The position numbers and the translations under genes were made by a program. The notes beneath the pieces were generated by a model that was not told the origin of the DNA, did not search any database, and saw only the letters and a program-made list of their open reading frames with translations. From NCBI GenBank assembly GCA_015059045.1, contig SVBD01000008.1:9355-73354 (forward strand): a stretch of 64,000 bases of DNA, in the 5' to 3' direction. This DNA comes from Erysipelotrichaceae bacterium (GTDB lineage: Bacteria; Bacillota_I; Bacilli_A; RFN20; CAG-449). Numbering within the stretch: the stretch's first letter is position 1; each line of letters begins with the position of its first letter. Positions 1-64,000 of the stretch are shown one piece after another.

Positions 1-875
1 TTGAAATCATGCAAGAAGGTTATGCTTATTCTAAAAACGATTTAACATATCGTTACTATGATGTATTTAACGATGCAATGAACTATGCTAACACAAACAA
101 ATTAAAAGTTTGGGGTAAAGATAAAGACCCAGGCTTCTACTATGGTGCTGCACAAGAAGTTACAATTAAATACTTAAGAGAAAAACAAGAATTAAATGAA
201 GAAACTGGACAATATGAGGCAGTTAATCATTTAGAAGAGTATAAAGATATTGCAATTAGAGTAACAGCAATCATTTATCGTATTGCCGGTTCTGCTATCT
301 ATCTTCAAGAAGATGATCCAGAAACAGGTAATACATATGGTATGCAAGTTTACTTAGGACCTGGCGGAACATTAACTGATGCTGAAGTAGGTGCAAAATT
401 CTGTATTGTTGGAACATTACAATACTATGATACAGGTTGCTACTATCAAATTTCAGGTGTTAAAAATCCAGGCTTCTTCGAAGTAGCTGAAGATGAATCG
501 TTTAGAGTAGATGAAGAAATTTACCCTACAAATCCAGTTACTATTACATATGAAGACTTCTCAACTCGTTATGAAGAATTAACATTCGCAAACTGCAGAA
601 TGGAAAGTTTAAAAGTTGTTGATGCTTATACAACAATGAACGAAGAAAGTAATTCATATGGTGCAATGACTCTTACTTGCGAAGATTTAAACGGAAACGA
701 AGTTACAATTAGAACACAAGTTTTAAAGGTTGATGGAGAATTAGTCGTTGAATCAGCTTTCTTAGGCAAGACAATGCATGTTGTTGGAATGATCCAACCA
801 TATAAGCCAGAAAATGGCGACTTAAGATATCAATTTGAATTATATTCAATGAAAGATGTCACATTCATAGGATAA
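1..875 (+). CDS. C-terminal part of a larger secreted protein (5' end lies outside the window): SNase/thermonuclease-like tail followed by OB-fold-like domains
   Basis: Frame is open to position 3 with no upstream stop, so the annotated M at 9 is probably internal. Residues 1-45 (NDAMNYANTNKLKVWGKDKD) resemble the C-terminus of staphylococcal nuclease (AQAKKEKLNIWSED). Downstream segments (YLQEDDPETGNTYGMQVYLGPGG; VVGMIQPYKPENGDLRYQFEL) look like OB-fold tRNA_anti-like modules. Confidence 0.45.
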   Translation, partial: EIMQEGYAYSKNDLTYRYYDVFNDAMNYANTNKLKVWGKDKDPGFYYGAAQEVTIKYLREKQELNEETGQYEAVNHLEEYKDIAIRVTAIIYRIAGSAIYLQEDDPETGNTYGMQVYLGPGGTLTDAEVGAKFCIVGTLQYYDTGCYYQISGVKNPGFFEVAEDESFRVDEEIYPTNPVTITYEDFSTRYEELTFANCRMESLKVVDAYTTMNEESNSYGAMTLTCEDLNGNEVTIRTQVLKVDGELVVESAFLGKTMHVVGMIQPYKPENGDLRYQFELYSMKDVTFIG

Positions 876-894
876 GAGGAGGAATAAAGTCTTT

Positions 895-2865
895 ATGAAG
901 AAAAAAAGTTTATTAACTTTATCATTAACAGCTTTAATGGCATTTGGTGTCGTTAGCTGTGGTGAAAAAGGACCATCAGGAGTTGAACAAGCTGCTGATT
1001 ATATTTGGCAATTATATAAAAATGAATCATTAAGCCAAAAAATTGCTAGTACAGACGATTTCAATGTTGTAACAGAAGTTACAATCGAAGATGTTAAATA
1101 TAACGTTAGTTGGGCTGTTACTCTTGGTGCTGGTGTAGCTAATGCAGTTACATTAGGAGAAGCTAAAGATGGCAAACAAGTAGTTGATGTTATTTATGAT
1201 CCAGTTTTAAGTAATGTTGAAACTACATATACATTAACTGCTACAATTACTGATGCAAAAGGTGAAAGCGTAGTTAAATCATTCGAACGTGTTGTTCCTG
1301 CTTTCAAATATTCATCATACAAAGATTTCTCAAACCCTAAAAAAGGACAAGTTTATAACGTAAAAGGTATTATTACTGAAAGAACAGCTTTCTCAAGTGG
1401 TTCAGTTAAATATTTATATTTACAAAATGATGATTGCGGAATTATGGCTTATAGCTTAGTTTGTGCTGATCAAGCTGCATTTGATGCTGATTTAAAAATT
1501 GGTAACGAAATTATCGTTTCAGGTACAGTTACTCGTTATAATGGACAATTAGAATTTGAAAAAGGTTGTACATATTCAGTAGTTTCTAAAACAGCTGCTA
1601 CATTAAAATATGTTGACGCTACAGAAGCATTCGCTTCTGCAGTAAATGAAAAAGATGTTGATGCATTAGATCCATATCAAAATAGATTAGTAGAAGTTAA
1701 AGGTGTTACAGTTGCTGATATTTATGAAGCACAAAATTACCACTACTTCACAATTGGTACAGTTAAATCATATGTAAGACCAAGTACTTCTTATGGTAGC
1801 TTAAACTCAGAACAATGCGAACAAGTAGTTGCTGAATGGGTACAAGGATACAAAGCTAATGTTAAAGGTATCTTAACTTGTTACTCAGGAACATATTACA
1901 TCCTTCCAGTATCAGTTGATGCAGTTACAATTACAGAAAAGGTATTAACTGACGAAGTTAAAGTTGCAAACGCAATTAATGATGTCAAAGCATTAATCGG
2001 TTCTGAAATCGTTAAATCTACAGAAATCACATTACCTGCTACAGCAGCTAATGAAGAATACAACACAGTTGCATATACATGGAGCGTTGTTGAAGGCGCT
2101 AGTGCATTTGTAATCGAAGGTGGCAAATTAAAAGTAACAGTTGGTGACACTCCAGTTGCTGGTAAAGTTAAAGTTGTAGCTACAGTAAATGGCAAAACAG
2201 CTGAACACGAATTTGATGTAACAGCTAAACAACCAACTGCAATCTCAATTTCTAAATTTGTTGAAGATAAAAATAAAAATGATATCCAATACTTAAGAGG
2301 TGTTGTTGTTGCTTCTGGTGGAGATAGCGATTATGCTGGATCATTTGTCTTAGCAGATGAAACAGGTGTTGTCTTCTCATACAACAAATTTAAAGTAAAC
2401 GTTGGTGATGAAATTATCATCGCTACAAAATATTCTGAATACAGCGGATTAGTTCAATCTGCTACAACAGAAGTAGTTGCAGTACTTTCTACAGGAAATG
2501 ATGTTTCTAAATACTTAGCAAACCCAGTTGCAAAATCAATTGGTGATTTATCAGCTGAATTAGAAACTTGTACAACTACAGTAGAAATGTATGAAAAATA
2601 TGGACAAAAATGTATTCAAGCTACTGGTACAGTTAAAAAGACTGATAAAGGATATGCAATGTACTTAAACGCTGAAGATAATCAATATATCTTAAACTTA
2701 TATACTAATAGCGCTATTAACGAACAATTAAAAACATTATTAGGTAGTGCAAGTTCTGTTGAATTAACAGTTACAGGTTTCGTTAGAGGTGTTGGTACAG
2801 CTAATCCAGATAAAGGATATCACGCAAGCTTAACATTACAATTAAACAACGTTGTTGCTGCATAA
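895..2865 (+). CDS. Surface lipoprotein with several tandem OB-fold (nucleic-acid-binding-like) domains; no catalytic motif recognised
   Basis: Signal peptide with lipobox (LMAFGVVSC|GE). Repeated segments of the type GQVYNVKGIITER...VKYLYLQNDDCGIMAY...GNEIIVSGTVTRYNGQLEF and YLRGVVVASGGDSDYAGSFVLADETGVVFSY...GDEIIIATKYSEYSGLVQ match the OB-fold pattern of YhcR/extracellular-nuclease accessory domains. RBS GAGGAGG lies upstream. Confidence 0.55.
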   Translation: MKKKSLLTLSLTALMAFGVVSCGEKGPSGVEQAADYIWQLYKNESLSQKIASTDDFNVVTEVTIEDVKYNVSWAVTLGAGVANAVTLGEAKDGKQVVDVIYDPVLSNVETTYTLTATITDAKGESVVKSFERVVPAFKYSSYKDFSNPKKGQVYNVKGIITERTAFSSGSVKYLYLQNDDCGIMAYSLVCADQAAFDADLKIGNEIIVSGTVTRYNGQLEFEKGCTYSVVSKTAATLKYVDATEAFASAVNEKDVDALDPYQNRLVEVKGVTVADIYEAQNYHYFTIGTVKSYVRPSTSYGSLNSEQCEQVVAEWVQGYKANVKGILTCYSGTYYILPVSVDAVTITEKVLTDEVKVANAINDVKALIGSEIVKSTEITLPATAANEEYNTVAYTWSVVEGASAFVIEGGKLKVTVGDTPVAGKVKVVATVNGKTAEHEFDVTAKQPTAISISKFVEDKNKNDIQYLRGVVVASGGDSDYAGSFVLADETGVVFSYNKFKVNVGDEIIIATKYSEYSGLVQSATTEVVAVLSTGNDVSKYLANPVAKSIGDLSAELETCTTTVEMYEKYGQKCIQATGTVKKTDKGYAMYLNAEDNQYILNLYTNSAINEQLKTLLGSASSVELTVTGFVRGVGTANPDKGYHASLTLQLNNVVAA

Positions 2866-2887
2866 TTAAATTTTAAAAAGATATACG

Positions 2888-2925
2888 GACTTCTTCATTG
2901 AAGAAGGAGTCCGTTCTTCTAGTTT
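2888..2925 (+). terminator. Imperfect hairpin after the lipoprotein gene; weak candidate terminator
   Basis: acggacttcttc-attg-gaagaa(gga)gtccgt inverted repeat with a 3-nt bulge; no strong T-run follows. Confidence 0.25.
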
Positions 2926-2949
2926 TACTAGAATAGTAATGGAGGTCTT

Positions 2950-3423
2950 ATGTTATTAAGAAAAATTAGACTAAGCGGTTTATTTGTAACTGGATTTGTT
3001 ATTGCTATCGTTGCATTATTATGGATGTATTTCTTCGATGTTTCTGTCAAAACAGAAGTTAAGTGGTTATATGTCGGATTATGTTTTGGAGTTATGTCTG
3101 GAGTACTTGGTGCTTTAGGTGGTCACTTCTCAAACGATGAAGATAACTTAACAAGTTCAATTTTAATTGGTGTTGCAATTGTATTAGATATTGTATTTAC
3201 AGTATTTCTATTCATTTGTCAAAATGATGCAACCGTCTTAGCATCTGCTAAAAATTCTGGTTCGGTTCCATTATTCAAAGCAATTAATTTAATCGCTATT
3301 ATCGTTTCTATTGTTTCTACAGTTGGATTTGCTGGTGGTTTAGGTTTAGATATCTACGCTAAGTATTTATCAAAACAAGATGATAAAATTATTGCTGAAC
3401 ACGAAAAAGAAAATTTACAATAA
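2950..3423 (+). CDS. Integral membrane protein (about 4 TM), unknown function
   Basis: Hydrophobic segments throughout. RBS-like GGAGG at 2940. No recognisable motif. Confidence 0.4.
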   Translation: MLLRKIRLSGLFVTGFVIAIVALLWMYFFDVSVKTEVKWLYVGLCFGVMSGVLGALGGHFSNDEDNLTSSILIGVAIVLDIVFTVFLFICQNDATVLASAKNSGSVPLFKAINLIAIIVSIVSTVGFAGGLGLDIYAKYLSKQDDKIIAEHEKENLQ

Positions 3424-3424
3424 T

Positions 3425-3452
3425 AAAAATGGCTTATGCCATTTTTTATTTT
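3425..3452. terminator. Bidirectional rho-independent terminator between convergent genes
   Basis: aaaaatggc-tta-tgccattttt followed by tttattt. Stop codons of both convergent ORFs flank it. Confidence 0.6.
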
Positions 3453-3991
3453 ATCCAGATAATTTCAGCTTCGGGATAGTTTTCTTCTTTTAGCTTGCTA
3501 ATATATAACAATATCTTTTGATTTATATCGTCAGAAGATATTTTTTTATACGCTTCTTCTAAAAGATCAATTGTTAATAAATAATCTTCTTTTGTATACG
3601 TGTCGTAGTTATTTATAAACTCAAAAAGATTTTTTAAGTAAATATAATGGTTGTTTTTAACTATAGAGCAATGATAATTCGTGATATTAGTATTAATATA
3701 CTTTATTAATTCTTCTAAATCAATTTTCATTACAATTCTATAAAAAACTATAGTTTTTAATAGAAAAATGAATTTTTTTATGAAGTTCTCATTATTTTCT
3801 TCTTGTTTGATTATATTTCTTTCATTTGTGTTATAAGGAATTTTAATAGGAAAATTTGATATTTTTACTTTATGTTTTAATAATGGATTAAATATAAATA
3901 ATAAATCTTTTGAAATATCGAATTTATCGCAAATAGAATCTATTGAATCAGTTTCATTAGGTACGTAAATTTTTATATAATAATCGTTCAT
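3446..3991 (-). CDS. Hypothetical cytoplasmic protein, very AT-rich (N/K/I-rich), possible LysM-like N-terminus
   Basis: ORF with a convincing upstream AT-rich promoter region. Composition more extreme than the neighbours. N-terminal YYIKIYVPNETDSIDSICDKFDISKDLLFIFNP loosely resembles LysM. Confidence 0.35.
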   Translation of the reverse strand: MNDYYIKIYVPNETDSIDSICDKFDISKDLLFIFNPLLKHKVKISNFPIKIPYNTNERNIIKQEENNENFIKKFIFLLKTIVFYRIVMKIDLEELIKYINTNITNYHCSIVKNNHYIYLKNLFEFINNYDTYTKEDYLLTIDLLEEAYKKISSDDINQKILLYISKLKEENYPEAEIIWIK

Positions 3992-4094
3992 TTTAATTAC
4001 CTCATTTAATCTTATGTATGAAAAATAAAAAGTATTTATATTTCTTTTAAAATAAGGCTATCTAATCTATAATAATTAATGGAGAGTTAGAAGT

Positions 4095-4715
4095 ATGGAA
4101 AAACCTATTTTAATTTGTATTGCTGGAGGATCAGCAAGTGGAAAAACCACATTAGTAAATGAAATCGCAGAGGCTTTTGAAAATCAAGATATCGTCATTT
4201 TAAAACACGATGATTATTATAGAGATCAAAGTCATCTTTCTTTAGAAGAAAGAAAAAATACTAATTATGATCATCCTTCATCACTTGAAAACGAATTATT
4301 AATTAAGCACTTAAAAGACTTATTAAATAATAAATCAATTAATAAACCTATTTATGATTTTGTAATTCAAACTAGAAGTGATAAAACTGAAATAGTAAAT
4401 CCTGCTAAAGTTATTATTTTAGATGGTATTTTAGTTTTAGAGGATTCTAGAATTAGAGATTTAGCGGATATTAAAGTCTATGTTGAATGTGATGAAGACA
4501 TTAGATTAATTAGACGTATTAGAAGAGATATGATTGAAAGGGGAAGATCTTTTGATGGGATTATTAAACAATACTTAACTACAGTTAAGCCAATGTATCA
4601 CAGTTTTGTTTCTCCAAGCAAAAGATATGCAGATATTCTTATTCCAAATGATTTCTCTCATAATGTTGCAACTGATTTATTAATTGAAAAAATTAAGTCG
4701 ATTTTGAATAAATAA
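4095..4715 (+). CDS. udk: Uridine kinase
   Basis: P-loop ICIAGGSASGKTT and DDYY motif. Length and overall similarity match the Udk family. RBS GGAGAG upstream. Confidence 0.9.
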   Translation: MEKPILICIAGGSASGKTTLVNEIAEAFENQDIVILKHDDYYRDQSHLSLEERKNTNYDHPSSLENELLIKHLKDLLNNKSINKPIYDFVIQTRSDKTEIVNPAKVIILDGILVLEDSRIRDLADIKVYVECDEDIRLIRRIRRDMIERGRSFDGIIKQYLTTVKPMYHSFVSPSKRYADILIPNDFSHNVATDLLIEKIKSILNK

Positions 4716-4726
4716 ATCAAATTTTA

Positions 4727-4755
4727 TTGAAAAAATTAGTCATATAAATTATTAT
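4727..4755 (+). promoter_or_regulatory. Candidate sigma-70 promoter for tRNA-Lys
   Basis: TTGAAA, 17-nt spacer, TATTAT, ending about 11 nt before the tRNA 5' end. Confidence 0.35.
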
Positions 4756-4766
4756 TATATGGCAAT

Positions 4767-4842
4767 GGACTTGTAGCTCAGTTGGTAGAGCAATAGACTC
4801 TTAATCTGTGGGTCCAGGGTTCGAGCCCCTGCAAGTTCACCA
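4767..4842 (+). tRNA. tRNA-Lys (anticodon CTT), CCA encoded
   Basis: Cloverleaf folded by hand. Acceptor ggacttg/caagttc, D-arm gctcagttggtagagc, anticodon stem ataga/tctgt with loop ctCTTaa, T-arm ggtccagGGTTCGAgccc, discriminator A, 3' CCA. Confidence 0.85.
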
Positions 4843-4887
4843 TTTATATTTAAACTTTTTTATCGCAAAAGGTAAAAAAGGAGTAAT

Positions 4888-4916
4888 AAGCTCTATAAAA
4901 AAGAGCTTTTTATTTT
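4888..4916 (+). terminator. Rho-independent terminator after tRNA-Lys
   Basis: aagctct-ataaaaa-agagctt followed by ttttatttt. Confidence 0.55.
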
Positions 4917-4969
4917 ATTAATAAAGAAATAACAAATTATATTTGTTATAATAATTATGAGGAAGAAAT

Positions 4970-7483
4970 ATGAAAAGAAAATTAGGACTATTTTTATCAT
5001 TTATTTTAATTGTTTGCGGGTTTATCAATTTTCATAATTCAAAAAAACCTGTAGATGCGGCTGAAGGCAGTTATTATAGTAGTGTAAGTGGAAAAACTGG
5101 AGATAGTTTATTAGAAGGATTAGCATCTCTTTCTAAGAGCAAACATACTTCATATACAACTTATGGAGATTTAAAAAATATGTTTGCTTCATCTGATTAT
5201 GCATCAAGTGGAAAAATTTATGATTTCTACACTCAAACTAAAATGTCAAGTTCTTGGTCGGGAGGTCATTTTGATCGCGAGCATGTTTGGTGCCAAAGTT
5301 TATCGGGAAGTTTATATACTTCAATAACTGATGACGATGTAGGTGCTGGTGCTGACCTTCATCATATTAGACCAACGTACGATAATATTAACTCTAGTAG
5401 AGGAAATAAAAAATATGCAGAAATTAGTGGAGGAACCGCTAAATATTATAGTATTGCAAATGATAGTGTTTCTAACTCAACAAGTAGTGATTTACTTTAT
5501 GGTTATACTTCTGGAGACTATTTTGAACCAATCTCATCGGTAAAAGGGGATGTAGCTAGAATTTTAATGTATATGTATATGCATTATTCTAAAGAAGTTA
5601 GCGCAAATAGTTCACATTATTATGCAGGAGCCCTTTCAATAACTAATATTGTATATACTTCAAGTGGAACAAGTGATTCGGCTTTTGATTTGCTTTGTAC
5701 TTGGAATAGTTCAGATCCAGTAAGTTCTCAAGAAATGACAAGAAATGAATATGTAGCAGGAGTAACAGGTGTTAGAAATCCATTTATTGACCATCCTGAA
5801 TATGCAGATGCAATTTGGGGAGACGCATCAAGTGGTGGATCTACTTCAACTCCTGATAGTGGAAATGAGGATTCTTCTTCATCAACAACTCCACCTAGTA
5901 GTGGAGAAAATACAGGAACAACCACTCCACCTAATTCTTCTACTGGCGGAAATGGACAATATGACTCAACTACTGAAACAATTACTTCGACAGTATATCG
6001 CAAATTAAAATCCGCATCAGGAATTACAGTTGGAAGTAAAATTATTATTGCTGCAAGTGATTATAATGTTGCAATGAGCACTAATCAAAAAACAAATAAT
6101 AGAGGGCAAACCACTATTTCTAAATACTCCTCTGGTAGTTATGATTATTTAACTCCTAGTTCTTCTACTCAAATTTTAGAAGTTAAATCTGGAGATAACA
6201 CTAGCGGCTATACTCTTTATACTGGTGATGGATATTTAGTTGCATCAGGAGGAGATTCTAGTAATAAATTAACAACAAAAGCATCTATTACTAGTGACAA
6301 AATTGCAAGATGGACAATTCACTTTAGTAGTGGAAATGCAAATATTGTATGTGTTGATTCTAGCACAACAAGAAATACTATAAGATATAATTCTACCAGT
6401 AGTTTATTTAGTTGCTATGAATCGGGACAACAGGACGTTTCTATTTATAAAGAATATACTGAAACTACTTCAATCACTTATACTTTCCCAGAATCTGAAT
6501 CATTAATTACAATTTCTAAAGCAAATGAGGTAGCTAATAAAGCGGGAAGTTCTTATAGTGCTAGCAAATATAAGATACAAGGAACTATATCTAGTATTTC
6601 AAATACAACATATGGTAACATGACTGTTTCCGATTCATCAGGCAATTCAATATATATCTATGGTGTTTATGGAAGTGATGGAACAAGATATGATTCGCTT
6701 GGAATTCATCAACCACAAGTTGGTGATACAGTAATGTTATTTGGAACATTAGGTACATATAATGAATCTCCACAAATGAAGAATGCTAGTATATTAAATT
6801 TATCAAAACAAACTAGTGCATCAAATGATCTTAATAGTCTCTTAAATAAGTATATTTCTGATGGCAAGTACACAAAAATTAGTAATATTTATCTTTCTAA
6901 AGAAGCGCAACAAGATATTTCTTTATATTTCCACGCTAATATAGTAGATAAAGAAAGAATTACATATTATAACCAAAATGCATTATGGATGACTAATTCA
7001 ACAGGTAGTGTAAACTCTGGATATGGCACTGATGCTTTTGGTGATATGACACACTTTAAATTGAATAATGATGGTTCTCAAACAATTGACTATACTATCG
7101 ATATGCCAAATAACGGTGGTATGGAAGAATTTTATGACACGCCAAATGATTTCTTAGCTTCTTCTTATTATGATTCAAATTGGGTGTATTTAACCAATGT
7201 TGGTTATGTATATGATTTAGCAAAATACTACGAAGGAAATACTAAGGCGGCAAAATATTTAGAAGAATTTATTAATGTTGCAGCACCATTATTGTTAACT
7301 GAAGTATATACTTCTAATTATTTAAGATTAGATAAACTAATCATTACTGAAGTTAATAATCAATTAATGTTTGCAATTACCGTCCATAGCACGAGTTCTG
7401 GAGTGTTAGATGAATCTGCAAGAAGTGAATTGCTATTATGCAAGTCGTTAATTACCGCGGGATGTAGTTATTCATTTAATTAA
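4970..7483 (+). CDS. Secreted multidomain nuclease: Endonuclease I (EndA/NucM/Bsn family) domain, Ser/Thr-rich linker, C-terminal OB-fold domains
   Basis: Signal peptide MKRKLGLFLSFILIVCGF...VDA|AEG. Motifs HFDREHVWCQS and DLHHIRPTYDNINSSRGNK match the EH and beta-beta-alpha-Me signature of PF04231. Low-complexity SSGGSTSTPDSGNEDSSSSTTPPSSGENTGTTTPPNSSTGGNG linker. Later YKIQGTISSISNTTYGNMTVSDSSGNSIYIYGVYGSD...VGDTVMLFGTLGTYNESPQ is an OB-fold. Confidence 0.65.
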   Translation: MKRKLGLFLSFILIVCGFINFHNSKKPVDAAEGSYYSSVSGKTGDSLLEGLASLSKSKHTSYTTYGDLKNMFASSDYASSGKIYDFYTQTKMSSSWSGGHFDREHVWCQSLSGSLYTSITDDDVGAGADLHHIRPTYDNINSSRGNKKYAEISGGTAKYYSIANDSVSNSTSSDLLYGYTSGDYFEPISSVKGDVARILMYMYMHYSKEVSANSSHYYAGALSITNIVYTSSGTSDSAFDLLCTWNSSDPVSSQEMTRNEYVAGVTGVRNPFIDHPEYADAIWGDASSGGSTSTPDSGNEDSSSSTTPPSSGENTGTTTPPNSSTGGNGQYDSTTETITSTVYRKLKSASGITVGSKIIIAASDYNVAMSTNQKTNNRGQTTISKYSSGSYDYLTPSSSTQILEVKSGDNTSGYTLYTGDGYLVASGGDSSNKLTTKASITSDKIARWTIHFSSGNANIVCVDSSTTRNTIRYNSTSSLFSCYESGQQDVSIYKEYTETTSITYTFPESESLITISKANEVANKAGSSYSASKYKIQGTISSISNTTYGNMTVSDSSGNSIYIYGVYGSDGTRYDSLGIHQPQVGDTVMLFGTLGTYNESPQMKNASILNLSKQTSASNDLNSLLNKYISDGKYTKISNIYLSKEAQQDISLYFHANIVDKERITYYNQNALWMTNSTGSVNSGYGTDAFGDMTHFKLNNDGSQTIDYTIDMPNNGGMEEFYDTPNDFLASSYYDSNWVYLTNVGYVYDLAKYYEGNTKAAKYLEEFINVAAPLLLTEVYTSNYLRLDKLIITEVNNQLMFAITVHSTSSGVLDESARSELLLCKSLITAGCSYSFN

Positions 7484-7494
7484 TTATTTGAAAG

Positions 7495-7524
7495 TCCAAA
7501 GTTATGTAACTTTGGATTTTTTTA
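7495..7524 (+). terminator. Rho-independent terminator
   Basis: tccaaagtt-atgta-aactttgga followed by ttttttt. Confidence 0.7.
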
Positions 7525-7593
7525 TTAATTAAAAAAAAGAATTAAGGAATTAATTATTTTATGATAAATTATATCTATAGGATTGGTGAAAGT

Positions 7594-16679: not shown

Positions 16680-17693
16680 AATATATTTTCTTTCTAATCT
16701 ACTAGAAAGATTGCTTACAATTTGATATATAGATTCTTTATAAAATGAAGATAAATCAATAATATTTATATGATCCCCTATAATTTCTATAATTTCATTT
16801 TCTGGAATAAATTCTTTAGAGAAAAGCATTAATAAATCCATGCAAGTTTCTCCGACTTGCTTAAAATAATTATTGTTACTATATCCTAGTGTTTTCCTTT
16901 CTTTTAACCAGCCATCGGCATATCCTAAAGGGATGGTATAAAGATACCCATTTTCTTCTATTATTCCTTCATTATGATATCCTACATATTCATTTTTCTT
17001 TACCTTACTTATTCTATATATTGGTGATTTTAAAGATAAAATAGGTTGGAGAAAAATATGAGATAGATCTAATAGACCATATAGGGCTAAGCCAATACGA
17101 TAATGGGTAGAGAAAGAATCATCAAATAGATAAGAAGAAGAGTTTATGTGTATTTGTAAATTAGAAAAATCTTTAAAAAACGGGAGAATAGATTTAAATA
17201 ATTTTTTTTGATTTTGATAATTGTTTGGACCAGATAAGTGAGTATATACACCCCTTAAAACTAATCTAGATTTTTTAATTAATTCAATACATTCCGCTAA
17301 ATCTTCTTTTTTTAATCCTAATCTATTTAATCCAGTATCAATTTTGATATGGATATTAAAAGAAAGTTTTGTGGATATGATTTTTTTAAGATATTGTAGA
17401 GAACAAATTGAAAGAGTAATACGATTTTCAAATAAGGTTTTAAAATTGCAAGAAGGTTCGAATAAAATTATTGAAATATCTTTAAAGTAATGTCTTAATG
17501 TTAAGGCTTCAGCACTTGTGGCAACACAAAAAGATTTAATCCCATTTTCTAATAAACATTTAGTAATTGGAATTAATCCATGACCATAAGCGTTTGACTT
17601 AACAACTGCAATAATAGGTTTTTTAATAAACTTATTTATTTCATCTACGTTTGACTTCAACTTATTTAAATTAATCTCAAGATAAGAACGCAT
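16674..17693 (-). CDS. alr: Alanine racemase
   Basis: PLP-lysine motif AVVKSNAYGHG near the N-terminus; C-terminal domain present. Confidence 0.8.
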   Translation of the reverse strand: MRSYLEINLNKLKSNVDEINKFIKKPIIAVVKSNAYGHGLIPITKCLLENGIKSFCVATSAEALTLRHYFKDISIILFEPSCNFKTLFENRITLSICSLQYLKKIISTKLSFNIHIKIDTGLNRLGLKKEDLAECIELIKKSRLVLRGVYTHLSGPNNYQNQKKLFKSILPFFKDFSNLQIHINSSSYLFDDSFSTHYRIGLALYGLLDLSHIFLQPILSLKSPIYRISKVKKNEYVGYHNEGIIEENGYLYTIPLGYADGWLKERKTLGYSNNNYFKQVGETCMDLLMLFSKEFIPENEIIEIIGDHINIIDLSSFYKESIYQIVSNLSSRLERKYIL

Positions 17694-17762
17694 AATACCA
17701 CCAATAAATGATATGTGGTATTAGTTAATTTAAGAAATAAAAAAATCTATCAAACGATAGAT

Positions 17763-18032
17763 TTATTTGAGTAATTTTAATTGAGTTAGAAGATCAATAA
17801 ATTTTGCTTCAACAACTTCTTCATTAGTACCTTCAATTCGAATGGTGAATTCATCTTGATCTCTTATTACTAGTGACATCATGTTCATAATAGATTTTAA
17901 GTCAGCATAATCATCACCACAGTAGAGTAAAATATTACAATTAGCTGCTCTATTTGCTTCTGCTACTAATTCAGCCGCAATACGACTAGTTAATCCAATT
18001 TTATTATTTACTTTTCCTAAAATTTCTCTCAT
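17763..18032 (-). CDS. HPr-like phosphocarrier paralog lacking the active-site His15 (Crh-like), regulatory Ser46 conserved
   Basis: Aligns end-to-end with B. subtilis HPr/Crh. GLTSRIAAELVAEANRA vs HPr SGIHARPATVLVQTASK and Crh TGLQARPAALFVQEANR. ADLKSIMNMMSLVI matches the Ser46 loop (VNLKSIMGVMSL). Confidence 0.65.
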   Translation of the reverse strand: MREILGKVNNKIGLTSRIAAELVAEANRAANCNILLYCGDDYADLKSIMNMMSLVIRDQDEFTIRIEGTNEEVVEAKFIDLLTQLKLLK

Positions 18033-18097
18033 ATGAACCTCCTTCGCTATACATTTATTTTACTGAAAATTGCAATATAAATCAACATCAAATATAT

Positions 18098-18844
18098 TTA
18101 ATAATTTTCTATTAGTTTTGGAATAAAATATTGATATTGTTTTTCCCACCAATACCAATGATGAGCCACGTCATCTCCCCAAGTGTCCATCCATGCGTTT
18201 ATTCCTTTAGATTCAAGTATTTCTTTTAATTGGTAATGTGACCAACTAACCAAATGTTCCCAAGCGCCATTTCCTACACAGAAGATAATATTTTTTTGAT
18301 TGTATAAATGAATATATGGATGATCATTTGGAATTTGTCTTAAAAATTTAACAGGGGAGTTATTGTATATATCGTGATTACACCAATTGTTCCAGAAATA
18401 TGATATTTCATAACAACCTGATAAACCTAATACACCTCTAAATAAATCTGGTCTTCTAAAGAAGAGAATAGAAGCTTGAGTTGCACCCATACTACATCCG
18501 GATACGTAAGGAAGAGTGAATCCTTGATTTTCTTCATAGATAATAGGCATTACTTCATCAACGATATATTGGACATATTTTTCTTGCATATATGCTCTAT
18601 GTTCATAGTTTCCAAATTTATTTGAATATGTTTCATAATCAATTGAGTCCACACAAACTAATTTGATTTGTCCTGATTCAATAAAGTTGGATAAGCAAGA
18701 AATCATCCCGTTGATTTCAAAATCATCGCTCATTCCATCTTGGCAAGGAAAAATTAAAAAAGTAATACCGTAATGTCCATATATTTTGATGTTCATATTT
18801 CTATTTAAGTGATGACTGTAATGACTAAATTCTATTTTTCTCAT
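18098..18844 (-). CDS. Putative esterase (esterase D/PF00756-like alpha/beta hydrolase)
   Basis: GxSxG nucleophile elbow SGCSMGATQA; overall family-like layout. Confidence 0.5.
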   Translation of the reverse strand: MRKIEFSHYSHHLNRNMNIKIYGHYGITFLIFPCQDGMSDDFEINGMISCLSNFIESGQIKLVCVDSIDYETYSNKFGNYEHRAYMQEKYVQYIVDEVMPIIYEENQGFTLPYVSGCSMGATQASILFFRRPDLFRGVLGLSGCYEISYFWNNWCNHDIYNNSPVKFLRQIPNDHPYIHLYNQKNIIFCVGNGAWEHLVSWSHYQLKEILESKGINAWMDTWGDDVAHHWYWWEKQYQYFIPKLIENY

Positions 18845-18860
18845 AATCCATTTCCTTCGG

Positions 18861-18882
18861 TTATATTTTATATAAAATATAA
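18861..18882. promoter_or_regulatory. 22-bp perfect AT palindrome in the divergent intergenic region between the esterase gene (-) and the two-component genes (+)
   Basis: ttatattttaTAtaaaatataa; position suits an operator. Confidence 0.2.
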
Positions 18883-18983
18883 TAAAACCGCTATAAAATA
18901 ATGTATATTTTTGCTTTATTTACAAAAATCTTTATTTCGTTAGATTTTAAGATTAAAATAGTAACTAGTTAGGATGTGAAATT

Positions 18984-19658
18984 ATGTTCCAAATTCTTGT
19001 TGTCGATGATGATAGAAGCATTCGCTTCTTTGTTAAGGAAGCTTTAGAATTAAATCATTATACAGTGTATACTGCTAAAGATGGGAAAGAAGCTTTAGAT
19101 ATTTTTGATAACAACCATATTGATTTAGTTATTGTTGATATTATGATGCCAAATATGGATGGATATGAATTTACTAAGGCAATTAGATTAATTGATAGTG
19201 AATTACCTATTTTGATGGTTTCTGCAAAACAATTAGCGGAAGATAGAAAAAAAGGATTTATTGCAGGAATTGATGATTATATGGTTAAGCCTATCGATTT
19301 AGAGGAATTACTTTTACACGTTAAAGCTTTATTAAGAAGGTATAAGATTGCTAGTGAAAGACAAATTGAAATTGGTGACGTAGTTTTAAATTATGATGCA
19401 TATACAGTTTCAAAAAATGATGAAGTTATTGAGTTACCTCAAAAAGAGTTTTTATTACTTTATAAATTACTATCTTATCCAGATAAAATTTTCACTCGAA
19501 TTCAATTAATGGATGAAATTTGGGGTGTTGATTGTGATACTGGTTGGGAAACATTAACAGTTCATATTAATAGATTAAGAAAAAAATTTGAAGGTTGGCC
19601 AGAATTTGAAATAGAATCTATTAGAGGTTTGGGCTATAAGGCGGTTAGAAAAATATGA
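18984..19658 (+). CDS. OmpR-family response regulator
   Basis: Receiver VVDDD...DLVIVDIMMP...K; winged-helix C-terminus. Confidence 0.85.
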   Translation: MFQILVVDDDRSIRFFVKEALELNHYTVYTAKDGKEALDIFDNNHIDLVIVDIMMPNMDGYEFTKAIRLIDSELPILMVSAKQLAEDRKKGFIAGIDDYMVKPIDLEELLLHVKALLRRYKIASERQIEIGDVVLNYDAYTVSKNDEVIELPQKEFLLLYKLLSYPDKIFTRIQLMDEIWGVDCDTGWETLTVHINRLRKKFEGWPEFEIESIRGLGYKAVRKI

Positions 19659-20701
19659 AATTAAAGAAAAAAGAATCAGTTAAAAATTTTAAAACCCTAT
19701 TTGTCTTTATTGTTGCAGCTATTTTGATTTTAACAATTACAATCTTATTTTTGACTGCATATATTTTTAGTGTTACAGAATTAATTACTTTGCATTTTGA
19801 TGAAAAATTGGGTGGATTTGTTGTCTTAATTTTAGCGGCTTCTAGTATTATTATTGGTTTAACTTTGTCTTTTACCTTTGGTCAAATTATTATGAAGCCT
19901 ATTGCTCAAGTAATTGAAGGTATGACTTTTCTAGCGGAAGGTAAATATGATGTAAGAATCAATTTAGGAGAACATAATGCACTAAAAGAATTAGGTGATT
20001 GCTTTAATAAATTAGCAATAGAATTAGGAAATAATGAAATGTTTTCTGCTGAATTCATTAATAATTTTTCGCACGAATTAAAAACCCCATTAGTTTCTAT
20101 TACAGGATTAATTAGTTTAATGAAAAAACCCAATTTTCCAGAAGCGAAAAGATTAGAGTATTTAAAAATTATTGAAGAAGAAGCAAATCGCTTATCGACC
20201 ATTACTACTAATGTATTGAGTTTATCTAAACTTGAAGGACAAGAAATTATTAAAGATAAAAATAAATATAATCTTTCTGAACAAATAAGAAATTGCGTAT
20301 TATTGTTAGAAAAGAAATGGCGTAAGAAAAAGTTAAGCTTATCACTTGATTTTGATGAATATAACATATTTGCAAACGAAGATATGCTAAAACAAGTTTG
20401 GGTGAATCTATTGGATAATGCAATTAAATTTTCATATGATAAAAGCAATTTGATTGTTGATATCAATAGAAATGATGATTGCTTAGTTATAAGAATCACG
20501 AATAATGGCCCAACAATAAGTGATGAAAATAAAAAACTAATCTTTAATAAATTTTATCAAGTTGATAAAACTCATCAAGTTGAAGGTAATGGCATTGGAT
20601 TAAGCATTGTTAATAAAATTGTCAAACTTCACAATGGTAAAGTGGAAGTAGAAAGTAAAGAAGAATTGACTACATTTATCGTATATATTCCTAAAAATTA
20701 A
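19655..20701 (+). CDS. Sensor histidine kinase (two TM segments, HAMP, HisKA, HATPase)
   Basis: H-box FSHELKTPL, N-box LLDNAIKF, G-box GNGIGLSIV. Start overlaps the RR stop. Confidence 0.85.
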   Translation: MKLKKKESVKNFKTLFVFIVAAILILTITILFLTAYIFSVTELITLHFDEKLGGFVVLILAASSIIIGLTLSFTFGQIIMKPIAQVIEGMTFLAEGKYDVRINLGEHNALKELGDCFNKLAIELGNNEMFSAEFINNFSHELKTPLVSITGLISLMKKPNFPEAKRLEYLKIIEEEANRLSTITTNVLSLSKLEGQEIIKDKNKYNLSEQIRNCVLLLEKKWRKKKLSLSLDFDEYNIFANEDMLKQVWVNLLDNAIKFSYDKSNLIVDINRNDDCLVIRITNNGPTISDENKKLIFNKFYQVDKTHQVEGNGIGLSIVNKIVKLHNGKVEVESKEELTTFIVYIPKN

Positions 20702-20703
20702 GA

Positions 20704-20730
20704 CATTATGTAATACATAATGCCTTTTTG
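20704..20730 (+). terminator. Rho-independent terminator after the histidine kinase gene
   Basis: cattatgta-a-tacataatg followed by cctttttgtttatttt. Confidence 0.55.
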
Positions 20731-20815
20731 TTTATTTTCAGTTTATATTTGTGTGATATTTTATTATCGGTAAATTATGGATTTATATAAAAAAAGCCTA
20801 AAGGAGTAGTATTTT

Positions 20816-22474
20816 ATGGGTGATAAAAAAATAATTGATGGTAAAATTTTTGAAAAAATTGTCACTAATGGTGCTTTAAATTTAAAAGCAAATTTACAAG
20901 AAGTAAATGATTTAAACGTTTTCCCAATCCCAGATGGAGATACGGGAGATAATATGTTTATGACAATTAATGGGGGATTACCTTTTTTAAAGAAAGAAGA
21001 AAGTAACGCCCTATATTTAAAAGCAAAGGCATTAGCTAATGGTATGTTATTAAATGCAAGAGGCAACTCTGGTGTTATTCTTTCTCAATTGTTTAATGGC
21101 CTTGCTATTGGTTTAGAAAATAAAGAAACTGCAAGTATTAATGAATTTGGTTTAGCATTTAAAAATGGTGTTAAGCAAGCTTATTCTTCTGTTGTTCAAC
21201 CCGTTGAAGGAACAATTTTAACAGTAGCAAGAGAAGCTGCTGAATATGCTTATGAACATATTGATGAAAATAGTACATTAGATACATTTATTACAGACTA
21301 TGTTTCTGAAATGAAGCATTCGTTAGATAGAACACCAGAACTACTATATGTTTTAAAAGAAGCTGGCGTTATCGATAGTGGGGGAGCAGGACTTCTTTAT
21401 ATCGCAGAAGGTTTCTCTGATGCAGTTAAAGGAAAAGAAATCCAAGATACAAACAATGAAGTAGGAAAGCAAACTCAAATTGATTTTTCAAAATTTAATG
21501 AAAATTCTGTTATGGAATTTGGTTATTGTACAGAATTTTTATTACAACTTCAAACTGTAAAAGTAGATGTTAATAACTTTGATGTTAATAGAATTATTAG
21601 TTTTTTAGAAACAATTGGTGATTCAATCGTTTGCTTCCAAACCGGAACAATTGTTAAGGTTCACGTTCATACTTTAACTCCATATAAAGCATTAGAACAT
21701 TGTCAACAATTTGGCGAATTCCTAACTATCAAAATCGAAAATATGACTTTACAACACAATGAAGTTGTAAAGAAGGAAGAACCTAAAAAACAAAAAAGAA
21801 AAAGTGCAAGGAAAAAATTCGCGGTAATTACAGTTGCTACAGGAAAAGGATTAATTAACACTTTTTCTGAATTAGGTGTTGATGAAGTTATCGATGGTGG
21901 ACAAGGTAAGAATCCTTCAATTGAAAGATTCATTGAAGCGTTTGATGATGTGAATGCAGATTATATTTATGTATTACCAAATAACTCAAATATTATTATG
22001 GCCGCTACACAAGCTAGCGAATTATATAAAGATTCTAAAATTTATGTAATTAAAAGTAAAAACTTTGGACAAGCTTATTCAACATTATCTATGTTAGATT
22101 TCTCTAGTGATGATCCGGATTTGATTGCAGAGCAATTAACTGAAGGTATGGAAAATGTAGTAACAGGTATGATTACTAAATCTATTAGAGATGCAAACAT
22201 TAATGAAGTTGATATTAAAGAAGGAGAATACATTGGTTTTACTGATAAAACAATGCATGTATCAACTCCAACTAAATTAGAAACCTATAGAGGTTTATTA
22301 GAAAAAATATCAGCGCAAGATAAAGAATTCTTAATTAATATTTACGCTGATAGTGTTACTGATGAAGAAAAAGAAGAAATCAATAATTTATTACAAGAAA
22401 AATATCCTTCATTAGAAGTATATGAACTTGAAGGTAATCAAGAAGTATACGACATTATTACAATTTTAGAGTAA
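20816..22474 (+). CDS. fakA: Fatty acid kinase ATP-binding subunit FakA (DAK2-domain protein, YloV-like)
   Basis: DhaL/Dak2 motif PDGDTGDNM. About 550 aa with a basic linker, typical of FakA. Confidence 0.75.
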   Translation: MGDKKIIDGKIFEKIVTNGALNLKANLQEVNDLNVFPIPDGDTGDNMFMTINGGLPFLKKEESNALYLKAKALANGMLLNARGNSGVILSQLFNGLAIGLENKETASINEFGLAFKNGVKQAYSSVVQPVEGTILTVAREAAEYAYEHIDENSTLDTFITDYVSEMKHSLDRTPELLYVLKEAGVIDSGGAGLLYIAEGFSDAVKGKEIQDTNNEVGKQTQIDFSKFNENSVMEFGYCTEFLLQLQTVKVDVNNFDVNRIISFLETIGDSIVCFQTGTIVKVHVHTLTPYKALEHCQQFGEFLTIKIENMTLQHNEVVKKEEPKKQKRKSARKKFAVITVATGKGLINTFSELGVDEVIDGGQGKNPSIERFIEAFDDVNADYIYVLPNNSNIIMAATQASELYKDSKIYVIKSKNFGQAYSTLSMLDFSSDDPDLIAEQLTEGMENVVTGMITKSIRDANINEVDIKEGEYIGFTDKTMHVSTPTKLETYRGLLEKISAQDKEFLINIYADSVTDEEKEEINNLLQEKYPSLEVYELEGNQEVYDIITILE

Positions 22475-22479
22475 TTATT

Positions 22480-23445
22480 ATGGAGTGGTATTTTAGATTA
22501 TTAATTATACTTTGCATTATTGGGTTAATAATTCTAATTCTATCAATCTTTTCTCGTTTATATTATTCTAGATCACTTATGGCAACTCTTGTAGAATGGT
22601 ACTTAAGAATTACCACGAAGAAGATTAGTGAAGAAGATGTTCGTAATTCGTTATCACAACTTCCAAAGGCAAACGATGTAGAATATAAACTTCCAAAATT
22701 ATTAAATTTAAAAGATTATGTAAAAGAAGAAAAATACCAAAATATGCAAGTATTTACTTTCAACAAAGATAAAATAGATTCTTCTAAAGTCATTATTTAT
22801 CTTCATGGTGGAGCATATGTTAGACAACCTAGATTCCATCATATAAAATTTGTTAAAAAGTTGGCAAAGAAAAGTGGTTTACCAGTAATTCTTCCACTTT
22901 ATCCTAAGGCTCCAAATCATACATTTGAAGAGTCTTATAAGTTACTTACTTCGTTCTATTTAGAAATAAGAAAGAAGTATCAAAAAGTTTATTTGATGGG
23001 TGATTCTTCTGGCGGAGGATTAGCTTTAGGTTTATGCGAAGATTTTCTTAAAAAGAAAATCGCTCAACCAGATGAACTTATATTATTCTCACCTTGGGTA
23101 GATATATCTTTGAAAAATGAAGATATTAGATACTATGAAAACTTAGATCCATTGATATCTAAGAAAAACACAATTATTTGGGGAAATAGTTGGACTAACA
23201 ATACTAATGCGTATGATTACAAATTAAGCCCAATTTATGGAGATATGTTAGGATTAAATTCGGTTCACTTGTTTGTAGGAACTAGAGAAATTTTATACCC
23301 CGATATCAAACTATGCTATTCAATTATGAAGGATAGTAAAGTTGATGTTAAGTACTATGTTGGAAAAGGATTAAATCACGTTTATCCAATTTATCCAATT
23401 AGTGAAGCAAATTTGGTAATGAAAAAACTATTAGAAATATTTTAA
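22480..23445 (+). CDS. Alpha/beta hydrolase fold-3 esterase/lipase (membrane-anchored N-terminus)
   Basis: HGGAY oxyanion motif and GDSSGG nucleophile (GDSAG-type). N-terminal TM helix. Confidence 0.65.
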   Translation: MEWYFRLLIILCIIGLIILILSIFSRLYYSRSLMATLVEWYLRITTKKISEEDVRNSLSQLPKANDVEYKLPKLLNLKDYVKEEKYQNMQVFTFNKDKIDSSKVIIYLHGGAYVRQPRFHHIKFVKKLAKKSGLPVILPLYPKAPNHTFEESYKLLTSFYLEIRKKYQKVYLMGDSSGGGLALGLCEDFLKKKIAQPDELILFSPWVDISLKNEDIRYYENLDPLISKKNTIIWGNSWTNNTNAYDYKLSPIYGDMLGLNSVHLFVGTREILYPDIKLCYSIMKDSKVDVKYYVGKGLNHVYPIYPISEANLVMKKLLEIF

Positions 23446-23462
23446 TGAAAGGAGAATAGTTT

Positions 23463-24362
23463 ATGAAAAAATTTATTATTATTACAGATTCATGCAGCGA
23501 TTTAGAAAAAGAATTAAGAGATCAATACGACATTGAGTACATTCCTAATACTTATAGTTTTGATGGAAGAAGCGTTGTTGCAGATTTAGACTGGAAAGAA
23601 ATTTCCGTTAAAGAATTCTATGATTTAATGAGAAATGGAACTAGAATTTTAACTTCGCAAGTTACTGCAAACCAATATCGTGAAGTATTTGAAAATGCGA
23701 TTAAAGAAGGTTATGATATTTTATCTATTTCTTGTTCTTCAGCTTTATCTTCTGGTGTTAAAGCAAGTTATTTAATTAGAGATGAATTATTAGAAAAATA
23801 TCCTGAAGCAAAAATTATTTGTATCGACTCATTAATGTCTTGTTCTGGATTAGGTTTATTATGTATTAGAGCTTCAAAATTAAGAAGTGAAGGAAAAACA
23901 ATTGAAGAAGTAGCTTCATGGGTTGAAGAAAATAAATTAAATATGCACCAAGAAGCTGTTGCAGATAAATTAATTTATTTGAAAAGAGCTGGTAGAGTTT
24001 CAGCAGCTAGTGCATTCTTTGGTGGCTTATTAAATATTAAACCTATTATTATTTCAGATGTTCGTGGTAGAAATGCAGCAGTTGAAAAAGTTAAAGGTAA
24101 AAAAGCTTCTTTTATTAGATTATGTGAAAGAATTAAAGAAAGAATTACTAATGTTGATTATCAACAAGTAGTTATTGGACATGCTGATTGCCTTGAAGAT
24201 GCTTTAGAATTAAAAGAATTAATTTTAGAAAAAGTAGATTCATCATTAAATGTTCGCATCTCTTATATTGGACCTATGGTAGGCGCTAGTGTTGGGCCTG
24301 GAACAATGGGTGTATATTTCTATGGAGTAGAAGAAACATACGATTCCGAGGTCAATAACTAA
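23463..24362 (+). CDS. fakB: DegV-family fatty-acid-binding protein (FakB)
   Basis: IIITDSCSDL N-terminus; DegV fold signature. Confidence 0.8.
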   Translation: MKKFIIITDSCSDLEKELRDQYDIEYIPNTYSFDGRSVVADLDWKEISVKEFYDLMRNGTRILTSQVTANQYREVFENAIKEGYDILSISCSSALSSGVKASYLIRDELLEKYPEAKIICIDSLMSCSGLGLLCIRASKLRSEGKTIEEVASWVEENKLNMHQEAVADKLIYLKRAGRVSAASAFFGGLLNIKPIIISDVRGRNAAVEKVKGKKASFIRLCERIKERITNVDYQQVVIGHADCLEDALELKELILEKVDSSLNVRISYIGPMVGASVGPGTMGVYFYGVEETYDSEVNN

Positions 24363-25078
24363 TGGCTAAGGAATTTAAAGTTCCAAGTAGAAAACAACCA
24401 ATCTGGAAACCAATAAAAAAAGTTTTAGAGTTCTTTGGTTGGAGAAATATCAAAGTAGAATTATTAACAGATAAAATTGAAGAAAAATCAATTATTGTAT
24501 CAAATCACTCCGCAAAAAAAGGACCTATGGGTTGTGAGATTGCTTTACCTGTTTTTAATGTAAAATGGGGCGCTCACGAAATGTTAGGTAATTATCGTTC
24601 TAGATGGAATTATCTAGTTAATGTATTTTATACTCAAAAACAAAAAATGAAGCCTTTAAAAGCAAAATTCAAAGCAACTTTTGAAGCAATTTTTTCAAAA
24701 CGAATTTATACTGGTATGAAATTTATCGGTACTTATCCGGATGGAAGAGTAAAGATTACTATTAGAAATAGTATTAAAGTTTTAGAAGATAATAAAGCAA
24801 TTTTAGTATTCCCTGAAGATTCAAACGAAGGATATTTTGATGTAATGACATCTTTCTTCCCTGGCTTTGTAATGTTAAGCGAGCAATATTATAAAATCCA
24901 TGGAGAAGATTTACCAATTTATCCAATGTATTATCATCATAAATCAAAAAGAATTATCGTTGATAAACCAGTTTATGTTCAAGAATTAATTAAGCAAGGT
25001 ATGAACCGAAAAGAAATTGCTGCACACTTCTGTAGTTTAGTTAATAATTTATATTTTAAATATATTGAAAACAAATAA
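24362..25078 (+). CDS. Hypothetical protein, possibly PlsC-superfamily acyltransferase-like
   Basis: IIVSNHSAKKGP (degenerate NHxxxxD block) and FPEDSNEG (FPEGTR-like block). Start overlaps the fakB stop. Confidence 0.3.
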   Translation: MAKEFKVPSRKQPIWKPIKKVLEFFGWRNIKVELLTDKIEEKSIIVSNHSAKKGPMGCEIALPVFNVKWGAHEMLGNYRSRWNYLVNVFYTQKQKMKPLKAKFKATFEAIFSKRIYTGMKFIGTYPDGRVKITIRNSIKVLEDNKAILVFPEDSNEGYFDVMTSFFPGFVMLSEQYYKIHGEDLPIYPMYYHHKSKRIIVDKPVYVQELIKQGMNRKEIAAHFCSLVNNLYFKYIENK

Positions 25079-25083
25079 TTTAT

Positions 25084-25107
25084 AAATCCCCTTATAGGGG
25101 ATTTTTA
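25084..25107 (+). terminator. Rho-independent terminator
   Basis: aaatcccc-ttatag-ggggattttt. Confidence 0.75.
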
Positions 25108-25176
25108 ATTTAAACTAAAGATTGTATTTTATTATTTAAGTGATATAATTACAAATAGTTTGTGGAGGAAGTAAAG

Positions 25177-26055
25177 ATGAAAGTAAGAAAAGCGATTATT
25201 CCTGCGGCGGGATTAGGAACTAGATTTTTACCTGCAACAAAAGCAATTCCAAAAGAAATGCTTCCAATTGTTGATATTCCAACAATTCAATATATCGTTA
25301 AAGAAGCACTTGATTCTGGGATTGAAGAAATCTTAATTATTGATAATCAATACAAAGAATGCATTCATACACATTTTAGCGTTGATCAAAGATTAGAAAA
25401 TAAATTATTAGAAACAAATAAGCAAGCTGACTATGAATTAGTTCATCAAATTGGAACAATGGCTAAAATTACTTATGTTCAACAAAATAATCCTAAAGGA
25501 TTAGGACATGCAATTAGTTTGGGGAAAGAGTTTGTTGGAAATGAACCATTTGCAATTTTGTTAGGTGATGATATTGTTGTTAATAGAAATCCTAATGGTC
25601 TACCAGCGTTAAAACAATTAATTAATGTTTATGAGTCAACCTCTTCAAGTGTATTAGGTGTTCAAACAGTTAGTGAAAATGATGTTAATAAATATGGTGT
25701 TGTTAAACCATCATTAGTAGTTGATGAAAGAACAGTAGAAATTTGTGATTTTGTTGAAAAACCAAAGAAAGAAGAAGCCCCATCTAGATTAGCGGTTTTA
25801 GGTCGTTATGTTATTACTCCTGAAATTTTTGAAATTTTAGATAAACAAGAACCAGGAAAAGGTGGAGAAATTCAATTAACAGATGCAATTAAGAAATTAT
25901 TAGACACACAAAAAGTATTTGCTTATGATTTCGAAGGAACTAGATATGATGTTGGTGACAAGTTTGGTTTTGTCAAAGCCACTATAGATTTTAGTTTAGA
26001 AAGAGAAGAATTAAGAACGCAAGTACTTGATTACATTCGTTCAATAGATAAATAA
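25177..26055 (+). CDS. galU: UTP--glucose-1-phosphate uridylyltransferase
   Basis: KAIIPAAGLGTRFLPATKAIPKEMLPIVD N-terminal signature; RBS GGAGGA 7 nt upstream of this ATG. Confidence 0.9.
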   Translation: MKVRKAIIPAAGLGTRFLPATKAIPKEMLPIVDIPTIQYIVKEALDSGIEEILIIDNQYKECIHTHFSVDQRLENKLLETNKQADYELVHQIGTMAKITYVQQNNPKGLGHAISLGKEFVGNEPFAILLGDDIVVNRNPNGLPALKQLINVYESTSSSVLGVQTVSENDVNKYGVVKPSLVVDERTVEICDFVEKPKKEEAPSRLAVLGRYVITPEIFEILDKQEPGKGGEIQLTDAIKKLLDTQKVFAYDFEGTRYDVGDKFGFVKATIDFSLEREELRTQVLDYIRSIDK

Positions 26056-26060
26056 TTATC

Positions 26061-26107
26061 AAAACAACCGATTTATTTCATTTAAGTATGGTAAAATCGG
26101 TTGTTTT
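26061..26107 (+). terminator. Perfect 14-bp stem hairpin with 19-nt loop between galU and the PFOR gene (terminator or regulatory hairpin)
   Basis: aaaacaaccgattt...aaatcggttgtttt followed by agttt. Confidence 0.4.
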
Positions 26108-26150
26108 AGTTTATACTAAAAAATGATTTTTAAGGAGGAAGATTAAAATC

Positions 26151-29100
26151 ATGGCAGAAGTAAAAAAATCATTTCTATCAGTTGATGGTAATACTGCAAC
26201 AGCTTTAGCTTCTTATAACTTTACAGAAGTAGCTAGTATTTATCCTATCACTCCATCCTCAACTATGGCTGAATTAGTTGAACAATACGCTTGTGAAGGC
26301 AAGAAAAATTGCTTTGGTACACAAGTTAAAGTCGTTGAAATGCAATCAGAAGCAGGTGCTTCAGGTACAGTTCACGGTGCATTACAAGCAGGTGCATTAT
26401 CAACAACATATACTGCATCACAAGGTTTATTATTAATGATTCCAAACATTTACAAATGGGTTGGAGAATGTTTACCAGCAGTTTTACACGTATCAGCTAG
26501 AAGCTTAGCTACACGTTCATTATCAATCTTTGGTGACCACCAAGACGTTTATGCTTGCCGTCAAACAGGTGCAACAATGATCTGTGCTCACTCAGTTCAA
26601 GAATGTGCTGACTTAGCTCCAGTTGCTCACTTAACCGCAATCAAATCAAGAGTCCCAGTAATCCATTTCTTCGATGGTTTCAGAACATCTCATGAAATTC
26701 AAAACGTTGAATTCGTTTCTGATGAAGATTGGAGTTCATTAATTGATCAAGATCAATTACAAGCATTCAGAAAGAGTGCATTAAATCCACACTCACACCC
26801 AGTTACACGTGGTGGTGCTGAAAACGATGACATCTATTTCCAAGGTAGAGAAGCTCAAAACTCACACTTTGCAAATGTTGTTAAAGTTGCAGAAGAATAC
26901 TTCAAAGAAGCAACTCGTTTAACAGGTAGAACATACGCTCCATTTGTTTACTATGGTGCTGAAGATGCTGAAAGAGTAATCGTTGCTATGGGTTCAGTTA
27001 CAGAATGTATAAGAGAAGTAGTTGACTCATTAAATGCAAAAGGTGAAAAAGTAGGTTTAGTTAAAGTTCACTTATACCGTCCTTTCTCAGCTAAACACTT
27101 AGTAGATGTAATTCCTGCATCAGTTAAGAAAATTGCTGTATTAGACAGAACAAAAGAAATGGGCGCTACAGGAGAACCATTATATCTAGATGTAGTTTCT
27201 GCATTAGAACAAGAAGGACGTAACGTTGAAGTTGTTCTAGGTGGACGTTATGGTTTATCAAGTAAAGATACTCAACCAAAACACATGAAATCAGTATTTG
27301 ATTTCTTAAATGCAGAAAATAACTGGCACTCATTCACAGTTGGAATTAATGATGATGTTACTCACTTATCAATTCCAGTTGATGAAGAATTCCATGTTGA
27401 AGCAAACTACACATCATGTTTATTCTATGGCTTAGGTAGTGATGGAACAGTTTCTGCAAATAAATCATCAATTAAGATTATTGGTGATGCAACAGGACAA
27501 TACGCACAAGCTTACTTTGCTTATGACTCAAGAAAAGCTGGTGGTGTTACTCGTTCACACTTAAGATTTGGTAAAGAACCAATTCACTCAACATACTATA
27601 TTGAACATGCTGACTTCTTATCATGTTCATTAGACTCATATATCTTCAAATTCGATATGCTAAAATGCTTAAAGAAAGGTGGAACATTCCTTTTAAATAC
27701 AGACATTCCAGCTAGTGAAATCGAAGCAAGATTACCAAACAGATTAAAGAGACAATTAGCTAAGAAGAATGCTAAATTCTATATTATCGACGCTAATGCT
27801 ATTGCTGGTAAAATCGGTTTAGGACGTAGAACAAATACAATTTTACAAGCTTCATTCTTCTACTTAAATCAAAGCATTATGCCATATGCAGAAGCTCAAG
27901 ATTGGATGAAGAAATTCGCTAAGAAAGCTTATGGTAAAAAAGGTGATGATATCGTTCAAATGAACTGGGAAGCTATCGATGCAGGTGCAGAAGGATTAGT
28001 TGAAGTTCCAGTTAAAGCTGAATGGGCAGAATTACCAGGAAATAGAGTATATGCGACTACAGGTGATGAATACTTCGATTCATATGTTAACGTTATTGGA
28101 TCATTAGATGGTTATGATTTACCAGTTAGCAAATTCACAGAATATGAATTATTAGATGGAACAATGAGAAACGATGTTACATTTAAAGAAAAACGTTCTA
28201 TCGCTGATAGAGTTCCAGTATGGCATAAAGAATACTGTATCCAATGTAACCAATGTGCATTCGTATGTCCACATGCTACAATTAGACCATTCTTATTAAA
28301 TGATGAAGAATTCGCTGGATTACCAGAAAACGTTAAAGATGATGTCTTACCAGCAATTGGTGGACCTCAATCTAAAGGTTTAAGATTCAGAATTCAAGTT
28401 ACTCCAAGAAACTGTGTTGGTTGTGGATTATGTGTTGTTGAATGTCCAGGTAAACCAGTTAAAGATGAAAATGGCAACTTAGTCAAGATGAAAGCTTTAT
28501 CAATGGTTGAATCAAAATCTCAATTCGAAGTTCAAGAACCAGCTGCAGATTACTTATACAAACACGTTGAATACAAAACAGGTGGAACACCAGTTACAAC
28601 AGTTAAAGGCGCTTCATTCTTAATGCCTTATGTTGAAGTTTCAGGTGCTTGTGCTGGATGTGGAGAAACTCCATATTATAGATTAGCTTCTCAATTATTC
28701 GGTAGAGATATGTTAATCGCTAACGCTACAGGTTGTTCTTCAATTTATAATGGTTCAACTCCATTAACTCCATTCTGTACAGATAAGAATGGCGAAGGTG
28801 TTGCTTGGGCTAACTCATTATTCGAAGATAACGCAGAATATGGTTATGGTATGAGAGTTGCTACAGACTACAAACTTGCAGATATCTGCCGTATCTTAGA
28901 AGCAAATAAAGCAGAATGTGAAGAAGAATTACAAGCTGCAATTGATGATTACATCGCTCACATCAAAGATCGTGATTATGTAAGAACAATTAAAGATAAC
29001 TTAGTCGCATTAGTTGAAAAATCAACTTGTGAAGGTGTTAAAGAAGTTCTTGCTTATAAGAATGACTTAGTTGATAAATCAGTATGGATCGTCGGTGGTG

Positions 29101-29723
29101 ACGGATGGGCTTATGACATCGGTTACGGCGGACTTGATCACGTATTAGCTAACGAAGAAGATGTTAACGTAATGGTATTAGATACAGAAGTTTACTCAAA
29201 TACAGGTGGACAATCATCTAAATCATCTCAAACAGGTTCTATCGCTAAATTTACAGCTTCAGGAAAGAAATCTGCTAAGAAATTCTTAGCGTTAATCGCT
29301 ATGAGTTATGGTCACGTTTACGTTGCTCAAGTTTCTATGGGTGCTAATAAAGTTCAAGCTATTAAAGCATTAAAAGAAGCTGAAAGCTATAATGGACCAT
29401 CTATCGTAATTTGTTACTCACCATGTGCTAACCACGGTATTAAAGGTGGATTAGCTAACGCTCAAATTACTGAAAAGAAAGCTGTTGAATGTGGATACTT
29501 CCCAATCTTCAGATATGATCCAAGATTAAAAGAACAAGGTAAAGATCCATTACAAATCGATTGCCAAGAACCAGATTTCAGCAAATTCAGAGATTTCTTA
29601 ATGACAGAAACACGTTATTCTCAATTACCAAAAGTAAATCCAGAACATTGTGAAGAGTTATTAACAAAATCACAAAAATACGCTGAAGATCGTTGGAATA
29701 GATTAAAGAAATTCCACGACTAA
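26151..29723 (+). CDS. nifJ: Pyruvate:ferredoxin (flavodoxin) oxidoreductase, single-chain PFOR
   Basis: 1190 aa. Two 4Fe-4S ferredoxin motifs (CIQCNQCAFVCP; CVGCGLCVVECP). TPP-binding GDG...N region. N-terminal domain I typical of por/nifJ. Confidence 0.95.
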   Translation: MAEVKKSFLSVDGNTATALASYNFTEVASIYPITPSSTMAELVEQYACEGKKNCFGTQVKVVEMQSEAGASGTVHGALQAGALSTTYTASQGLLLMIPNIYKWVGECLPAVLHVSARSLATRSLSIFGDHQDVYACRQTGATMICAHSVQECADLAPVAHLTAIKSRVPVIHFFDGFRTSHEIQNVEFVSDEDWSSLIDQDQLQAFRKSALNPHSHPVTRGGAENDDIYFQGREAQNSHFANVVKVAEEYFKEATRLTGRTYAPFVYYGAEDAERVIVAMGSVTECIREVVDSLNAKGEKVGLVKVHLYRPFSAKHLVDVIPASVKKIAVLDRTKEMGATGEPLYLDVVSALEQEGRNVEVVLGGRYGLSSKDTQPKHMKSVFDFLNAENNWHSFTVGINDDVTHLSIPVDEEFHVEANYTSCLFYGLGSDGTVSANKSSIKIIGDATGQYAQAYFAYDSRKAGGVTRSHLRFGKEPIHSTYYIEHADFLSCSLDSYIFKFDMLKCLKKGGTFLLNTDIPASEIEARLPNRLKRQLAKKNAKFYIIDANAIAGKIGLGRRTNTILQASFFYLNQSIMPYAEAQDWMKKFAKKAYGKKGDDIVQMNWEAIDAGAEGLVEVPVKAEWAELPGNRVYATTGDEYFDSYVNVIGSLDGYDLPVSKFTEYELLDGTMRNDVTFKEKRSIADRVPVWHKEYCIQCNQCAFVCPHATIRPFLLNDEEFAGLPENVKDDVLPAIGGPQSKGLRFRIQVTPRNCVGCGLCVVECPGKPVKDENGNLVKMKALSMVESKSQFEVQEPAADYLYKHVEYKTGGTPVTTVKGASFLMPYVEVSGACAGCGETPYYRLASQLFGRDMLIANATGCSSIYNGSTPLTPFCTDKNGEGVAWANSLFEDNAEYGYGMRVATDYKLADICRILEANKAECEEELQAAIDDYIAHIKDRDYVRTIKDNLVALVEKSTCEGVKEVLAYKNDLVDKSVWIVGGDGWAYDIGYGGLDHVLANEEDVNVMVLDTEVYSNTGGQSSKSSQTGSIAKFTASGKKSAKKFLALIAMSYGHVYVAQVSMGANKVQAIKALKEAESYNGPSIVICYSPCANHGIKGGLANAQITEKKAVECGYFPIFRYDPRLKEQGKDPLQIDCQEPDFSKFRDFLMTETRYSQLPKVNPEHCEELLTKSQKYAEDRWNRLKKFHD

Positions 29724-29739
29724 TTAAGTAGAATTTTAT

Positions 29740-29766
29740 AGAGTGCGTTTTCGCACTCTTTTTTTG
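29740..29766 (+). terminator. Rho-independent terminator after the PFOR gene
   Basis: agagtgcg-tttt-cgcactct followed by ttttttt. Confidence 0.8.
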
Positions 29767-29788
29767 TTGAATTTATAGGTTTCTTCGA

Positions 29789-29819
29789 TTGACATTTTCA
29801 AACGGGGGGGGGTTATAAT
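29789..29819 (+). promoter_or_regulatory. Sigma-70-type promoter TTGACA-N19-TATAAT with a G9 homopolymer inside the spacer
   Basis: ttgaca ttttcaaac ggggggggg t tataat. G9 at 29804-29812. 19-nt spacer (optimum 17). RBS aaaggaga and ATG at 29844 follow. Confidence 0.55.
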
Positions 29820-29843
29820 TTTCTTAGAAAGGAGAATAAAAAA

Positions 29844-30308
29844 ATGAAAGCACTAAATGTATTATCAAAAGTTTTCTTTGTTATTTCTGTTTCATTCATT
29901 TCTGCTCTTTGTGTTTTTGATATTGGAATTGCATCTCTAGCACAACTTGCGATTTTAGCTGTATTATTAGGTATTTTCCTAAGATACACTAAAGGGGATG
30001 TTACTCAAAGAATAGGTAATGCTTTATATATCTTTGGATGCCTTTTTGTAATTGTAACCATTTTTGTTAGCGAATATATAGCATTTGGCTGTATTCTTGC
30101 AATAGTAGGCGTAGGATTTGCTGGATTTGGTTATTTTGTAGATTTCTTAATTTATGTAAAATCAAGTAAAACTGCAAAAGTATTAAATCCAAATATGGAT
30201 CCAAAAGTTGTTGCGTTAAAGACTTGGAAACAATATTGTGAAGAAGGATTTGTCACAAAAGAAGAGTACGAAGAAAAACGTAAAGAAATTCTTAATATTA
30301 ACGAATAA
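29844..30308 (+). CDS. Membrane protein (3-4 TM) with C-terminal SHOCT-like domain
   Basis: Hydrophobic N-terminal two-thirds. C-terminal KTWKQYCEEGFVTKEEYEEKRKEIL resembles the SHOCT short C-terminal domain. Confidence 0.5.
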   Translation: MKALNVLSKVFFVISVSFISALCVFDIGIASLAQLAILAVLLGIFLRYTKGDVTQRIGNALYIFGCLFVIVTIFVSEYIAFGCILAIVGVGFAGFGYFVDFLIYVKSSKTAKVLNPNMDPKVVALKTWKQYCEEGFVTKEEYEEKRKEILNINE

Positions 30309-30319
30309 AGAATTAATAA

Positions 30320-30346
30320 AGGCGCTATTTTTTAGCGCTTTTTTTG
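30320..30346 (+). terminator. Rho-independent terminator
   Basis: ggcgct-atttttt-agcgc followed by tttttttg. Confidence 0.65.
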
Positions 30347-30492
30347 TGTGGTAATAGGCATATTGTTTTTTCAGGATTAAAAATTTATATTTCAAGATCT
30401 ATTATGATTTACGCTTTAATTATTTTATATGCATTTAGACATATATTTTATTACAACGAAAAACAAGAGAATAGTTAGTTCCCTTGTTTTCT

Positions 30493-31713
30493 TTATTTAG
30501 ATATTAAATGATTTGTATAATCTCGATCAATAGTTGGATAAGCAAAGAAATTTTCATTGATTAACTTAATTCTAGCAACTAACATATTTTTGATTTGTGT
30601 ATCAGTTAGTTTTTCATTCATTGGAACTAATAAATCAAATACGATATTTGTATGTGTTGGTCCTTTTACTATTCTAAAATCATGAATAGAGCAAGGGAAT
30701 GAAAAGTCTTTTAAGCAACTTAATACTTGGTGTTTTACTTCGTCTTGATAAGGATCATTTAATACTACAGGATCCATATGAATGGTAGTGAATATTTTTA
30801 ACTCTTCTAGACATGCTTTTTCGATGTTATCAATTAAATCGTGAGATATTAATACATCAATTTGAGAATCGATTTCTACATGGCAAGTTGCAAATATACA
30901 ATTTGGACCATAACTATGCATTTGTAAATCGTGAATTCCTAAAATATTTTCATATGATAAAACTTTATTAGTGAAAGCTTGCACTGTTTCTTTTTCTGGG
31001 GCTTTTCCTAGTAGTGGGTCTACTGTTTCTAAAATTAATTTATATCCAGATATTCCAATGAAAACTCCAACTAAGCAACCTAAAATTCCATCCAAACTTA
31101 CTTTTCCAAGTGGTACAAAGAAATTAATTATCATACCAATTAAAACTACTGAAGTCATGATTACATCATTTCTTGAATCTACTGCAGTTGCTTTTAATAC
31201 TGATGAATCAATTTTATTTCCAACAGAATAATTTACTAACGCTTGATAGATTTTAAATAAAATAGCAAACCCTAATATACTAAGAGTAACAACAAATTCT
31301 GTTGTTCCCATTTTAGAGTTAACTTTTACTCCTCTAGCAACATCGATAATATCCATTACAGATGAATATATTAACACTATTCCTAAAGCCGCAATTAATA
31401 TTGATACGATAAATCCGGCAATATATTCAATTCTAGCGTGACCAAATGGATGATCGTTGTCCGCTGGTTTATTAGATAATTTGATTCCAATTAACGAAAT
31501 GAAACTACTAGAAGCATCTGTTAAATTATTAACAGCATCAGCGGTAATAGAAATAATATTAAATAATAATCCAACAACGAATTTTAAGGAGCAAATTATA
31601 AAGTTAGAAACGATTCCAAAAATACTAGCAAGTGTGCCATATTTTGAACGGACTTTGCTATCTTTTACATCGTTAGGATTTTTAATAAATATTTTGGTTA
31701 ATAATTTAAACAT
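30493..31713 (-). CDS. Cation diffusion facilitator (CDF) family divalent-metal efflux transporter
   Basis: CDF signature around DASSSFISLIG...HPFGHARIEY. Six TM segments and C-terminal cytoplasmic domain. Start chosen at MFKLL, which has an AAGGAG RBS (ORF track begins 51 nt upstream). Confidence 0.75.
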   Translation of the reverse strand: MFKLLTKIFIKNPNDVKDSKVRSKYGTLASIFGIVSNFIICSLKFVVGLLFNIISITADAVNNLTDASSSFISLIGIKLSNKPADNDHPFGHARIEYIAGFIVSILIAALGIVLIYSSVMDIIDVARGVKVNSKMGTTEFVVTLSILGFAILFKIYQALVNYSVGNKIDSSVLKATAVDSRNDVIMTSVVLIGMIINFFVPLGKVSLDGILGCLVGVFIGISGYKLILETVDPLLGKAPEKETVQAFTNKVLSYENILGIHDLQMHSYGPNCIFATCHVEIDSQIDVLISHDLIDNIEKACLEELKIFTTIHMDPVVLNDPYQDEVKHQVLSCLKDFSFPCSIHDFRIVKGPTHTNIVFDLLVPMNEKLTDTQIKNMLVARIKLINENFFAYPTIDRDYTNHLISK

Positions 31714-31883
31714 AAATAACTCCTTATTAATTCTATTAATTAAATTATAAGATATATAAATCAAAATTTGTTAATAATTGTGATTTTAAATTAGATATTT
31801 TTTGATTTATTGTTTTCTATTTTTTCATATTATATAATTTAATCACTTTTCTAAGAAAAGGTAAACGATTAAAAGGTGAGATT

Positions 31884-33473
31884 ATGGAATTTATATTAAA
31901 TAATATTTATTTACCACTTGAAGCAAGTGAAGATTTACTTCCATCATTAATTTCTAAAATGATTAAAGTAGATGTTTCATATATTGAAAGTTATAAAATC
32001 ATTAAAAAAGCAGTTGATTCTAGAAATAAGAAGAGAATTCTTTTTGTCTATTCCTTATTAGTAAATTTAAATCGCCATTTCGATCACATTTTAATCAACC
32101 CTAATGTTAGAAAAAACACTATGATTGAAGAAATTGATTTACCACAAGTAAAATCAAAAAACAAACCAATTGTAGTCGGATTTGGTCCATGTGGAATGTT
32201 TTCAGCATTAATTTTAGCTCGTGCAGGATTAAAACCAATTGTCATTGAAAGAGGTAAAAAAGTAGAAGAAAGAATTAAAGATGTTAATGCTTTTAAAGAA
32301 AAATCTATTTTAAATCCTGAAAGTAATTTTTGCTTTGGTGAAGGTGGAGCAGGGACTTTTTCTGATGGTAAATTAATTACAGGTGTTAATGATCCAAAAG
32401 TACGTTTTGTATTAAATGAATTAATTAAACATGGAGCACCAGAAGATGTATATTATTTAAATCACCCTCATGTAGGATCTGATAAATTAATAGATGTAGT
32501 AAAAAATATTCGTAAAGAGATTATTTCCCTAGGTGGTAAAGTTTTATTTGAAACTAAATTTATTGATTTTGTGGAAGAAGATGAAGTACTTAAAGGAGTA
32601 ATAATCGAAGATAAAAATAATGAAAGAAAAACTCTTGAATGCGATGATTGTATTTTAGCAATTGGACATAGTGCAAGAGATACATTTATTAATCTATATA
32701 ATCATAATTTGAAAATGAATCCAAAAGCTTTTTCTCTTGGAGTCAGAATTGAACATTTACAAGAAGATTTAGATAAGTGCCAATATGGTAAAGAATATAA
32801 GAATCCTAAATTACCAAGAGCCGATTATAAACAAGTAGTTCATTTACCAAATGGTAGAGCAGTTTATACTTTCTGTATGTGTCCTGGAGGAGAAGTAGTT
32901 GGCACTCCAACTTTAGAAAATACATTAGTAACAAATGGAATGAGTAATTATAGTCGTGATATGACTAATTGTAATGCTGCGTTATTAGTTAACATTACAG
33001 TAGATGATTATTATATTAACTCTCCATTAGATGGAATGTATCTTCAGGAAGCATTAGAAAAAGAGGCGTTTAATGTAAATGAACCATATCGAGCTCCTTG
33101 TCAAAAAGTAAGTGACTTCTTACTAGATCAAGTAAGTATTTTCTATGGAAAAGTCCGTCCAAGTTATAAACCAGGTACTTACTTTACTAAATTAAGTAGC
33201 ATTCTTTTACCAATTGTTTACGATTCATTAAGAGAAGCAATTCCTCTTATTGGTAAGAAATTAAAAATATTTAAAGATCCAGATGCAATCATTACTGGAA
33301 TTGAAACTAGATCCTCTTCTCCAATTCAAATTCCTAGAGATGATGAATTAAATTCATCAATTAAGAATTTATATCCTGCTGGAGAAGGTGCTTCTTATTC
33401 TGGTGGAATTACAACAAGTGCGTTAGATGGAATTAAAGTAGCGTTAAAAATCGTAGAAAAATATCAAGGATAA
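31884..33473 (+). CDS. FAD-dependent protein, COG2509 family (paralog of 10350..11768)
   Basis: VVGFGPCGMFSALILARAG Rossmann motif; GEGGAGTFSDGKL motif. Confidence 0.6.
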   Translation: MEFILNNIYLPLEASEDLLPSLISKMIKVDVSYIESYKIIKKAVDSRNKKRILFVYSLLVNLNRHFDHILINPNVRKNTMIEEIDLPQVKSKNKPIVVGFGPCGMFSALILARAGLKPIVIERGKKVEERIKDVNAFKEKSILNPESNFCFGEGGAGTFSDGKLITGVNDPKVRFVLNELIKHGAPEDVYYLNHPHVGSDKLIDVVKNIRKEIISLGGKVLFETKFIDFVEEDEVLKGVIIEDKNNERKTLECDDCILAIGHSARDTFINLYNHNLKMNPKAFSLGVRIEHLQEDLDKCQYGKEYKNPKLPRADYKQVVHLPNGRAVYTFCMCPGGEVVGTPTLENTLVTNGMSNYSRDMTNCNAALLVNITVDDYYINSPLDGMYLQEALEKEAFNVNEPYRAPCQKVSDFLLDQVSIFYGKVRPSYKPGTYFTKLSSILLPIVYDSLREAIPLIGKKLKIFKDPDAIITGIETRSSSPIQIPRDDELNSSIKNLYPAGEGASYSGGITTSALDGIKVALKIVEKYQG

Positions 33474-33476
33474 AAT

Positions 33477-34022
33477 ATGAAATTAATTAAACATTTTATT
33501 ACTATTACAAGACATCGTCATAAAGTAATTTCAATTTGTTTTAAACTTGGAATTGGATTCCAAGGATTATTCCATGATTTAAGCAAATACTCTTTTAGCG
33601 AGTTTTTTGTGGGCGCGAAATATTATCAAGGTAATAGAAGCCCAAATGTAGTCGAAAGAGAAGTCAAAGGATATTCTTCTGCTTGGTTACACCATAAAGG
33701 AAGAAACAAACATCATGTAGAGTATTGGAGAGATATCAATCCACTTACTGATAAATATGAACCTGTTAAGATGCCGTTAAAATATGTTAAAGAAATGTTT
33801 GCCGATCGTATTGCGGCAACTAAAATTTATAAAGGAAAAAATTATAAGCCATCTGATGTTATGGCGTATTATTTATCGAAAGAATCACAATTAAAGATGC
33901 ATAATGACACTTCAAGAGTGTTAGAGTTATTTATGCAAATGTTAATTGATAAAGGTGAAAAAGAGACATTTAAATTCGTAAAAAAATTTAAGGAGGAAGA
34001 TTATGGCAAGAATTGTAGTTAG
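33477..34022 (+). CDS. Conserved hypothetical protein (family often mis-annotated as catalase; DUF5662-like)
   Basis: GLFHDLSKYS...YYQGNRSPN...AWLHHKGRNKHHVEYW block recalled from Firmicutes homologs. Confidence 0.4.
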   Translation: MKLIKHFITITRHRHKVISICFKLGIGFQGLFHDLSKYSFSEFFVGAKYYQGNRSPNVVEREVKGYSSAWLHHKGRNKHHVEYWRDINPLTDKYEPVKMPLKYVKEMFADRIAATKIYKGKNYKPSDVMAYYLSKESQLKMHNDTSRVLELFMQMLIDKGEKETFKFVKKFKEEDYGKNCS

Positions 34023-34374
34023 ATGCCCAATTTGTAAAGCGACAGCATCTATTGATAATAAAAAGAAAAAAATGAAATGTCCACTTTGTAATAATAAGAC
34101 TCCTTTAAGCATGTGCGAAGTTGTCGTCCCTCCTGAAATAGAAGAAGAATATCATGGAAAATGGTTTCATAATCATATATTTATGGGGGTATTTACTATA
34201 ATAACTGGCATTTTAGGTATTGATTTATTTGTTAAAAAGCGTTATAAAAAAGGTATCATATCTATTTTAATTTGTTGGACAGGCGCGAGTACGATACTTG
34301 GAATCTTTAGGGGATTTGATATTTTAGCTTTAGAAGATGATCAAATAGATGATTACTATAAAAACTTAAAGTAG
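34003..34374 (+). CDS. Zinc-ribbon plus TM2-domain-like membrane protein
   Basis: CPICK...CPLCNN zinc ribbon. Two TM helices with G-rich spacing (GILGIDLFVKKRY...GASTILGIF) like the TM2 domain. Confidence 0.4.
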   Translation: MARIVVRCPICKATASIDNKKKKMKCPLCNNKTPLSMCEVVVPPEIEEEYHGKWFHNHIFMGVFTIITGILGIDLFVKKRYKKGIISILICWTGASTILGIFRGFDILALEDDQIDDYYKNLK

Positions 34375-34384
34375 GAGGTTTATC

Positions 34385-34600
34385 ATGGAAATTGCTCAAT
34401 ATATTTTACTTGGGATAACATCGGCTTTGCTTGTTTGCTTTATTACTTTATTTGTTATTTACATTGTTAAACAAAAAAAGAAAATTGAATTCGATGTTAA
34501 AAAGATGGAAAAGATTTTAATTATTAATGCAAGTGCATTATTTGTGTTTTCCGTTGCGTTTTCAATTTTAAATATCATCGCAACATTAATGTTAAAATAA
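34385..34600 (+). CDS. Small membrane protein (2 TM)
   Basis: RBS GGAGG upstream; two hydrophobic helices. Confidence 0.35.
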   Translation: MEIAQYILLGITSALLVCFITLFVIYIVKQKKKIEFDVKKMEKILIINASALFVFSVAFSILNIIATLMLK

Positions 34601-34611
34601 AAAGTAAAATA

Positions 34612-34648
34612 AAACCCTCACTTCTAAAGCGAGGGTTTCTTTTTTTTT
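34612..34648. terminator. Bidirectional rho-independent terminator
   Basis: aaccctc-(11 nt)-gagggtt followed by ctttttttttt; sits between convergent genes. Confidence 0.65.
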
Positions 34649-34655
34649 GTGATTA

Positions 34656-34886
34656 TTAATCGCAAAGGAATAAGTGTTTAAATAGTAAGCACCATAAGCA
34701 GTCTAACCAACCAATTACGATACCTGATGGGATTGTTACTAAGATAGCAAGGATATATTTGAATAAAGATCCTTTTCTTAATGCGTGAGACCAGCGAACG
34801 CCAATTTCAACAATCCAGTTTACTACTGGAATAAGTAACAATAAGATTTGAACTAATCTTGATTGTTTTTCAAACCATTTTTCCAT
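34656..34886 (-). CDS. Small membrane protein (2 TM), unknown
   Basis: RBS-like aggagg upstream on the minus strand (tagGAGGAAAAATCTATG); hydrophobic. Confidence 0.4.
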   Translation of the reverse strand: MEKWFEKQSRLVQILLLLIPVVNWIVEIGVRWSHALRKGSLFKYILAILVTIPSGIVIGWLDCLWCLLFKHLFLCD

Positions 34887-34988
34887 AGATTTTTCCTCCT
34901 ATTATTAATGTATCATATTTTAATAAATTGATAAATATGTTTTTTAATCTTTGATTAATAGATTTAAAAAATATATATTATTAATTAG

Positions 34989-35435
34989 GTGAATAAAATG
35001 GACTACAACTTATTAAAAGAACAATTAGCTACAAAAAGTGTTGAAGAATTAATGGATATTCAACAAGAAGCTTTACTAACAATTAGACCTTGTTTAGTTG
35101 CATTAAATAAAAGTGCAAATGTTGATGTTAATAAAGGGTTTTTCTTGTTTTGTATGGCTTGTGTTGGCTGTGATAAAAAAGTTGATGAAAATGAGTATCA
35201 ATTAATAAAAAAATTCATTAACATTAATGTAACTATTTCTCAAGTACAAGAATATGTTAATGAATTATTAAATAATAAATTATTAGATTTTGCATATGAA
35301 TTAACCACTTCAATTAAAAATATTTCTAATGAAGGTAAAGAAGAATTAATTCGTTTTGCTTGTTGCTTTTTAATTTCTGATAAATTTAATCAAGATAAAG
35401 AAGAGTTCTTAAATAAATTAATTAATATTCACTAA
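34989..35435 (+). CDS. Hypothetical acidic cytoplasmic protein
   Basis: ORF with RBS AGGTGA; no motif recognised. Confidence 0.35.
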   Translation: MNKMDYNLLKEQLATKSVEELMDIQQEALLTIRPCLVALNKSANVDVNKGFFLFCMACVGCDKKVDENEYQLIKKFININVTISQVQEYVNELLNNKLLDFAYELTTSIKNISNEGKEELIRFACCFLISDKFNQDKEEFLNKLINIH

Positions 35436-36376
35436 AAGTGAATTGGGATATTTTTATTTGGATTGATGATTTGATCAATTCTTGTGATAATTAAACTAAT
35501 TTCACCTAGCCCGGTGGTGATGTTTTTTACTTTTCCTTGATAAGAAGCAATGTTGCCGCAAGCGAAAATGTTTTCTAATGAAGTTTGATAATAAGAATAA
35601 ACTTTAATTAAGTTATTTTCTTTTTCTACTGGGAAGTTATCTTTGCTTGGTATTTGTCCATATTGAACTAATAAGTAATCAAAGTAGATTTTTTTATTTT
35701 CTTTAGTTTCGTTATCAATAATAGTTATATAGGTTTTATCATTTTCTTTATTTAAAGAAACAACATTATGATTTTTAATGATATTAACTCCAATTTCCTT
35801 CATTTTGTCAACTGAAGATTCTTGTCCTCTAAAGTCGTTTCTTCTATGAATAATAGTTGTATTATTACTTTGTGGTTTAATTAATAAAGAGAAATCAATA
35901 GCCGAATCTCCCCCACCTAAAACGACGACATCTTTATTTTTAAAAATAGAAACATCATTACAAGAGTAAAGAATATTAGAAAATTCTTTTTCATTTTCTA
36001 AACCAATTAATCTAGGAGAGAACATTCCCATACCAGTAGTAATAACTATGCATTTTGTTTGGTAATTAGTTTTAGAAGTTGTAACTATATAATAGTCATC
36101 ACATTTTTTAATATCGACTACGGATTCGTTTAAATGGATAGGTAATTTATTTTCATTTGAAGAGTATTGTTCATAAAGCGATTTAATATAGTCTTTAGCT
36201 TTGATAGATTTAAAACCTGGAACATCAATAATATCTTTTTCAGGATAAAGAGAAGTAAGTTGACCACCAACTTGATCTAATGATTCAAGAACAATTCCTT
36301 TTAATTTGTGTAAAGCACTTAAAGTTGCTCCATATAATCCAATTGGACCGCAACCAATAATAATGATATCTTCCAT
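35432..36376 (-). CDS. Ferredoxin--NADP+ reductase / thioredoxin-reductase-like flavoprotein (YumC type)
   Basis: IIIIGCGPIGLYGA FAD motif. Second dinucleotide motif VVVLGGGDSAIDF. No CxxC redox disulfide. Start chosen at MEDIII, which has a GGAGGT RBS. Confidence 0.65.
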   Translation of the reverse strand: MEDIIIIGCGPIGLYGATLSALHKLKGIVLESLDQVGGQLTSLYPEKDIIDVPGFKSIKAKDYIKSLYEQYSSNENKLPIHLNESVVDIKKCDDYYIVTTSKTNYQTKCIVITTGMGMFSPRLIGLENEKEFSNILYSCNDVSIFKNKDVVVLGGGDSAIDFSLLIKPQSNNTTIIHRRNDFRGQESSVDKMKEIGVNIIKNHNVVSLNKENDKTYITIIDNETKENKKIYFDYLLVQYGQIPSKDNFPVEKENNLIKVYSYYQTSLENIFACGNIASYQGKVKNITTGLGEISLIITRIDQIINPNKNIPIHF

Positions 36377-36481
36377 GGTTTTTACCTCCAATAAAATTAT
36401 ATGATAATTTATTGTTTGCAACAATAGCATTTTCAAATAAGATTTTTAAGTGTTATAATAAAATATGGAGCGTGAAAATTT

Positions 36482-36949
36482 ATGAAGGTATTTTTTACAA
36501 GCAAATCATTAGATGATACAAAAAAATTAGCCTTAGTTATCGCAAAAAATCTTACTAGAGGAATGGTTATTTCTTTAGATGGAGATTTAGGTGCGGGGAA
36601 AACAACGTTTACTAAATCACTTTCTTTGGGTTTAGATATTAAAGAAGAAGTATCAAGTCCTACTTTTAATATTTTAAAGTGTTATTTTTCAGGTAAATTA
36701 CCTTTATATCATATCGATGCTTATCGTTTAGAAGATCAAATTAATATGGATATTGGCCTTGAAGAAGTTATTGAGGGCGATGGTGTTTGTGTTATTGAAT
36801 GGGGAAGATTTATTGAAGAATTAATTTTTGAACCATTAAATATTAAAATTTCTATCATTAATGCAAGTGAAAGAATATTTGAAATTTCATCCGATTTTTC
36901 TAAATACGATTTAATTATTAACAAAATAAAGGAGGAATTAAATGTATAG
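36482..36949 (+). CDS. tsaE: tRNA t6A37 biosynthesis ATPase TsaE
   Basis: P-loop LDGDLGAGKTTF; YjeE family size. Confidence 0.85.
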   Translation: MKVFFTSKSLDDTKKLALVIAKNLTRGMVISLDGDLGAGKTTFTKSLSLGLDIKEEVSSPTFNILKCYFSGKLPLYHIDAYRLEDQINMDIGLEEVIEGDGVCVIEWGRFIEELIFEPLNIKISIINASERIFEISSDFSKYDLIINKIKEELNV

Positions 36950-37538
36950 TTTATTGCTAGATAGTTCAAATACTAATCTAAGTGTTGGGATTTGTAAAAA
37001 CAATCAAATTATTTATCAAAACTCCTTTTCGTGTTGGCAAAGGCAATCAGAATTAATGATTCCTGAAATTGAAAAAGGATTAAAAGAAGTCTCATTATCA
37101 TTATTAGATTTTGAAGAAATTGTATGTGCGAAGGGACCAGGTTCTTACACCGGTGTTAGAATTGCTTTAACTATTGCAAAAATCATTTCTCAAATGAGTG
37201 GGGCAAAATTAATTTTAGTTTCTTCTTTAATGGCTATGGGGAATGCAAATAAAAAGTATATTGCTTTAATGAATGCAAGAAGTGCAAGAAGTTACATTGG
37301 TATTTATGATCAAGGCAAAGTGATTTTAGAAGATACAATTAAGACTAACGAAGAAGTTAAAGAACTAATTAAAGAATATTCTTCTTTTGAAGTTGTAGGA
37401 GAAGGTTCGTATTTAGGAATAGAAACAACTTTACCTAATGAGGTGGAAGGATTATTATCTTGGAAAGAACTAATTAATCCTGAAGAAGATGTATTAAAAG
37501 TAAAACCAGTTTATTTAAAGGATAATTATGGAATTTAG
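36942..37538 (+). CDS. tsaB: tRNA t6A37 biosynthesis protein TsaB (inactive Kae1 paralog)
   Basis: YeaZ-like N-terminus LLLDSSNTNLSVGI...GPGSYTGVRI. Confidence 0.8.
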   Translation: MYSLLLDSSNTNLSVGICKNNQIIYQNSFSCWQRQSELMIPEIEKGLKEVSLSLLDFEEIVCAKGPGSYTGVRIALTIAKIISQMSGAKLILVSSLMAMGNANKKYIALMNARSARSYIGIYDQGKVILEDTIKTNEEVKELIKEYSSFEVVGEGSYLGIETTLPNEVEGLLSWKELINPEEDVLKVKPVYLKDNYGI

Positions 37539-37965
37539 ATTTGCAGAAGTAAAAGATATTGATAGTTTATTTGAATTAGAAAAGAAAACCTTTATTTCGC
37601 CATGGACTTATTCTCAATTTGAATATGAAATAAAGGATAATAGTTTCTCTAAACTTCTATTAATCGTTAATGAAGATGAATTAATTGGATATATTGATTA
37701 TTGGATTATTTTTGATCAAGCTACTATTAATAAAATTTGTATAAAAGATGAATATCGTAGACGTGGTTTAGCTCAAAAATTACTTGATATTTGTTTTAAA
37801 GAAGTAAAAGAAAATGAGTGTATGGTAATAACTTTAGAAGTTAGAACTTCAAATGAAAAAGCAATTAAACTTTATCAAAAAAATGGGTTTGATATCGTAT
37901 TGACAAAACCGCAATATTATAGTGATGGTGAAGATGCTTATTATATGGTGAAAGGAGTGATTTAA
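37528..37965 (+). CDS. rimI: Ribosomal-protein-alanine N-acetyltransferase (GNAT)
   Basis: GNAT motif A RRRGLAQKLL; sits in the operon between tsaB and tsaD. Confidence 0.75.
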   Translation: MEFRFAEVKDIDSLFELEKKTFISPWTYSQFEYEIKDNSFSKLLLIVNEDELIGYIDYWIIFDQATINKICIKDEYRRRGLAQKLLDICFKEVKENECMVITLEVRTSNEKAIKLYQKNGFDIVLTKPQYYSDGEDAYYMVKGVI

Positions 37966-38979
37966 GTGGATAAAATTATTTTAGCGATTGAATCAAGTTG
38001 TGATGAAACTTCAATTGCAATTTTAAAAAATGATGAATTAGTGGCTAATGTTATTTCCACTCAAATTGCGATTCATCAAAAATATGGTGGAGTAATGCCA
38101 GAAATTGCTTCTAGATTACATATTGAAAATATCGGTGTAGTTTTAAAAGAAGCATTAGAAACAGCGAAGATTACTATGGAAGAAGTTAGTGCAATTGCTG
38201 TTACTAGCGGACCTGGATTAATTGGTGCTTTACACGTTGGTTTACAATGTGCAAAGACTCTTGCATTAATGTATAATAAGCCATTAATTCCTGTTCATCA
38301 TTTAGCGGGACATATTTATGCAAATGAATTTGTTTCCCCTTTAAAATTTCCTTGTTTAGCTATTGTTGTAAGTGGAGGAAATACTGAATTAGTTGTAATG
38401 GATAAACATTTATCATTCAATATCATTGGTGGAACTATCGATGATGCAATTGGTGAAGCTTTTGATAAAGTAGCTCGTGTAGTTGGCCTACCTTATCCGG
38501 GTGGAGTATCTATTGATAGACTTTCAAAAGAAGGTAAACCTACATATGTTTTACCTCGACCTAAAGATGATAAAACATATGATTATTCGTATTCTGGAAT
38601 TAAAACAGCAGTTATTAATTTAGTTAATAATTTAAAGCAAAAAGGACAAGAAGTAAATGTTCCAAATTTAGCATGCTCATTCCAAAAAACTGCTGTTGAT
38701 TTATTGCTTGATAAAGCTTTACCTGCAGTAGAAGAATTTAACATTAAACAAATTGTTCTTGCGGGTGGGGTTTCTGCAAATTCTTATTTAAGAGAACAAA
38801 TAGTTGAAAGAACAAAAAATAAAGATGTCGAAGTAGTAATTCCACCTCTTTGGTGTACTACTGATAATGCGGCAATGATTAGTAAGGTTGCTAGTTATTT
38901 ATATGATGAAAAAGTATTCGCGGATTTATCTTTAAGTGCGAATCCAAACTGGAAATTAAAAGACTATAAAAATTTTTAG
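37966..38979 (+). CDS. tsaD: tRNA N6-adenosine threonylcarbamoyltransferase TsaD
   Basis: ILAIESSCDETSIAIL, HHLAGH and GGVSAN motifs. Confidence 0.92.
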   Translation: MDKIILAIESSCDETSIAILKNDELVANVISTQIAIHQKYGGVMPEIASRLHIENIGVVLKEALETAKITMEEVSAIAVTSGPGLIGALHVGLQCAKTLALMYNKPLIPVHHLAGHIYANEFVSPLKFPCLAIVVSGGNTELVVMDKHLSFNIIGGTIDDAIGEAFDKVARVVGLPYPGGVSIDRLSKEGKPTYVLPRPKDDKTYDYSYSGIKTAVINLVNNLKQKGQEVNVPNLACSFQKTAVDLLLDKALPAVEEFNIKQIVLAGGVSANSYLREQIVERTKNKDVEVVIPPLWCTTDNAAMISKVASYLYDEKVFADLSLSANPNWKLKDYKNF

Positions 38980-39044
38980 AAATAGTGTAAAGTTATATAT
39001 GAAATATAAAACTTAATGCCTATCAAACACTAGGAGGAATAGAT

Positions 39045-40613
39045 ATGAAAAAAATTATTATTATTGGTGCTGGTCCAGCTGGTTTGACAGCGGCTTATGA
39101 ACTATTAAAAAAGGATCCAAAGAATGAAGTCATCATTTTAGAAGCTAGCAACGAGATTGGTGGGATTTCTAGAACGCATAAATATAATGGTAATAGAATG
39201 GACTTGGGAGGTCATAGATTTTTTTCTAAAGACAAAAGAGTTGTAGATTTATGGAATGAAATTATGCCTTTGCAAAGTAAGCCATCTAAAGATGATCTAA
39301 TTTTAAACAATCAAAAAGAATGGGCTAAAGAAGGACCAAATCCTGAAATAGATGATGAAGTAATGTTAATTAGAAGAAGAGTTAGTAGAATCTTTTTCTT
39401 AAGAAAATTTTTTGATTATCCAATTTCAATGAAACTTCAAACATTTAAAAATATGGGTTTTAAAAACACTTGGAGAGCAGGTTGGGGATACATTGCTTCT
39501 GTTTTTCATAAAAGAAAAGAGGATAGTTTAGAAAACTTCTACATTAATCGTTTTGGTAAACCTTTGTATGAAATGTTTTTTAAAGATTACACTACAAAAT
39601 TATGGGGTATTGAACCTAATAAGATTTCTGCAGATTGGGGCGCTCAAAGAGTTAAAGGATTAAGTTTATCTAAAGCAGTTTTTGGAATTATTGCTAAACC
39701 ATTTAAAAAAATATTCCACTCAAAGAAAGTAGAAACTTCATTAATTGAAGAATTCTATTATCCAAAATTTGGACCAGGCCAATTATACGAAACTATGGCT
39801 AAAAGAATACAAGAATTAGGTGGGACTATTCTTTTTAACCATGAAGTTAATCATATTAATATTGAAAATGGAAAAATTACAAGTATTAGCACTATTTGCA
39901 ATGGTAAAGAAGAGATTTTTGTAGGTGATGAATACATATCATCAATGGCTATTAAAGATTTATACTTATCTTTAGATAAAGAAAAAGTAGATGATGAAGT
40001 TTATGAAGTAGCAACTAATCTATTATATCGAGATTTCATTACGGTAGGTTTGTTACTACCTAAATTAAAAATTAAGAACACAACAAAGATAAAAACTATT
40101 TCTAATATTGTTCCTGATTGTTGGATTTATATTCAAGAAAGAGATGTTAAAGTAGGTCGTTTACAAATTTTCAACAACTGGTCTCCTTATCTTGTTAAAG
40201 ATTTAGAAAACACTATTTTTATTGGTCTTGAATATTTTGCCAATGAAGGTGATGAATTATGGAATATGAAAGAAGAAGATTTCATTGAATTTGCCAAAGG
40301 AGAACTTGAAAAAATTGATATTATCAATAAAGATGATGTTATTGATTCATGTCATTTAAGAGTTAAAAAAGCATATCCTGCTTATTTTGGCGTTTATGAT
40401 AAATTTAATTTAGTCAAAGAAGATTTATTGAAAATTGAAAACTTATATTGTGTTGGAAGAAACGGACAACATCGATATAACAATATGGACCATTCAATGG
40501 TTACTAGTTTAATCGCTGCAAGTTTAATTTTAGATGAAGGTAAATATTCTAAAAATGATTTGTGGGAAGTTAATGTGGAAAAGGAATATCACGAAACAAG
40601 TAAAGAGAAATAA
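39045..40613 (+). CDS. FAD-dependent oxidoreductase, UDP-galactopyranose-mutase-like (long form)
   Basis: [21 protein letters not shown] (vs UGM GPHIFHT). [15 protein letters not shown] vs UGM LYEAFFKGYTIKQWG. Confidence 0.45.
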
Positions 40614-40616
40614 GAT

Positions 40617-43303
<2,687 letters not shown>

Positions 43304-43304
43304 T

Positions 43305-43628
43305 ATGAATCCGAATGAATATCAAAAATTAGCAATGACTACATTGAATAAAGATCTTTCCAAAAAAGATATTTTAATTAATGGAGTTATGGGATTATGT
43401 GGCGAATCTGGAGAAGTTATTGATTTAGTCAAAAAACATCTTCATCAAGGACACGAATTGAATAAAGAAAAAATTATCGATGAATTAGGTGATGTTTGCT
43501 GGTATATTGCCGAAATTGCTTATGTATTAGGTGTACCTTTTGAAGAGGTATTAATTAAAAATATTGAAAAATTAAAGAAAAGATTTCCTAATGGATTTGA
43601 AGTAGAAAAATCTATTAATAGAGAATAG
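43305..43628 (+). CDS. MazG-like nucleoside triphosphate pyrophosphohydrolase (small, single domain)
   Basis: EYQKLAMTT...GLCGESGEV...ELGDVCWY motif set of MazG/NTP-PPase. Confidence 0.6.
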   Translation: MNPNEYQKLAMTTLNKDLSKKDILINGVMGLCGESGEVIDLVKKHLHQGHELNKEKIIDELGDVCWYIAEIAYVLGVPFEEVLIKNIEKLKKRFPNGFEVEKSINRE

Positions 43629-43637
43629 GGTGATTAG

Positions 43638-44693
43638 ATGGAAAAAAGTTTAGTAACTAATATCAATTATTATGATTTTGAGTTACCAGAAGAATTAATA
43701 GCCCAAACACCAGAATTAAAAAGAGATCATTCTCGTTTAATGGTGTTAAATAAAGATGAAGAGAGTATTTCTCATCATCATTTTTATGATATTTTAGATT
43801 ATTTGCACGAAGGTGATGTTTTAGTTAGAAATAATTCCAAAGTAATACCTGCTAGATTGTTTGGTACAAAAGAAGAAACTAACGCGCATGTAGAGGTATT
43901 ATTATTAAAAGATTTAGGAAATAACATTTGGGAATGTTTATGTGGTAATGCAAAAGTTATTAAATTAAATACGATTATTTCTTTTGGTGATGGCTCTTTA
44001 AAAGCGAAGTGTGTTGAAATTAAAGAAGAAGGCATTAGAAGAATGGAACTTATTTATAAGGGTATTCTTTTTGAGATTTTAGATAAATTAGGTAAGATGC
44101 CTTTACCACCTTATATTCATACGGAGTGCGAAGATAATTCTAGATATCAAACAGTGTATGCAAAAATTGAAGGAAGTGCTGCCGCTCCAACGGCCGGATT
44201 CCATTTTACTAGTGAATTATTTGAAAAAATTAAAGCAAAAGGTATTACTGTAGTGGATGTTACTTTACATATTGGACTTGGAACTTTTAGACCAGTAAAA
44301 GTTGAGGATATTAAAGATCATAATATGCATAGTGAAGTATATGAAATTACTCAAGAAGCAGCAGATATTTTAAATAAAGCAAAAGAAGAAGGAAGAAGAA
44401 TCATTTCAATTGGAACTACCTCAACTAGAACCTTAGAATCTTGTATGCAAAAATATGGTAAGTTTGTTGAAACTAGAGAAGCTACATCTATTTTTATTTA
44501 TCCTGGATATACTTTTAAGGCAATTGATTGTTTGATTACTAATTTCCATTTACCTAAATCAACTTTAATTATGTTAGTTTCCGCTTTAGCAGGACACGAT
44601 TTTGTTATGAAAGCTTATAATGAAGCGGTTAAGGAAAAATATCGTTTCTTCTCATTTGGAGATAGTATGTTTATTTATGGCTCAAAGCGTTAA
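43638..44693 (+). CDS. queA: S-adenosylmethionine:tRNA ribosyltransferase-isomerase
   Basis: [15 protein letters not shown]-terminus; typical length. Confidence 0.92.
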
Positions 44694-45321
44694 AAATTAT
44701 TATCAATTAAGTAAAATTGAAATAGATAAAATTATTAGAGAAAACAAAAGACCAACATTAGCTTTGCATGCATGTTGTGCTCCTTGTTCTACTTTTCCTT
44801 TGGAGTTTTTAACTCCTTATTTTGATGTAACTATTCTTTATGTTAACTCTAATATTTATCCTCAAGAAGAGTATAATAGACGTTTAAATGAATTAAAAAA
44901 GTATCTAAAAATCTTTAATAATAAGAGTGAATATAAAGTAAATTTGATTGAATTTGAATATAAAAATGAAGAATATAATACAAAATTAGAGCCTTTAAAA
45001 GATCAAAAAGAAGGTCAAGATAGGTGTAAATTATGCTATTCATTAAGAATGAATCAAGCTTATAAATATGCTGACGAGCATAATTTTGACTACTTTACAA
45101 CCGTTATGACTATCTCTAGACAAAAGAATTCTCAGATTTTAAATCAAATAGGAATTAACCTTTCTAATAAATATAAAACTAAATATTTTATGTCTGATTT
45201 TAAGAAAAAGAAGGGTATTGATAGAGCTTTAGAAATAAGAAAAGAACATAATTTATATAATCAAGAATATTGTGGTTGTATCTATTCTTATCAAAAATAT
45301 ATGGAAGATAAAAAAGATTAA
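44677..45321 (+). CDS. queH: Epoxyqueuosine reductase QueH (DUF208)
   Basis: [10 protein letters not shown] motif plus downstream Cys (CKLCYSLR). Start at MAQSV overlaps the queA end by 17 nt (ORF track gives an earlier in-frame start at 44620). Confidence 0.8.
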
Positions 45322-45528
45322 AAATACAAATAAAAATATATAAATATAAATTATATAAATATAATTTATAAATTTTAAAAATAATCAAGTTTCAAATGTA
45401 GAATAATCATTAGTTATCCGCTAGTGATTTTTTTACATTATCTATTGAAACGCCATAATTGGTTGTCAAGGCTAACACAAAAATTGACACACTATATATA
45501 AATATATAAAAAAAATTAAAAAAAGCTA

Positions 45529-45557
45529 TTGACTCTTATTTTTGAATCTAGTAGAAT
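45529..45557 (+). promoter_or_regulatory. Sigma-70 promoter of the S10 ribosomal protein operon
   Basis: TTGACT, 17-nt spacer, TAGAAT. Confidence 0.6.
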
Positions 45558-45559
45558 GT

Positions 45560-45708
45560 TGAAGTCGAGTCTTTTAAGATACTCGCGTAGATGTGGGAGA
45601 TTGCTGAACACCGACAGCCGTTGTCATAGCACAACGAAACTTCATGGATTCAGGTAACTCACGCGGAGCGAAATGTCTAGCCAGATTTAGACTAAGGAGG
45701 AAAAGCAA
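45560..45708 (+). promoter_or_regulatory. Structured GC-enriched 5' leader of the S10 operon (candidate ribosomal-protein autoregulatory leader)
   Basis: About 150 nt at roughly 48% GC against a ~28% background. Several hairpins (cgagtc...gactcg; gacagccgttgtc). Ends in RBS AAGGAGG. Confidence 0.4.
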
Positions 45709-46020
45709 ATGGCAAAAAGTAAAAAGATCAGAGTAAGATTAAAAGCTTATGATCACAAAATCTTAGACTTGTCAGTTGAAAAAATCGTCTCAGCTGCAAA
45801 CAACTCAGGCGCTAAAGTAGTTGGACCAATCCCACTACCAACTGAAAAACAAGTTTACACAATCTTACGTGCAGTTCACAAATACAAAGATGCTCGTGAA
45901 CAATTCGAAATCAGAACTCACAAAAGATTATTGGATATCGTTAATCCAACAAAACAAACTATCGATGCATTAACACACATGGATTTACCAGCAGGTGTTG
46001 ATATCGAAATCAAATTATAG
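45709..46020 (+). CDS. rpsJ: 30S ribosomal protein S10
   Basis: [14 protein letters not shown] signature. Confidence 0.97.
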
Positions 46021-46038
46021 GAAAGGCAGGAAACCAAT

Positions 46039-46746
46039 ATGAAATCAATCGTAGGAAGAAAAATGGGTATGACCCAAGTCTTCGCAGAAGATGGCACAAT
46101 GTATCCTGTAACTGTCGTAGAAGTCTTACCAAACGTTGTTACACAAGTTAAGACTGAAGAAACAGACGGTTACGAAGCAATCCAAGTCGGTTATGAAGAT
46201 AAGAAAGAATCAAGATGTAACAAACCTGAATTAGGTATCTTCAAAAAAGCTGGCGTAAGTCCAAAGTATGAATTAGTCGAATTACATGGCGACGAAATGA
46301 AATACAATGTTGGCGATGAAATTAAATGTGATATTTTCCAAGCTGGCGATATCATTGACGTAACTGGAACAAGCAAAGGAAAAGGCTTCTCTGGTGCGAT
46401 CAAACGTTATCACTACACAATCGGACCTAAAGGACATGGTTCAGGATATCACAGAGGTGCTGGTTCAATGGCTACTAACGGTAGATACAACCGTGGTATC
46501 ATGAAAGGCAAAAAGATGGCAGGACATGCTGGTCACAAAACATCAACTATCTTAAATTTATTAGTTGTTGCAGTTGATCCAGTAAACAACGCAATCTTAG
46601 TTAAAGGTGCAATTCCAGGACCTAAAAAATCAATTGTTACTTTAAGAACAGCAGTTAAAGTTCAAAGAGGAACAAAACAAGTTGTAAAACCATTAGTAAA
46701 CTACACTCCAGCAGTTAGCGAAGTAGTTGCTGATGAAAATAACTAA
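46039..46746 (+). CDS. rplC: 50S ribosomal protein L3
   Basis: GRKMGMTQVF N-terminus. Confidence 0.95.
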   Translation: MKSIVGRKMGMTQVFAEDGTMYPVTVVEVLPNVVTQVKTEETDGYEAIQVGYEDKKESRCNKPELGIFKKAGVSPKYELVELHGDEMKYNVGDEIKCDIFQAGDIIDVTGTSKGKGFSGAIKRYHYTIGPKGHGSGYHRGAGSMATNGRYNRGIMKGKKMAGHAGHKTSTILNLLVVAVDPVNNAILVKGAIPGPKKSIVTLRTAVKVQRGTKQVVKPLVNYTPAVSEVVADENN

Positions 46747-46759
46747 GGAGGAAGAAAAC

Positions 46760-47398
46760 ATGGCAGCAAAAAGAGTTAGCTTAAAAGTTTTAAACCATGC
46801 AGGTGAAGAAACTGGTAAAGTCATGGTCAGCGCTGAAGTCTTCGGTGTTGAAGTAAACGAACAAGTCATGTTCGACGCCGTCCAAGTTTATCAATCAAAC
46901 ATGCGTCAAGCAACTGCTAAAACATTAACAAGAGCAGAAGTTTCAGGCGGTGGAAAGAAACCTTGGAGACAAAAAGGTACAGGTAGAGCAAGAGCTGGTT
47001 CTACACGTTCACCATTATGGAGACACGGTGGTATTGTATTTGGCCCAACAGGCGAACAAAACTACAAGTTATCTATGAATAAAAAAGCTCACAAGTTAGC
47101 AGTTAAATCTGCATTAACTTTAAAAGCTCAAGCTAAAGACATCATCGTATTAGAAAACTTAGAATTAAATGAAGTTAAAACTAAATTAGTCGTTAGCTTA
47201 TTAGCAAACATCAATGCAAAGAGAAAATCTTTAGTTGTAATCGATGGTGATAATGATGCATTTGTATTAAGTGCAAGAAACATCCCAGGAGTTATCGTTA
47301 CTACAACAAATAACTTAAGCGTTTACGACATCTTAAATGCTGATAGCTTAATCTTCACATCAGCATCAATCAAAGTAGTCGAAGGAGGTCTTAAATAA
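46760..47398 (+). CDS. rplD: 50S ribosomal protein L4
   Basis: KPWRQKGTGRARAGS motif; start at MAAKR with AGGAGG RBS. Confidence 0.95.
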   Translation: MAAKRVSLKVLNHAGEETGKVMVSAEVFGVEVNEQVMFDAVQVYQSNMRQATAKTLTRAEVSGGGKKPWRQKGTGRARAGSTRSPLWRHGGIVFGPTGEQNYKLSMNKKAHKLAVKSALTLKAQAKDIIVLENLELNEVKTKLVVSLLANINAKRKSLVVIDGDNDAFVLSARNIPGVIVTTTNNLSVYDILNADSLIFTSASIKVVEGGLK

Positions 47399-47748
47399 TG
47401 GCAAGAGCAAAGAAAGAGACTAAAGTAGAAGTAGTCGAAGAAAGAAAATTTGCAGCTCCAAGTATTGAGAGCTTCGATATCTTAGTTGCACCAATTGTTA
47501 CTGAAAAGACAATGAAAATGCAACAAGAAGAAAACAAAGTAACTTTAAAAGTAAAAAACACTGCAAACAAAACACAAATCAAAATTGCAGTTCAACAAAT
47601 CTTCAACGTTAAAGTTGTTGATGTAAAAATTGTTAACGTTCTTCCAAGAGCTAAAAGAGTTGGCCGTTACGAAGGTAAAGTCAGCGGATACAAAAAAGCT
47701 ATCGTTACTATTAGCCCAGAAGACAAGATTAACGTAATTAGCGAATAA
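47398..47748 (+). CDS. rplW: 50S ribosomal protein L23
   Basis: Operon position and L23 fold-like sequence. Confidence 0.9.
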   Translation: MARAKKETKVEVVEERKFAAPSIESFDILVAPIVTEKTMKMQQEENKVTLKVKNTANKTQIKIAVQQIFNVKVVDVKIVNVLPRAKRVGRYEGKVSGYKKAIVTISPEDKINVISE

Positions 47749-47778
47749 GCCTTAAGGCGAATATAGGAGAAAAAAATC

Positions 47779-48618
47779 ATGGCAATTAGAACATATAAGC
47801 CAACGACACCAAGTCGTCGTCACATGACAAATTCAACATTTAGTGAAATCACTACATCTACTCCTGAAAAAAGTTTGTTAGTATCTCTTAAGAAAACAGG
47901 CGGCCGTAACAATACAGGCGCTATCACATGCCGTCACATCGGTGGTGGAAACAAGAGAAAATATCGTATCATTGATTTCAAGAGAAACAAAGATGGAATC
48001 GTTGGAAAAGTCGCAACAATCGAATACGATCCAAACAGAAATGCAAATATCTGTTTAATCAATTATCTTGATGGAGAAAAAAGATACATTCTTGCTCCTC
48101 AAGGATTAAAAGTCGGAGACAAAATTGTTTCTGGTGAATCAGTTGATATTAAAACTGGTAATGCAATGGAAGTTAGAAATATCCCAGAAGGTACTTTCAT
48201 TCATAACGTTGAACTTCAACCTGGAAAAGGCGGACAAATGTGCCGTGCAGCTGGTACATCAGCTCAAATCTTAGGTAGTGAAGGTAAATACGTAACATTA
48301 CGTTTAGCTTCAGGTGAAGTTAGAAAAGTTCTTGCAACATGTAGAGCAACAGTAGGTGTTGTTGGAAATGAAGATTGGAACTTAGTTAACTTAGGAAAAG
48401 CTGGTAAATCAAGATGGTATGGCGTTCGCCCAACAGTTCGTGGTTCTGTTATGAACCCTAACGATCACCCACATGGTGGTGGTGAAGGTAAATGTCCAGT
48501 CGGTCGTGATGCACCAAGAACTCCATGGGGTAAACGTGCACTTGGCGTTAAGACAAGAAATACCAAGAAAGCATCTAACAAATTAATCGTCAGAAGACGT
48601 AACGGTAAAGCGTTATAG
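47779..48618 (+). CDS. rplB: 50S ribosomal protein L2
   Basis: [14 protein letters not shown] motif. Confidence 0.97.
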
Positions 48619-48638
48619 TAGGAAAGGAGAATAGTACA

Positions 48639-48929
48639 ATGCCACGTAGTTTAAAAAAGGGACCATTCGTTGATGCACACTTAATGAAAAAAGTTGAAGC
48701 ATTAAATGCAGCCCACAAAAAAGAATTAATTAAAACATGGTCAAGAAGATCAACAATCTTCCCATCATTCATTGAACATTCCTTTGCAGTCTATAACGGA
48801 CACGAATTCATCACAGTTTATGTTACAGAAGATATGGTTGGACATAAATTAGGAGAATTCGCTCCAACAAGAACATATAAAGGACACACTGGCCACACTG
48901 CTGAAGATAAAGCAGCACACGCTAGATAA
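48639..48929 (+). CDS. rpsS: 30S ribosomal protein S19
   Basis: [10 protein letters not shown]...YNGHEF. Confidence 0.97.
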
Positions 48930-48945
48930 TTAGGAGGAAAGAAGA

Positions 48946-49278
48946 ATGCAAGCAACAGCAAAAGTTACTGGAGTTCGTGTTACTCCTAGAAAATGTCGTT
49001 TAGTTATTGATTTAATTAGAGGAAAGAAAGTTTCTGATGCATTAGGTATCTTAGCAAACTTAAATAAATCAGCATCTCCAGTAGTTGCTAAATTAGTTAA
49101 ATCAGCAGCAGCAAACGCAGTAAACAACAATAAGATGGATGAATCTAAATTATACATCAAAGCAATCTACGCTAACGATGGACCAAGATTAAAGAGATAT
49201 ATGCCAAGAGCTAAAGGTTCTGCATCATCTATCATCAAGAGAACAAGCCACATCACTGTTGTGGTTGAAGAAAAATAG
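48946..49278 (+). CDS. rplV: 50S ribosomal protein L22
   Basis: VRVTPRKCRLV. Confidence 0.95.
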   Translation: MQATAKVTGVRVTPRKCRLVIDLIRGKKVSDALGILANLNKSASPVVAKLVKSAAANAVNNNKMDESKLYIKAIYANDGPRLKRYMPRAKGSASSIIKRTSHITVVVEEK

Positions 49279-49296
49279 AAAGGAGAAGTAAAGATT

Positions 49297-49959
49297 ATGG
49301 GTCAAAAAGTTAATCCTATTGGACTTAGAGTTGGTGTTAGCCGTAACTGGAATTCAAGATGGTACGCTAACAAAAAAGATTTTGCTTCTCTATTAAATGA
49401 AGATGTTAAAATCAGAAAATATTTAACAGCTAAATTAAAAGATGCTTTATTATCACACGTTGAAATTGAAAGAGTAAAAGATGTTGTTACAGTTTCAGTT
49501 TTCACAGCTCGTCCAGGTTCAGTCTTAGGACAAGATAATGCAAACATCAAAGAAATCACAAAACAAATTACAAAAATTGCAAACGGCAAAAACGTTAAAG
49601 TTTCTGTTGTTGAAGTTAAAAACCCATCACTTGATGCAAACATCGTTGCTCAAGATATGGCAAAACAATTAGAAGAACGTGCTTCATTCAGAAACGTTCA
49701 AAAGAAAGCTATCCAAAGAGTTATGAAAGCTGGAGCAGTTGGTGTTAAAACAGCAGTTTCAGGTAGATTAGCTGGTGCAGATATCGCACGTACTGAAGGA
49801 TACAAAGAAGGTGTTGTCTCATTACACACATTACGTATGGATGTTGACTACGCTTTAGCTGAAGCTGATACAACTTACGGAAAATTAGGCTGCAAAGTTT
49901 GGATTTCTCGTGGATTAGCTAACAAAGCTAAAAAAGAATCTGATAAGAAAGGAGAATAG
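49297..49959 (+). CDS. rpsC: 30S ribosomal protein S3
   Basis: [11 protein letters not shown]...KH domain. Confidence 0.97.
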
Positions 49960-49964
49960 TCACT

Positions 49965-50381
49965 ATGTTACAACCAAAAAGAACTAAATATAGAAGACCA
50001 CACAGTTTAAAATACGAAGGTCTTTCAAAAGCTGGTAACGAAGTATCATTCGGCGAATTCGGCCTTCAAGCTTTATCAGGAAATTATATCACTGCTCGTC
50101 AAATCGAAGCAGCTCGTATCGTATTAGCTAGATACACAAAAAGAAGTGGACAAATCTGGATTAGAATTTTCCCACAAATGGCTAAAACAAAGAAACCAGC
50201 TGAAGTAAGAATGGGTTCTGGTAAAGGTTCACCAGAATGCTGGGTAGCAGTAGTTAAACAAAACCGTGTTATGTTTGAAATTGGTGGAGTACCAGAACAA
50301 ACAGCACGTGAAGCATTACGTTTAGCTAGCTATAAACTTCCAATCAAAACAAAAATTATTGCGAAAGGAGACGTTAAATAG
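49965..50381 (+). CDS. rplP: 50S ribosomal protein L16
   Basis: [10 protein letters not shown]. Confidence 0.97.
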
Positions 50382-50383
50382 TT

Positions 50384-50581
50384 ATGAAAATTGCTGAAAT
50401 TAGAGAACTTTCTACAGTTGAATTAAACGAGAAAGTATATGAATTGAAACAAGAATTATTAGCTCTTCGTTTCCAACACGCAACAGGCCAATTAGAAAAT
50501 GGTAATAAAATCACTGAAATCCGTAAAACAATTGCTCGTATCTATACAGTAATTAAAGAACGTGAAATCGGTATTAACTAG
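50384..50581 (+). CDS. rpmC: 50S ribosomal protein L29
   Basis: Size, operon position, [12 protein letters not shown]. Confidence 0.9.
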
Positions 50582-50593
50582 GAGGATCTAAAG

Positions 50594-50860
50594 ATGACAG
50601 AAAGAAATACACGTAGAGTTATTCGTGGTGTTGTAGTATCTAATAAAATGGATAAAACAATCAACGTCTTAGTTGAAACACACAAAAAAGATCCTAAATA
50701 TGGAAAAAGAGTTAAATATGCTAAAAAATATTTTGCTCACGATGAAAACAACGAATGTAATGTTGGCGATGTAGTTGAAATCATGGAAACAAGAAAACTA
50801 TCTGCTAACAAACACTTCCGTTTAGTAAGAGTAGTTGCTAAAGCAACTGACGTTAAATAA
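50594..50860 (+). CDS. rpsQ: 30S ribosomal protein S17
   Basis: [12 protein letters not shown]. Confidence 0.95.
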
Positions 50861-50877
50861 GAGGAGGAAAAGAGATT

Positions 50878-51252
50878 ATGGTTCAAACTGAAACAAATTT
50901 AGTTGTAGCTGATAACTCAGGTGCAAGAAGTGTACGCGTCTTCCGCTTATATGGTGGATCAAAAAGAAGATCTGCAAACATTGGTGATGTAGTTCTTTGC
51001 GCAGTAAAAGACGCTATCCCAAATGCAAAAATTAAAAAAGGTGATGTTGTTAAAGGCGTTATCGTAAGAACTAAAAAGGGTATCGCAAGACCAAATGGTT
51101 CTTTCATTAAATTCGATGATAATGCAGTAGTTATTATCAACGAAGATGGTTCCCCAAAAGGAACTCGTGTCTTTGGCCCAATCGCTCGTGAACTTCGTGA
51201 AAAAGGTGAAGGATATATGAAAATTATTTCCTTAGCACCAGAAGTTTTATAG
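50878..51252 (+). CDS. rplN: 50S ribosomal protein L14
   Basis: VADNSGAR. Confidence 0.97.
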
Positions 51253-51264
51253 GAGGTACGTCCA

Positions 51265-51573
51265 ATGAAAATCAAAAGAGGCGACAAAGTAATCGTTATT
51301 GCTGGTGCAGATAAAGGAAAAGTTGGCACTGTTCAAAAAGCATTCCCTAAATTAAATAAGGTTGTAATTGACGGCGTTAACGTTCGTAAAAAACACCAAA
51401 AACCAACTCAAGGAAATCCAGATGGATCAATCGTTGAAATTTACGCTCCAATCCACGTTTCAAACGTAGCAGTCTATGATGAAAAAACAAAGAAAGGCTA
51501 CCGTGTTGGATACGATGTAACTGGAGACAAAAAAGTACGTGTCATGAAAAAAGTTGGCACAAAATTAGACTAG
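51265..51573 (+). CDS. rplX: 50S ribosomal protein L24
   Basis: [18 protein letters not shown] (KOW). Confidence 0.95.
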
Positions 51574-51586
51574 GAGGAAACTGATC

Positions 51587-52141
51587 ATGGCAGAAAGATA
51601 TGTTGCAAGATTAAAAACAAAATATACTTCTGAAGTTGTAGCTAAATTAGTTGAAGCATACAAATATGAATCAGTTATGGAAGTACCACACATTGAAAAA
51701 GTTGTTATCAACATCGGTGTTGGTGATGCTACACAAAACTCAAAGTTATTAGATGATGCAGTTAGAGATTTAACAATCATCGCTGGTCAAAAACCAGTTA
51801 TTACAAAAGCTAAGAAATCAATTGCTTCTTTCAAATTAAGAGAAGGTACAGCTATTGGCTGTAAAGTTACTTTAAGAGGTAACAGAATGTATGAATTCTT
51901 AGACAAATTATTCACAATTTCATTACCACGTGTTAGAGACTTCAGAGGTGTTTCTAGAAACGCATTTGATGGAAAAGGTAACTATACACTTGGTGTTAAA
52001 GAACAATTAATCTTCCCTGAAATTGATTTCGATAAGGTTTCAAAAATCAGAGGTATGGATATTGTTATCGTTACAACAGCAAACAGTGATAAAGAAGCTT
52101 ATACACTTCTTGAATTACTAGGTATGCCGTTTAGCAAATAA
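51587..52141 (+). CDS. rplE: 50S ribosomal protein L5
   Basis: Operon position; NIGVGDA...RGMDI. Confidence 0.95.
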
Positions 52142-52155
52142 GGAGGAGAAAAAGT

Positions 52156-52341
52156 ATGGCAAAGAAATCATTAATCGCAAAACAAGCTCGTCCTCAAAAA
52201 TTTAAAGTAAGAGAATATTCAAGATGTTCTCGTTGTGGCCGTCCACACTCAGTATTAAAGAAATTCGGCGTTTGCCGTATTTGCTTAAGAGAATTAGCAT
52301 ACAGAGGAGAAATCCCTGGTATGAAAAAATCAAGTTGGTAA
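52156..52341 (+). CDS. rpsZ: 30S ribosomal protein S14 type Z (zinc-binding, 61 aa)
   Basis: [20 protein letters not shown] Cys4. Confidence 0.95.
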
Positions 52342-52364
52342 TATAGAAGGAGGAATTATTAATT

Positions 52365-52760
52365 ATGACAATGACAGATCCAATTGCAGATATGCTTACA
52401 AGAATTCGTAACGCTAACGCAATGAAAAGCGCAAAAGTAGTAATGCCTCATTCCAACATGAAAGTTCACATTGCTGAAATTCTTAAGGAAGAAGGCTTTA
52501 TCAATGACTTCACTGTTACAGGTGATGTTAAAAAAGAATTAACATTAAGCTTAAAATATGCTGAATCAGGTGAAAGAGTAATTTCTGGATTAAAGAAAAT
52601 CTCAAAACCAGGTTTACGTATTAACGCTCCAGCTGATAAACTTCCACGTGTCTTAAATGGTTTAGGTATCGCTATCATCTCAACATCTCAAGGTGTTATG
52701 ACTGATAGAAAAGCTAGAAAATTAGGCATCGGCGGCGAAGTTATCGCTTATGTTTGGTAG
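52365..52760 (+). CDS. rpsH: 30S ribosomal protein S8
   Basis: [17 protein letters not shown]. Confidence 0.97.
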
Positions 52761-52772
52761 GAGGTAATAAGA

Positions 52773-53315
52773 ATGTCACGTATTGGTAAAAAACTTATTA
52801 CTCTTCCAGCAGGTGTTACAGTTACAAACAACGACAACGTTGTTACAGTTACTGGTCCTAAAGGAACATTAACAAAAACATTTGATAAAATTATCACTAT
52901 TAATATTAATGGTAATGAAATCACATGTACTCGTCCAAATGACGAAATTAAAGCACGTTCATTACACGGAACTACAAGAGCTTTATTAAACTCAATGGTA
53001 GTTGGTGTATCTGAAGGTTTCAAAAAAGAATTAGAAATCGTCGGTATCGGTTACAGAGCAGCTATGAGAGGAGAAAATATCGTATTAAATATGGGTTATT
53101 CTCACGAAGTAGTAATCAAACCAGAACCAGGCGTAAAAGTAACATGTACTGATGCAACTCACGTAGTTGTTGAAGGTATCGATGCTCAAGCAGTTGGTCA
53201 AACAGCAGCAGTAATTAGAGCAGTTAGAGAACCAGAACCATATAAAGGTAAAGGTATCAAATATAAAGGCGAATTTATCTTACGTAAAGAAGGTAAACGT
53301 GCTGGTAAGAAATAG
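52773..53315 (+). CDS. rplF: 50S ribosomal protein L6
   Basis: MSRIGKKLITLPAGVTV. Confidence 0.97.
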   Translation: MSRIGKKLITLPAGVTVTNNDNVVTVTGPKGTLTKTFDKIITININGNEITCTRPNDEIKARSLHGTTRALLNSMVVGVSEGFKKELEIVGIGYRAAMRGENIVLNMGYSHEVVIKPEPGVKVTCTDATHVVVEGIDAQAVGQTAAVIRAVREPEPYKGKGIKYKGEFILRKEGKRAGKK

Positions 53316-53339
53316 TAACTCAAGAAAGGAAATAGGAAT

Positions 53340-53696
53340 ATGATTAATAAACAATCTAAAAACGTTAGTCGTGTTAGACGTCACTTACGTGTACGTGCTA
53401 AAATCTCTGGAACACCAGAATGCCCTCGCTTGAGTGTATTTCGTTCCAACAAACACATCCATGCTCAAATCATTGACGATGTCAATGGAGTAACATTAGT
53501 AGCATGTTCTTCAGTTAGCTTAAAATTAGCAAACGGTGGAAACATCGAAGCAGCAGCTCAAGTTGGTGCTGGAATTGCTAAATTAGCTATTGAAAAAGGA
53601 ATTAGTAAAGTTGTATTCGATCGTTCAGGTTATGTTTACCACGGTCGTGTAAAACAAGTAGCAGAAGCAGCTCGTGAAGCTGGCTTAGTATTCTAG
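53340..53696 (+). CDS. rplR: 50S ribosomal protein L18
   Basis: [18 protein letters not shown]. Confidence 0.95.
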
Positions 53697-53708
53697 GAGG
53701 ATTCATTG

Positions 53709-54299
53709 ATGGCAGAAGAAAAAGTAGTAGTAGCTCCAGTAGAAGCTACTGAAGAACCAAAAAGAGCTCCTAGAGGTGACAGACCTCAAAGAGGCCCAAG
53801 AAAAGACGGTAAAAAACCTTTCGATAGAAAAAAATCTTTTGAAAAACAATATGAAGAAAGAGTTGTTTCTATTAACAGAATTTCAAAAACTGTTAAAGGT
53901 GGACGTCGTATGCGTTTCGCTGCATTAGTAGTTATCGGTGATGGCAAAGGTAACTTCGGTTACGGAACTGGTAAAGCTCAAGAAGTACCAGATGCAATCA
54001 AGAAAGCTGAAGAAGCAGCAAAGAAAAATATGTTCCACATAACAATTGTTAAAAATGGAACAATTTCTCATGATATTAACGGTTTATTTGGCGCTTGCCA
54101 AGTTTACTTAAAACCAGCTCCTGAAGGTACTGGAGTTATCGCTGGTGGACCAGTACGTGCTGTATTAGAATTAGCAGGTATCAAAAATATCTACTCTAAA
54201 GTATATGGCTCAAGAACTCCAATTAACTGTATCAGAGCAACTGTTGATGGTTTAGTTAATCTCAAAACAAGTGCACAAGTAGCTGCACTTCGTAAATAA
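53709..54299 (+). CDS. rpsE: 30S ribosomal protein S5
   Basis: [27 protein letters not shown]; ATG 8 nt after AGGAGG (ORF track starts at TTG 53706). Confidence 0.95.
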
Positions 54300-54313
54300 G
54301 GAGGTTAAATAAC

Positions 54314-54754
54314 ATGAAACTTAATGAATTAAAATACACTGAAGGATCAAGACCAACAGCAAAAAGAATTTGTCGTGGTATTGGTTCTGGCTTAGGCAAA
54401 AACGGTGGATCAGGACACAAAGGTCAAAAATCAAGAAGTGGTGGCGGAGTTCGCCCTGGCTTTGAAGGTGGTCAAAACCCAATCTACCGTAGATTACCAA
54501 AAAGAGGATTCACAAACTTCACACGTGTAGTTTATGGTGTTGTTAACGTTCGTGATCTAAATAAATTAGATGATGGTGCAGTAGTTACTCCAGCATACTT
54601 AGTAGAAAAAGGCTTAGTTGCTTCTGATTGCAAATTAGTCAAAGTATTAGGTGATGGTGAATTAACAAAGAAATTAAGCGTTTCTGCTCACAAATTCTCT
54701 AAATCTGCTGAAGAAGCAATCAAAAATGCCGGCGGATCTGTAGAGGTAATCTAA
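54314..54754 (+). CDS. rplO: 50S ribosomal protein L15
   Basis: MKLNELKY...[20 protein letters not shown]. Follows rpsE directly, with no rpmD between them. Confidence 0.95.
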
Positions 54755-54755
54755 T

Positions 54756-56102
54756 ATGAAAAAGTTGGTTGCCATATTTAAAAACAAGGACATTAGAGAT
54801 CGCATCCTATTCACTATTATGATTTTCTTCGTATATCGTATAGGATGTAATATCGTTGTTCCTGGTGTCACATTGAGTGATTCAATTGGTGATACAGACT
54901 TATTAAGTTTAATGAACTTAATGGGTGGTGGCGCCTTACAAAACTTTTCTGTGTTTGCTTTGGGGGTTTCTCCTTACATCACAGCATCAATTATCGTTGA
55001 ACTATTATCAAAAGATGTTCTTCCAGCATTAACTGAGTTAACAAAACAAGGTCAATCAGGAAGAAAGAAAATTGAAATGACTAACCGTATTCTTACATTA
55101 GTATTAGGTGCAGTACAAGGTTATGGTATTATCGTAACAATGTATAATTCAGGTGCAATTACTTTCACTGAAACATTAGATACTTGGATGTATATTAAAA
55201 CAATCATCATTATGATGGCTGGCTCAATGTTAGTTATGTGGATGGCAGACCAAATTACTCAAAAGGGTATTGGTAATGGTGTCTCAATGTTAATTTTCGC
55301 AGGTATTGTTTCAAGTCTTCCTTCACAAATCTTCTCAGCAGTTCAATACTTCGTTTCAAGCGAATTAATGACTGAAGAAGTAAGAATTGTTCAAGGTGCA
55401 TTAAAACTTGGATTATACTTAGCAACATTCGTCTTTATTATTGTATTCGTTACATTTATCGAAAAATCAATTAGAAAGATTCCAGTTCAACACTCAGGTA
55501 CAGGTGGAGCATTAAACGCTAAAGTTAATAATACTTCGTTCTTACCAATCAAAATTAACTCAGCTGGTGTTATTCCAGTTATCTTCGCAGGTTCATTATT
55601 AATGGCTCCAGCAGTTATCGTAAGTTTCATTGTTGAAGATTATACTTCAAATGAAACAATTACAAATATTCTTAACATCTTCAACCAATCAGCATTGACA
55701 GAAATGCCTTGGTTTGATGGAAGTACGTGGTACATGCCTTGGGGATTAATTATCTATGTACTACTAATCTTCGCTTTCAGTTTCTTCTATTCTAACTTAA
55801 CAATTAATCCTGAAAATCTTGCAGAAGATTTCCAAAAAAGAGGAACTTACATTCCTGGAGTTAGACCTGGTAATGAAACACAAAGATATGTTGGTAAAGT
55901 TTTAAATAGAGTTACATTCTTAGGAGCTACAGCATTAACATTTATCGCTGCTTTCCCAGTAATATTAACTCTACTTGAAATCGTTCCTCAATCATTAGCC
56001 CTTGGAGGAACAGGTATGATTATCGTCGTTGGTGTTGCTTTAGAAACATCACATCAAATCGATGGTCTAATCGCTTCGCAATCACATGCAAGCGTAGCAT
56101 AA
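54756..56102 (+). CDS. secY: Preprotein translocase subunit SecY
   Basis: 10 TM; operon position; GALQNFSVFALGVSPYITASII. Confidence 0.95.
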   Translation: MKKLVAIFKNKDIRDRILFTIMIFFVYRIGCNIVVPGVTLSDSIGDTDLLSLMNLMGGGALQNFSVFALGVSPYITASIIVELLSKDVLPALTELTKQGQSGRKKIEMTNRILTLVLGAVQGYGIIVTMYNSGAITFTETLDTWMYIKTIIIMMAGSMLVMWMADQITQKGIGNGVSMLIFAGIVSSLPSQIFSAVQYFVSSELMTEEVRIVQGALKLGLYLATFVFIIVFVTFIEKSIRKIPVQHSGTGGALNAKVNNTSFLPIKINSAGVIPVIFAGSLLMAPAVIVSFIVEDYTSNETITNILNIFNQSALTEMPWFDGSTWYMPWGLIIYVLLIFAFSFFYSNLTINPENLAEDFQKRGTYIPGVRPGNETQRYVGKVLNRVTFLGATALTFIAAFPVILTLLEIVPQSLALGGTGMIIVVGVALETSHQIDGLIASQSHASVA

Positions 56103-56117
56103 GGAGGTTTATAAAAT

Positions 56118-56768
56118 ATGAATATCATTTTAATGGGCCCACCTGGTGCTGGTAAGGGTACTCAATCAGAAAGAATTCTTGAATATGTAAAGATTCCACA
56201 TATTTCTACAGGAGATATGTTTAGAGAAGCTATCAAAAATCAAACTGATTTAGGAAAGCTAGCTCAATCTTACATTAATGCAGGAAATCTTGTTCCTGAT
56301 GAAGTTACAATCGCTTTAGTAAAAGAAAGATTATCTAGAGATGATTGTAAAGATGGCTATTTACTTGATGGTTTCCCAAGAACTATCCCTCAAGCAGAGG
56401 CATTACAAGTAATGGCTAAAGAAATCTCACGTCCAGTTGAATTAGTAATTAACATTACAGCAGACAAAGAAGAATTAGTTAAACGTATCTCTGGTAGACG
56501 CGTTTGTCCAAAATGTGGAAATTCTTATCACGTAAGTTTCAAACTTCCAAAAGTTGATGGAATTTGCGATGCATGCGGTAGTGAATTAGTTCAAAGAAAA
56601 GATGACACAATCGAAAGTTTAAATGTGAGATTAGATGCCTATGAAAACCAAACTAAACCTTTAATTGATTTCTATAGTAATTTAGGATTATGTAAGGAAG
56701 TTAATGGTCTTCAAGACATAAATGATGTATTTAAAGACATTCAAAAGATACTTGATGAGGTTAAGTAA
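56118..56768 (+). CDS. adk: Adenylate kinase (zinc-binding lid)
   Basis: P-loop GPPGAGKGTQ; lid CPKCG...CDACG. Confidence 0.95.
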   Translation: MNIILMGPPGAGKGTQSERILEYVKIPHISTGDMFREAIKNQTDLGKLAQSYINAGNLVPDEVTIALVKERLSRDDCKDGYLLDGFPRTIPQAEALQVMAKEISRPVELVINITADKEELVKRISGRRVCPKCGNSYHVSFKLPKVDGICDACGSELVQRKDDTIESLNVRLDAYENQTKPLIDFYSNLGLCKEVNGLQDINDVFKDIQKILDEVK

Positions 56769-56771
56769 TTC

Positions 56772-57530
56772 ATGATATCTATCAAATCTAGTAGAGAAAT
56801 TGCTTTAATGAAAAAAGCAGGACATATCTTAGCTAACGTATTTGAAGTACTTGAACCTTTATGTAAACCTGGTATTACTACGAACCACCTTTCCCAAGTT
56901 GCGGAAAAGGTGATTCGTGAAGCTGGGGGCATCCCAGAAGAAAAAGGATACTATGGATATCCCGCTGCAATTTGCGCATCAGTCAACGAAGAAGTTGTGC
57001 ATGGAATTCCATCAAATCGCAAATTGAGAAATGGAGATATCATATCAATTGATATTGTAGTATCATATCAAGGTTACATGGCAGACGCATGTCGAACATT
57101 CAAGGTAGGTAATGTGTCTAGTAATGCTGAAAAGCTTGTTAGAGTTACTGAAGAATGTTTCTTCAAAGCGATGGAATTTGCAAAACCAGGAAATCGAATT
57201 GGCGATTTATCTAGTGCAATTCAAAAACACGCTGAAGCTAATGACTTTAACGTAACTCGCGATTTTACAGGACATGGATTAGGCAAAGAAATGCATGAAG
57301 ATCCAATGGTTCCAAACTTTGGAACTCCAGGAACTGGACCTATATTAAAAGAAGGAATGACTCTTGCGGTCGAACCAATTATCTTAGAAGGAAGAAAAGA
57401 TGTATTTATTCTTCCTGATGAATGGACAGCAGTAACATGTGATAGAAAATTAGCTGCCCATTACGAAAATTCCATTGTTATTACAAAAGATGGTTACGAA
57501 ATTATAACCAAGAAGAGTGAAGGGGAATAG
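56772..57530 (+). CDS. map: Methionine aminopeptidase type I
   Basis: Metal ligands D..D..H..E..E; pita-bread fold sequence. Confidence 0.93.
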
Positions 57531-57534
57531 AAGA

Positions 57535-57753
57535 ATGGCTAAAAATGACGTCATAGAAGTAGAAGCGGTTGTCGTTGAAACATTACCTAACGCACAATTT
57601 AAGGTAAAACTTGAAAACGGCATAGTAATTCTTGCCCACGTTTCTGGTAAAATCCGTATGAATTACATTCGCATCTTACCAGGTGATAGAGTTACTGTAG
57701 AAATATCGCCATATGATTTAACACGTGGTAGAATAACATTTAGATACAAATAG
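57535..57753 (+). CDS. infA: Translation initiation factor IF-1
   Basis: [29 protein letters not shown]; start at the internal ATG of the ORF-track entry. Confidence 0.93.
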
Positions 57754-57799
57754 TATCGGCTAGATTCATAAAGCTAGCATTAAGTAGGAGGAAAAATTT

Positions 57800-57913
57800 A
57801 TGAAAGTTAGACCTTCAGTAAAACCAATTTGTGACAAGTGTAAGGTTATCCGCAGAAAAGGCCGTATAATGGTAATCTGCATTAACCCAAAACACAAACA
57901 AAGACAAGGTTAA
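57800..57913 (+). CDS. rpmJ: 50S ribosomal protein L36 (37 aa; absent from the ORF track)
   Basis: Manual translation [37 protein letters not shown] with GGAGG RBS upstream. Confidence 0.93.
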
Positions 57914-57931
57914 TTTTAGGAGGATATTAAA

Positions 57932-58306
57932 ATGGCACGTATTGTAGGTGTAGACATTCCAAATGATAAGCAAGTTGCTTATTCATTAACTTATATCTAT
58001 GGTATTGGATTATCTACTGCAAAAGAAATTTTAAATGCAGTTAACATTGATCCAACAATCAGAGTTAAAGATTTAAGTGAAGAACAATTAACAACAATCA
58101 GAAACGAAGTTTCTAAATACAAAACAGAAGGTGATTTACGTAGAGAAGTCGCTCTTAATATCAAGAGATTACAAGAAATCGGTTGCTACCGTGGATTAAG
58201 ACACAGAAGAGGTCTTCCAGTTCGTGGACAAAGAACAAAGAACAACGCTCGTACACGTAAAGGACCAAGAAAAACAATTGCAAATAAGAAAGTTGCAACT
58301 AAATAG
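57932..58306 (+). CDS. rpsM: 30S ribosomal protein S13
   Basis: [10 protein letters not shown]. Confidence 0.97.
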
Positions 58307-58325
58307 TTAGAAAGGGGAAAGAACA

Positions 58326-58718
58326 ATGGCAAGTAAAAGACCAACTACTCGTAAAAAGAGAATTAAGAGAAGTTATACTAAAGGTGTTGCACACATTCAT
58401 TCTACCTTTAATAACACAATTATTACTATTACTGATGAAGCAGGAAATGCAATCGCATGGTCAAGTGCTGGTGCATTAGGCTACAAAGGAGCTAAAAAAT
58501 CTACTCCATTTGCAGCTCAATTAGCAGCAGAAGCTTGTGCTAAAGCTGCTTTAGATCAAGGCTTAAAAACAGTTGATGTTGATGTAAAAGGACCTGGTCC
58601 AGGTCGTGAATCTGCATTAAGAAGCTTACAAGCTGCTGGATTACAAATTCAAACTATTACAGATACAACACCAATCCCACATAATGGTTGCCGCCCACCA
58701 AAGCGTCCACGTGGTTAG
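58326..58718 (+). CDS. rpsK: 30S ribosomal protein S11
   Basis: [18 protein letters not shown]. Confidence 0.97.
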
Positions 58719-58767
58719 TCGTGTAAACTAACTAAAACAAAACAAATTTTAACCAGGGAGGATCGCT

Positions 58768-59718
58768 ATGAAAAAATTTGAAAAACCAGGATTTAAAATT
58801 GCAGAATACAATTCAGATACAAATTATGGTCACTTTGTTATCGAACCTTTAGAAAGAGGCTTTGGTACAACTTTAGGTAATGCATTAAGAAGAGTTCTTC
58901 TTTCTTCTTTACCTGGAGCAAGTGTATATGCAATTGAAGTAGAAGGAGCACGTCACGAATTCTCTTCTCTTGATGGAGTTGAAGAAGACGTTACATCTAT
59001 CGTCTTGAGCTTAAAAGATTTAGTTTTAAAGATTTCTGATGAAACTGAAACTTCTCACAAATTAACACTTTGTGTTACAGAAGCTCGTGAAGTTACAGCA
59101 GGCGATATTGTTTGCCCAACTGGAGTTGAAATCATTAACAAAGACTTAGTTCTTGCTCACGTTAATGAAGGTGGTAAATTAGCAATGACTATCTATTGCC
59201 GTAATGGTAGAGGATATGTTACTGCTGAAGGAAACAAAGATGCAAATTTCCCTATTGGAGTTATTCCAACAGATTCTAATTATTCTCCAATTACAAAATG
59301 TTCGTGCGTAGTTGAAAATACTCGTGTTGGGCATAACAATAATTATGACAAATTAGATATGGAAATCTGGACAAACGGTTCTATGCAAGCACATGAAGCA
59401 ATTGCTTTAGCAGCAAAAATCTTAGTATCTCACTTTGAATTATTCGTTGAATTAAGCGAAAAAGCTCAATCTCAAGATATTCTTGCAGAAACTGTTGAAG
59501 AACCAAAGAATAAATATCAAGATATGACAATCGAAGAATTAGTCTTATCGGTTCGTTCATCTAACTGTTTAAAAAGAGCAAATATCTCTACAGTTATTGA
59601 ATTAACACAAAAAACTGAAGAAGACATGATGAAAGTCAGAAACTTAGGTAAAAAATCATTAAAAGAAGTTAAAGAAAAATTACAAGCAATTGGTCTTGGC
59701 TTCAGAGAATACGAATAG
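58768..59718 (+). CDS. rpoA: DNA-directed RNA polymerase subunit alpha
   Basis: N-terminal dimerisation domain and C-terminal domain (LSVRSSNCLKRANI). Confidence 0.95.
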   Translation: MKKFEKPGFKIAEYNSDTNYGHFVIEPLERGFGTTLGNALRRVLLSSLPGASVYAIEVEGARHEFSSLDGVEEDVTSIVLSLKDLVLKISDETETSHKLTLCVTEAREVTAGDIVCPTGVEIINKDLVLAHVNEGGKLAMTIYCRNGRGYVTAEGNKDANFPIGVIPTDSNYSPITKCSCVVENTRVGHNNNYDKLDMEIWTNGSMQAHEAIALAAKILVSHFELFVELSEKAQSQDILAETVEEPKNKYQDMTIEELVLSVRSSNCLKRANISTVIELTQKTEEDMMKVRNLGKKSLKEVKEKLQAIGLGFREYE

Positions 59719-59735
59719 AAAGGAGCCTTAAGTAA

Positions 59736-60140
59736 ATGAGTACACAAGGACGTAAAAATGTTCATGGTAAAGGTGGCGTAAGATTTAAAGCTGCTTATAC
59801 AAAGAGCAAATATGAATCAATGTTAAGAACTTTAGTTACAGATTTAATTGTTCACGAAACAGTTACAGTAACTTTAGCTACAGCAAAAGAATTATCAGCT
59901 TTAGCAGATAAATTAGTTACTCTTGGAAAAAGAGGAGATTTACACGCTAGAAGATTAGCTGCTAGAACAGTTAGAGATGTTTGGGCAGATGAAAAAAACA
60001 AAGTTACAGCACTTCAAAAATTATTTGGTGAAATCGCTACATTACATAAAGATCGTAACGGTGGATATACAAAAGTTTTAAAAGTAACTAATAGACGTGG
60101 AGATAACGCTCCAATGGCTATTGTAACTTGGACAAGATAA
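59736..60140 (+). CDS. rplQ: 50S ribosomal protein L17 (with about 20-aa N-terminal extension)
   Basis: LVTLGKRGDLHARRLAA...GGYTKVLK. Confidence 0.9.
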   Translation: MSTQGRKNVHGKGGVRFKAAYTKSKYESMLRTLVTDLIVHETVTVTLATAKELSALADKLVTLGKRGDLHARRLAARTVRDVWADEKNKVTALQKLFGEIATLHKDRNGGYTKVLKVTNRRGDNAPMAIVTWTR

Positions 60141-60157
60141 TTAATTTCTAAAAAATT

Positions 60158-60183
60158 AACCTTCCTTATGGAAGGTTTTTTTA
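60158..60183 (+). terminator. Rho-independent terminator ending the ribosomal operon
   Basis: aaccttcc-ttat-ggaaggtt followed by tttttatttg. Confidence 0.8.
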
Positions 60184-60203
60184 TTTGTTAAGATTATTAA
60201 ATT

Positions 60204-60272
60204 GACTAATTTAATATATTAAATTATCATTTAATTGTAATAAGGAAAATATTTTTATCGTGGGTATAAAAG
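60204..60272 (+). promoter_or_regulatory. Promoter region for the large lipoprotein gene (TTGACT-N17-TATCAT, plus extended -10 TGgTATAAA closer to the gene)
   Basis: ttgact aatttaatatattaaat tatcat at 60204-60232. tgggtataaa at 60264-60272. RBS aaaggaga at 60287. Confidence 0.4.
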
Positions 60273-60299
60273 TGTTTCTTTAAAAAAAGGAGAAAAAAT

Positions 60300-63200
60300 A
60301 TGAAAATGAAAAAGATTTTTATGTTTATGCCATTTCTTTTGGCTGGCTTTCTTTTAACTTTGGCATCATGTGGTAATCTTGGTGGCGGAGGAAGTTCCGT
60401 TAGTGGCGGAGGCAAGGGTGAACATAATTGGACCCTTGTAACTGGAAAACCTGCTACATGTCAAGAAGAAGGTATGAAAGACTATTATACTTGTAGTCAT
60501 TGTAACGAGTATAAAGGTACAGATGGATCTATTTATACAAGTTTAGATGAATTTATTCTTCCTAGAGTAGATCATAATTATAACTATGTTGGAGGATTTA
60601 CTGGATGTGAAGGCGAAGGCTTAAAAACTCACTTCACATGTGAATATTGTGATACTTTATTTGATGAATATAAAAATCCTACAACTGAAGAAGAGCTTAA
60701 AGTAATTGGACAACATAATTTAAATTATGTATATGGTTATGAAGCTAGTTGTACTTCTGAAGGAAGAGTAGCTTATTATGAATGTTTAAAATGTATGGAA
60801 TGTTTTGAAGATGAAAATGCTACAGTAAAAATTAATAGAGAAGATACAATCATTCCTTCAACTCATAATTTAACTCATTATGACGAAGTTAAAGCAACAT
60901 GTGATAATTCTGGTAATAAAGAATACTGGCATTGTAACTCTTGTTATACTTATTTCTTAAGTGAAGAAGCTGTCACTAGTGCTGAATGGAGTGAAATCTA
61001 TTTACCTCAATTACAACACTCTTTTACTAAATATGAAGTTGAAAGTGAAGAAACATGTGAAACAGATAGAGTAGAAGTAGCTCATTGTGATCACGAAGGT
61101 TGTGATGAAATAGATACTAAAACAATTGAAAATTCTAAATTAGGTCACAACTTTGTTGATGGAAAATGTACAAATTGTCAATGTGATGAATTTTCTGAAG
61201 GTTTAGAATATTATATTGAAATCGATGAAAATGATGAAGCAGGTATTGTTATTACAGGTTTAGGAACTTGTACGGATAGAGATATTATTATTCCTGAAAA
61301 ATTAAAGGGAATACCAGTAGTTGCTGTCAATTTTTACTATTCAATTGATATTGATTCTATTTATATTCCTAATACTGTTAGAAGTATTCGTAGAATTAAT
61401 TCTTCTTCTTTAAAAGAAGTTATTTTTGATGAAAATTGTGCTCTTGAAGAATTAGAATATGAAGCATTTAGATGGTGTACATCTTTAGAATCGCTTTCAC
61501 TTCCTCAATCTTGTCAAAAGATTGGAAGTTACGCATTTGCTGATTGTACATCATTAAAACATATTAATTTAGATTTTGTTGTTGAAATTGATGAATACGC
61601 ATTTGCTGATTGTACATCTTTAGAATCTGTTTCAATTCAAAGAGCAACAAAAATTGGAGCTAATGCATTCTATAATACAACTGGTTTAGGTAGAGTAGAA
61701 ATGAACCAAGCTACCGCTTTAGAAACTATTGGTTTTTATTGCTTTAGAAACAGTGGACTTACTTACATCTCTTTACCAAAATCATTATCTAAGATTGCAG
61801 AAAGAGCATTTGAGGATTGTCATAATTTAGAAACTGTAGTATTCCAACAAGGTAATACTTATATTGATGAATATGCTTTCTTTGGATGTGATTCGTTAAA
61901 GGAAATTAATTTACCAAAATCAATAGTTTCTATTGGTGATTCAGCATTTAAAGATTGTGCTTCATTAGAAGTAGTTAAAATGGATTCTACTGTTTTAGAA
62001 ACAGTTGGTGAATCAGCATTTGAAGGTTGTGAATCGTTAAAAGAAATTTACATGCCAAATAATACTGATGTCGATTTCTTAGCAGGCGCATTCATAGATG
62101 CTGAAGCTATTGAAACAGTATATATTTCAAATACTCATGTAAATCAATGGTTAACATATAACTTTAGCGATGAAACATCTAACCCATTATATGTTGGTAA
62201 TGTAACAGTTAAAGCGTATGTTTCTCAAGTCAATGATTATGTAGAGATTGATGGTATTGATTTAACAACAACTTATGGAACAACAGTTCCTCACTATGCA
62301 TTCTATAATACTAAATATGAAATTAAAGGATTAGAATCAGTTATTTTTGCTGGAGATTATGCTTTTGCAAAAGTTGACACATTAGTTAATATATATCTAG
62401 ATAAATGTGCGTTTATTGGTGTTGGGGCTTTCTCTGATTGTAAAAATTTAGAAACTGTCCGTTTCTTGACTATTGATAGTCCAACTCCTGCAGCAATCTG
62501 CGGACGTGCGTTTGCTGGTTGTGATAAGATTACAAACTTAGTCATCCCTGATTATATTGATGAATTTGGCATGGGTGCATTTGATGGCTTATTTAATTTA
62601 AGATCATTATCACTTCCATTTATTGGTTTAGAAAATAAGAGTAGTGAAGATACATATCAATATCCTTTAGGTATTTTATTCTCAAGAGAATCTACTTCTG
62701 GAGTTGATACATATTCTGTCACTCAACAATACTATAAAGATAGCTTAAATAATTTAGTTAGTGAGACTTTCTATATCCCTAGTTCATTGAAACATCTCAG
62801 TGTAACTTCTCAAGAAGAATTATTAACAGGCTCATTAATGAATATTAAACTTGATTCATTAACAATTAACGAAAATTGTTTAACTTTAAATAACAATTAT
62901 AACATTTCTGGTGATTCCTTAATTAAACACTTTGTTTATGAGGGTACTTTAGAAAAATGGTTTAGAGCGAAAATTATCGGATTAACTTATACAGGTGATT
63001 ATTTCTATACATATGAAGATGGCGTTAGAACTTTACTTGAACATATTGTAATTCCTGAAAATATTATTAACATCAATAGCAATTTATTCCATGGAGTACA
63101 AAGTGTTAGATCATTAACAATTGATCATAAAGTATTATGTAATGTTAATTATGCATTCTTATGTCCAAATCTTTATGAAATTTATATTACAGCTGATCCA

Positions 63201-64000
63201 GCAGTATTTAATTTAACATTAACTCCTGGAGGATTTGATGAATATGGTAATGCTTCACGTTATGCAAAAGTAATTCACTATTCAAGTGAAGATCCTTCTA
63301 TCTTCTACGAAGATGAAAATGGATTTAAATTTATTTGTTATGAAGATACAAAAGTATTATATGGAACACCTGCTCCAATTGATGGATATTTAGAATTACC
63401 AGAATCATTTACATATAATGAAGAAGTAATTACAGAATATACTATCGCTCCTAATACTTTCGCTGTTGTAAACGGATTAAAAGAATTAGTAATTCCAAAT
63501 AGTGTTACAGATTTAGCTGAAGGTGTCTTTGGCGGTTGTTCTTCATTAGAAAAATTAACAATTCCTTCAATGTATGGAAAAACATTATATGCTTTATTTG
63601 GATGTGAAGAAGCAGATGATATGGAGACTTCTTTAGAAGAAGTATATGTAACTAATGAAACTACAGATATTGCAGAAAGAGCATTCTATAATTGCGATTC
63701 GTTAGTAGTAATCCATATTGAAGGTACACTAGAAAATGTTGGTGCTTATGCATTTGGTTATTGTGATAGCTTAGAAGAAGTAATTCTTGCTGATTCAATT
63801 AAAACATTTAGCATTAGTGTATTTAGTAATTCAGGTTCATTAAAGAAAGTATGGTTACCTGCTTCATTAGAAGTTATTGAAAGTAACTTATTCTATTATT
63901 CAAAAGGTTCATTAAAAGAATTAAGAACACCATTTTTAGGTGAAAGCAGAGATGCAACAGATAACTGTTCAGTCAAATACTTATTTGATAATAGCGCTAG
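60300..64000 (+). CDS. Very large surface lipoprotein (more than 1233 aa; 3' end beyond the window): lipobox, Gly/Ser linker, 5-6 tandem Cys4 repeats, then BspA-type leucine-rich repeats (LRR_5)
   Basis: Hand-translated frame has no stop to the window end, which is why it is missing from the ORF track. MKMKKIFMFMPFLLAGFLLTLASC|GNLGGGGSS. Repeats of form HN..Y...ATC..EG...YY.C..C. From about aa 330, LRR_5 units such as SLESLSLPQSCQKIGSYAFADCTSLKHINL / VVEIDEYAFADCTSLESVSI / KIAERAFEDCHNLETVVF. Confidence 0.75.
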   Translation, partial: MKMKKIFMFMPFLLAGFLLTLASCGNLGGGGSSVSGGGKGEHNWTLVTGKPATCQEEGMKDYYTCSHCNEYKGTDGSIYTSLDEFILPRVDHNYNYVGGFTGCEGEGLKTHFTCEYCDTLFDEYKNPTTEEELKVIGQHNLNYVYGYEASCTSEGRVAYYECLKCMECFEDENATVKINREDTIIPSTHNLTHYDEVKATCDNSGNKEYWHCNSCYTYFLSEEAVTSAEWSEIYLPQLQHSFTKYEVESEETCETDRVEVAHCDHEGCDEIDTKTIENSKLGHNFVDGKCTNCQCDEFSEGLEYYIEIDENDEAGIVITGLGTCTDRDIIIPEKLKGIPVVAVNFYYSIDIDSIYIPNTVRSIRRINSSSLKEVIFDENCALEELEYEAFRWCTSLESLSLPQSCQKIGSYAFADCTSLKHINLDFVVEIDEYAFADCTSLESVSIQRATKIGANAFYNTTGLGRVEMNQATALETIGFYCFRNSGLTYISLPKSLSKIAERAFEDCHNLETVVFQQGNTYIDEYAFFGCDSLKEINLPKSIVSIGDSAFKDCASLEVVKMDSTVLETVGESAFEGCESLKEIYMPNNTDVDFLAGAFIDAEAIETVYISNTHVNQWLTYNFSDETSNPLYVGNVTVKAYVSQVNDYVEIDGIDLTTTYGTTVPHYAFYNTKYEIKGLESVIFAGDYAFAKVDTLVNIYLDKCAFIGVGAFSDCKNLETVRFLTIDSPTPAAICGRAFAGCDKITNLVIPDYIDEFGMGAFDGLFNLRSLSLPFIGLENKSSEDTYQYPLGILFSRESTSGVDTYSVTQQYYKDSLNNLVSETFYIPSSLKHLSVTSQEELLTGSLMNIKLDSLTINENCLTLNNNYNISGDSLIKHFVYEGTLEKWFRAKIIGLTYTGDYFYTYEDGVRTLLEHIVIPENIININSNLFHGVQSVRSLTIDHKVLCNVNYAFLCPNLYEIYITADPAVFNLTLTPGGFDEYGNASRYAKVIHYSSEDPSIFYEDENGFKFICYEDTKVLYGTPAPIDGYLELPESFTYNEEVITEYTIAPNTFAVVNGLKELVIPNSVTDLAEGVFGGCSSLEKLTIPSMYGKTLYALFGCEEADDMETSLEEVYVTNETTDIAERAFYNCDSLVVIHIEGTLENVGAYAFGYCDSLEEVILADSIKTFSISVFSNSGSLKKVWLPASLEVIESNLFYYSKGSLKELRTPFLGESRDATDNCSVKYLFDNSA

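Follow-up and report, generated by a model that had tools for sequence, protein, structure and literature searches.

The window analysed here is a 64-kb stretch of DNA from an Erysipelotrichaceae bacterium, in which a small membrane-protein gene lies between genes for pyruvate:ferredoxin oxidoreductase (PFOR) and a cation-efflux (CDF) protein. The protein encoded by this gene is found unchanged at NCBI as MBE6132510.1 (Erysipelotrichaceae bacterium metagenome-assembled genome, locus tag E7180_03850) and on a JGI contig of 76.7 kb matching the window. The gene is preceded by consensus -35 and -10 hexamers whose spacer contains a run of nine G residues, the sequence being ...cgaTTGACAttttcaaacGGGGGGGGGtTATAATtttcttagaAAGGAGaataaaaaaATG, and the coordinates of all features are collected in Table 1. 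Because the PFOR gene ends in its own intrinsic terminator upstream of the promoter, the small gene is expected to be insulated from read-through, and because a second terminator follows it, the unit bracketed by the two is expected to be monocistronic. A promoter scanner did not list this promoter, since its spacer is N19 and the scanner is limited to spacers of 16-18 nt. The first-pass annotation had described nine G between consensus hexamers separated by 19 nt, and its coordinates and counts were exact; its estimate of ~28% GC was not, the measured values being 30.6% for the whole window and 26-30% around the locus.

Table 1. Features of the promoter-gene unit and its neighbours, in window coordinates.
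Feature	Position	Strand	Remarks
PFOR, 1190 aa	26151-29723		Upstream neighbour; Pfam domains
Upstream intrinsic terminator of the PFOR gene	29740-29766	+	Stem-loop 29740-29759 plus T run; 8-pair stem with 5 GC pairs
-35 hexamer TTGACA	29789-29794	+	6/6 consensus match
Promoter spacer, 19 nt (ttttcaaac-G9-t)	29795-29813	+	
G9 homopolymer, proposed slipped-strand hypermutable element	29804-29812	+	Only G/C run of at least 6 in the window
-10 hexamer TATAAT	29814-29819	+	6/6 consensus match
Predicted transcription start	29826-29827	+	Inferred from sigma-70/SigA geometry, 7-8 nt downstream of the -10
RBS AAGGAG	29829-29834	+	9 nt before ATG
A7 run	29838-29844	+	Between RBS and start codon; includes the A of ATG (29844)
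Small membrane-protein ORF, 154 aa	29844-30308	+	From the ORF list; gene proposed as controlled
Downstream intrinsic terminator	30318-30342	+	Bidirectional stem-loop
CDF gene	30493-31764	-	Convergent, downstream neighbour

The rest of the window is ordinary chromosome, with a ribosomal-protein/secY region and other housekeeping genes, and no mismatch-repair genes were found among the ten larger ORFs scanned in it. An 837-aa ORF at 4970-7483 carries an Endonuclease I domain (PF04231, E = 9e-35) that spans residues 71-277 only; the ORF is unusually long for this family, and its remainder is unannotated. In the nearest GTDB representatives, labelled "uncultured Bacilli" and located with the CDF protein as query (73% identical), PFOR adjoins CDF and the small gene is absent. 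The small gene unit is thus accessory, as the closest representative genomes are without it. No relatives of the small protein were found in species-representative genomes or JGI metagenomes, and a search of metagenome contigs for the exact DNA pattern with a variable gap gave no match.

We then asked how unusual the tract is for DNA of this composition. Runs of G in the 64-kb window comprise seven G5, no G6, G7, or G8, and the single G9, and there are no C runs of six or longer. Base composition predicts 7.3 G5 runs, so these occur as often as expected, but only 0.0085 runs of at least nine for G and 0.0006 for C, in keeping with the original remark that nine consecutive G would be unlikely by chance. 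At nine residues, the tract also exceeds the ~7-8 from which a G/C repeat is regarded as hypermutable. No other notable simple-sequence repeats were present in the window. The G9 promoter is also the sole perfect TTGACA-N15-21-TATAAT in the window, which alone is not significant (0.46 expected, with one or more in 38 of 100 shuffles). The significance resides instead in the coincidence of a G tract with its placement inside a promoter spacer, and the G9 tract is not a chance feature. Across all 107.5 kb of the loci fetched for comparison, moreover, each G/C run of at least 7 was the promoter tract of a SHOCT membrane-protein family gene.

The product was modelled with AF2 at a pLDDT of 91.4, with helices at residues 2-25, 31-47, 52-75, 81-114, 120-133, and 139-149. 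On this model, the protein is predicted to consist of four transmembrane (TM) helices followed by a C-terminal two-helix SHOCT domain, in agreement with the first description of a small membrane protein with a SHOCT-like tail. The loops between TM helices are only 4-5 residues long and the SHOCT tail is of cytoplasmic type in the model, so this does not look like a typical phase-variable surface antigen or adhesin. Against Pfam SHOCT (PF09851), the window protein reached 17 bits (E = 0.0051) and so fell short of the gathering score of 27 bits, whereas 41 of 42 family members matched at E < 0.01 (best 2.2e-8), and the two short C-terminal helices expected of SHOCT correspond to 120-133 and 139-149 of the model. 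SHOCT membership is therefore convincing at the level of the family, with the window sequence by itself under the threshold. The tail is a 28-residue two-helix domain with the consensus WKxLxxEGIITxEEFExKR, followed by ILG. The four-TM N-terminal module belongs to no curated family, a match to DUF7649 being weak (E = 0.0023), and a fold search of the PDB with the AF2 model returned no match at E ≤ 0.001. The function of the SHOCT domain is given as unknown in PMC3581485, and the domain has been proposed to act as an anchor to the inner leaflet of the membrane (PMC11237479).

A phage or plasmid origin was considered for the gene and rejected. A tblastn search of phage and plasmid collections gave no match, PADLOC profiles did not match the small protein, NCBIfam gave no significant match to it, and PHROGs gave weak matches only, to the SHOCT tail of the window protein and to the TM region of family member P0002. 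Searching viral contigs with a family sub-alignment recovered only unrelated SHOCT proteins, all without tracts. Another protein search, word-indexed and run with the family profile, became saturated with SHOCT words and yielded little more.

To compare tract lengths within the species (species A), we recovered its promoters from independent public assemblies through exact or near-exact protein look-up (protein 99%-100% identical). The tract was G9, with a 19-nt spacer, in the window and in contigs L001 and L002; G8, with an 18-nt spacer, in L004; and G10, with a 20-nt spacer, in L012 and L014. G7, which would give a spacer of 17 nt, was not seen among species A contigs. The flanks were almost identical apart from the tract, which was the sole site with three length alleles. 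A further allele, in L011 (270-325), had the tract GGGGAGGGG (G4AG4), a -35 of TTGATT, and a 1-nt deletion, for a spacer of 18 nt. With its tract interrupted by A, its -35 changed, and one spacer base deleted, it is in effect a natural "locked" allele; it looks like an interrupted, stabilized form, and, because the homopolymer is broken, it should no longer be prone to slippage.

Several contigs have features of their own. The G8 contig L004 (779 bp, ERZ27303370) encodes a 99% identical protein, and its flanks differ from those of the window on both sides: upstream (1-160), it does not contain the 3′ end of PFOR (compare window 29700-29770), and downstream (690-779), it diverges ~60 nt after the terminator (compare window 30370-30400). 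Possible reasons are a second genomic location for the unit, mobility of the unit, or chimerism of this short contig. The ENA scaffold L014 switches abruptly to unrelated high-GC sequence at ~470-883 and is probably chimeric, and its 5′ part alone was used. Two short contigs, L013 and L022, begin within the tract or at its edge, and two others, L025 and L003, begin just after the promoter. Such breaks are expected for within-sample length heterogeneity, though poor coverage of G-rich sequence could also cause them, and they are not proof. We also considered a two-color poly-G sequencing artifact as the source of the tract and rejected it, as the tract is short and lies inside long contigs with the same flanks in independent studies.

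In a sister species (species B; protein 63% identical), the tract was also present and also varied, as CGC-G7-TATAAT in L005 and L006 and as G9 in L015. The first-pass annotation had proposed that length heterogeneity from G7 to G10 be looked for across isolates, and such heterogeneity is seen in G8, G9, G10, and G4AG4 of species A and G7 and G9 of species B. The species B promoter has two TTGACA copies 10 bp apart (TTGACAATAATTGACA), which lie 13/15 or 23/25 nt from TATAAT. As these distances are outside the functional range, the species B tract is not explicable by spacer tuning as it stands, and a spacing-independent role for the tract is conceivable. The species B gene is truncated to 118 aa and lacks the SHOCT tail (L005, 5001-5840), and with such a truncated gene, the locus may be decaying. 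The same region of L005 has an extra 120-aa gene, with a weak match to bPH_2 (bacterial PH domain), between the small gene and CDF.

Next, we turned to the gene family as a whole, for which an exhaustive profile search recovered related proteins in only 49 clusters (at 50% identity). Most of these proteins are 160-200 aa long and share the N-terminal TM module and the SHOCT tail. Five lineages with DNA, out of these 49 clusters, were available for comparison of promoters (P0008, P0010, P0035, P0011, and P0045). P0008 (33% identical to the window protein; host GC ~44%) has TTGATT-tttgtctc-G9-ct-TACAAT, with a spacer of 19 nt. P0010 (27% identity; host GC ~50%) has TTGAC(G/A)-aatgcta(c/t)-G9 or G10-TATA(A/T)T, with a spacer of 17 or 18 nt. 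P0035 (18% identity; host GC 38%) has TTGACA-tta-C7-T6-TATACT, with a spacer of 16 nt. The G/C tract is absent from P0011 (30% identity; host GC 26%) and P0045 (20% identity; host GC 55%). Counting species A and B as one, a G/C homopolymer of at least 7 abuts the -10 within the spacer in four of six independent lineages, and the arrangement thus recurs in most lineages of the gene family for which DNA was fetched.

Length polymorphism was found in all four poly-G lineages (species A, species B, P0010, and P0008), so that tract length differs between natural populations of each. Among P0010 contigs, L018 and L023 have G9, and L019, L020, L021, and L024 have G10. An alignment of eight contigs from this lineage (2,201 columns) contains 16 variable columns, 4 of them inside the 31-bp promoter, and its single indel is the tract; the promoter of L023 differs from that of L020, L021, and L024 by tract length alone. 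In the P0008 lineage, G9 was found in L016 and L017. A cluster-mate of P0008, P0056, is an over-called ORF in which the reading frame runs through the promoter, giving the peptide ...FVSGGAYNIFVITRRNFM..., and since this N-terminal extension is translatable from G8 only, a G8 allele can be deduced for the lineage. L016 and L017 encode an identical P0008 protein, with shared sequence starting ~95 nt upstream of the ATG (CAACGATGAAGCC...) and unrelated sequence beyond that point (L016 1-140 compared with L017 1-95), which suggests that the P0008 unit occurs in more than one genomic context.

The tract-bearing lineages have a common layout of -35, 6-9 nt, tract, 0-2 nt, and -10, the -35 being TTGACA, TTGATT, or TTGACG. 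Species B aside (13/15 or 23/25 nt), the observed spacers are 16-20 nt and straddle the 17-nt optimum. This layout is present in hosts of 30%, 44%, 50%, and 38% GC and in remote homologues with protein identity of ~27%-33%. Gene GC matches host GC wherever the flanking sequence is sufficient, and spacer sequences are unrelated between lineages, which together argue against a recently transferred cassette. That the layout is kept despite the drop in identity, in genes whose GC tracks that of their hosts, argues for selection on the tract, which appears to have been either retained or repeatedly re-created across lineages.

In the P0045 member (L028 1895-2090, identical to L029 1617-1812), which lacks a homopolymer, the promoter is TTGACA-N18-TATAAT and includes a TGC extended -10. 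Between this promoter and the RBS is a GC-rich leader of ~165 nt, and there is a second TGTTATAAT near the gene. This leader had no Rfam match at E up to 1, and it may be an uncharacterized leader or riboswitch that controls the same gene family differently. In the 26%-GC lineage, L026 (1888-3019) carries two SHOCT-tailed small membrane-protein genes in tandem, of 166 and 172 aa; neither has a G/C tract, and the second gene is preceded, at a distance of 83 nt, by an A8 run.

Collectively, these data make it likely that the locus is a simple-sequence-repeat (SSR) contingency promoter, phase- or volume-variable, for the four-TM SHOCT-tailed protein. A slipped-strand switch had been suggested from the window by itself, and the allelic series and the recurrence of the tract in remote lineages now support it by comparative sequence. 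We propose that a consensus sigma-70/SigA promoter drives the monocistronic small gene and that slipped-strand mispairing during replication adds or removes G residues, shifting the spacer among 17, 18, 19, and 20 nt. Each change would alter the contact of RNA polymerase with both hexamers and hence transcription, with promoter strength expected to fall away from the 17-nt optimum, and the change would be heritable, reversible, and stochastic. For the window allele, G9 with a 19-nt spacer, the prediction is low or near-off expression, with G8 (18 nt; L004) stronger and G10 (20 nt; L012 and L014) weaker or off. The commonest states are sub-optimal ones, G9 as here (spacer 19) and G10 (spacer 20). 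Several elements of this proposal are inferred from sequence: that the TTGACA and TATAAT hexamers would form an active promoter, that slippage would be the cause of the length differences, that length change would be frequent and reversible within a clone, and that tract length would set expression. Against it stand these sub-optimal commonest states, the lack of a G7 allele among species A contigs, the species B spacing, the tract-free lineages P0011 and P0045, and a product that is atypical cargo for such switches.

The tract could alternatively be a fixed cis-element, either a regulator site or a rigid G:C block that shapes the spacer and the stretch directly before the -10, conserved by selection for that function, with length differences of ± 1-2 nt as tolerated drift. 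It always abuts the -10 and clusters at 9 ± 1 across very distant lineages; in the window promoter, G at -14 and -15 overlaps the extended -10 position without completing a TGn motif; and species B keeps its tract although a 13/15-nt spacing fails the spacing model. In P0035, however, C7 and T6 take the place of G, leaving both strand and base unconserved, which argues against a sequence-specific site. A regulator site would also not be expected to change length as freely as the tract does in the four poly-G lineages, in one of which (P0010) it is the sole indel in 2.2 kb, nor does a fixed element fit with L011, where the tract is interrupted and the -35 altered too. Furthermore, there is no conserved regulator gene nearby, the gene neighbors differing in every lineage compared. 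Given these data, we consider a fixed element unlikely.

Somewhat less likely still is that the length differences are neutral strain polymorphism or assembly homopolymer errors, with no high-frequency switching and no regulatory effect. Illumina chemistry is known to have trouble with poly-G, and the evidence comes from consensus contigs, in which homopolymer lengths can be wrong since some assemblies have a coverage of ~5x (L005 and L012, from contig names). The neighboring T7 and A7 runs also have occasional 1-nt indels in single contigs, so some background homopolymer variation exists: the A7 run is A6 in L014, near position 195, altering the RBS-to-ATG spacing by 1 nt, and in L011 and L014 the PFOR terminator has a tail of T8 in place of T7. 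Yet the same tract lengths recur in independent runs (G10 in L019, L020, L021, and L024; G9 in the window, L001, and L002), and the G8 allele of P0008 was captured independently, through a gene call. Neutral variation or error would also leave unexplained the placement of the tract in a consensus spacer (0.0085 per 64 kb) and its recurrence in unrelated hosts.

RNA polymerase can slip on a homopolymeric run of G located at a start site or close to one, and the G-initiated pyrG transcript of Bacillus subtilis is an example of reiterative transcription. That the G tract acts in RNA in this way, or within a leader that starts further upstream, and not as a DNA spacer is highly improbable here: P0010 does have a second TTATAAT 20 nt upstream of its tract, but no lineage-independent -10 hexamer is suitably placed upstream of the tract, the PFOR terminator lies ~45 nt upstream of it, the fold predicted for RNA from 29765-29850 does not improve on shuffled sequence (z = -1.41), there is no Rfam match at E up to 1, and the sole feature common to all tract-bearing lineages is the -35/tract/-10 frame.

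We compared the proposed SSR promoter switch with known systems. Repeats in the promoter spacer give on/off switching through spacing in the vlp genes of Mycoplasma hyorhinis (poly-A) and in hifA/hifB of Haemophilus influenzae (TA repeats); several vlp genes carry such a promoter, and the products of the vlp and hif systems are surface lipoproteins or fimbriae. The Mollicutes, to which M. hyorhinis belongs, are phylogenetic neighbors of Erysipelotrichia. Here, by contrast, the repeat is G, not A or TA, and no second copy of the poly-G promoter was found in the 64-kb window, as against the several vlp genes of M. hyorhinis. The poly-G tract of the pilus loci of Bifidobacterium breve reportedly lies inside coding sequence and acts by frameshift, not promoter spacing. 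These loci, from a Gram-positive gut commensal, are described in PMC9187656 as having a poly-G ON/OFF replication-slippage switch.

Closer parallels are found in poly-G promoters. In Neisseria meningitidis, porA is described in PMC7864442 as having a poly-G of ~9-11 in the -35/-10 spacer, the length of which sets transcription from high to none. The window locus resembles porA in its homopolymeric G within the putative promoter spacer and in the different tract lengths of natural isolates. Whereas porA encodes a major surface porin and antigen of a Gram-negative pathogen, the gene here belongs to an uncultured gut Erysipelotrichaceae bacterium (Bacillota) and encodes a tiny four-TM protein with a cytoplasmic SHOCT tail and hardly any exposed loops, for which the switch is predicted. 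The tp0126 gene of Treponema pallidum also has poly-G between -35 and -10, with transcription best at 17-nt spacing (PMC7864442). The tract of tprL in the same species is 7-11 G, mostly 9, within isolates, and in a reporter, G8 was active and G10 near background (PMC7864442). Tract lengths of 8, 9, and 10, as in this tprL series, were also found here; T. pallidum has poly-G promoters at tp0126 and tprE/G/J/L. T. pallidum differs in being a spirochaete with outer-membrane products and in having within-clone variation, detected by fragment-length analysis, whereas variation here is between samples only. By this analogy, the mechanism appears to be one already known, matching porA and tp0126, in a new host group.

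Most descriptions of SSR phase variation come from host-adapted pathogens (such as Neisseria, Haemophilus, Campylobacter, Helicobacter, Treponema, and Mycoplasma). No SSR promoter switch in Erysipelotrichaceae came up in our full-text literature searches, and the phase-variation literature found for gut commensals mostly concerned invertible promoters. The locus offers a testable example in an uncultured gut or rumen lineage of Bacillota, with a natural allelic series from G7 to G10. It also gives a first functional handle on an uncharacterized SHOCT membrane-protein family, of which populations appear to need a heterogeneous or tunable amount. We can speculate that a stand-alone, patchy, and stochastically expressed protein of this kind is a costly, conditionally useful bet-hedging factor.

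What is unusual here is the apparent link, itself readily testable, between the switch and an entire, uncharacterized gene family. We suggest tentatively, as a possibility that we rate below even, that the poly-G or poly-C spacer is an ancestral and selectively maintained partner of the four-TM SHOCT family in uncultured gut Bacillota. If this is true, the switch would have stayed with the gene while protein identity fell to ~27% and host GC went from 30% to 54%, and the locus would be one of a small number of contingency loci whose conservation extends beyond a species to a gene family. The protein would then be of use only if made by part of the population, and it could be a costly, membrane-active bet-hedging factor against phage or envelope stress. 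Were such coupling to hold, promoter homopolymers could serve to flag bet-hedging genes in metagenomes.

Follow-up and report, generated by a model that had tools for sequence, protein, structure and literature searches.

An uncurated His/Cys repeat array, probably a zinc-stapled stalk, in a surface lipoprotein with BspA-type leucine-rich repeats

Introduction

What could a tandem array of small His/Cys repeats do between the lipid anchor of a bacterial surface protein and a very large region of leucine-rich repeats? This question is raised by a gene that starts near the end of the window (the whole stretch of 64,000 nucleotides that was analyzed), which comes from an uncultured gut bacterium of the Erysipelotrichaceae; NCBI labels the gene product, from a MAG of this family, as hypothetical. 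The gene was found to be an ordinary member of a very common, uncurated repeat family, and its product is probably a fibrillar-adhesin-like surface lipoprotein, in which a zinc-stapled stalk holds BspA-type LRR_5 repeats away from the cell.

Results

The gene encodes an intact lipoprotein with an LRR_5 region

By inspection of open reading frames, the ATG at 60300 opens an uninterrupted frame that is still open at the end of the window. The full gene was recovered (L001:10565-17443) and encodes a protein of 2292 aa; it is identical to the window across the shared part, and the same gene occurs without change in a second, independent assembly. In addition, four further full-length strain variants are each 2292 aa, the same length being found in 5 of 5 members with the window protein included. 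An earlier note on this DNA had called for recovery of the full-length gene and had named an interrupted frame as a sign of a pseudogene; the recovered frame is intact. No close relative turned up when GTDB representative genomes were scanned with the full protein. The features around the start of the gene and outside the array are as follows.

60158 to 60177, + strand: intrinsic-terminator-like hairpin and T-run closing the upstream rpsM-rpsK-rpoA-rplQ unit (8-bp stem with 4 GC pairs, then TTTTTATTTG)
60202 to 60230, + strand: promoter-like site TTGACT-17-TATCAT (consensus match only, 10/12)
60287 to 60292, + strand: ribosome-binding site AAGGAG, ATG 7 nt downstream (direct sequence reading)
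60300 to 60371, + strand: lipoprotein signal peptide, residues 1-24, lipobox L-A-S-C ([LVI][ASTVI][GAS]C rule, basic n-region KMKK, hydrophobic core)
60372 to 60422, + strand: Gly/Ser-rich flexible tether, residues 25-41 (GNLGGGGSSVSGGGKGE; sequence inspection)
61185 to 64000, + strand: BspA-type leucine-rich repeat (LRR_5) region, ending 3443 nt beyond the window at L001:17443 (Pfam match)

Two terminator-like sites of the hairpin and T-run type were seen, compared to 0.2 expected, and the regional count of promoter-like sites was not over the shuffle expectation. A bacterial lipoprotein was recognized by a basic n-region, a hydrophobic core and the lipobox [LVI][ASTVI][GAS]C in the first ~35 residues; pattern inspection of the signal peptide MKMKKIFMFMPFLLAGFLLTLASC gave MKMKK, IFMFMPFLLAGFLLT and L-A-S-C24, respectively, and by the lipobox pattern the mature protein begins with a lipidated Cys24. 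LRR_5 (PF13306, Pfam gathering threshold 27.7 bits) was matched with E 3e-104 and 344 bits in the window part (8 stretches) and with E 7e-167 and 547 bits in the full protein (12 stretches, residues ~315 to 2292). The earlier description of a surface lipoprotein with a tandem Cys/His array followed by BspA-type leucine-rich repeats is thus borne out by the lipobox, the order of the array and the PF13306 match, including the position of LRR_5 after the array.

The array consists of five His/Cys units and a partial cap

The units were scored with profile A1, a profile of the repeat, or with an independent profile of the long variant that was made of 124 units from other proteins and contains zero window sequence.

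60423 to 60572, + strand: R1, residues 42-91 (H42, C54, C65, C68), long (~51-aa) variant; 33.0 bits with the independent profile, AF2 pLDDT >90
60573 to 60713, + strand: R2, residues 92-138 (H92, C103, C114, C117); 14.8 bits with the independent profile, AF2 pLDDT 80-95
60714 to 60863, + strand: R3, residues 139-188 (H139, C151, C162, C165, spare C168); 47.3 bits with the independent profile, AF2 pLDDT >93
60864 to 61016, + strand: R4, residues 189-239 (H189, C201, C212, C215); 47.1 bits with the independent profile, AF2 pLDDT >93
61017 to 61145, + strand: R5, residues 240-282 (H240, C253, C263, C268); 35.5 bits with profile A1, which includes R5, AF2 pLDDT <65
61146 to 61184, + strand: partial terminal cap, residues 283-295, HNFVDGKCTNCQC (H283, C290, C293, C295); matches the recurrent cap GH[NS][YF]xxGxCxxCG

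Every unit opens with HN or HS, and one His and three Cys are invariant per unit (H-x11-12-C-x9-10-C-x2/4-C). The earlier note had counted four Cys per repeat, but the spacing that it quoted, C-x(9-11)-C-x2-C, holds three, and the His that opens each unit completes the invariant set of four, so the repeat is not of a Cys4 type. All six Cys-containing strings that it quoted are present, and its 5-6 tandem repeats starting with HN or HS correspond to five full units and a partial cap. Unit periods are 50, 47, 50, 51 and 43 aa, compared to modes of 41 and 51 aa in the family. R1-R4 fully fit the family motif H-x11-12-C-x3-G-x6-C-x2-C, while R5 is a shorter, degenerate variant with a C-x4-C knuckle (C-x9-C-x4-C) and without Gly17, and was undetected by the independent profile. 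One extra Cys each was found in R3 (C168) and in the cap (C295). The units share 14-33% pairwise identity, and no DNA-level tandem repeat was found in the array. Among strains the array diverges faster than the LRR region, yet 0 of 24 His/Cys positions vary in the four full-length variants.

The repeat family is very large and has no curated model

A search with profile A1, of the kind that the earlier note had suggested, matched 21,609 protein clusters (at 50% identity) at E<=1e-3 and 10,045 at E<=1e-10, with up to 65 repeat copies per protein. With the independent profile the window protein reached 127 bits (E 1.4e-32, scaled to 1.8 billion proteins) and each of R1-R4 was detected, whereas none of 200 shuffled versions of residues 41-300 scored above 2.7 bits. 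Across family units, few positions other than the four ligands and one Gly are conserved. Since alignment A2 was too diverse for the design of a DNA pattern, a 6-sequence alignment was used instead, and scanning with this pattern found the repeat in gut and rumen Firmicutes, Actinobacteria, Bacteroidota and one spirochaete. Few other repeat modules are as common in the surface proteins of gut and rumen anaerobes.

Other searches returned little or nothing. A word-indexed protein search, whose index is poorly suited to a short divergent repeat, gave 3 matches for the window N-terminus and 1 for a 94-unit alignment; phmmer with the window N-terminus against PDB sequences gave nothing; and Pfam/NCBIfam scans of the N-terminus, single units, close homologues and consensus-like members gave nothing over cut-off for the repeat. 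Regarding membership in rubredoxin, zf-C2H2, TFIIS ribbon, RYYR-CCHC and other families, only scattered sub-threshold zinc-knuckle matches were observed, and none was accepted. Among Pfam models, RYYR-CCHC (PF23674) came closest, if only weakly, to the C-x3-G-x6-C-x2-C hairpin that the units contain; with it the window N-terminus scored 13-17 bits against a gathering threshold of 27 at about profile positions 21-54 of 79, and 6 of 94 single family units reached E<=0.01; membership was therefore rejected. In arrays the alignment is confined to about positions 30-53 of the 79 in this profile, no single stretch passes alone, and many arrays are tagged PF23674 by pipelines because sub-threshold matches are summed. 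Literature queries on RYYR-CCHC/RYYR, as well as a broad one on BspA and cysteine-rich proteins, found nothing relevant.

On the other hand, profile A1 matched residues 854-886 of PDB chain 9qa6_A at E 2.8e-10, a chain that was not reached by phmmer with the window sequence alone. This chain is the M64 IgA protease of Thomasclavelia ramosa (IgAse/ThomasA, Q9AES2, 9QA6), which carries the domains ZBD1/ZBD2, or CTD2/CTD4; on the basis of AlphaFold models and SAXS these have been described as zinc-linked, end-to-end beta-sheets, as predicted by AlphaFold, and proposed to form a stalk, or 'periscope' fold (PMC12237041, PMC12415215). Judged by profile and motif, the window repeat is homologous to ZBD1/ZBD2. 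The novelty claimed in the earlier note accordingly holds with respect to curated Pfam/NCBIfam models, but not otherwise, the family being large and one member having been described in 2025; the note had said that a match to a described family of known function would refute it, and this applies by half, as a description exists but comes with no curated model, solved structure or demonstrated function. Because there is no such model, proteins with the repeat are named 'hypothetical' or after a partner domain, and tens of thousands of them would gain an annotation from a curated one.

A predicted fold for R1-R4, and family statistics that favour putative zinc sites between neighbouring modules

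AF2 with an alignment modelled R1-R4 at pLDDT 92-97, with 80-95 along R2 (pTM 0.49), R5 at <65 and the cap at <50, compared to a pLDDT of 34 for single-sequence AF2. The predicted fold of R1-R4 is thus confident; by DSSP the model has short strands and one 4-residue helix per unit in R1-R4, and Foldseek against PDB gave no match at E<=1e-3. The metal site that the note had suspected is in keeping with the invariant His and three Cys per unit, which most likely bind a structural zinc tetrahedrally; the constancy of all 24 His/Cys positions among the strain variants points to metal rather than disulfides as well.

Which residues would share one zinc was addressed with statistics drawn from the 150 top-scoring proteins. 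The first-hairpin Cys was lost in 10.8% of last units compared to 1.9% of internal ones (p 2e-15), and an extra HxH was found in 7.8% of first units compared to 1.4% of internal ones (p 2e-10). In addition, where unit i had lost its first-hairpin Cys, HxH in unit i+1 rose from 1.2% to 11% (p 7e-6), with no rise in unit i itself. Taken together, the frequencies in end units and the covariation between adjacent units favour a site that would bridge neighbouring modules, made of the first-hairpin Cys of unit i with the His and CxxC of unit i+1, over the two other arrangements considered, namely an intra-unit H-C-C-C site, which also uses all ligands of the window protein, and a site made of CxxC of unit i with the His and Cys of unit i+1. 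Under the bridging reading, the fourth ligand of the first unit is not obvious. An iron/redox (rubredoxin-like) electron path was set aside, because a predicted spacing of ~37 A between sites appears too far for electron transfer.

The cap motif followed the last unit in 17% of arrays compared to 1.5% in the background, and H-x3-9-CxxC caps occurred after arrays at 11 times the background rate, which is in line with a bridging site. In one protein, P0002, the cap is attached to the LRR without any array, and therefore the cap may be the N-terminal end of the LRR and not a part of the stalk.

Arrays tend to lie next to the anchor

Architecture was sampled in about 79 proteins from 80 genome loci with crude anchor rules. 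The array directly followed a lipobox in 14 of these proteins, and in 16 a C-terminal TM or LPXTG-like anchor was no more than 200 aa away from it, whereas about 48 of the ~79 fell into neither class by these rules. This distribution suggests that arrays adjoin the membrane or wall anchor at whichever end it is, with the reservation that about 48 of ~79 fit neither class. Among lipobox-type proteins LRR_5 lay beyond the array in 5 of 7, and one locus (L045) has the same order of parts as the window protein; the layout of lipobox, array and LRR_5 recurs in other genomes.

Discussion

From the sequence we infer zinc binding, its bridging topology, a rigid rod, a stalk role and adhesion by the LRR region, which would fit together as follows. 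Cleavage by signal peptidase II would leave the protein attached to the outside of the cytoplasmic membrane through the lipidated Cys24, which is followed in series by the Gly/Ser tether, five small beta-rich modules and the cap. Each zinc would be held by the first-hairpin Cys of one unit together with the leading His and CxxC knuckle of the next, stapling the modules end to end into a stiff rod of perhaps ~190-220 A, as scaled from the ~110 A predicted for three IgA-protease modules. This rod would be the stalk that lifts the LRR_5 domain of ~2000 residues, presumed to be the ligand-binding part, through and beyond the wall.

It is unlikely, in our view, that the repeats are themselves adhesive and bind, for example, a host or food glycan or protein, with the LRR region as a second binding region. 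The passengers of the family are varied (cohesin, transglutaminase, discoidin, choline-binding repeats, SLH, LRR_5), copy numbers of up to 65 exceed what a spacer seems to need, and the faster evolution of the array than of the LRR among strains is often seen in exposed binding surfaces; stalk and adhesive roles can also blur (PMC8286594). However, conservation beyond the four ligands and one Gly is sparse and shows no surface patch, and an anchor-adjacent position at either terminus is what a spacer predicts. The IgA-protease domains are, moreover, dispensable for substrate cleavage (PMC12237041).

A zinc-responsive element or extracellular metal store, by which display of the LRR region would be metal-gated, being stiff only with zinc, or by which zinc would be buffered, seems improbable to us. 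Interface sites would make rigidity metal-dependent, and six sites per chain would be present on an abundant surface protein. Cys3His sites, however, normally bind zinc very tightly, as permanent structural sites. The modules apparently lack a hydrophobic core and rely on their metal sites, and regulation by environmental zinc has been raised (PMC12415215), but the same work favours a purely structural role, and regulatory signs are seen neither in the window nor in PMC12237041 or PMC12415215.

Disulfide bonding of the Cys without any metal, as in EGF-like or other Cys-rich repeats, might be expected of an extracellular protein, where such repeats often are disulfide-bonded, and yet is very improbable here: the Cys count per unit is odd, whereas EGF-like repeats have an even one, an invariant His accompanies it, His (HxH) compensates for a lost Cys, the hosts are strict gut anaerobes of a reducing habitat, and no disulfides were seen in the IgA protease, which behaved better with reducing agent (PMC12237041). 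A non-functional feature (chance pattern, assembly artefact or decaying gene) can practically be dismissed in view of an unbroken 2292-aa frame with its own ribosome-binding site and terminators, two identical independent assemblies, four strain variants of equal length and 127 bits for the real sequence against at most 2.7 for shuffles.

A zinc-stapled stalk thus remains the reading that we prefer for the window protein. With less confidence, and as a possibility that we would put somewhat below even, the family as a whole could be a large uncurated class of extracellular zinc-stapled rods in gut anaerobes, with at least 21,600 clusters in at least 4 phyla, a bridging zinc, the GH[NS][YF]xxGxCxxCG cap and zinc-dependent stiffness and display. 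The family scale, the bridging topology and the cap are in neither of the 2025 papers (PMC12237041, PMC12415215). If this is true, zinc would be needed for adhesins, enzymes and cohesins to be displayed, and its availability might control how far gut bacteria project adhesins, IgA protease, cohesins and other surface machinery. The repeat may represent a type of stalk that is held together by metal staples instead of a hydrophobic core or isopeptide bonds.

Comparison with known systems

LRR_5 repeats and a surface location are common to the window protein and BspA-type proteins (Tannerella forsythia BspA, Treponema LrrA, Trichomonas BspA-like). Unlike the window protein, prototype BspA has, to our knowledge, no His/Cys repeat stalk. 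An anchor, a stalk of tandem small domains and a distal binding domain are also the parts of fibrillar adhesins and Periscope proteins (PMC8286594, PMC8201768, PMC9704523). Regarding the fibrillar-adhesin layout (PMC8286594), the order of lipobox, array and LRR_5 is seen here, and the stalk and adhesive roles would correspond; for none of the 82 stalk families of that work is a Cys or zinc basis mentioned, neither 'cysteine' nor 'zinc' occurring in its text. Periscope proteins have near-identical DNA repeats and vary in length among strains (PMC8201768), whereas the window protein has no DNA tandem repeat, its units share 14-33% identity and all five full-length members have the same length, and membership was rejected. 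The G5/E repeats of SasG and Aap are likewise surface stalks of elongated single-layer beta-sheets with no hydrophobic core and a zinc link (PMC12415215), but have no sequence relation to the window repeat; in Aap zinc bridges two protomers via His, Asp and Glu, whereas the predicted Cys/His sites of the window protein are intramolecular.

The IgA protease of T. ramosa comes from the same broad lineage (Erysipelotrichaceae, older sense), and its subdomain I (HNLTLVAAKAATCTTAGNSAYYTCDGCDKWFAD) has the same motif as R4 of the window protein (HNLTHYDEVKATCDNSGNKEYWHCNSCYTYF). Both proteins would have small three-stranded sheets with a short helix and predicted His/Cys zinc sites linking successive sheets, and in both the repeats are placed between the anchor and the functional domain. 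At one site of the protease, the bridging assignment disagrees with the ligand count of PMC12237041 (2 His and 2 Cys). The window protein has five consecutive canonical units of His and three Cys of the 51-aa type and a cap, whereas the protease has 3 + 2 irregular subdomains, mostly with 2 His and 2 Cys, and an Ig-like barrel between them. An N-terminal lipobox serves as anchor in the former and a C-terminal sortase/TM anchor in the latter, and the passenger is LRR_5 in the window protein, in contrast to the metzincin protease of T. ramosa.

Target gene, neighbours and strain variants

The target gene lies in frame 2 of the + strand, with an ATG at 60300, and is open to the end of the window. 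Exact look-up of the neighbouring RplQ led to contig L001, in which the full gene (L001:10565-17443) encodes 2292 aa and is identical to the window in the shared part; another assembly, made from a different sample, has an identical gene sequence. The protein is recorded at NCBI as MBE6132558.1, 'hypothetical protein [Erysipelotrichaceae bacterium]'. Features of the window referred to here are as follows.

4767-4842: tRNA-Lys (CTT), the sole Rfam or ARAGORN match in 64 kb
26151-29723: 1190-aa ORF, pyruvate:ferredoxin (flavodoxin) oxidoreductase of the same Erysipelotrichaceae MAG (NCBI MBE6132509.1), consistent with an anaerobic fermenter
45700-60140: ribosomal-protein, secY, adk, map, infA, rpmJ, rpsM, rpsK, rpoA, rplQ cluster immediately upstream of the target gene, GC 35-37% vs ~29% elsewhere
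60158-60177: terminator-like hairpin between the rplQ end of the cluster and the target gene
60300 to window end, + strand: target gene

The gene follows rpsM-rpsK-rpoA-rplQ; its AAGGAG ribosome-binding site is preceded by a promoter-like site, and a second terminator-like hairpin lies 3' of its stop codon. The 90% cluster of this protein contains four full-length variants, each 2292 aa long with 68-104 differing positions, and none of the 24 His/Cys positions was changed among them. The intact frame, the two identical assemblies, the equal-length variants and the gene's own ribosome-binding site and terminators show that it is not a pseudogene, which the earlier note had named as a possible refutation. 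In the strain variant P0160, divergence of the array was ~2.7 times that of the LRR region (30/300 vs 74/1992 substitutions, for 60300-61200 vs 61200-64000 plus L001 beyond), and an additional Cys arose via T217C.

Layout of the window protein

The N-terminus of the protein, MKMKKIFMFMPFLLAGFLLTLASC, has a basic n-region followed by a hydrophobic core; the lipobox, L-A-S-C, supplies Cys24 as the predicted lipidated residue. The parts that follow are listed below.

Residues 25-41: Gly/Ser tether after the lipobox
Residues 42-91, 92-138, 139-188, 189-239 and 240-282: five tandem units (R1-R5)
Residues 283-295: short cap, HNFVDGKCTNCQC

Each unit contains one His and three Cys in the motif H-x11-12-C-x9-10-C-x2-C, with C-x4-C as a variant in R5, and two spare Cys (C168 and C295) are present. 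Every Cys-containing string quoted in the earlier note was found in the protein, and the feature it had flagged is real; its description as a 'Cys4' repeat was wrong, because the invariant columns in the alignment with related units are H, C, C and C. Downstream of the array, Pfam LRR_5 scored 344 bits in the window part and 547 bits over 12 stretches in the full protein, in which the Pfam scan beyond the N-terminal array detected no other domain.

Repeat family and curated models

In an exhaustive HMMER search of 1.84 billion cluster representatives, a profile of 8 units matched 21,609 proteins at E<=1e-3; 10,045 of these passed E<=1e-10 and 2,220 passed E<=1e-30. Many of the proteins are giant, with up to 65 matched stretches each. 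In the top 150 proteins, the distance from one unit to the next was bimodal, at 41 aa (consensus HTEViDxAVapTCTeTGLTEGkHCSVCgEVLVAQevipALGH) and 51 aa (HtLxkteAvaATCTexGNiEYWtCsxCGKxFSDaxGtxEItxxxtVipalGH); the units of the window protein are of the 51-aa type. To avoid circularity, a profile built from 124 long units of foreign proteins only was run against the window protein, which scored 127 bits (E 1.4e-32 for the 1.84-billion-protein library size) with R1-R4 each detected singly, whereas the top score of 200 shuffles was 2.7 bits. Pairwise identity of the window units was only 14-33% and no DNA-level tandem repeat was found in the array; the units are old.

No Pfam or NCBIfam model exceeded its cut-off for the window N-terminus, single units, the more canonical homologue P0003 or consensus-like family members, and the same scans gave only scattered weak zinc-knuckle matches. 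The earlier note's failure to recognise a described family is therefore borne out as regards curated models, but the repeat is not 'novel', since its family has very many, widely distributed members and one of them already appears in two 2025 papers. The commonest weak Pfam match was PF23674 (RYYR-CCHC), whose summed score in multi-copy proteins exceeded the sequence cut-off (up to 66 bits) with no single stretch above cut-off. Its alignment was nearly always limited to profile positions 30-53 of 79, only 6/94 single units reached E<=0.01, and the window N-terminus scored 13 bits. Membership was rejected, the match being taken as a shared C-x3-G-x6-C-x2-C hairpin; a literature search found no paper on RYYR-CCHC.

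Exchanged ligand residues were observed in sub-families represented by P0020, P0062 and P0085: in 'ATHTTAG' units the hairpin Cys is replaced by His, and 'ANCHQNG' units have a CH pair and a unit boundary with Cys for the leading His (…VPC-TAE…). Such His/Cys interchange is compatible with metal ligands. A third unit type, HxWxWVxDxEATxTxxGxKHxEC, has no hairpin Cys and corresponds to subdomain III of the IgA protease.

Taxonomic spread, anchors and partner domains

A DNA-pattern scan with C[TD][ESN][ASD]GN[IKS]EY in one genome per species gave 234 confirmed places, 80 of which were examined. These were in Clostridia (Ruminococcus, Lachnospiraceae, Oscillospiraceae, Faecalibacterium, Blautia, Christensenellaceae), Bacilli (Acholeplasmatales, Anaeroplasmataceae, Coprobacillus, Faecalitalea), Actinobacteria (Atopobiaceae, Eggerthellaceae, Coriobacteriaceae), Bacteroidota (Parabacteroides, Prevotella, Alistipes, Bacteroides) and one Spirochaetaceae MAG, nearly all from gut or rumen. 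Among ~79 proteins from these loci, the array directly followed a lipobox in 14 and lay <=200 aa from a C-terminal hydrophobic or LPXTG-like anchor in 16, the remainder falling outside both classes under these crude rules. LRR_5 came after the array in 5/7 lipobox-type proteins scanned, and locus L045 has the part order of the window protein: lipobox, HSH, two units, cap GGHVFAEGVCTVCG and then LRR_5. Other partner domains were cohesin, choline-binding and other wall-binding repeats, transglutaminase with Big_2, SLH, Flg_new and discoidin; source names for such proteins give the partner domain only, or 'hypothetical'. At L022:5464-8082 (Acholeplasmataceae MAG), the five repeats of a lipoprotein are followed by ~600 aa without any Pfam match at E<=1e-5, an uncharacterised passenger domain on the same kind of presumed stalk.

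Conserved residues and possible sites shared by successive units

With a pattern requiring neither the first Cys nor the His, 2972 units were located in the top 150 proteins. The first-hairpin Cys (C13) was absent from 1.9% of internal units vs 10.8% of array-ending units (p 2e-15), and HxH, in which a further His precedes the leading His by two residues, occurred in 1.4% of internal vs 7.8% of array-starting units (p 2e-10). Among pairs of neighbouring units, HxH in the second unit (i+1) increased from 1.2% to 11% when C13 was lost from the first (i) (p 7e-6); no rise was seen in unit i itself. Furthermore, a cap H-x3-9-C-x2-C, usually of the form GH[NS][YF]xxGxCxxCG, followed the last unit in 17% of arrays with C13 in that unit vs 6% without (p 0.008; background rate 1.5%), and the window cap LGHNFVDGKCTNCQC and those of P0074, P0003 and L045 match this pattern. 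Because of these end statistics, the pair covariation and the cap frequency, we favour a topology of interface staples, in which a site would comprise C13 of unit i and His1, Cys24 and Cys27 (unit numbering) of unit i+1. A possible alternative, an H-C-C-C site within each unit, likewise uses every ligand. The favoured topology predicts the following sites in the window protein.

Predicted site 1: H42, C65, C68 + ?
Predicted site 2: C54, H92, C114, C117
Predicted site 3: C103, H139, C162, C165
Predicted site 4: C151, H189, C212, C215
Predicted site 5: C201, H240, C263, C268
Predicted site 6: C253, H283, C290, C293

In the related protein P0002 (JGI fragment, 288 aa), 84% identical and aligned to window 61134-62000, the lipobox and whole array are replaced by a prepilin-type N-terminal cleavage/methylation motif (MNRKGFTLIELL...), with the join just before the cap (…ENSRLGHNFVDGKCTNCQC…). 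An exchange of anchor modules appears to have taken place here, with the cap retained on the LRR, so the cap may belong to the N-terminus of the LRR, or may be complete in itself as H283/C290/C293/C295.

Link to IgA protease and predicted fold

When the unit profile was searched against PDB sequences, the sole real match was residues 854-886 of the 'IgA protease' chain 9qa6_A, HNLTLVAAKAATCTTAGNSAYYTCDGCDKWFAD (E 2.8e-10), with weaker copies near residues 948 and 1103. Both descriptions of these protease domains are AlphaFold models, the fold being without a solved structure (PMC12237041, PMC12415215). Run on the window N-terminus by itself, AF2 produced no usable model (pLDDT 34). When residues 41-300 were aligned with 35 five-unit segments of family members, mean pLDDT was 82.5, with 92-97 for R1-R4 and <50 for R5 and the cap, which are not matched by the rows of the alignment; short strands and one 4-residue helix were modelled in every unit. 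Foldseek against PDB returned no match at E<=1e-3 (top match E 0.17), and both papers likewise report no similar solved fold (PMC12237041, PMC12415215). The same predicted repeat fold was found in BFVD A0A8S5QLF9, an 'S-layer homology domain' fragment on a Podoviridae-labelled contig (Foldseek E 1.4e-7), which is either a mis-assigned bacterial contig or a phage-borne copy of the module.

Proposed architecture and comparison with known systems

The best-supported reading of the window protein is a fibrillar-adhesin-like lipoprotein made of anchor, tether, zinc-stapled rod and LRR. The lipid anchor and then the flexible tether would lie at the membrane-proximal end, and the putative rod of five modules and cap, ~190-220 A long if each module spans ~37 A as in the model of the protease domain ZBD1, would display the very large BspA-type LRR domain beyond the wall. 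Rival readings are that the array is itself a binding module, that it is a zinc-gated or zinc-storing element, and that its repeats are disulfide-bonded.

Periscope proteins have near-identical DNA repeats and varying repeat number; this identity was rejected, since the window repeats are not near-identical at the DNA level and their number is constant among the strains sampled. The closer comparison is with the Thomasclavelia ramosa IgA protease, the one described member of a barely characterised kind of repeat, for which predicted zinc sites at interfaces between modules are described in general terms (PMC12237041, PMC12415215), although the stated ligand count for one protease site disagrees with our bridging assignment. 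The family scale, two main unit lengths, terminal cap, evidence for bridging topology and anchor-adjacent position are absent from both papers, and these wider family observations are worth curating and testing.
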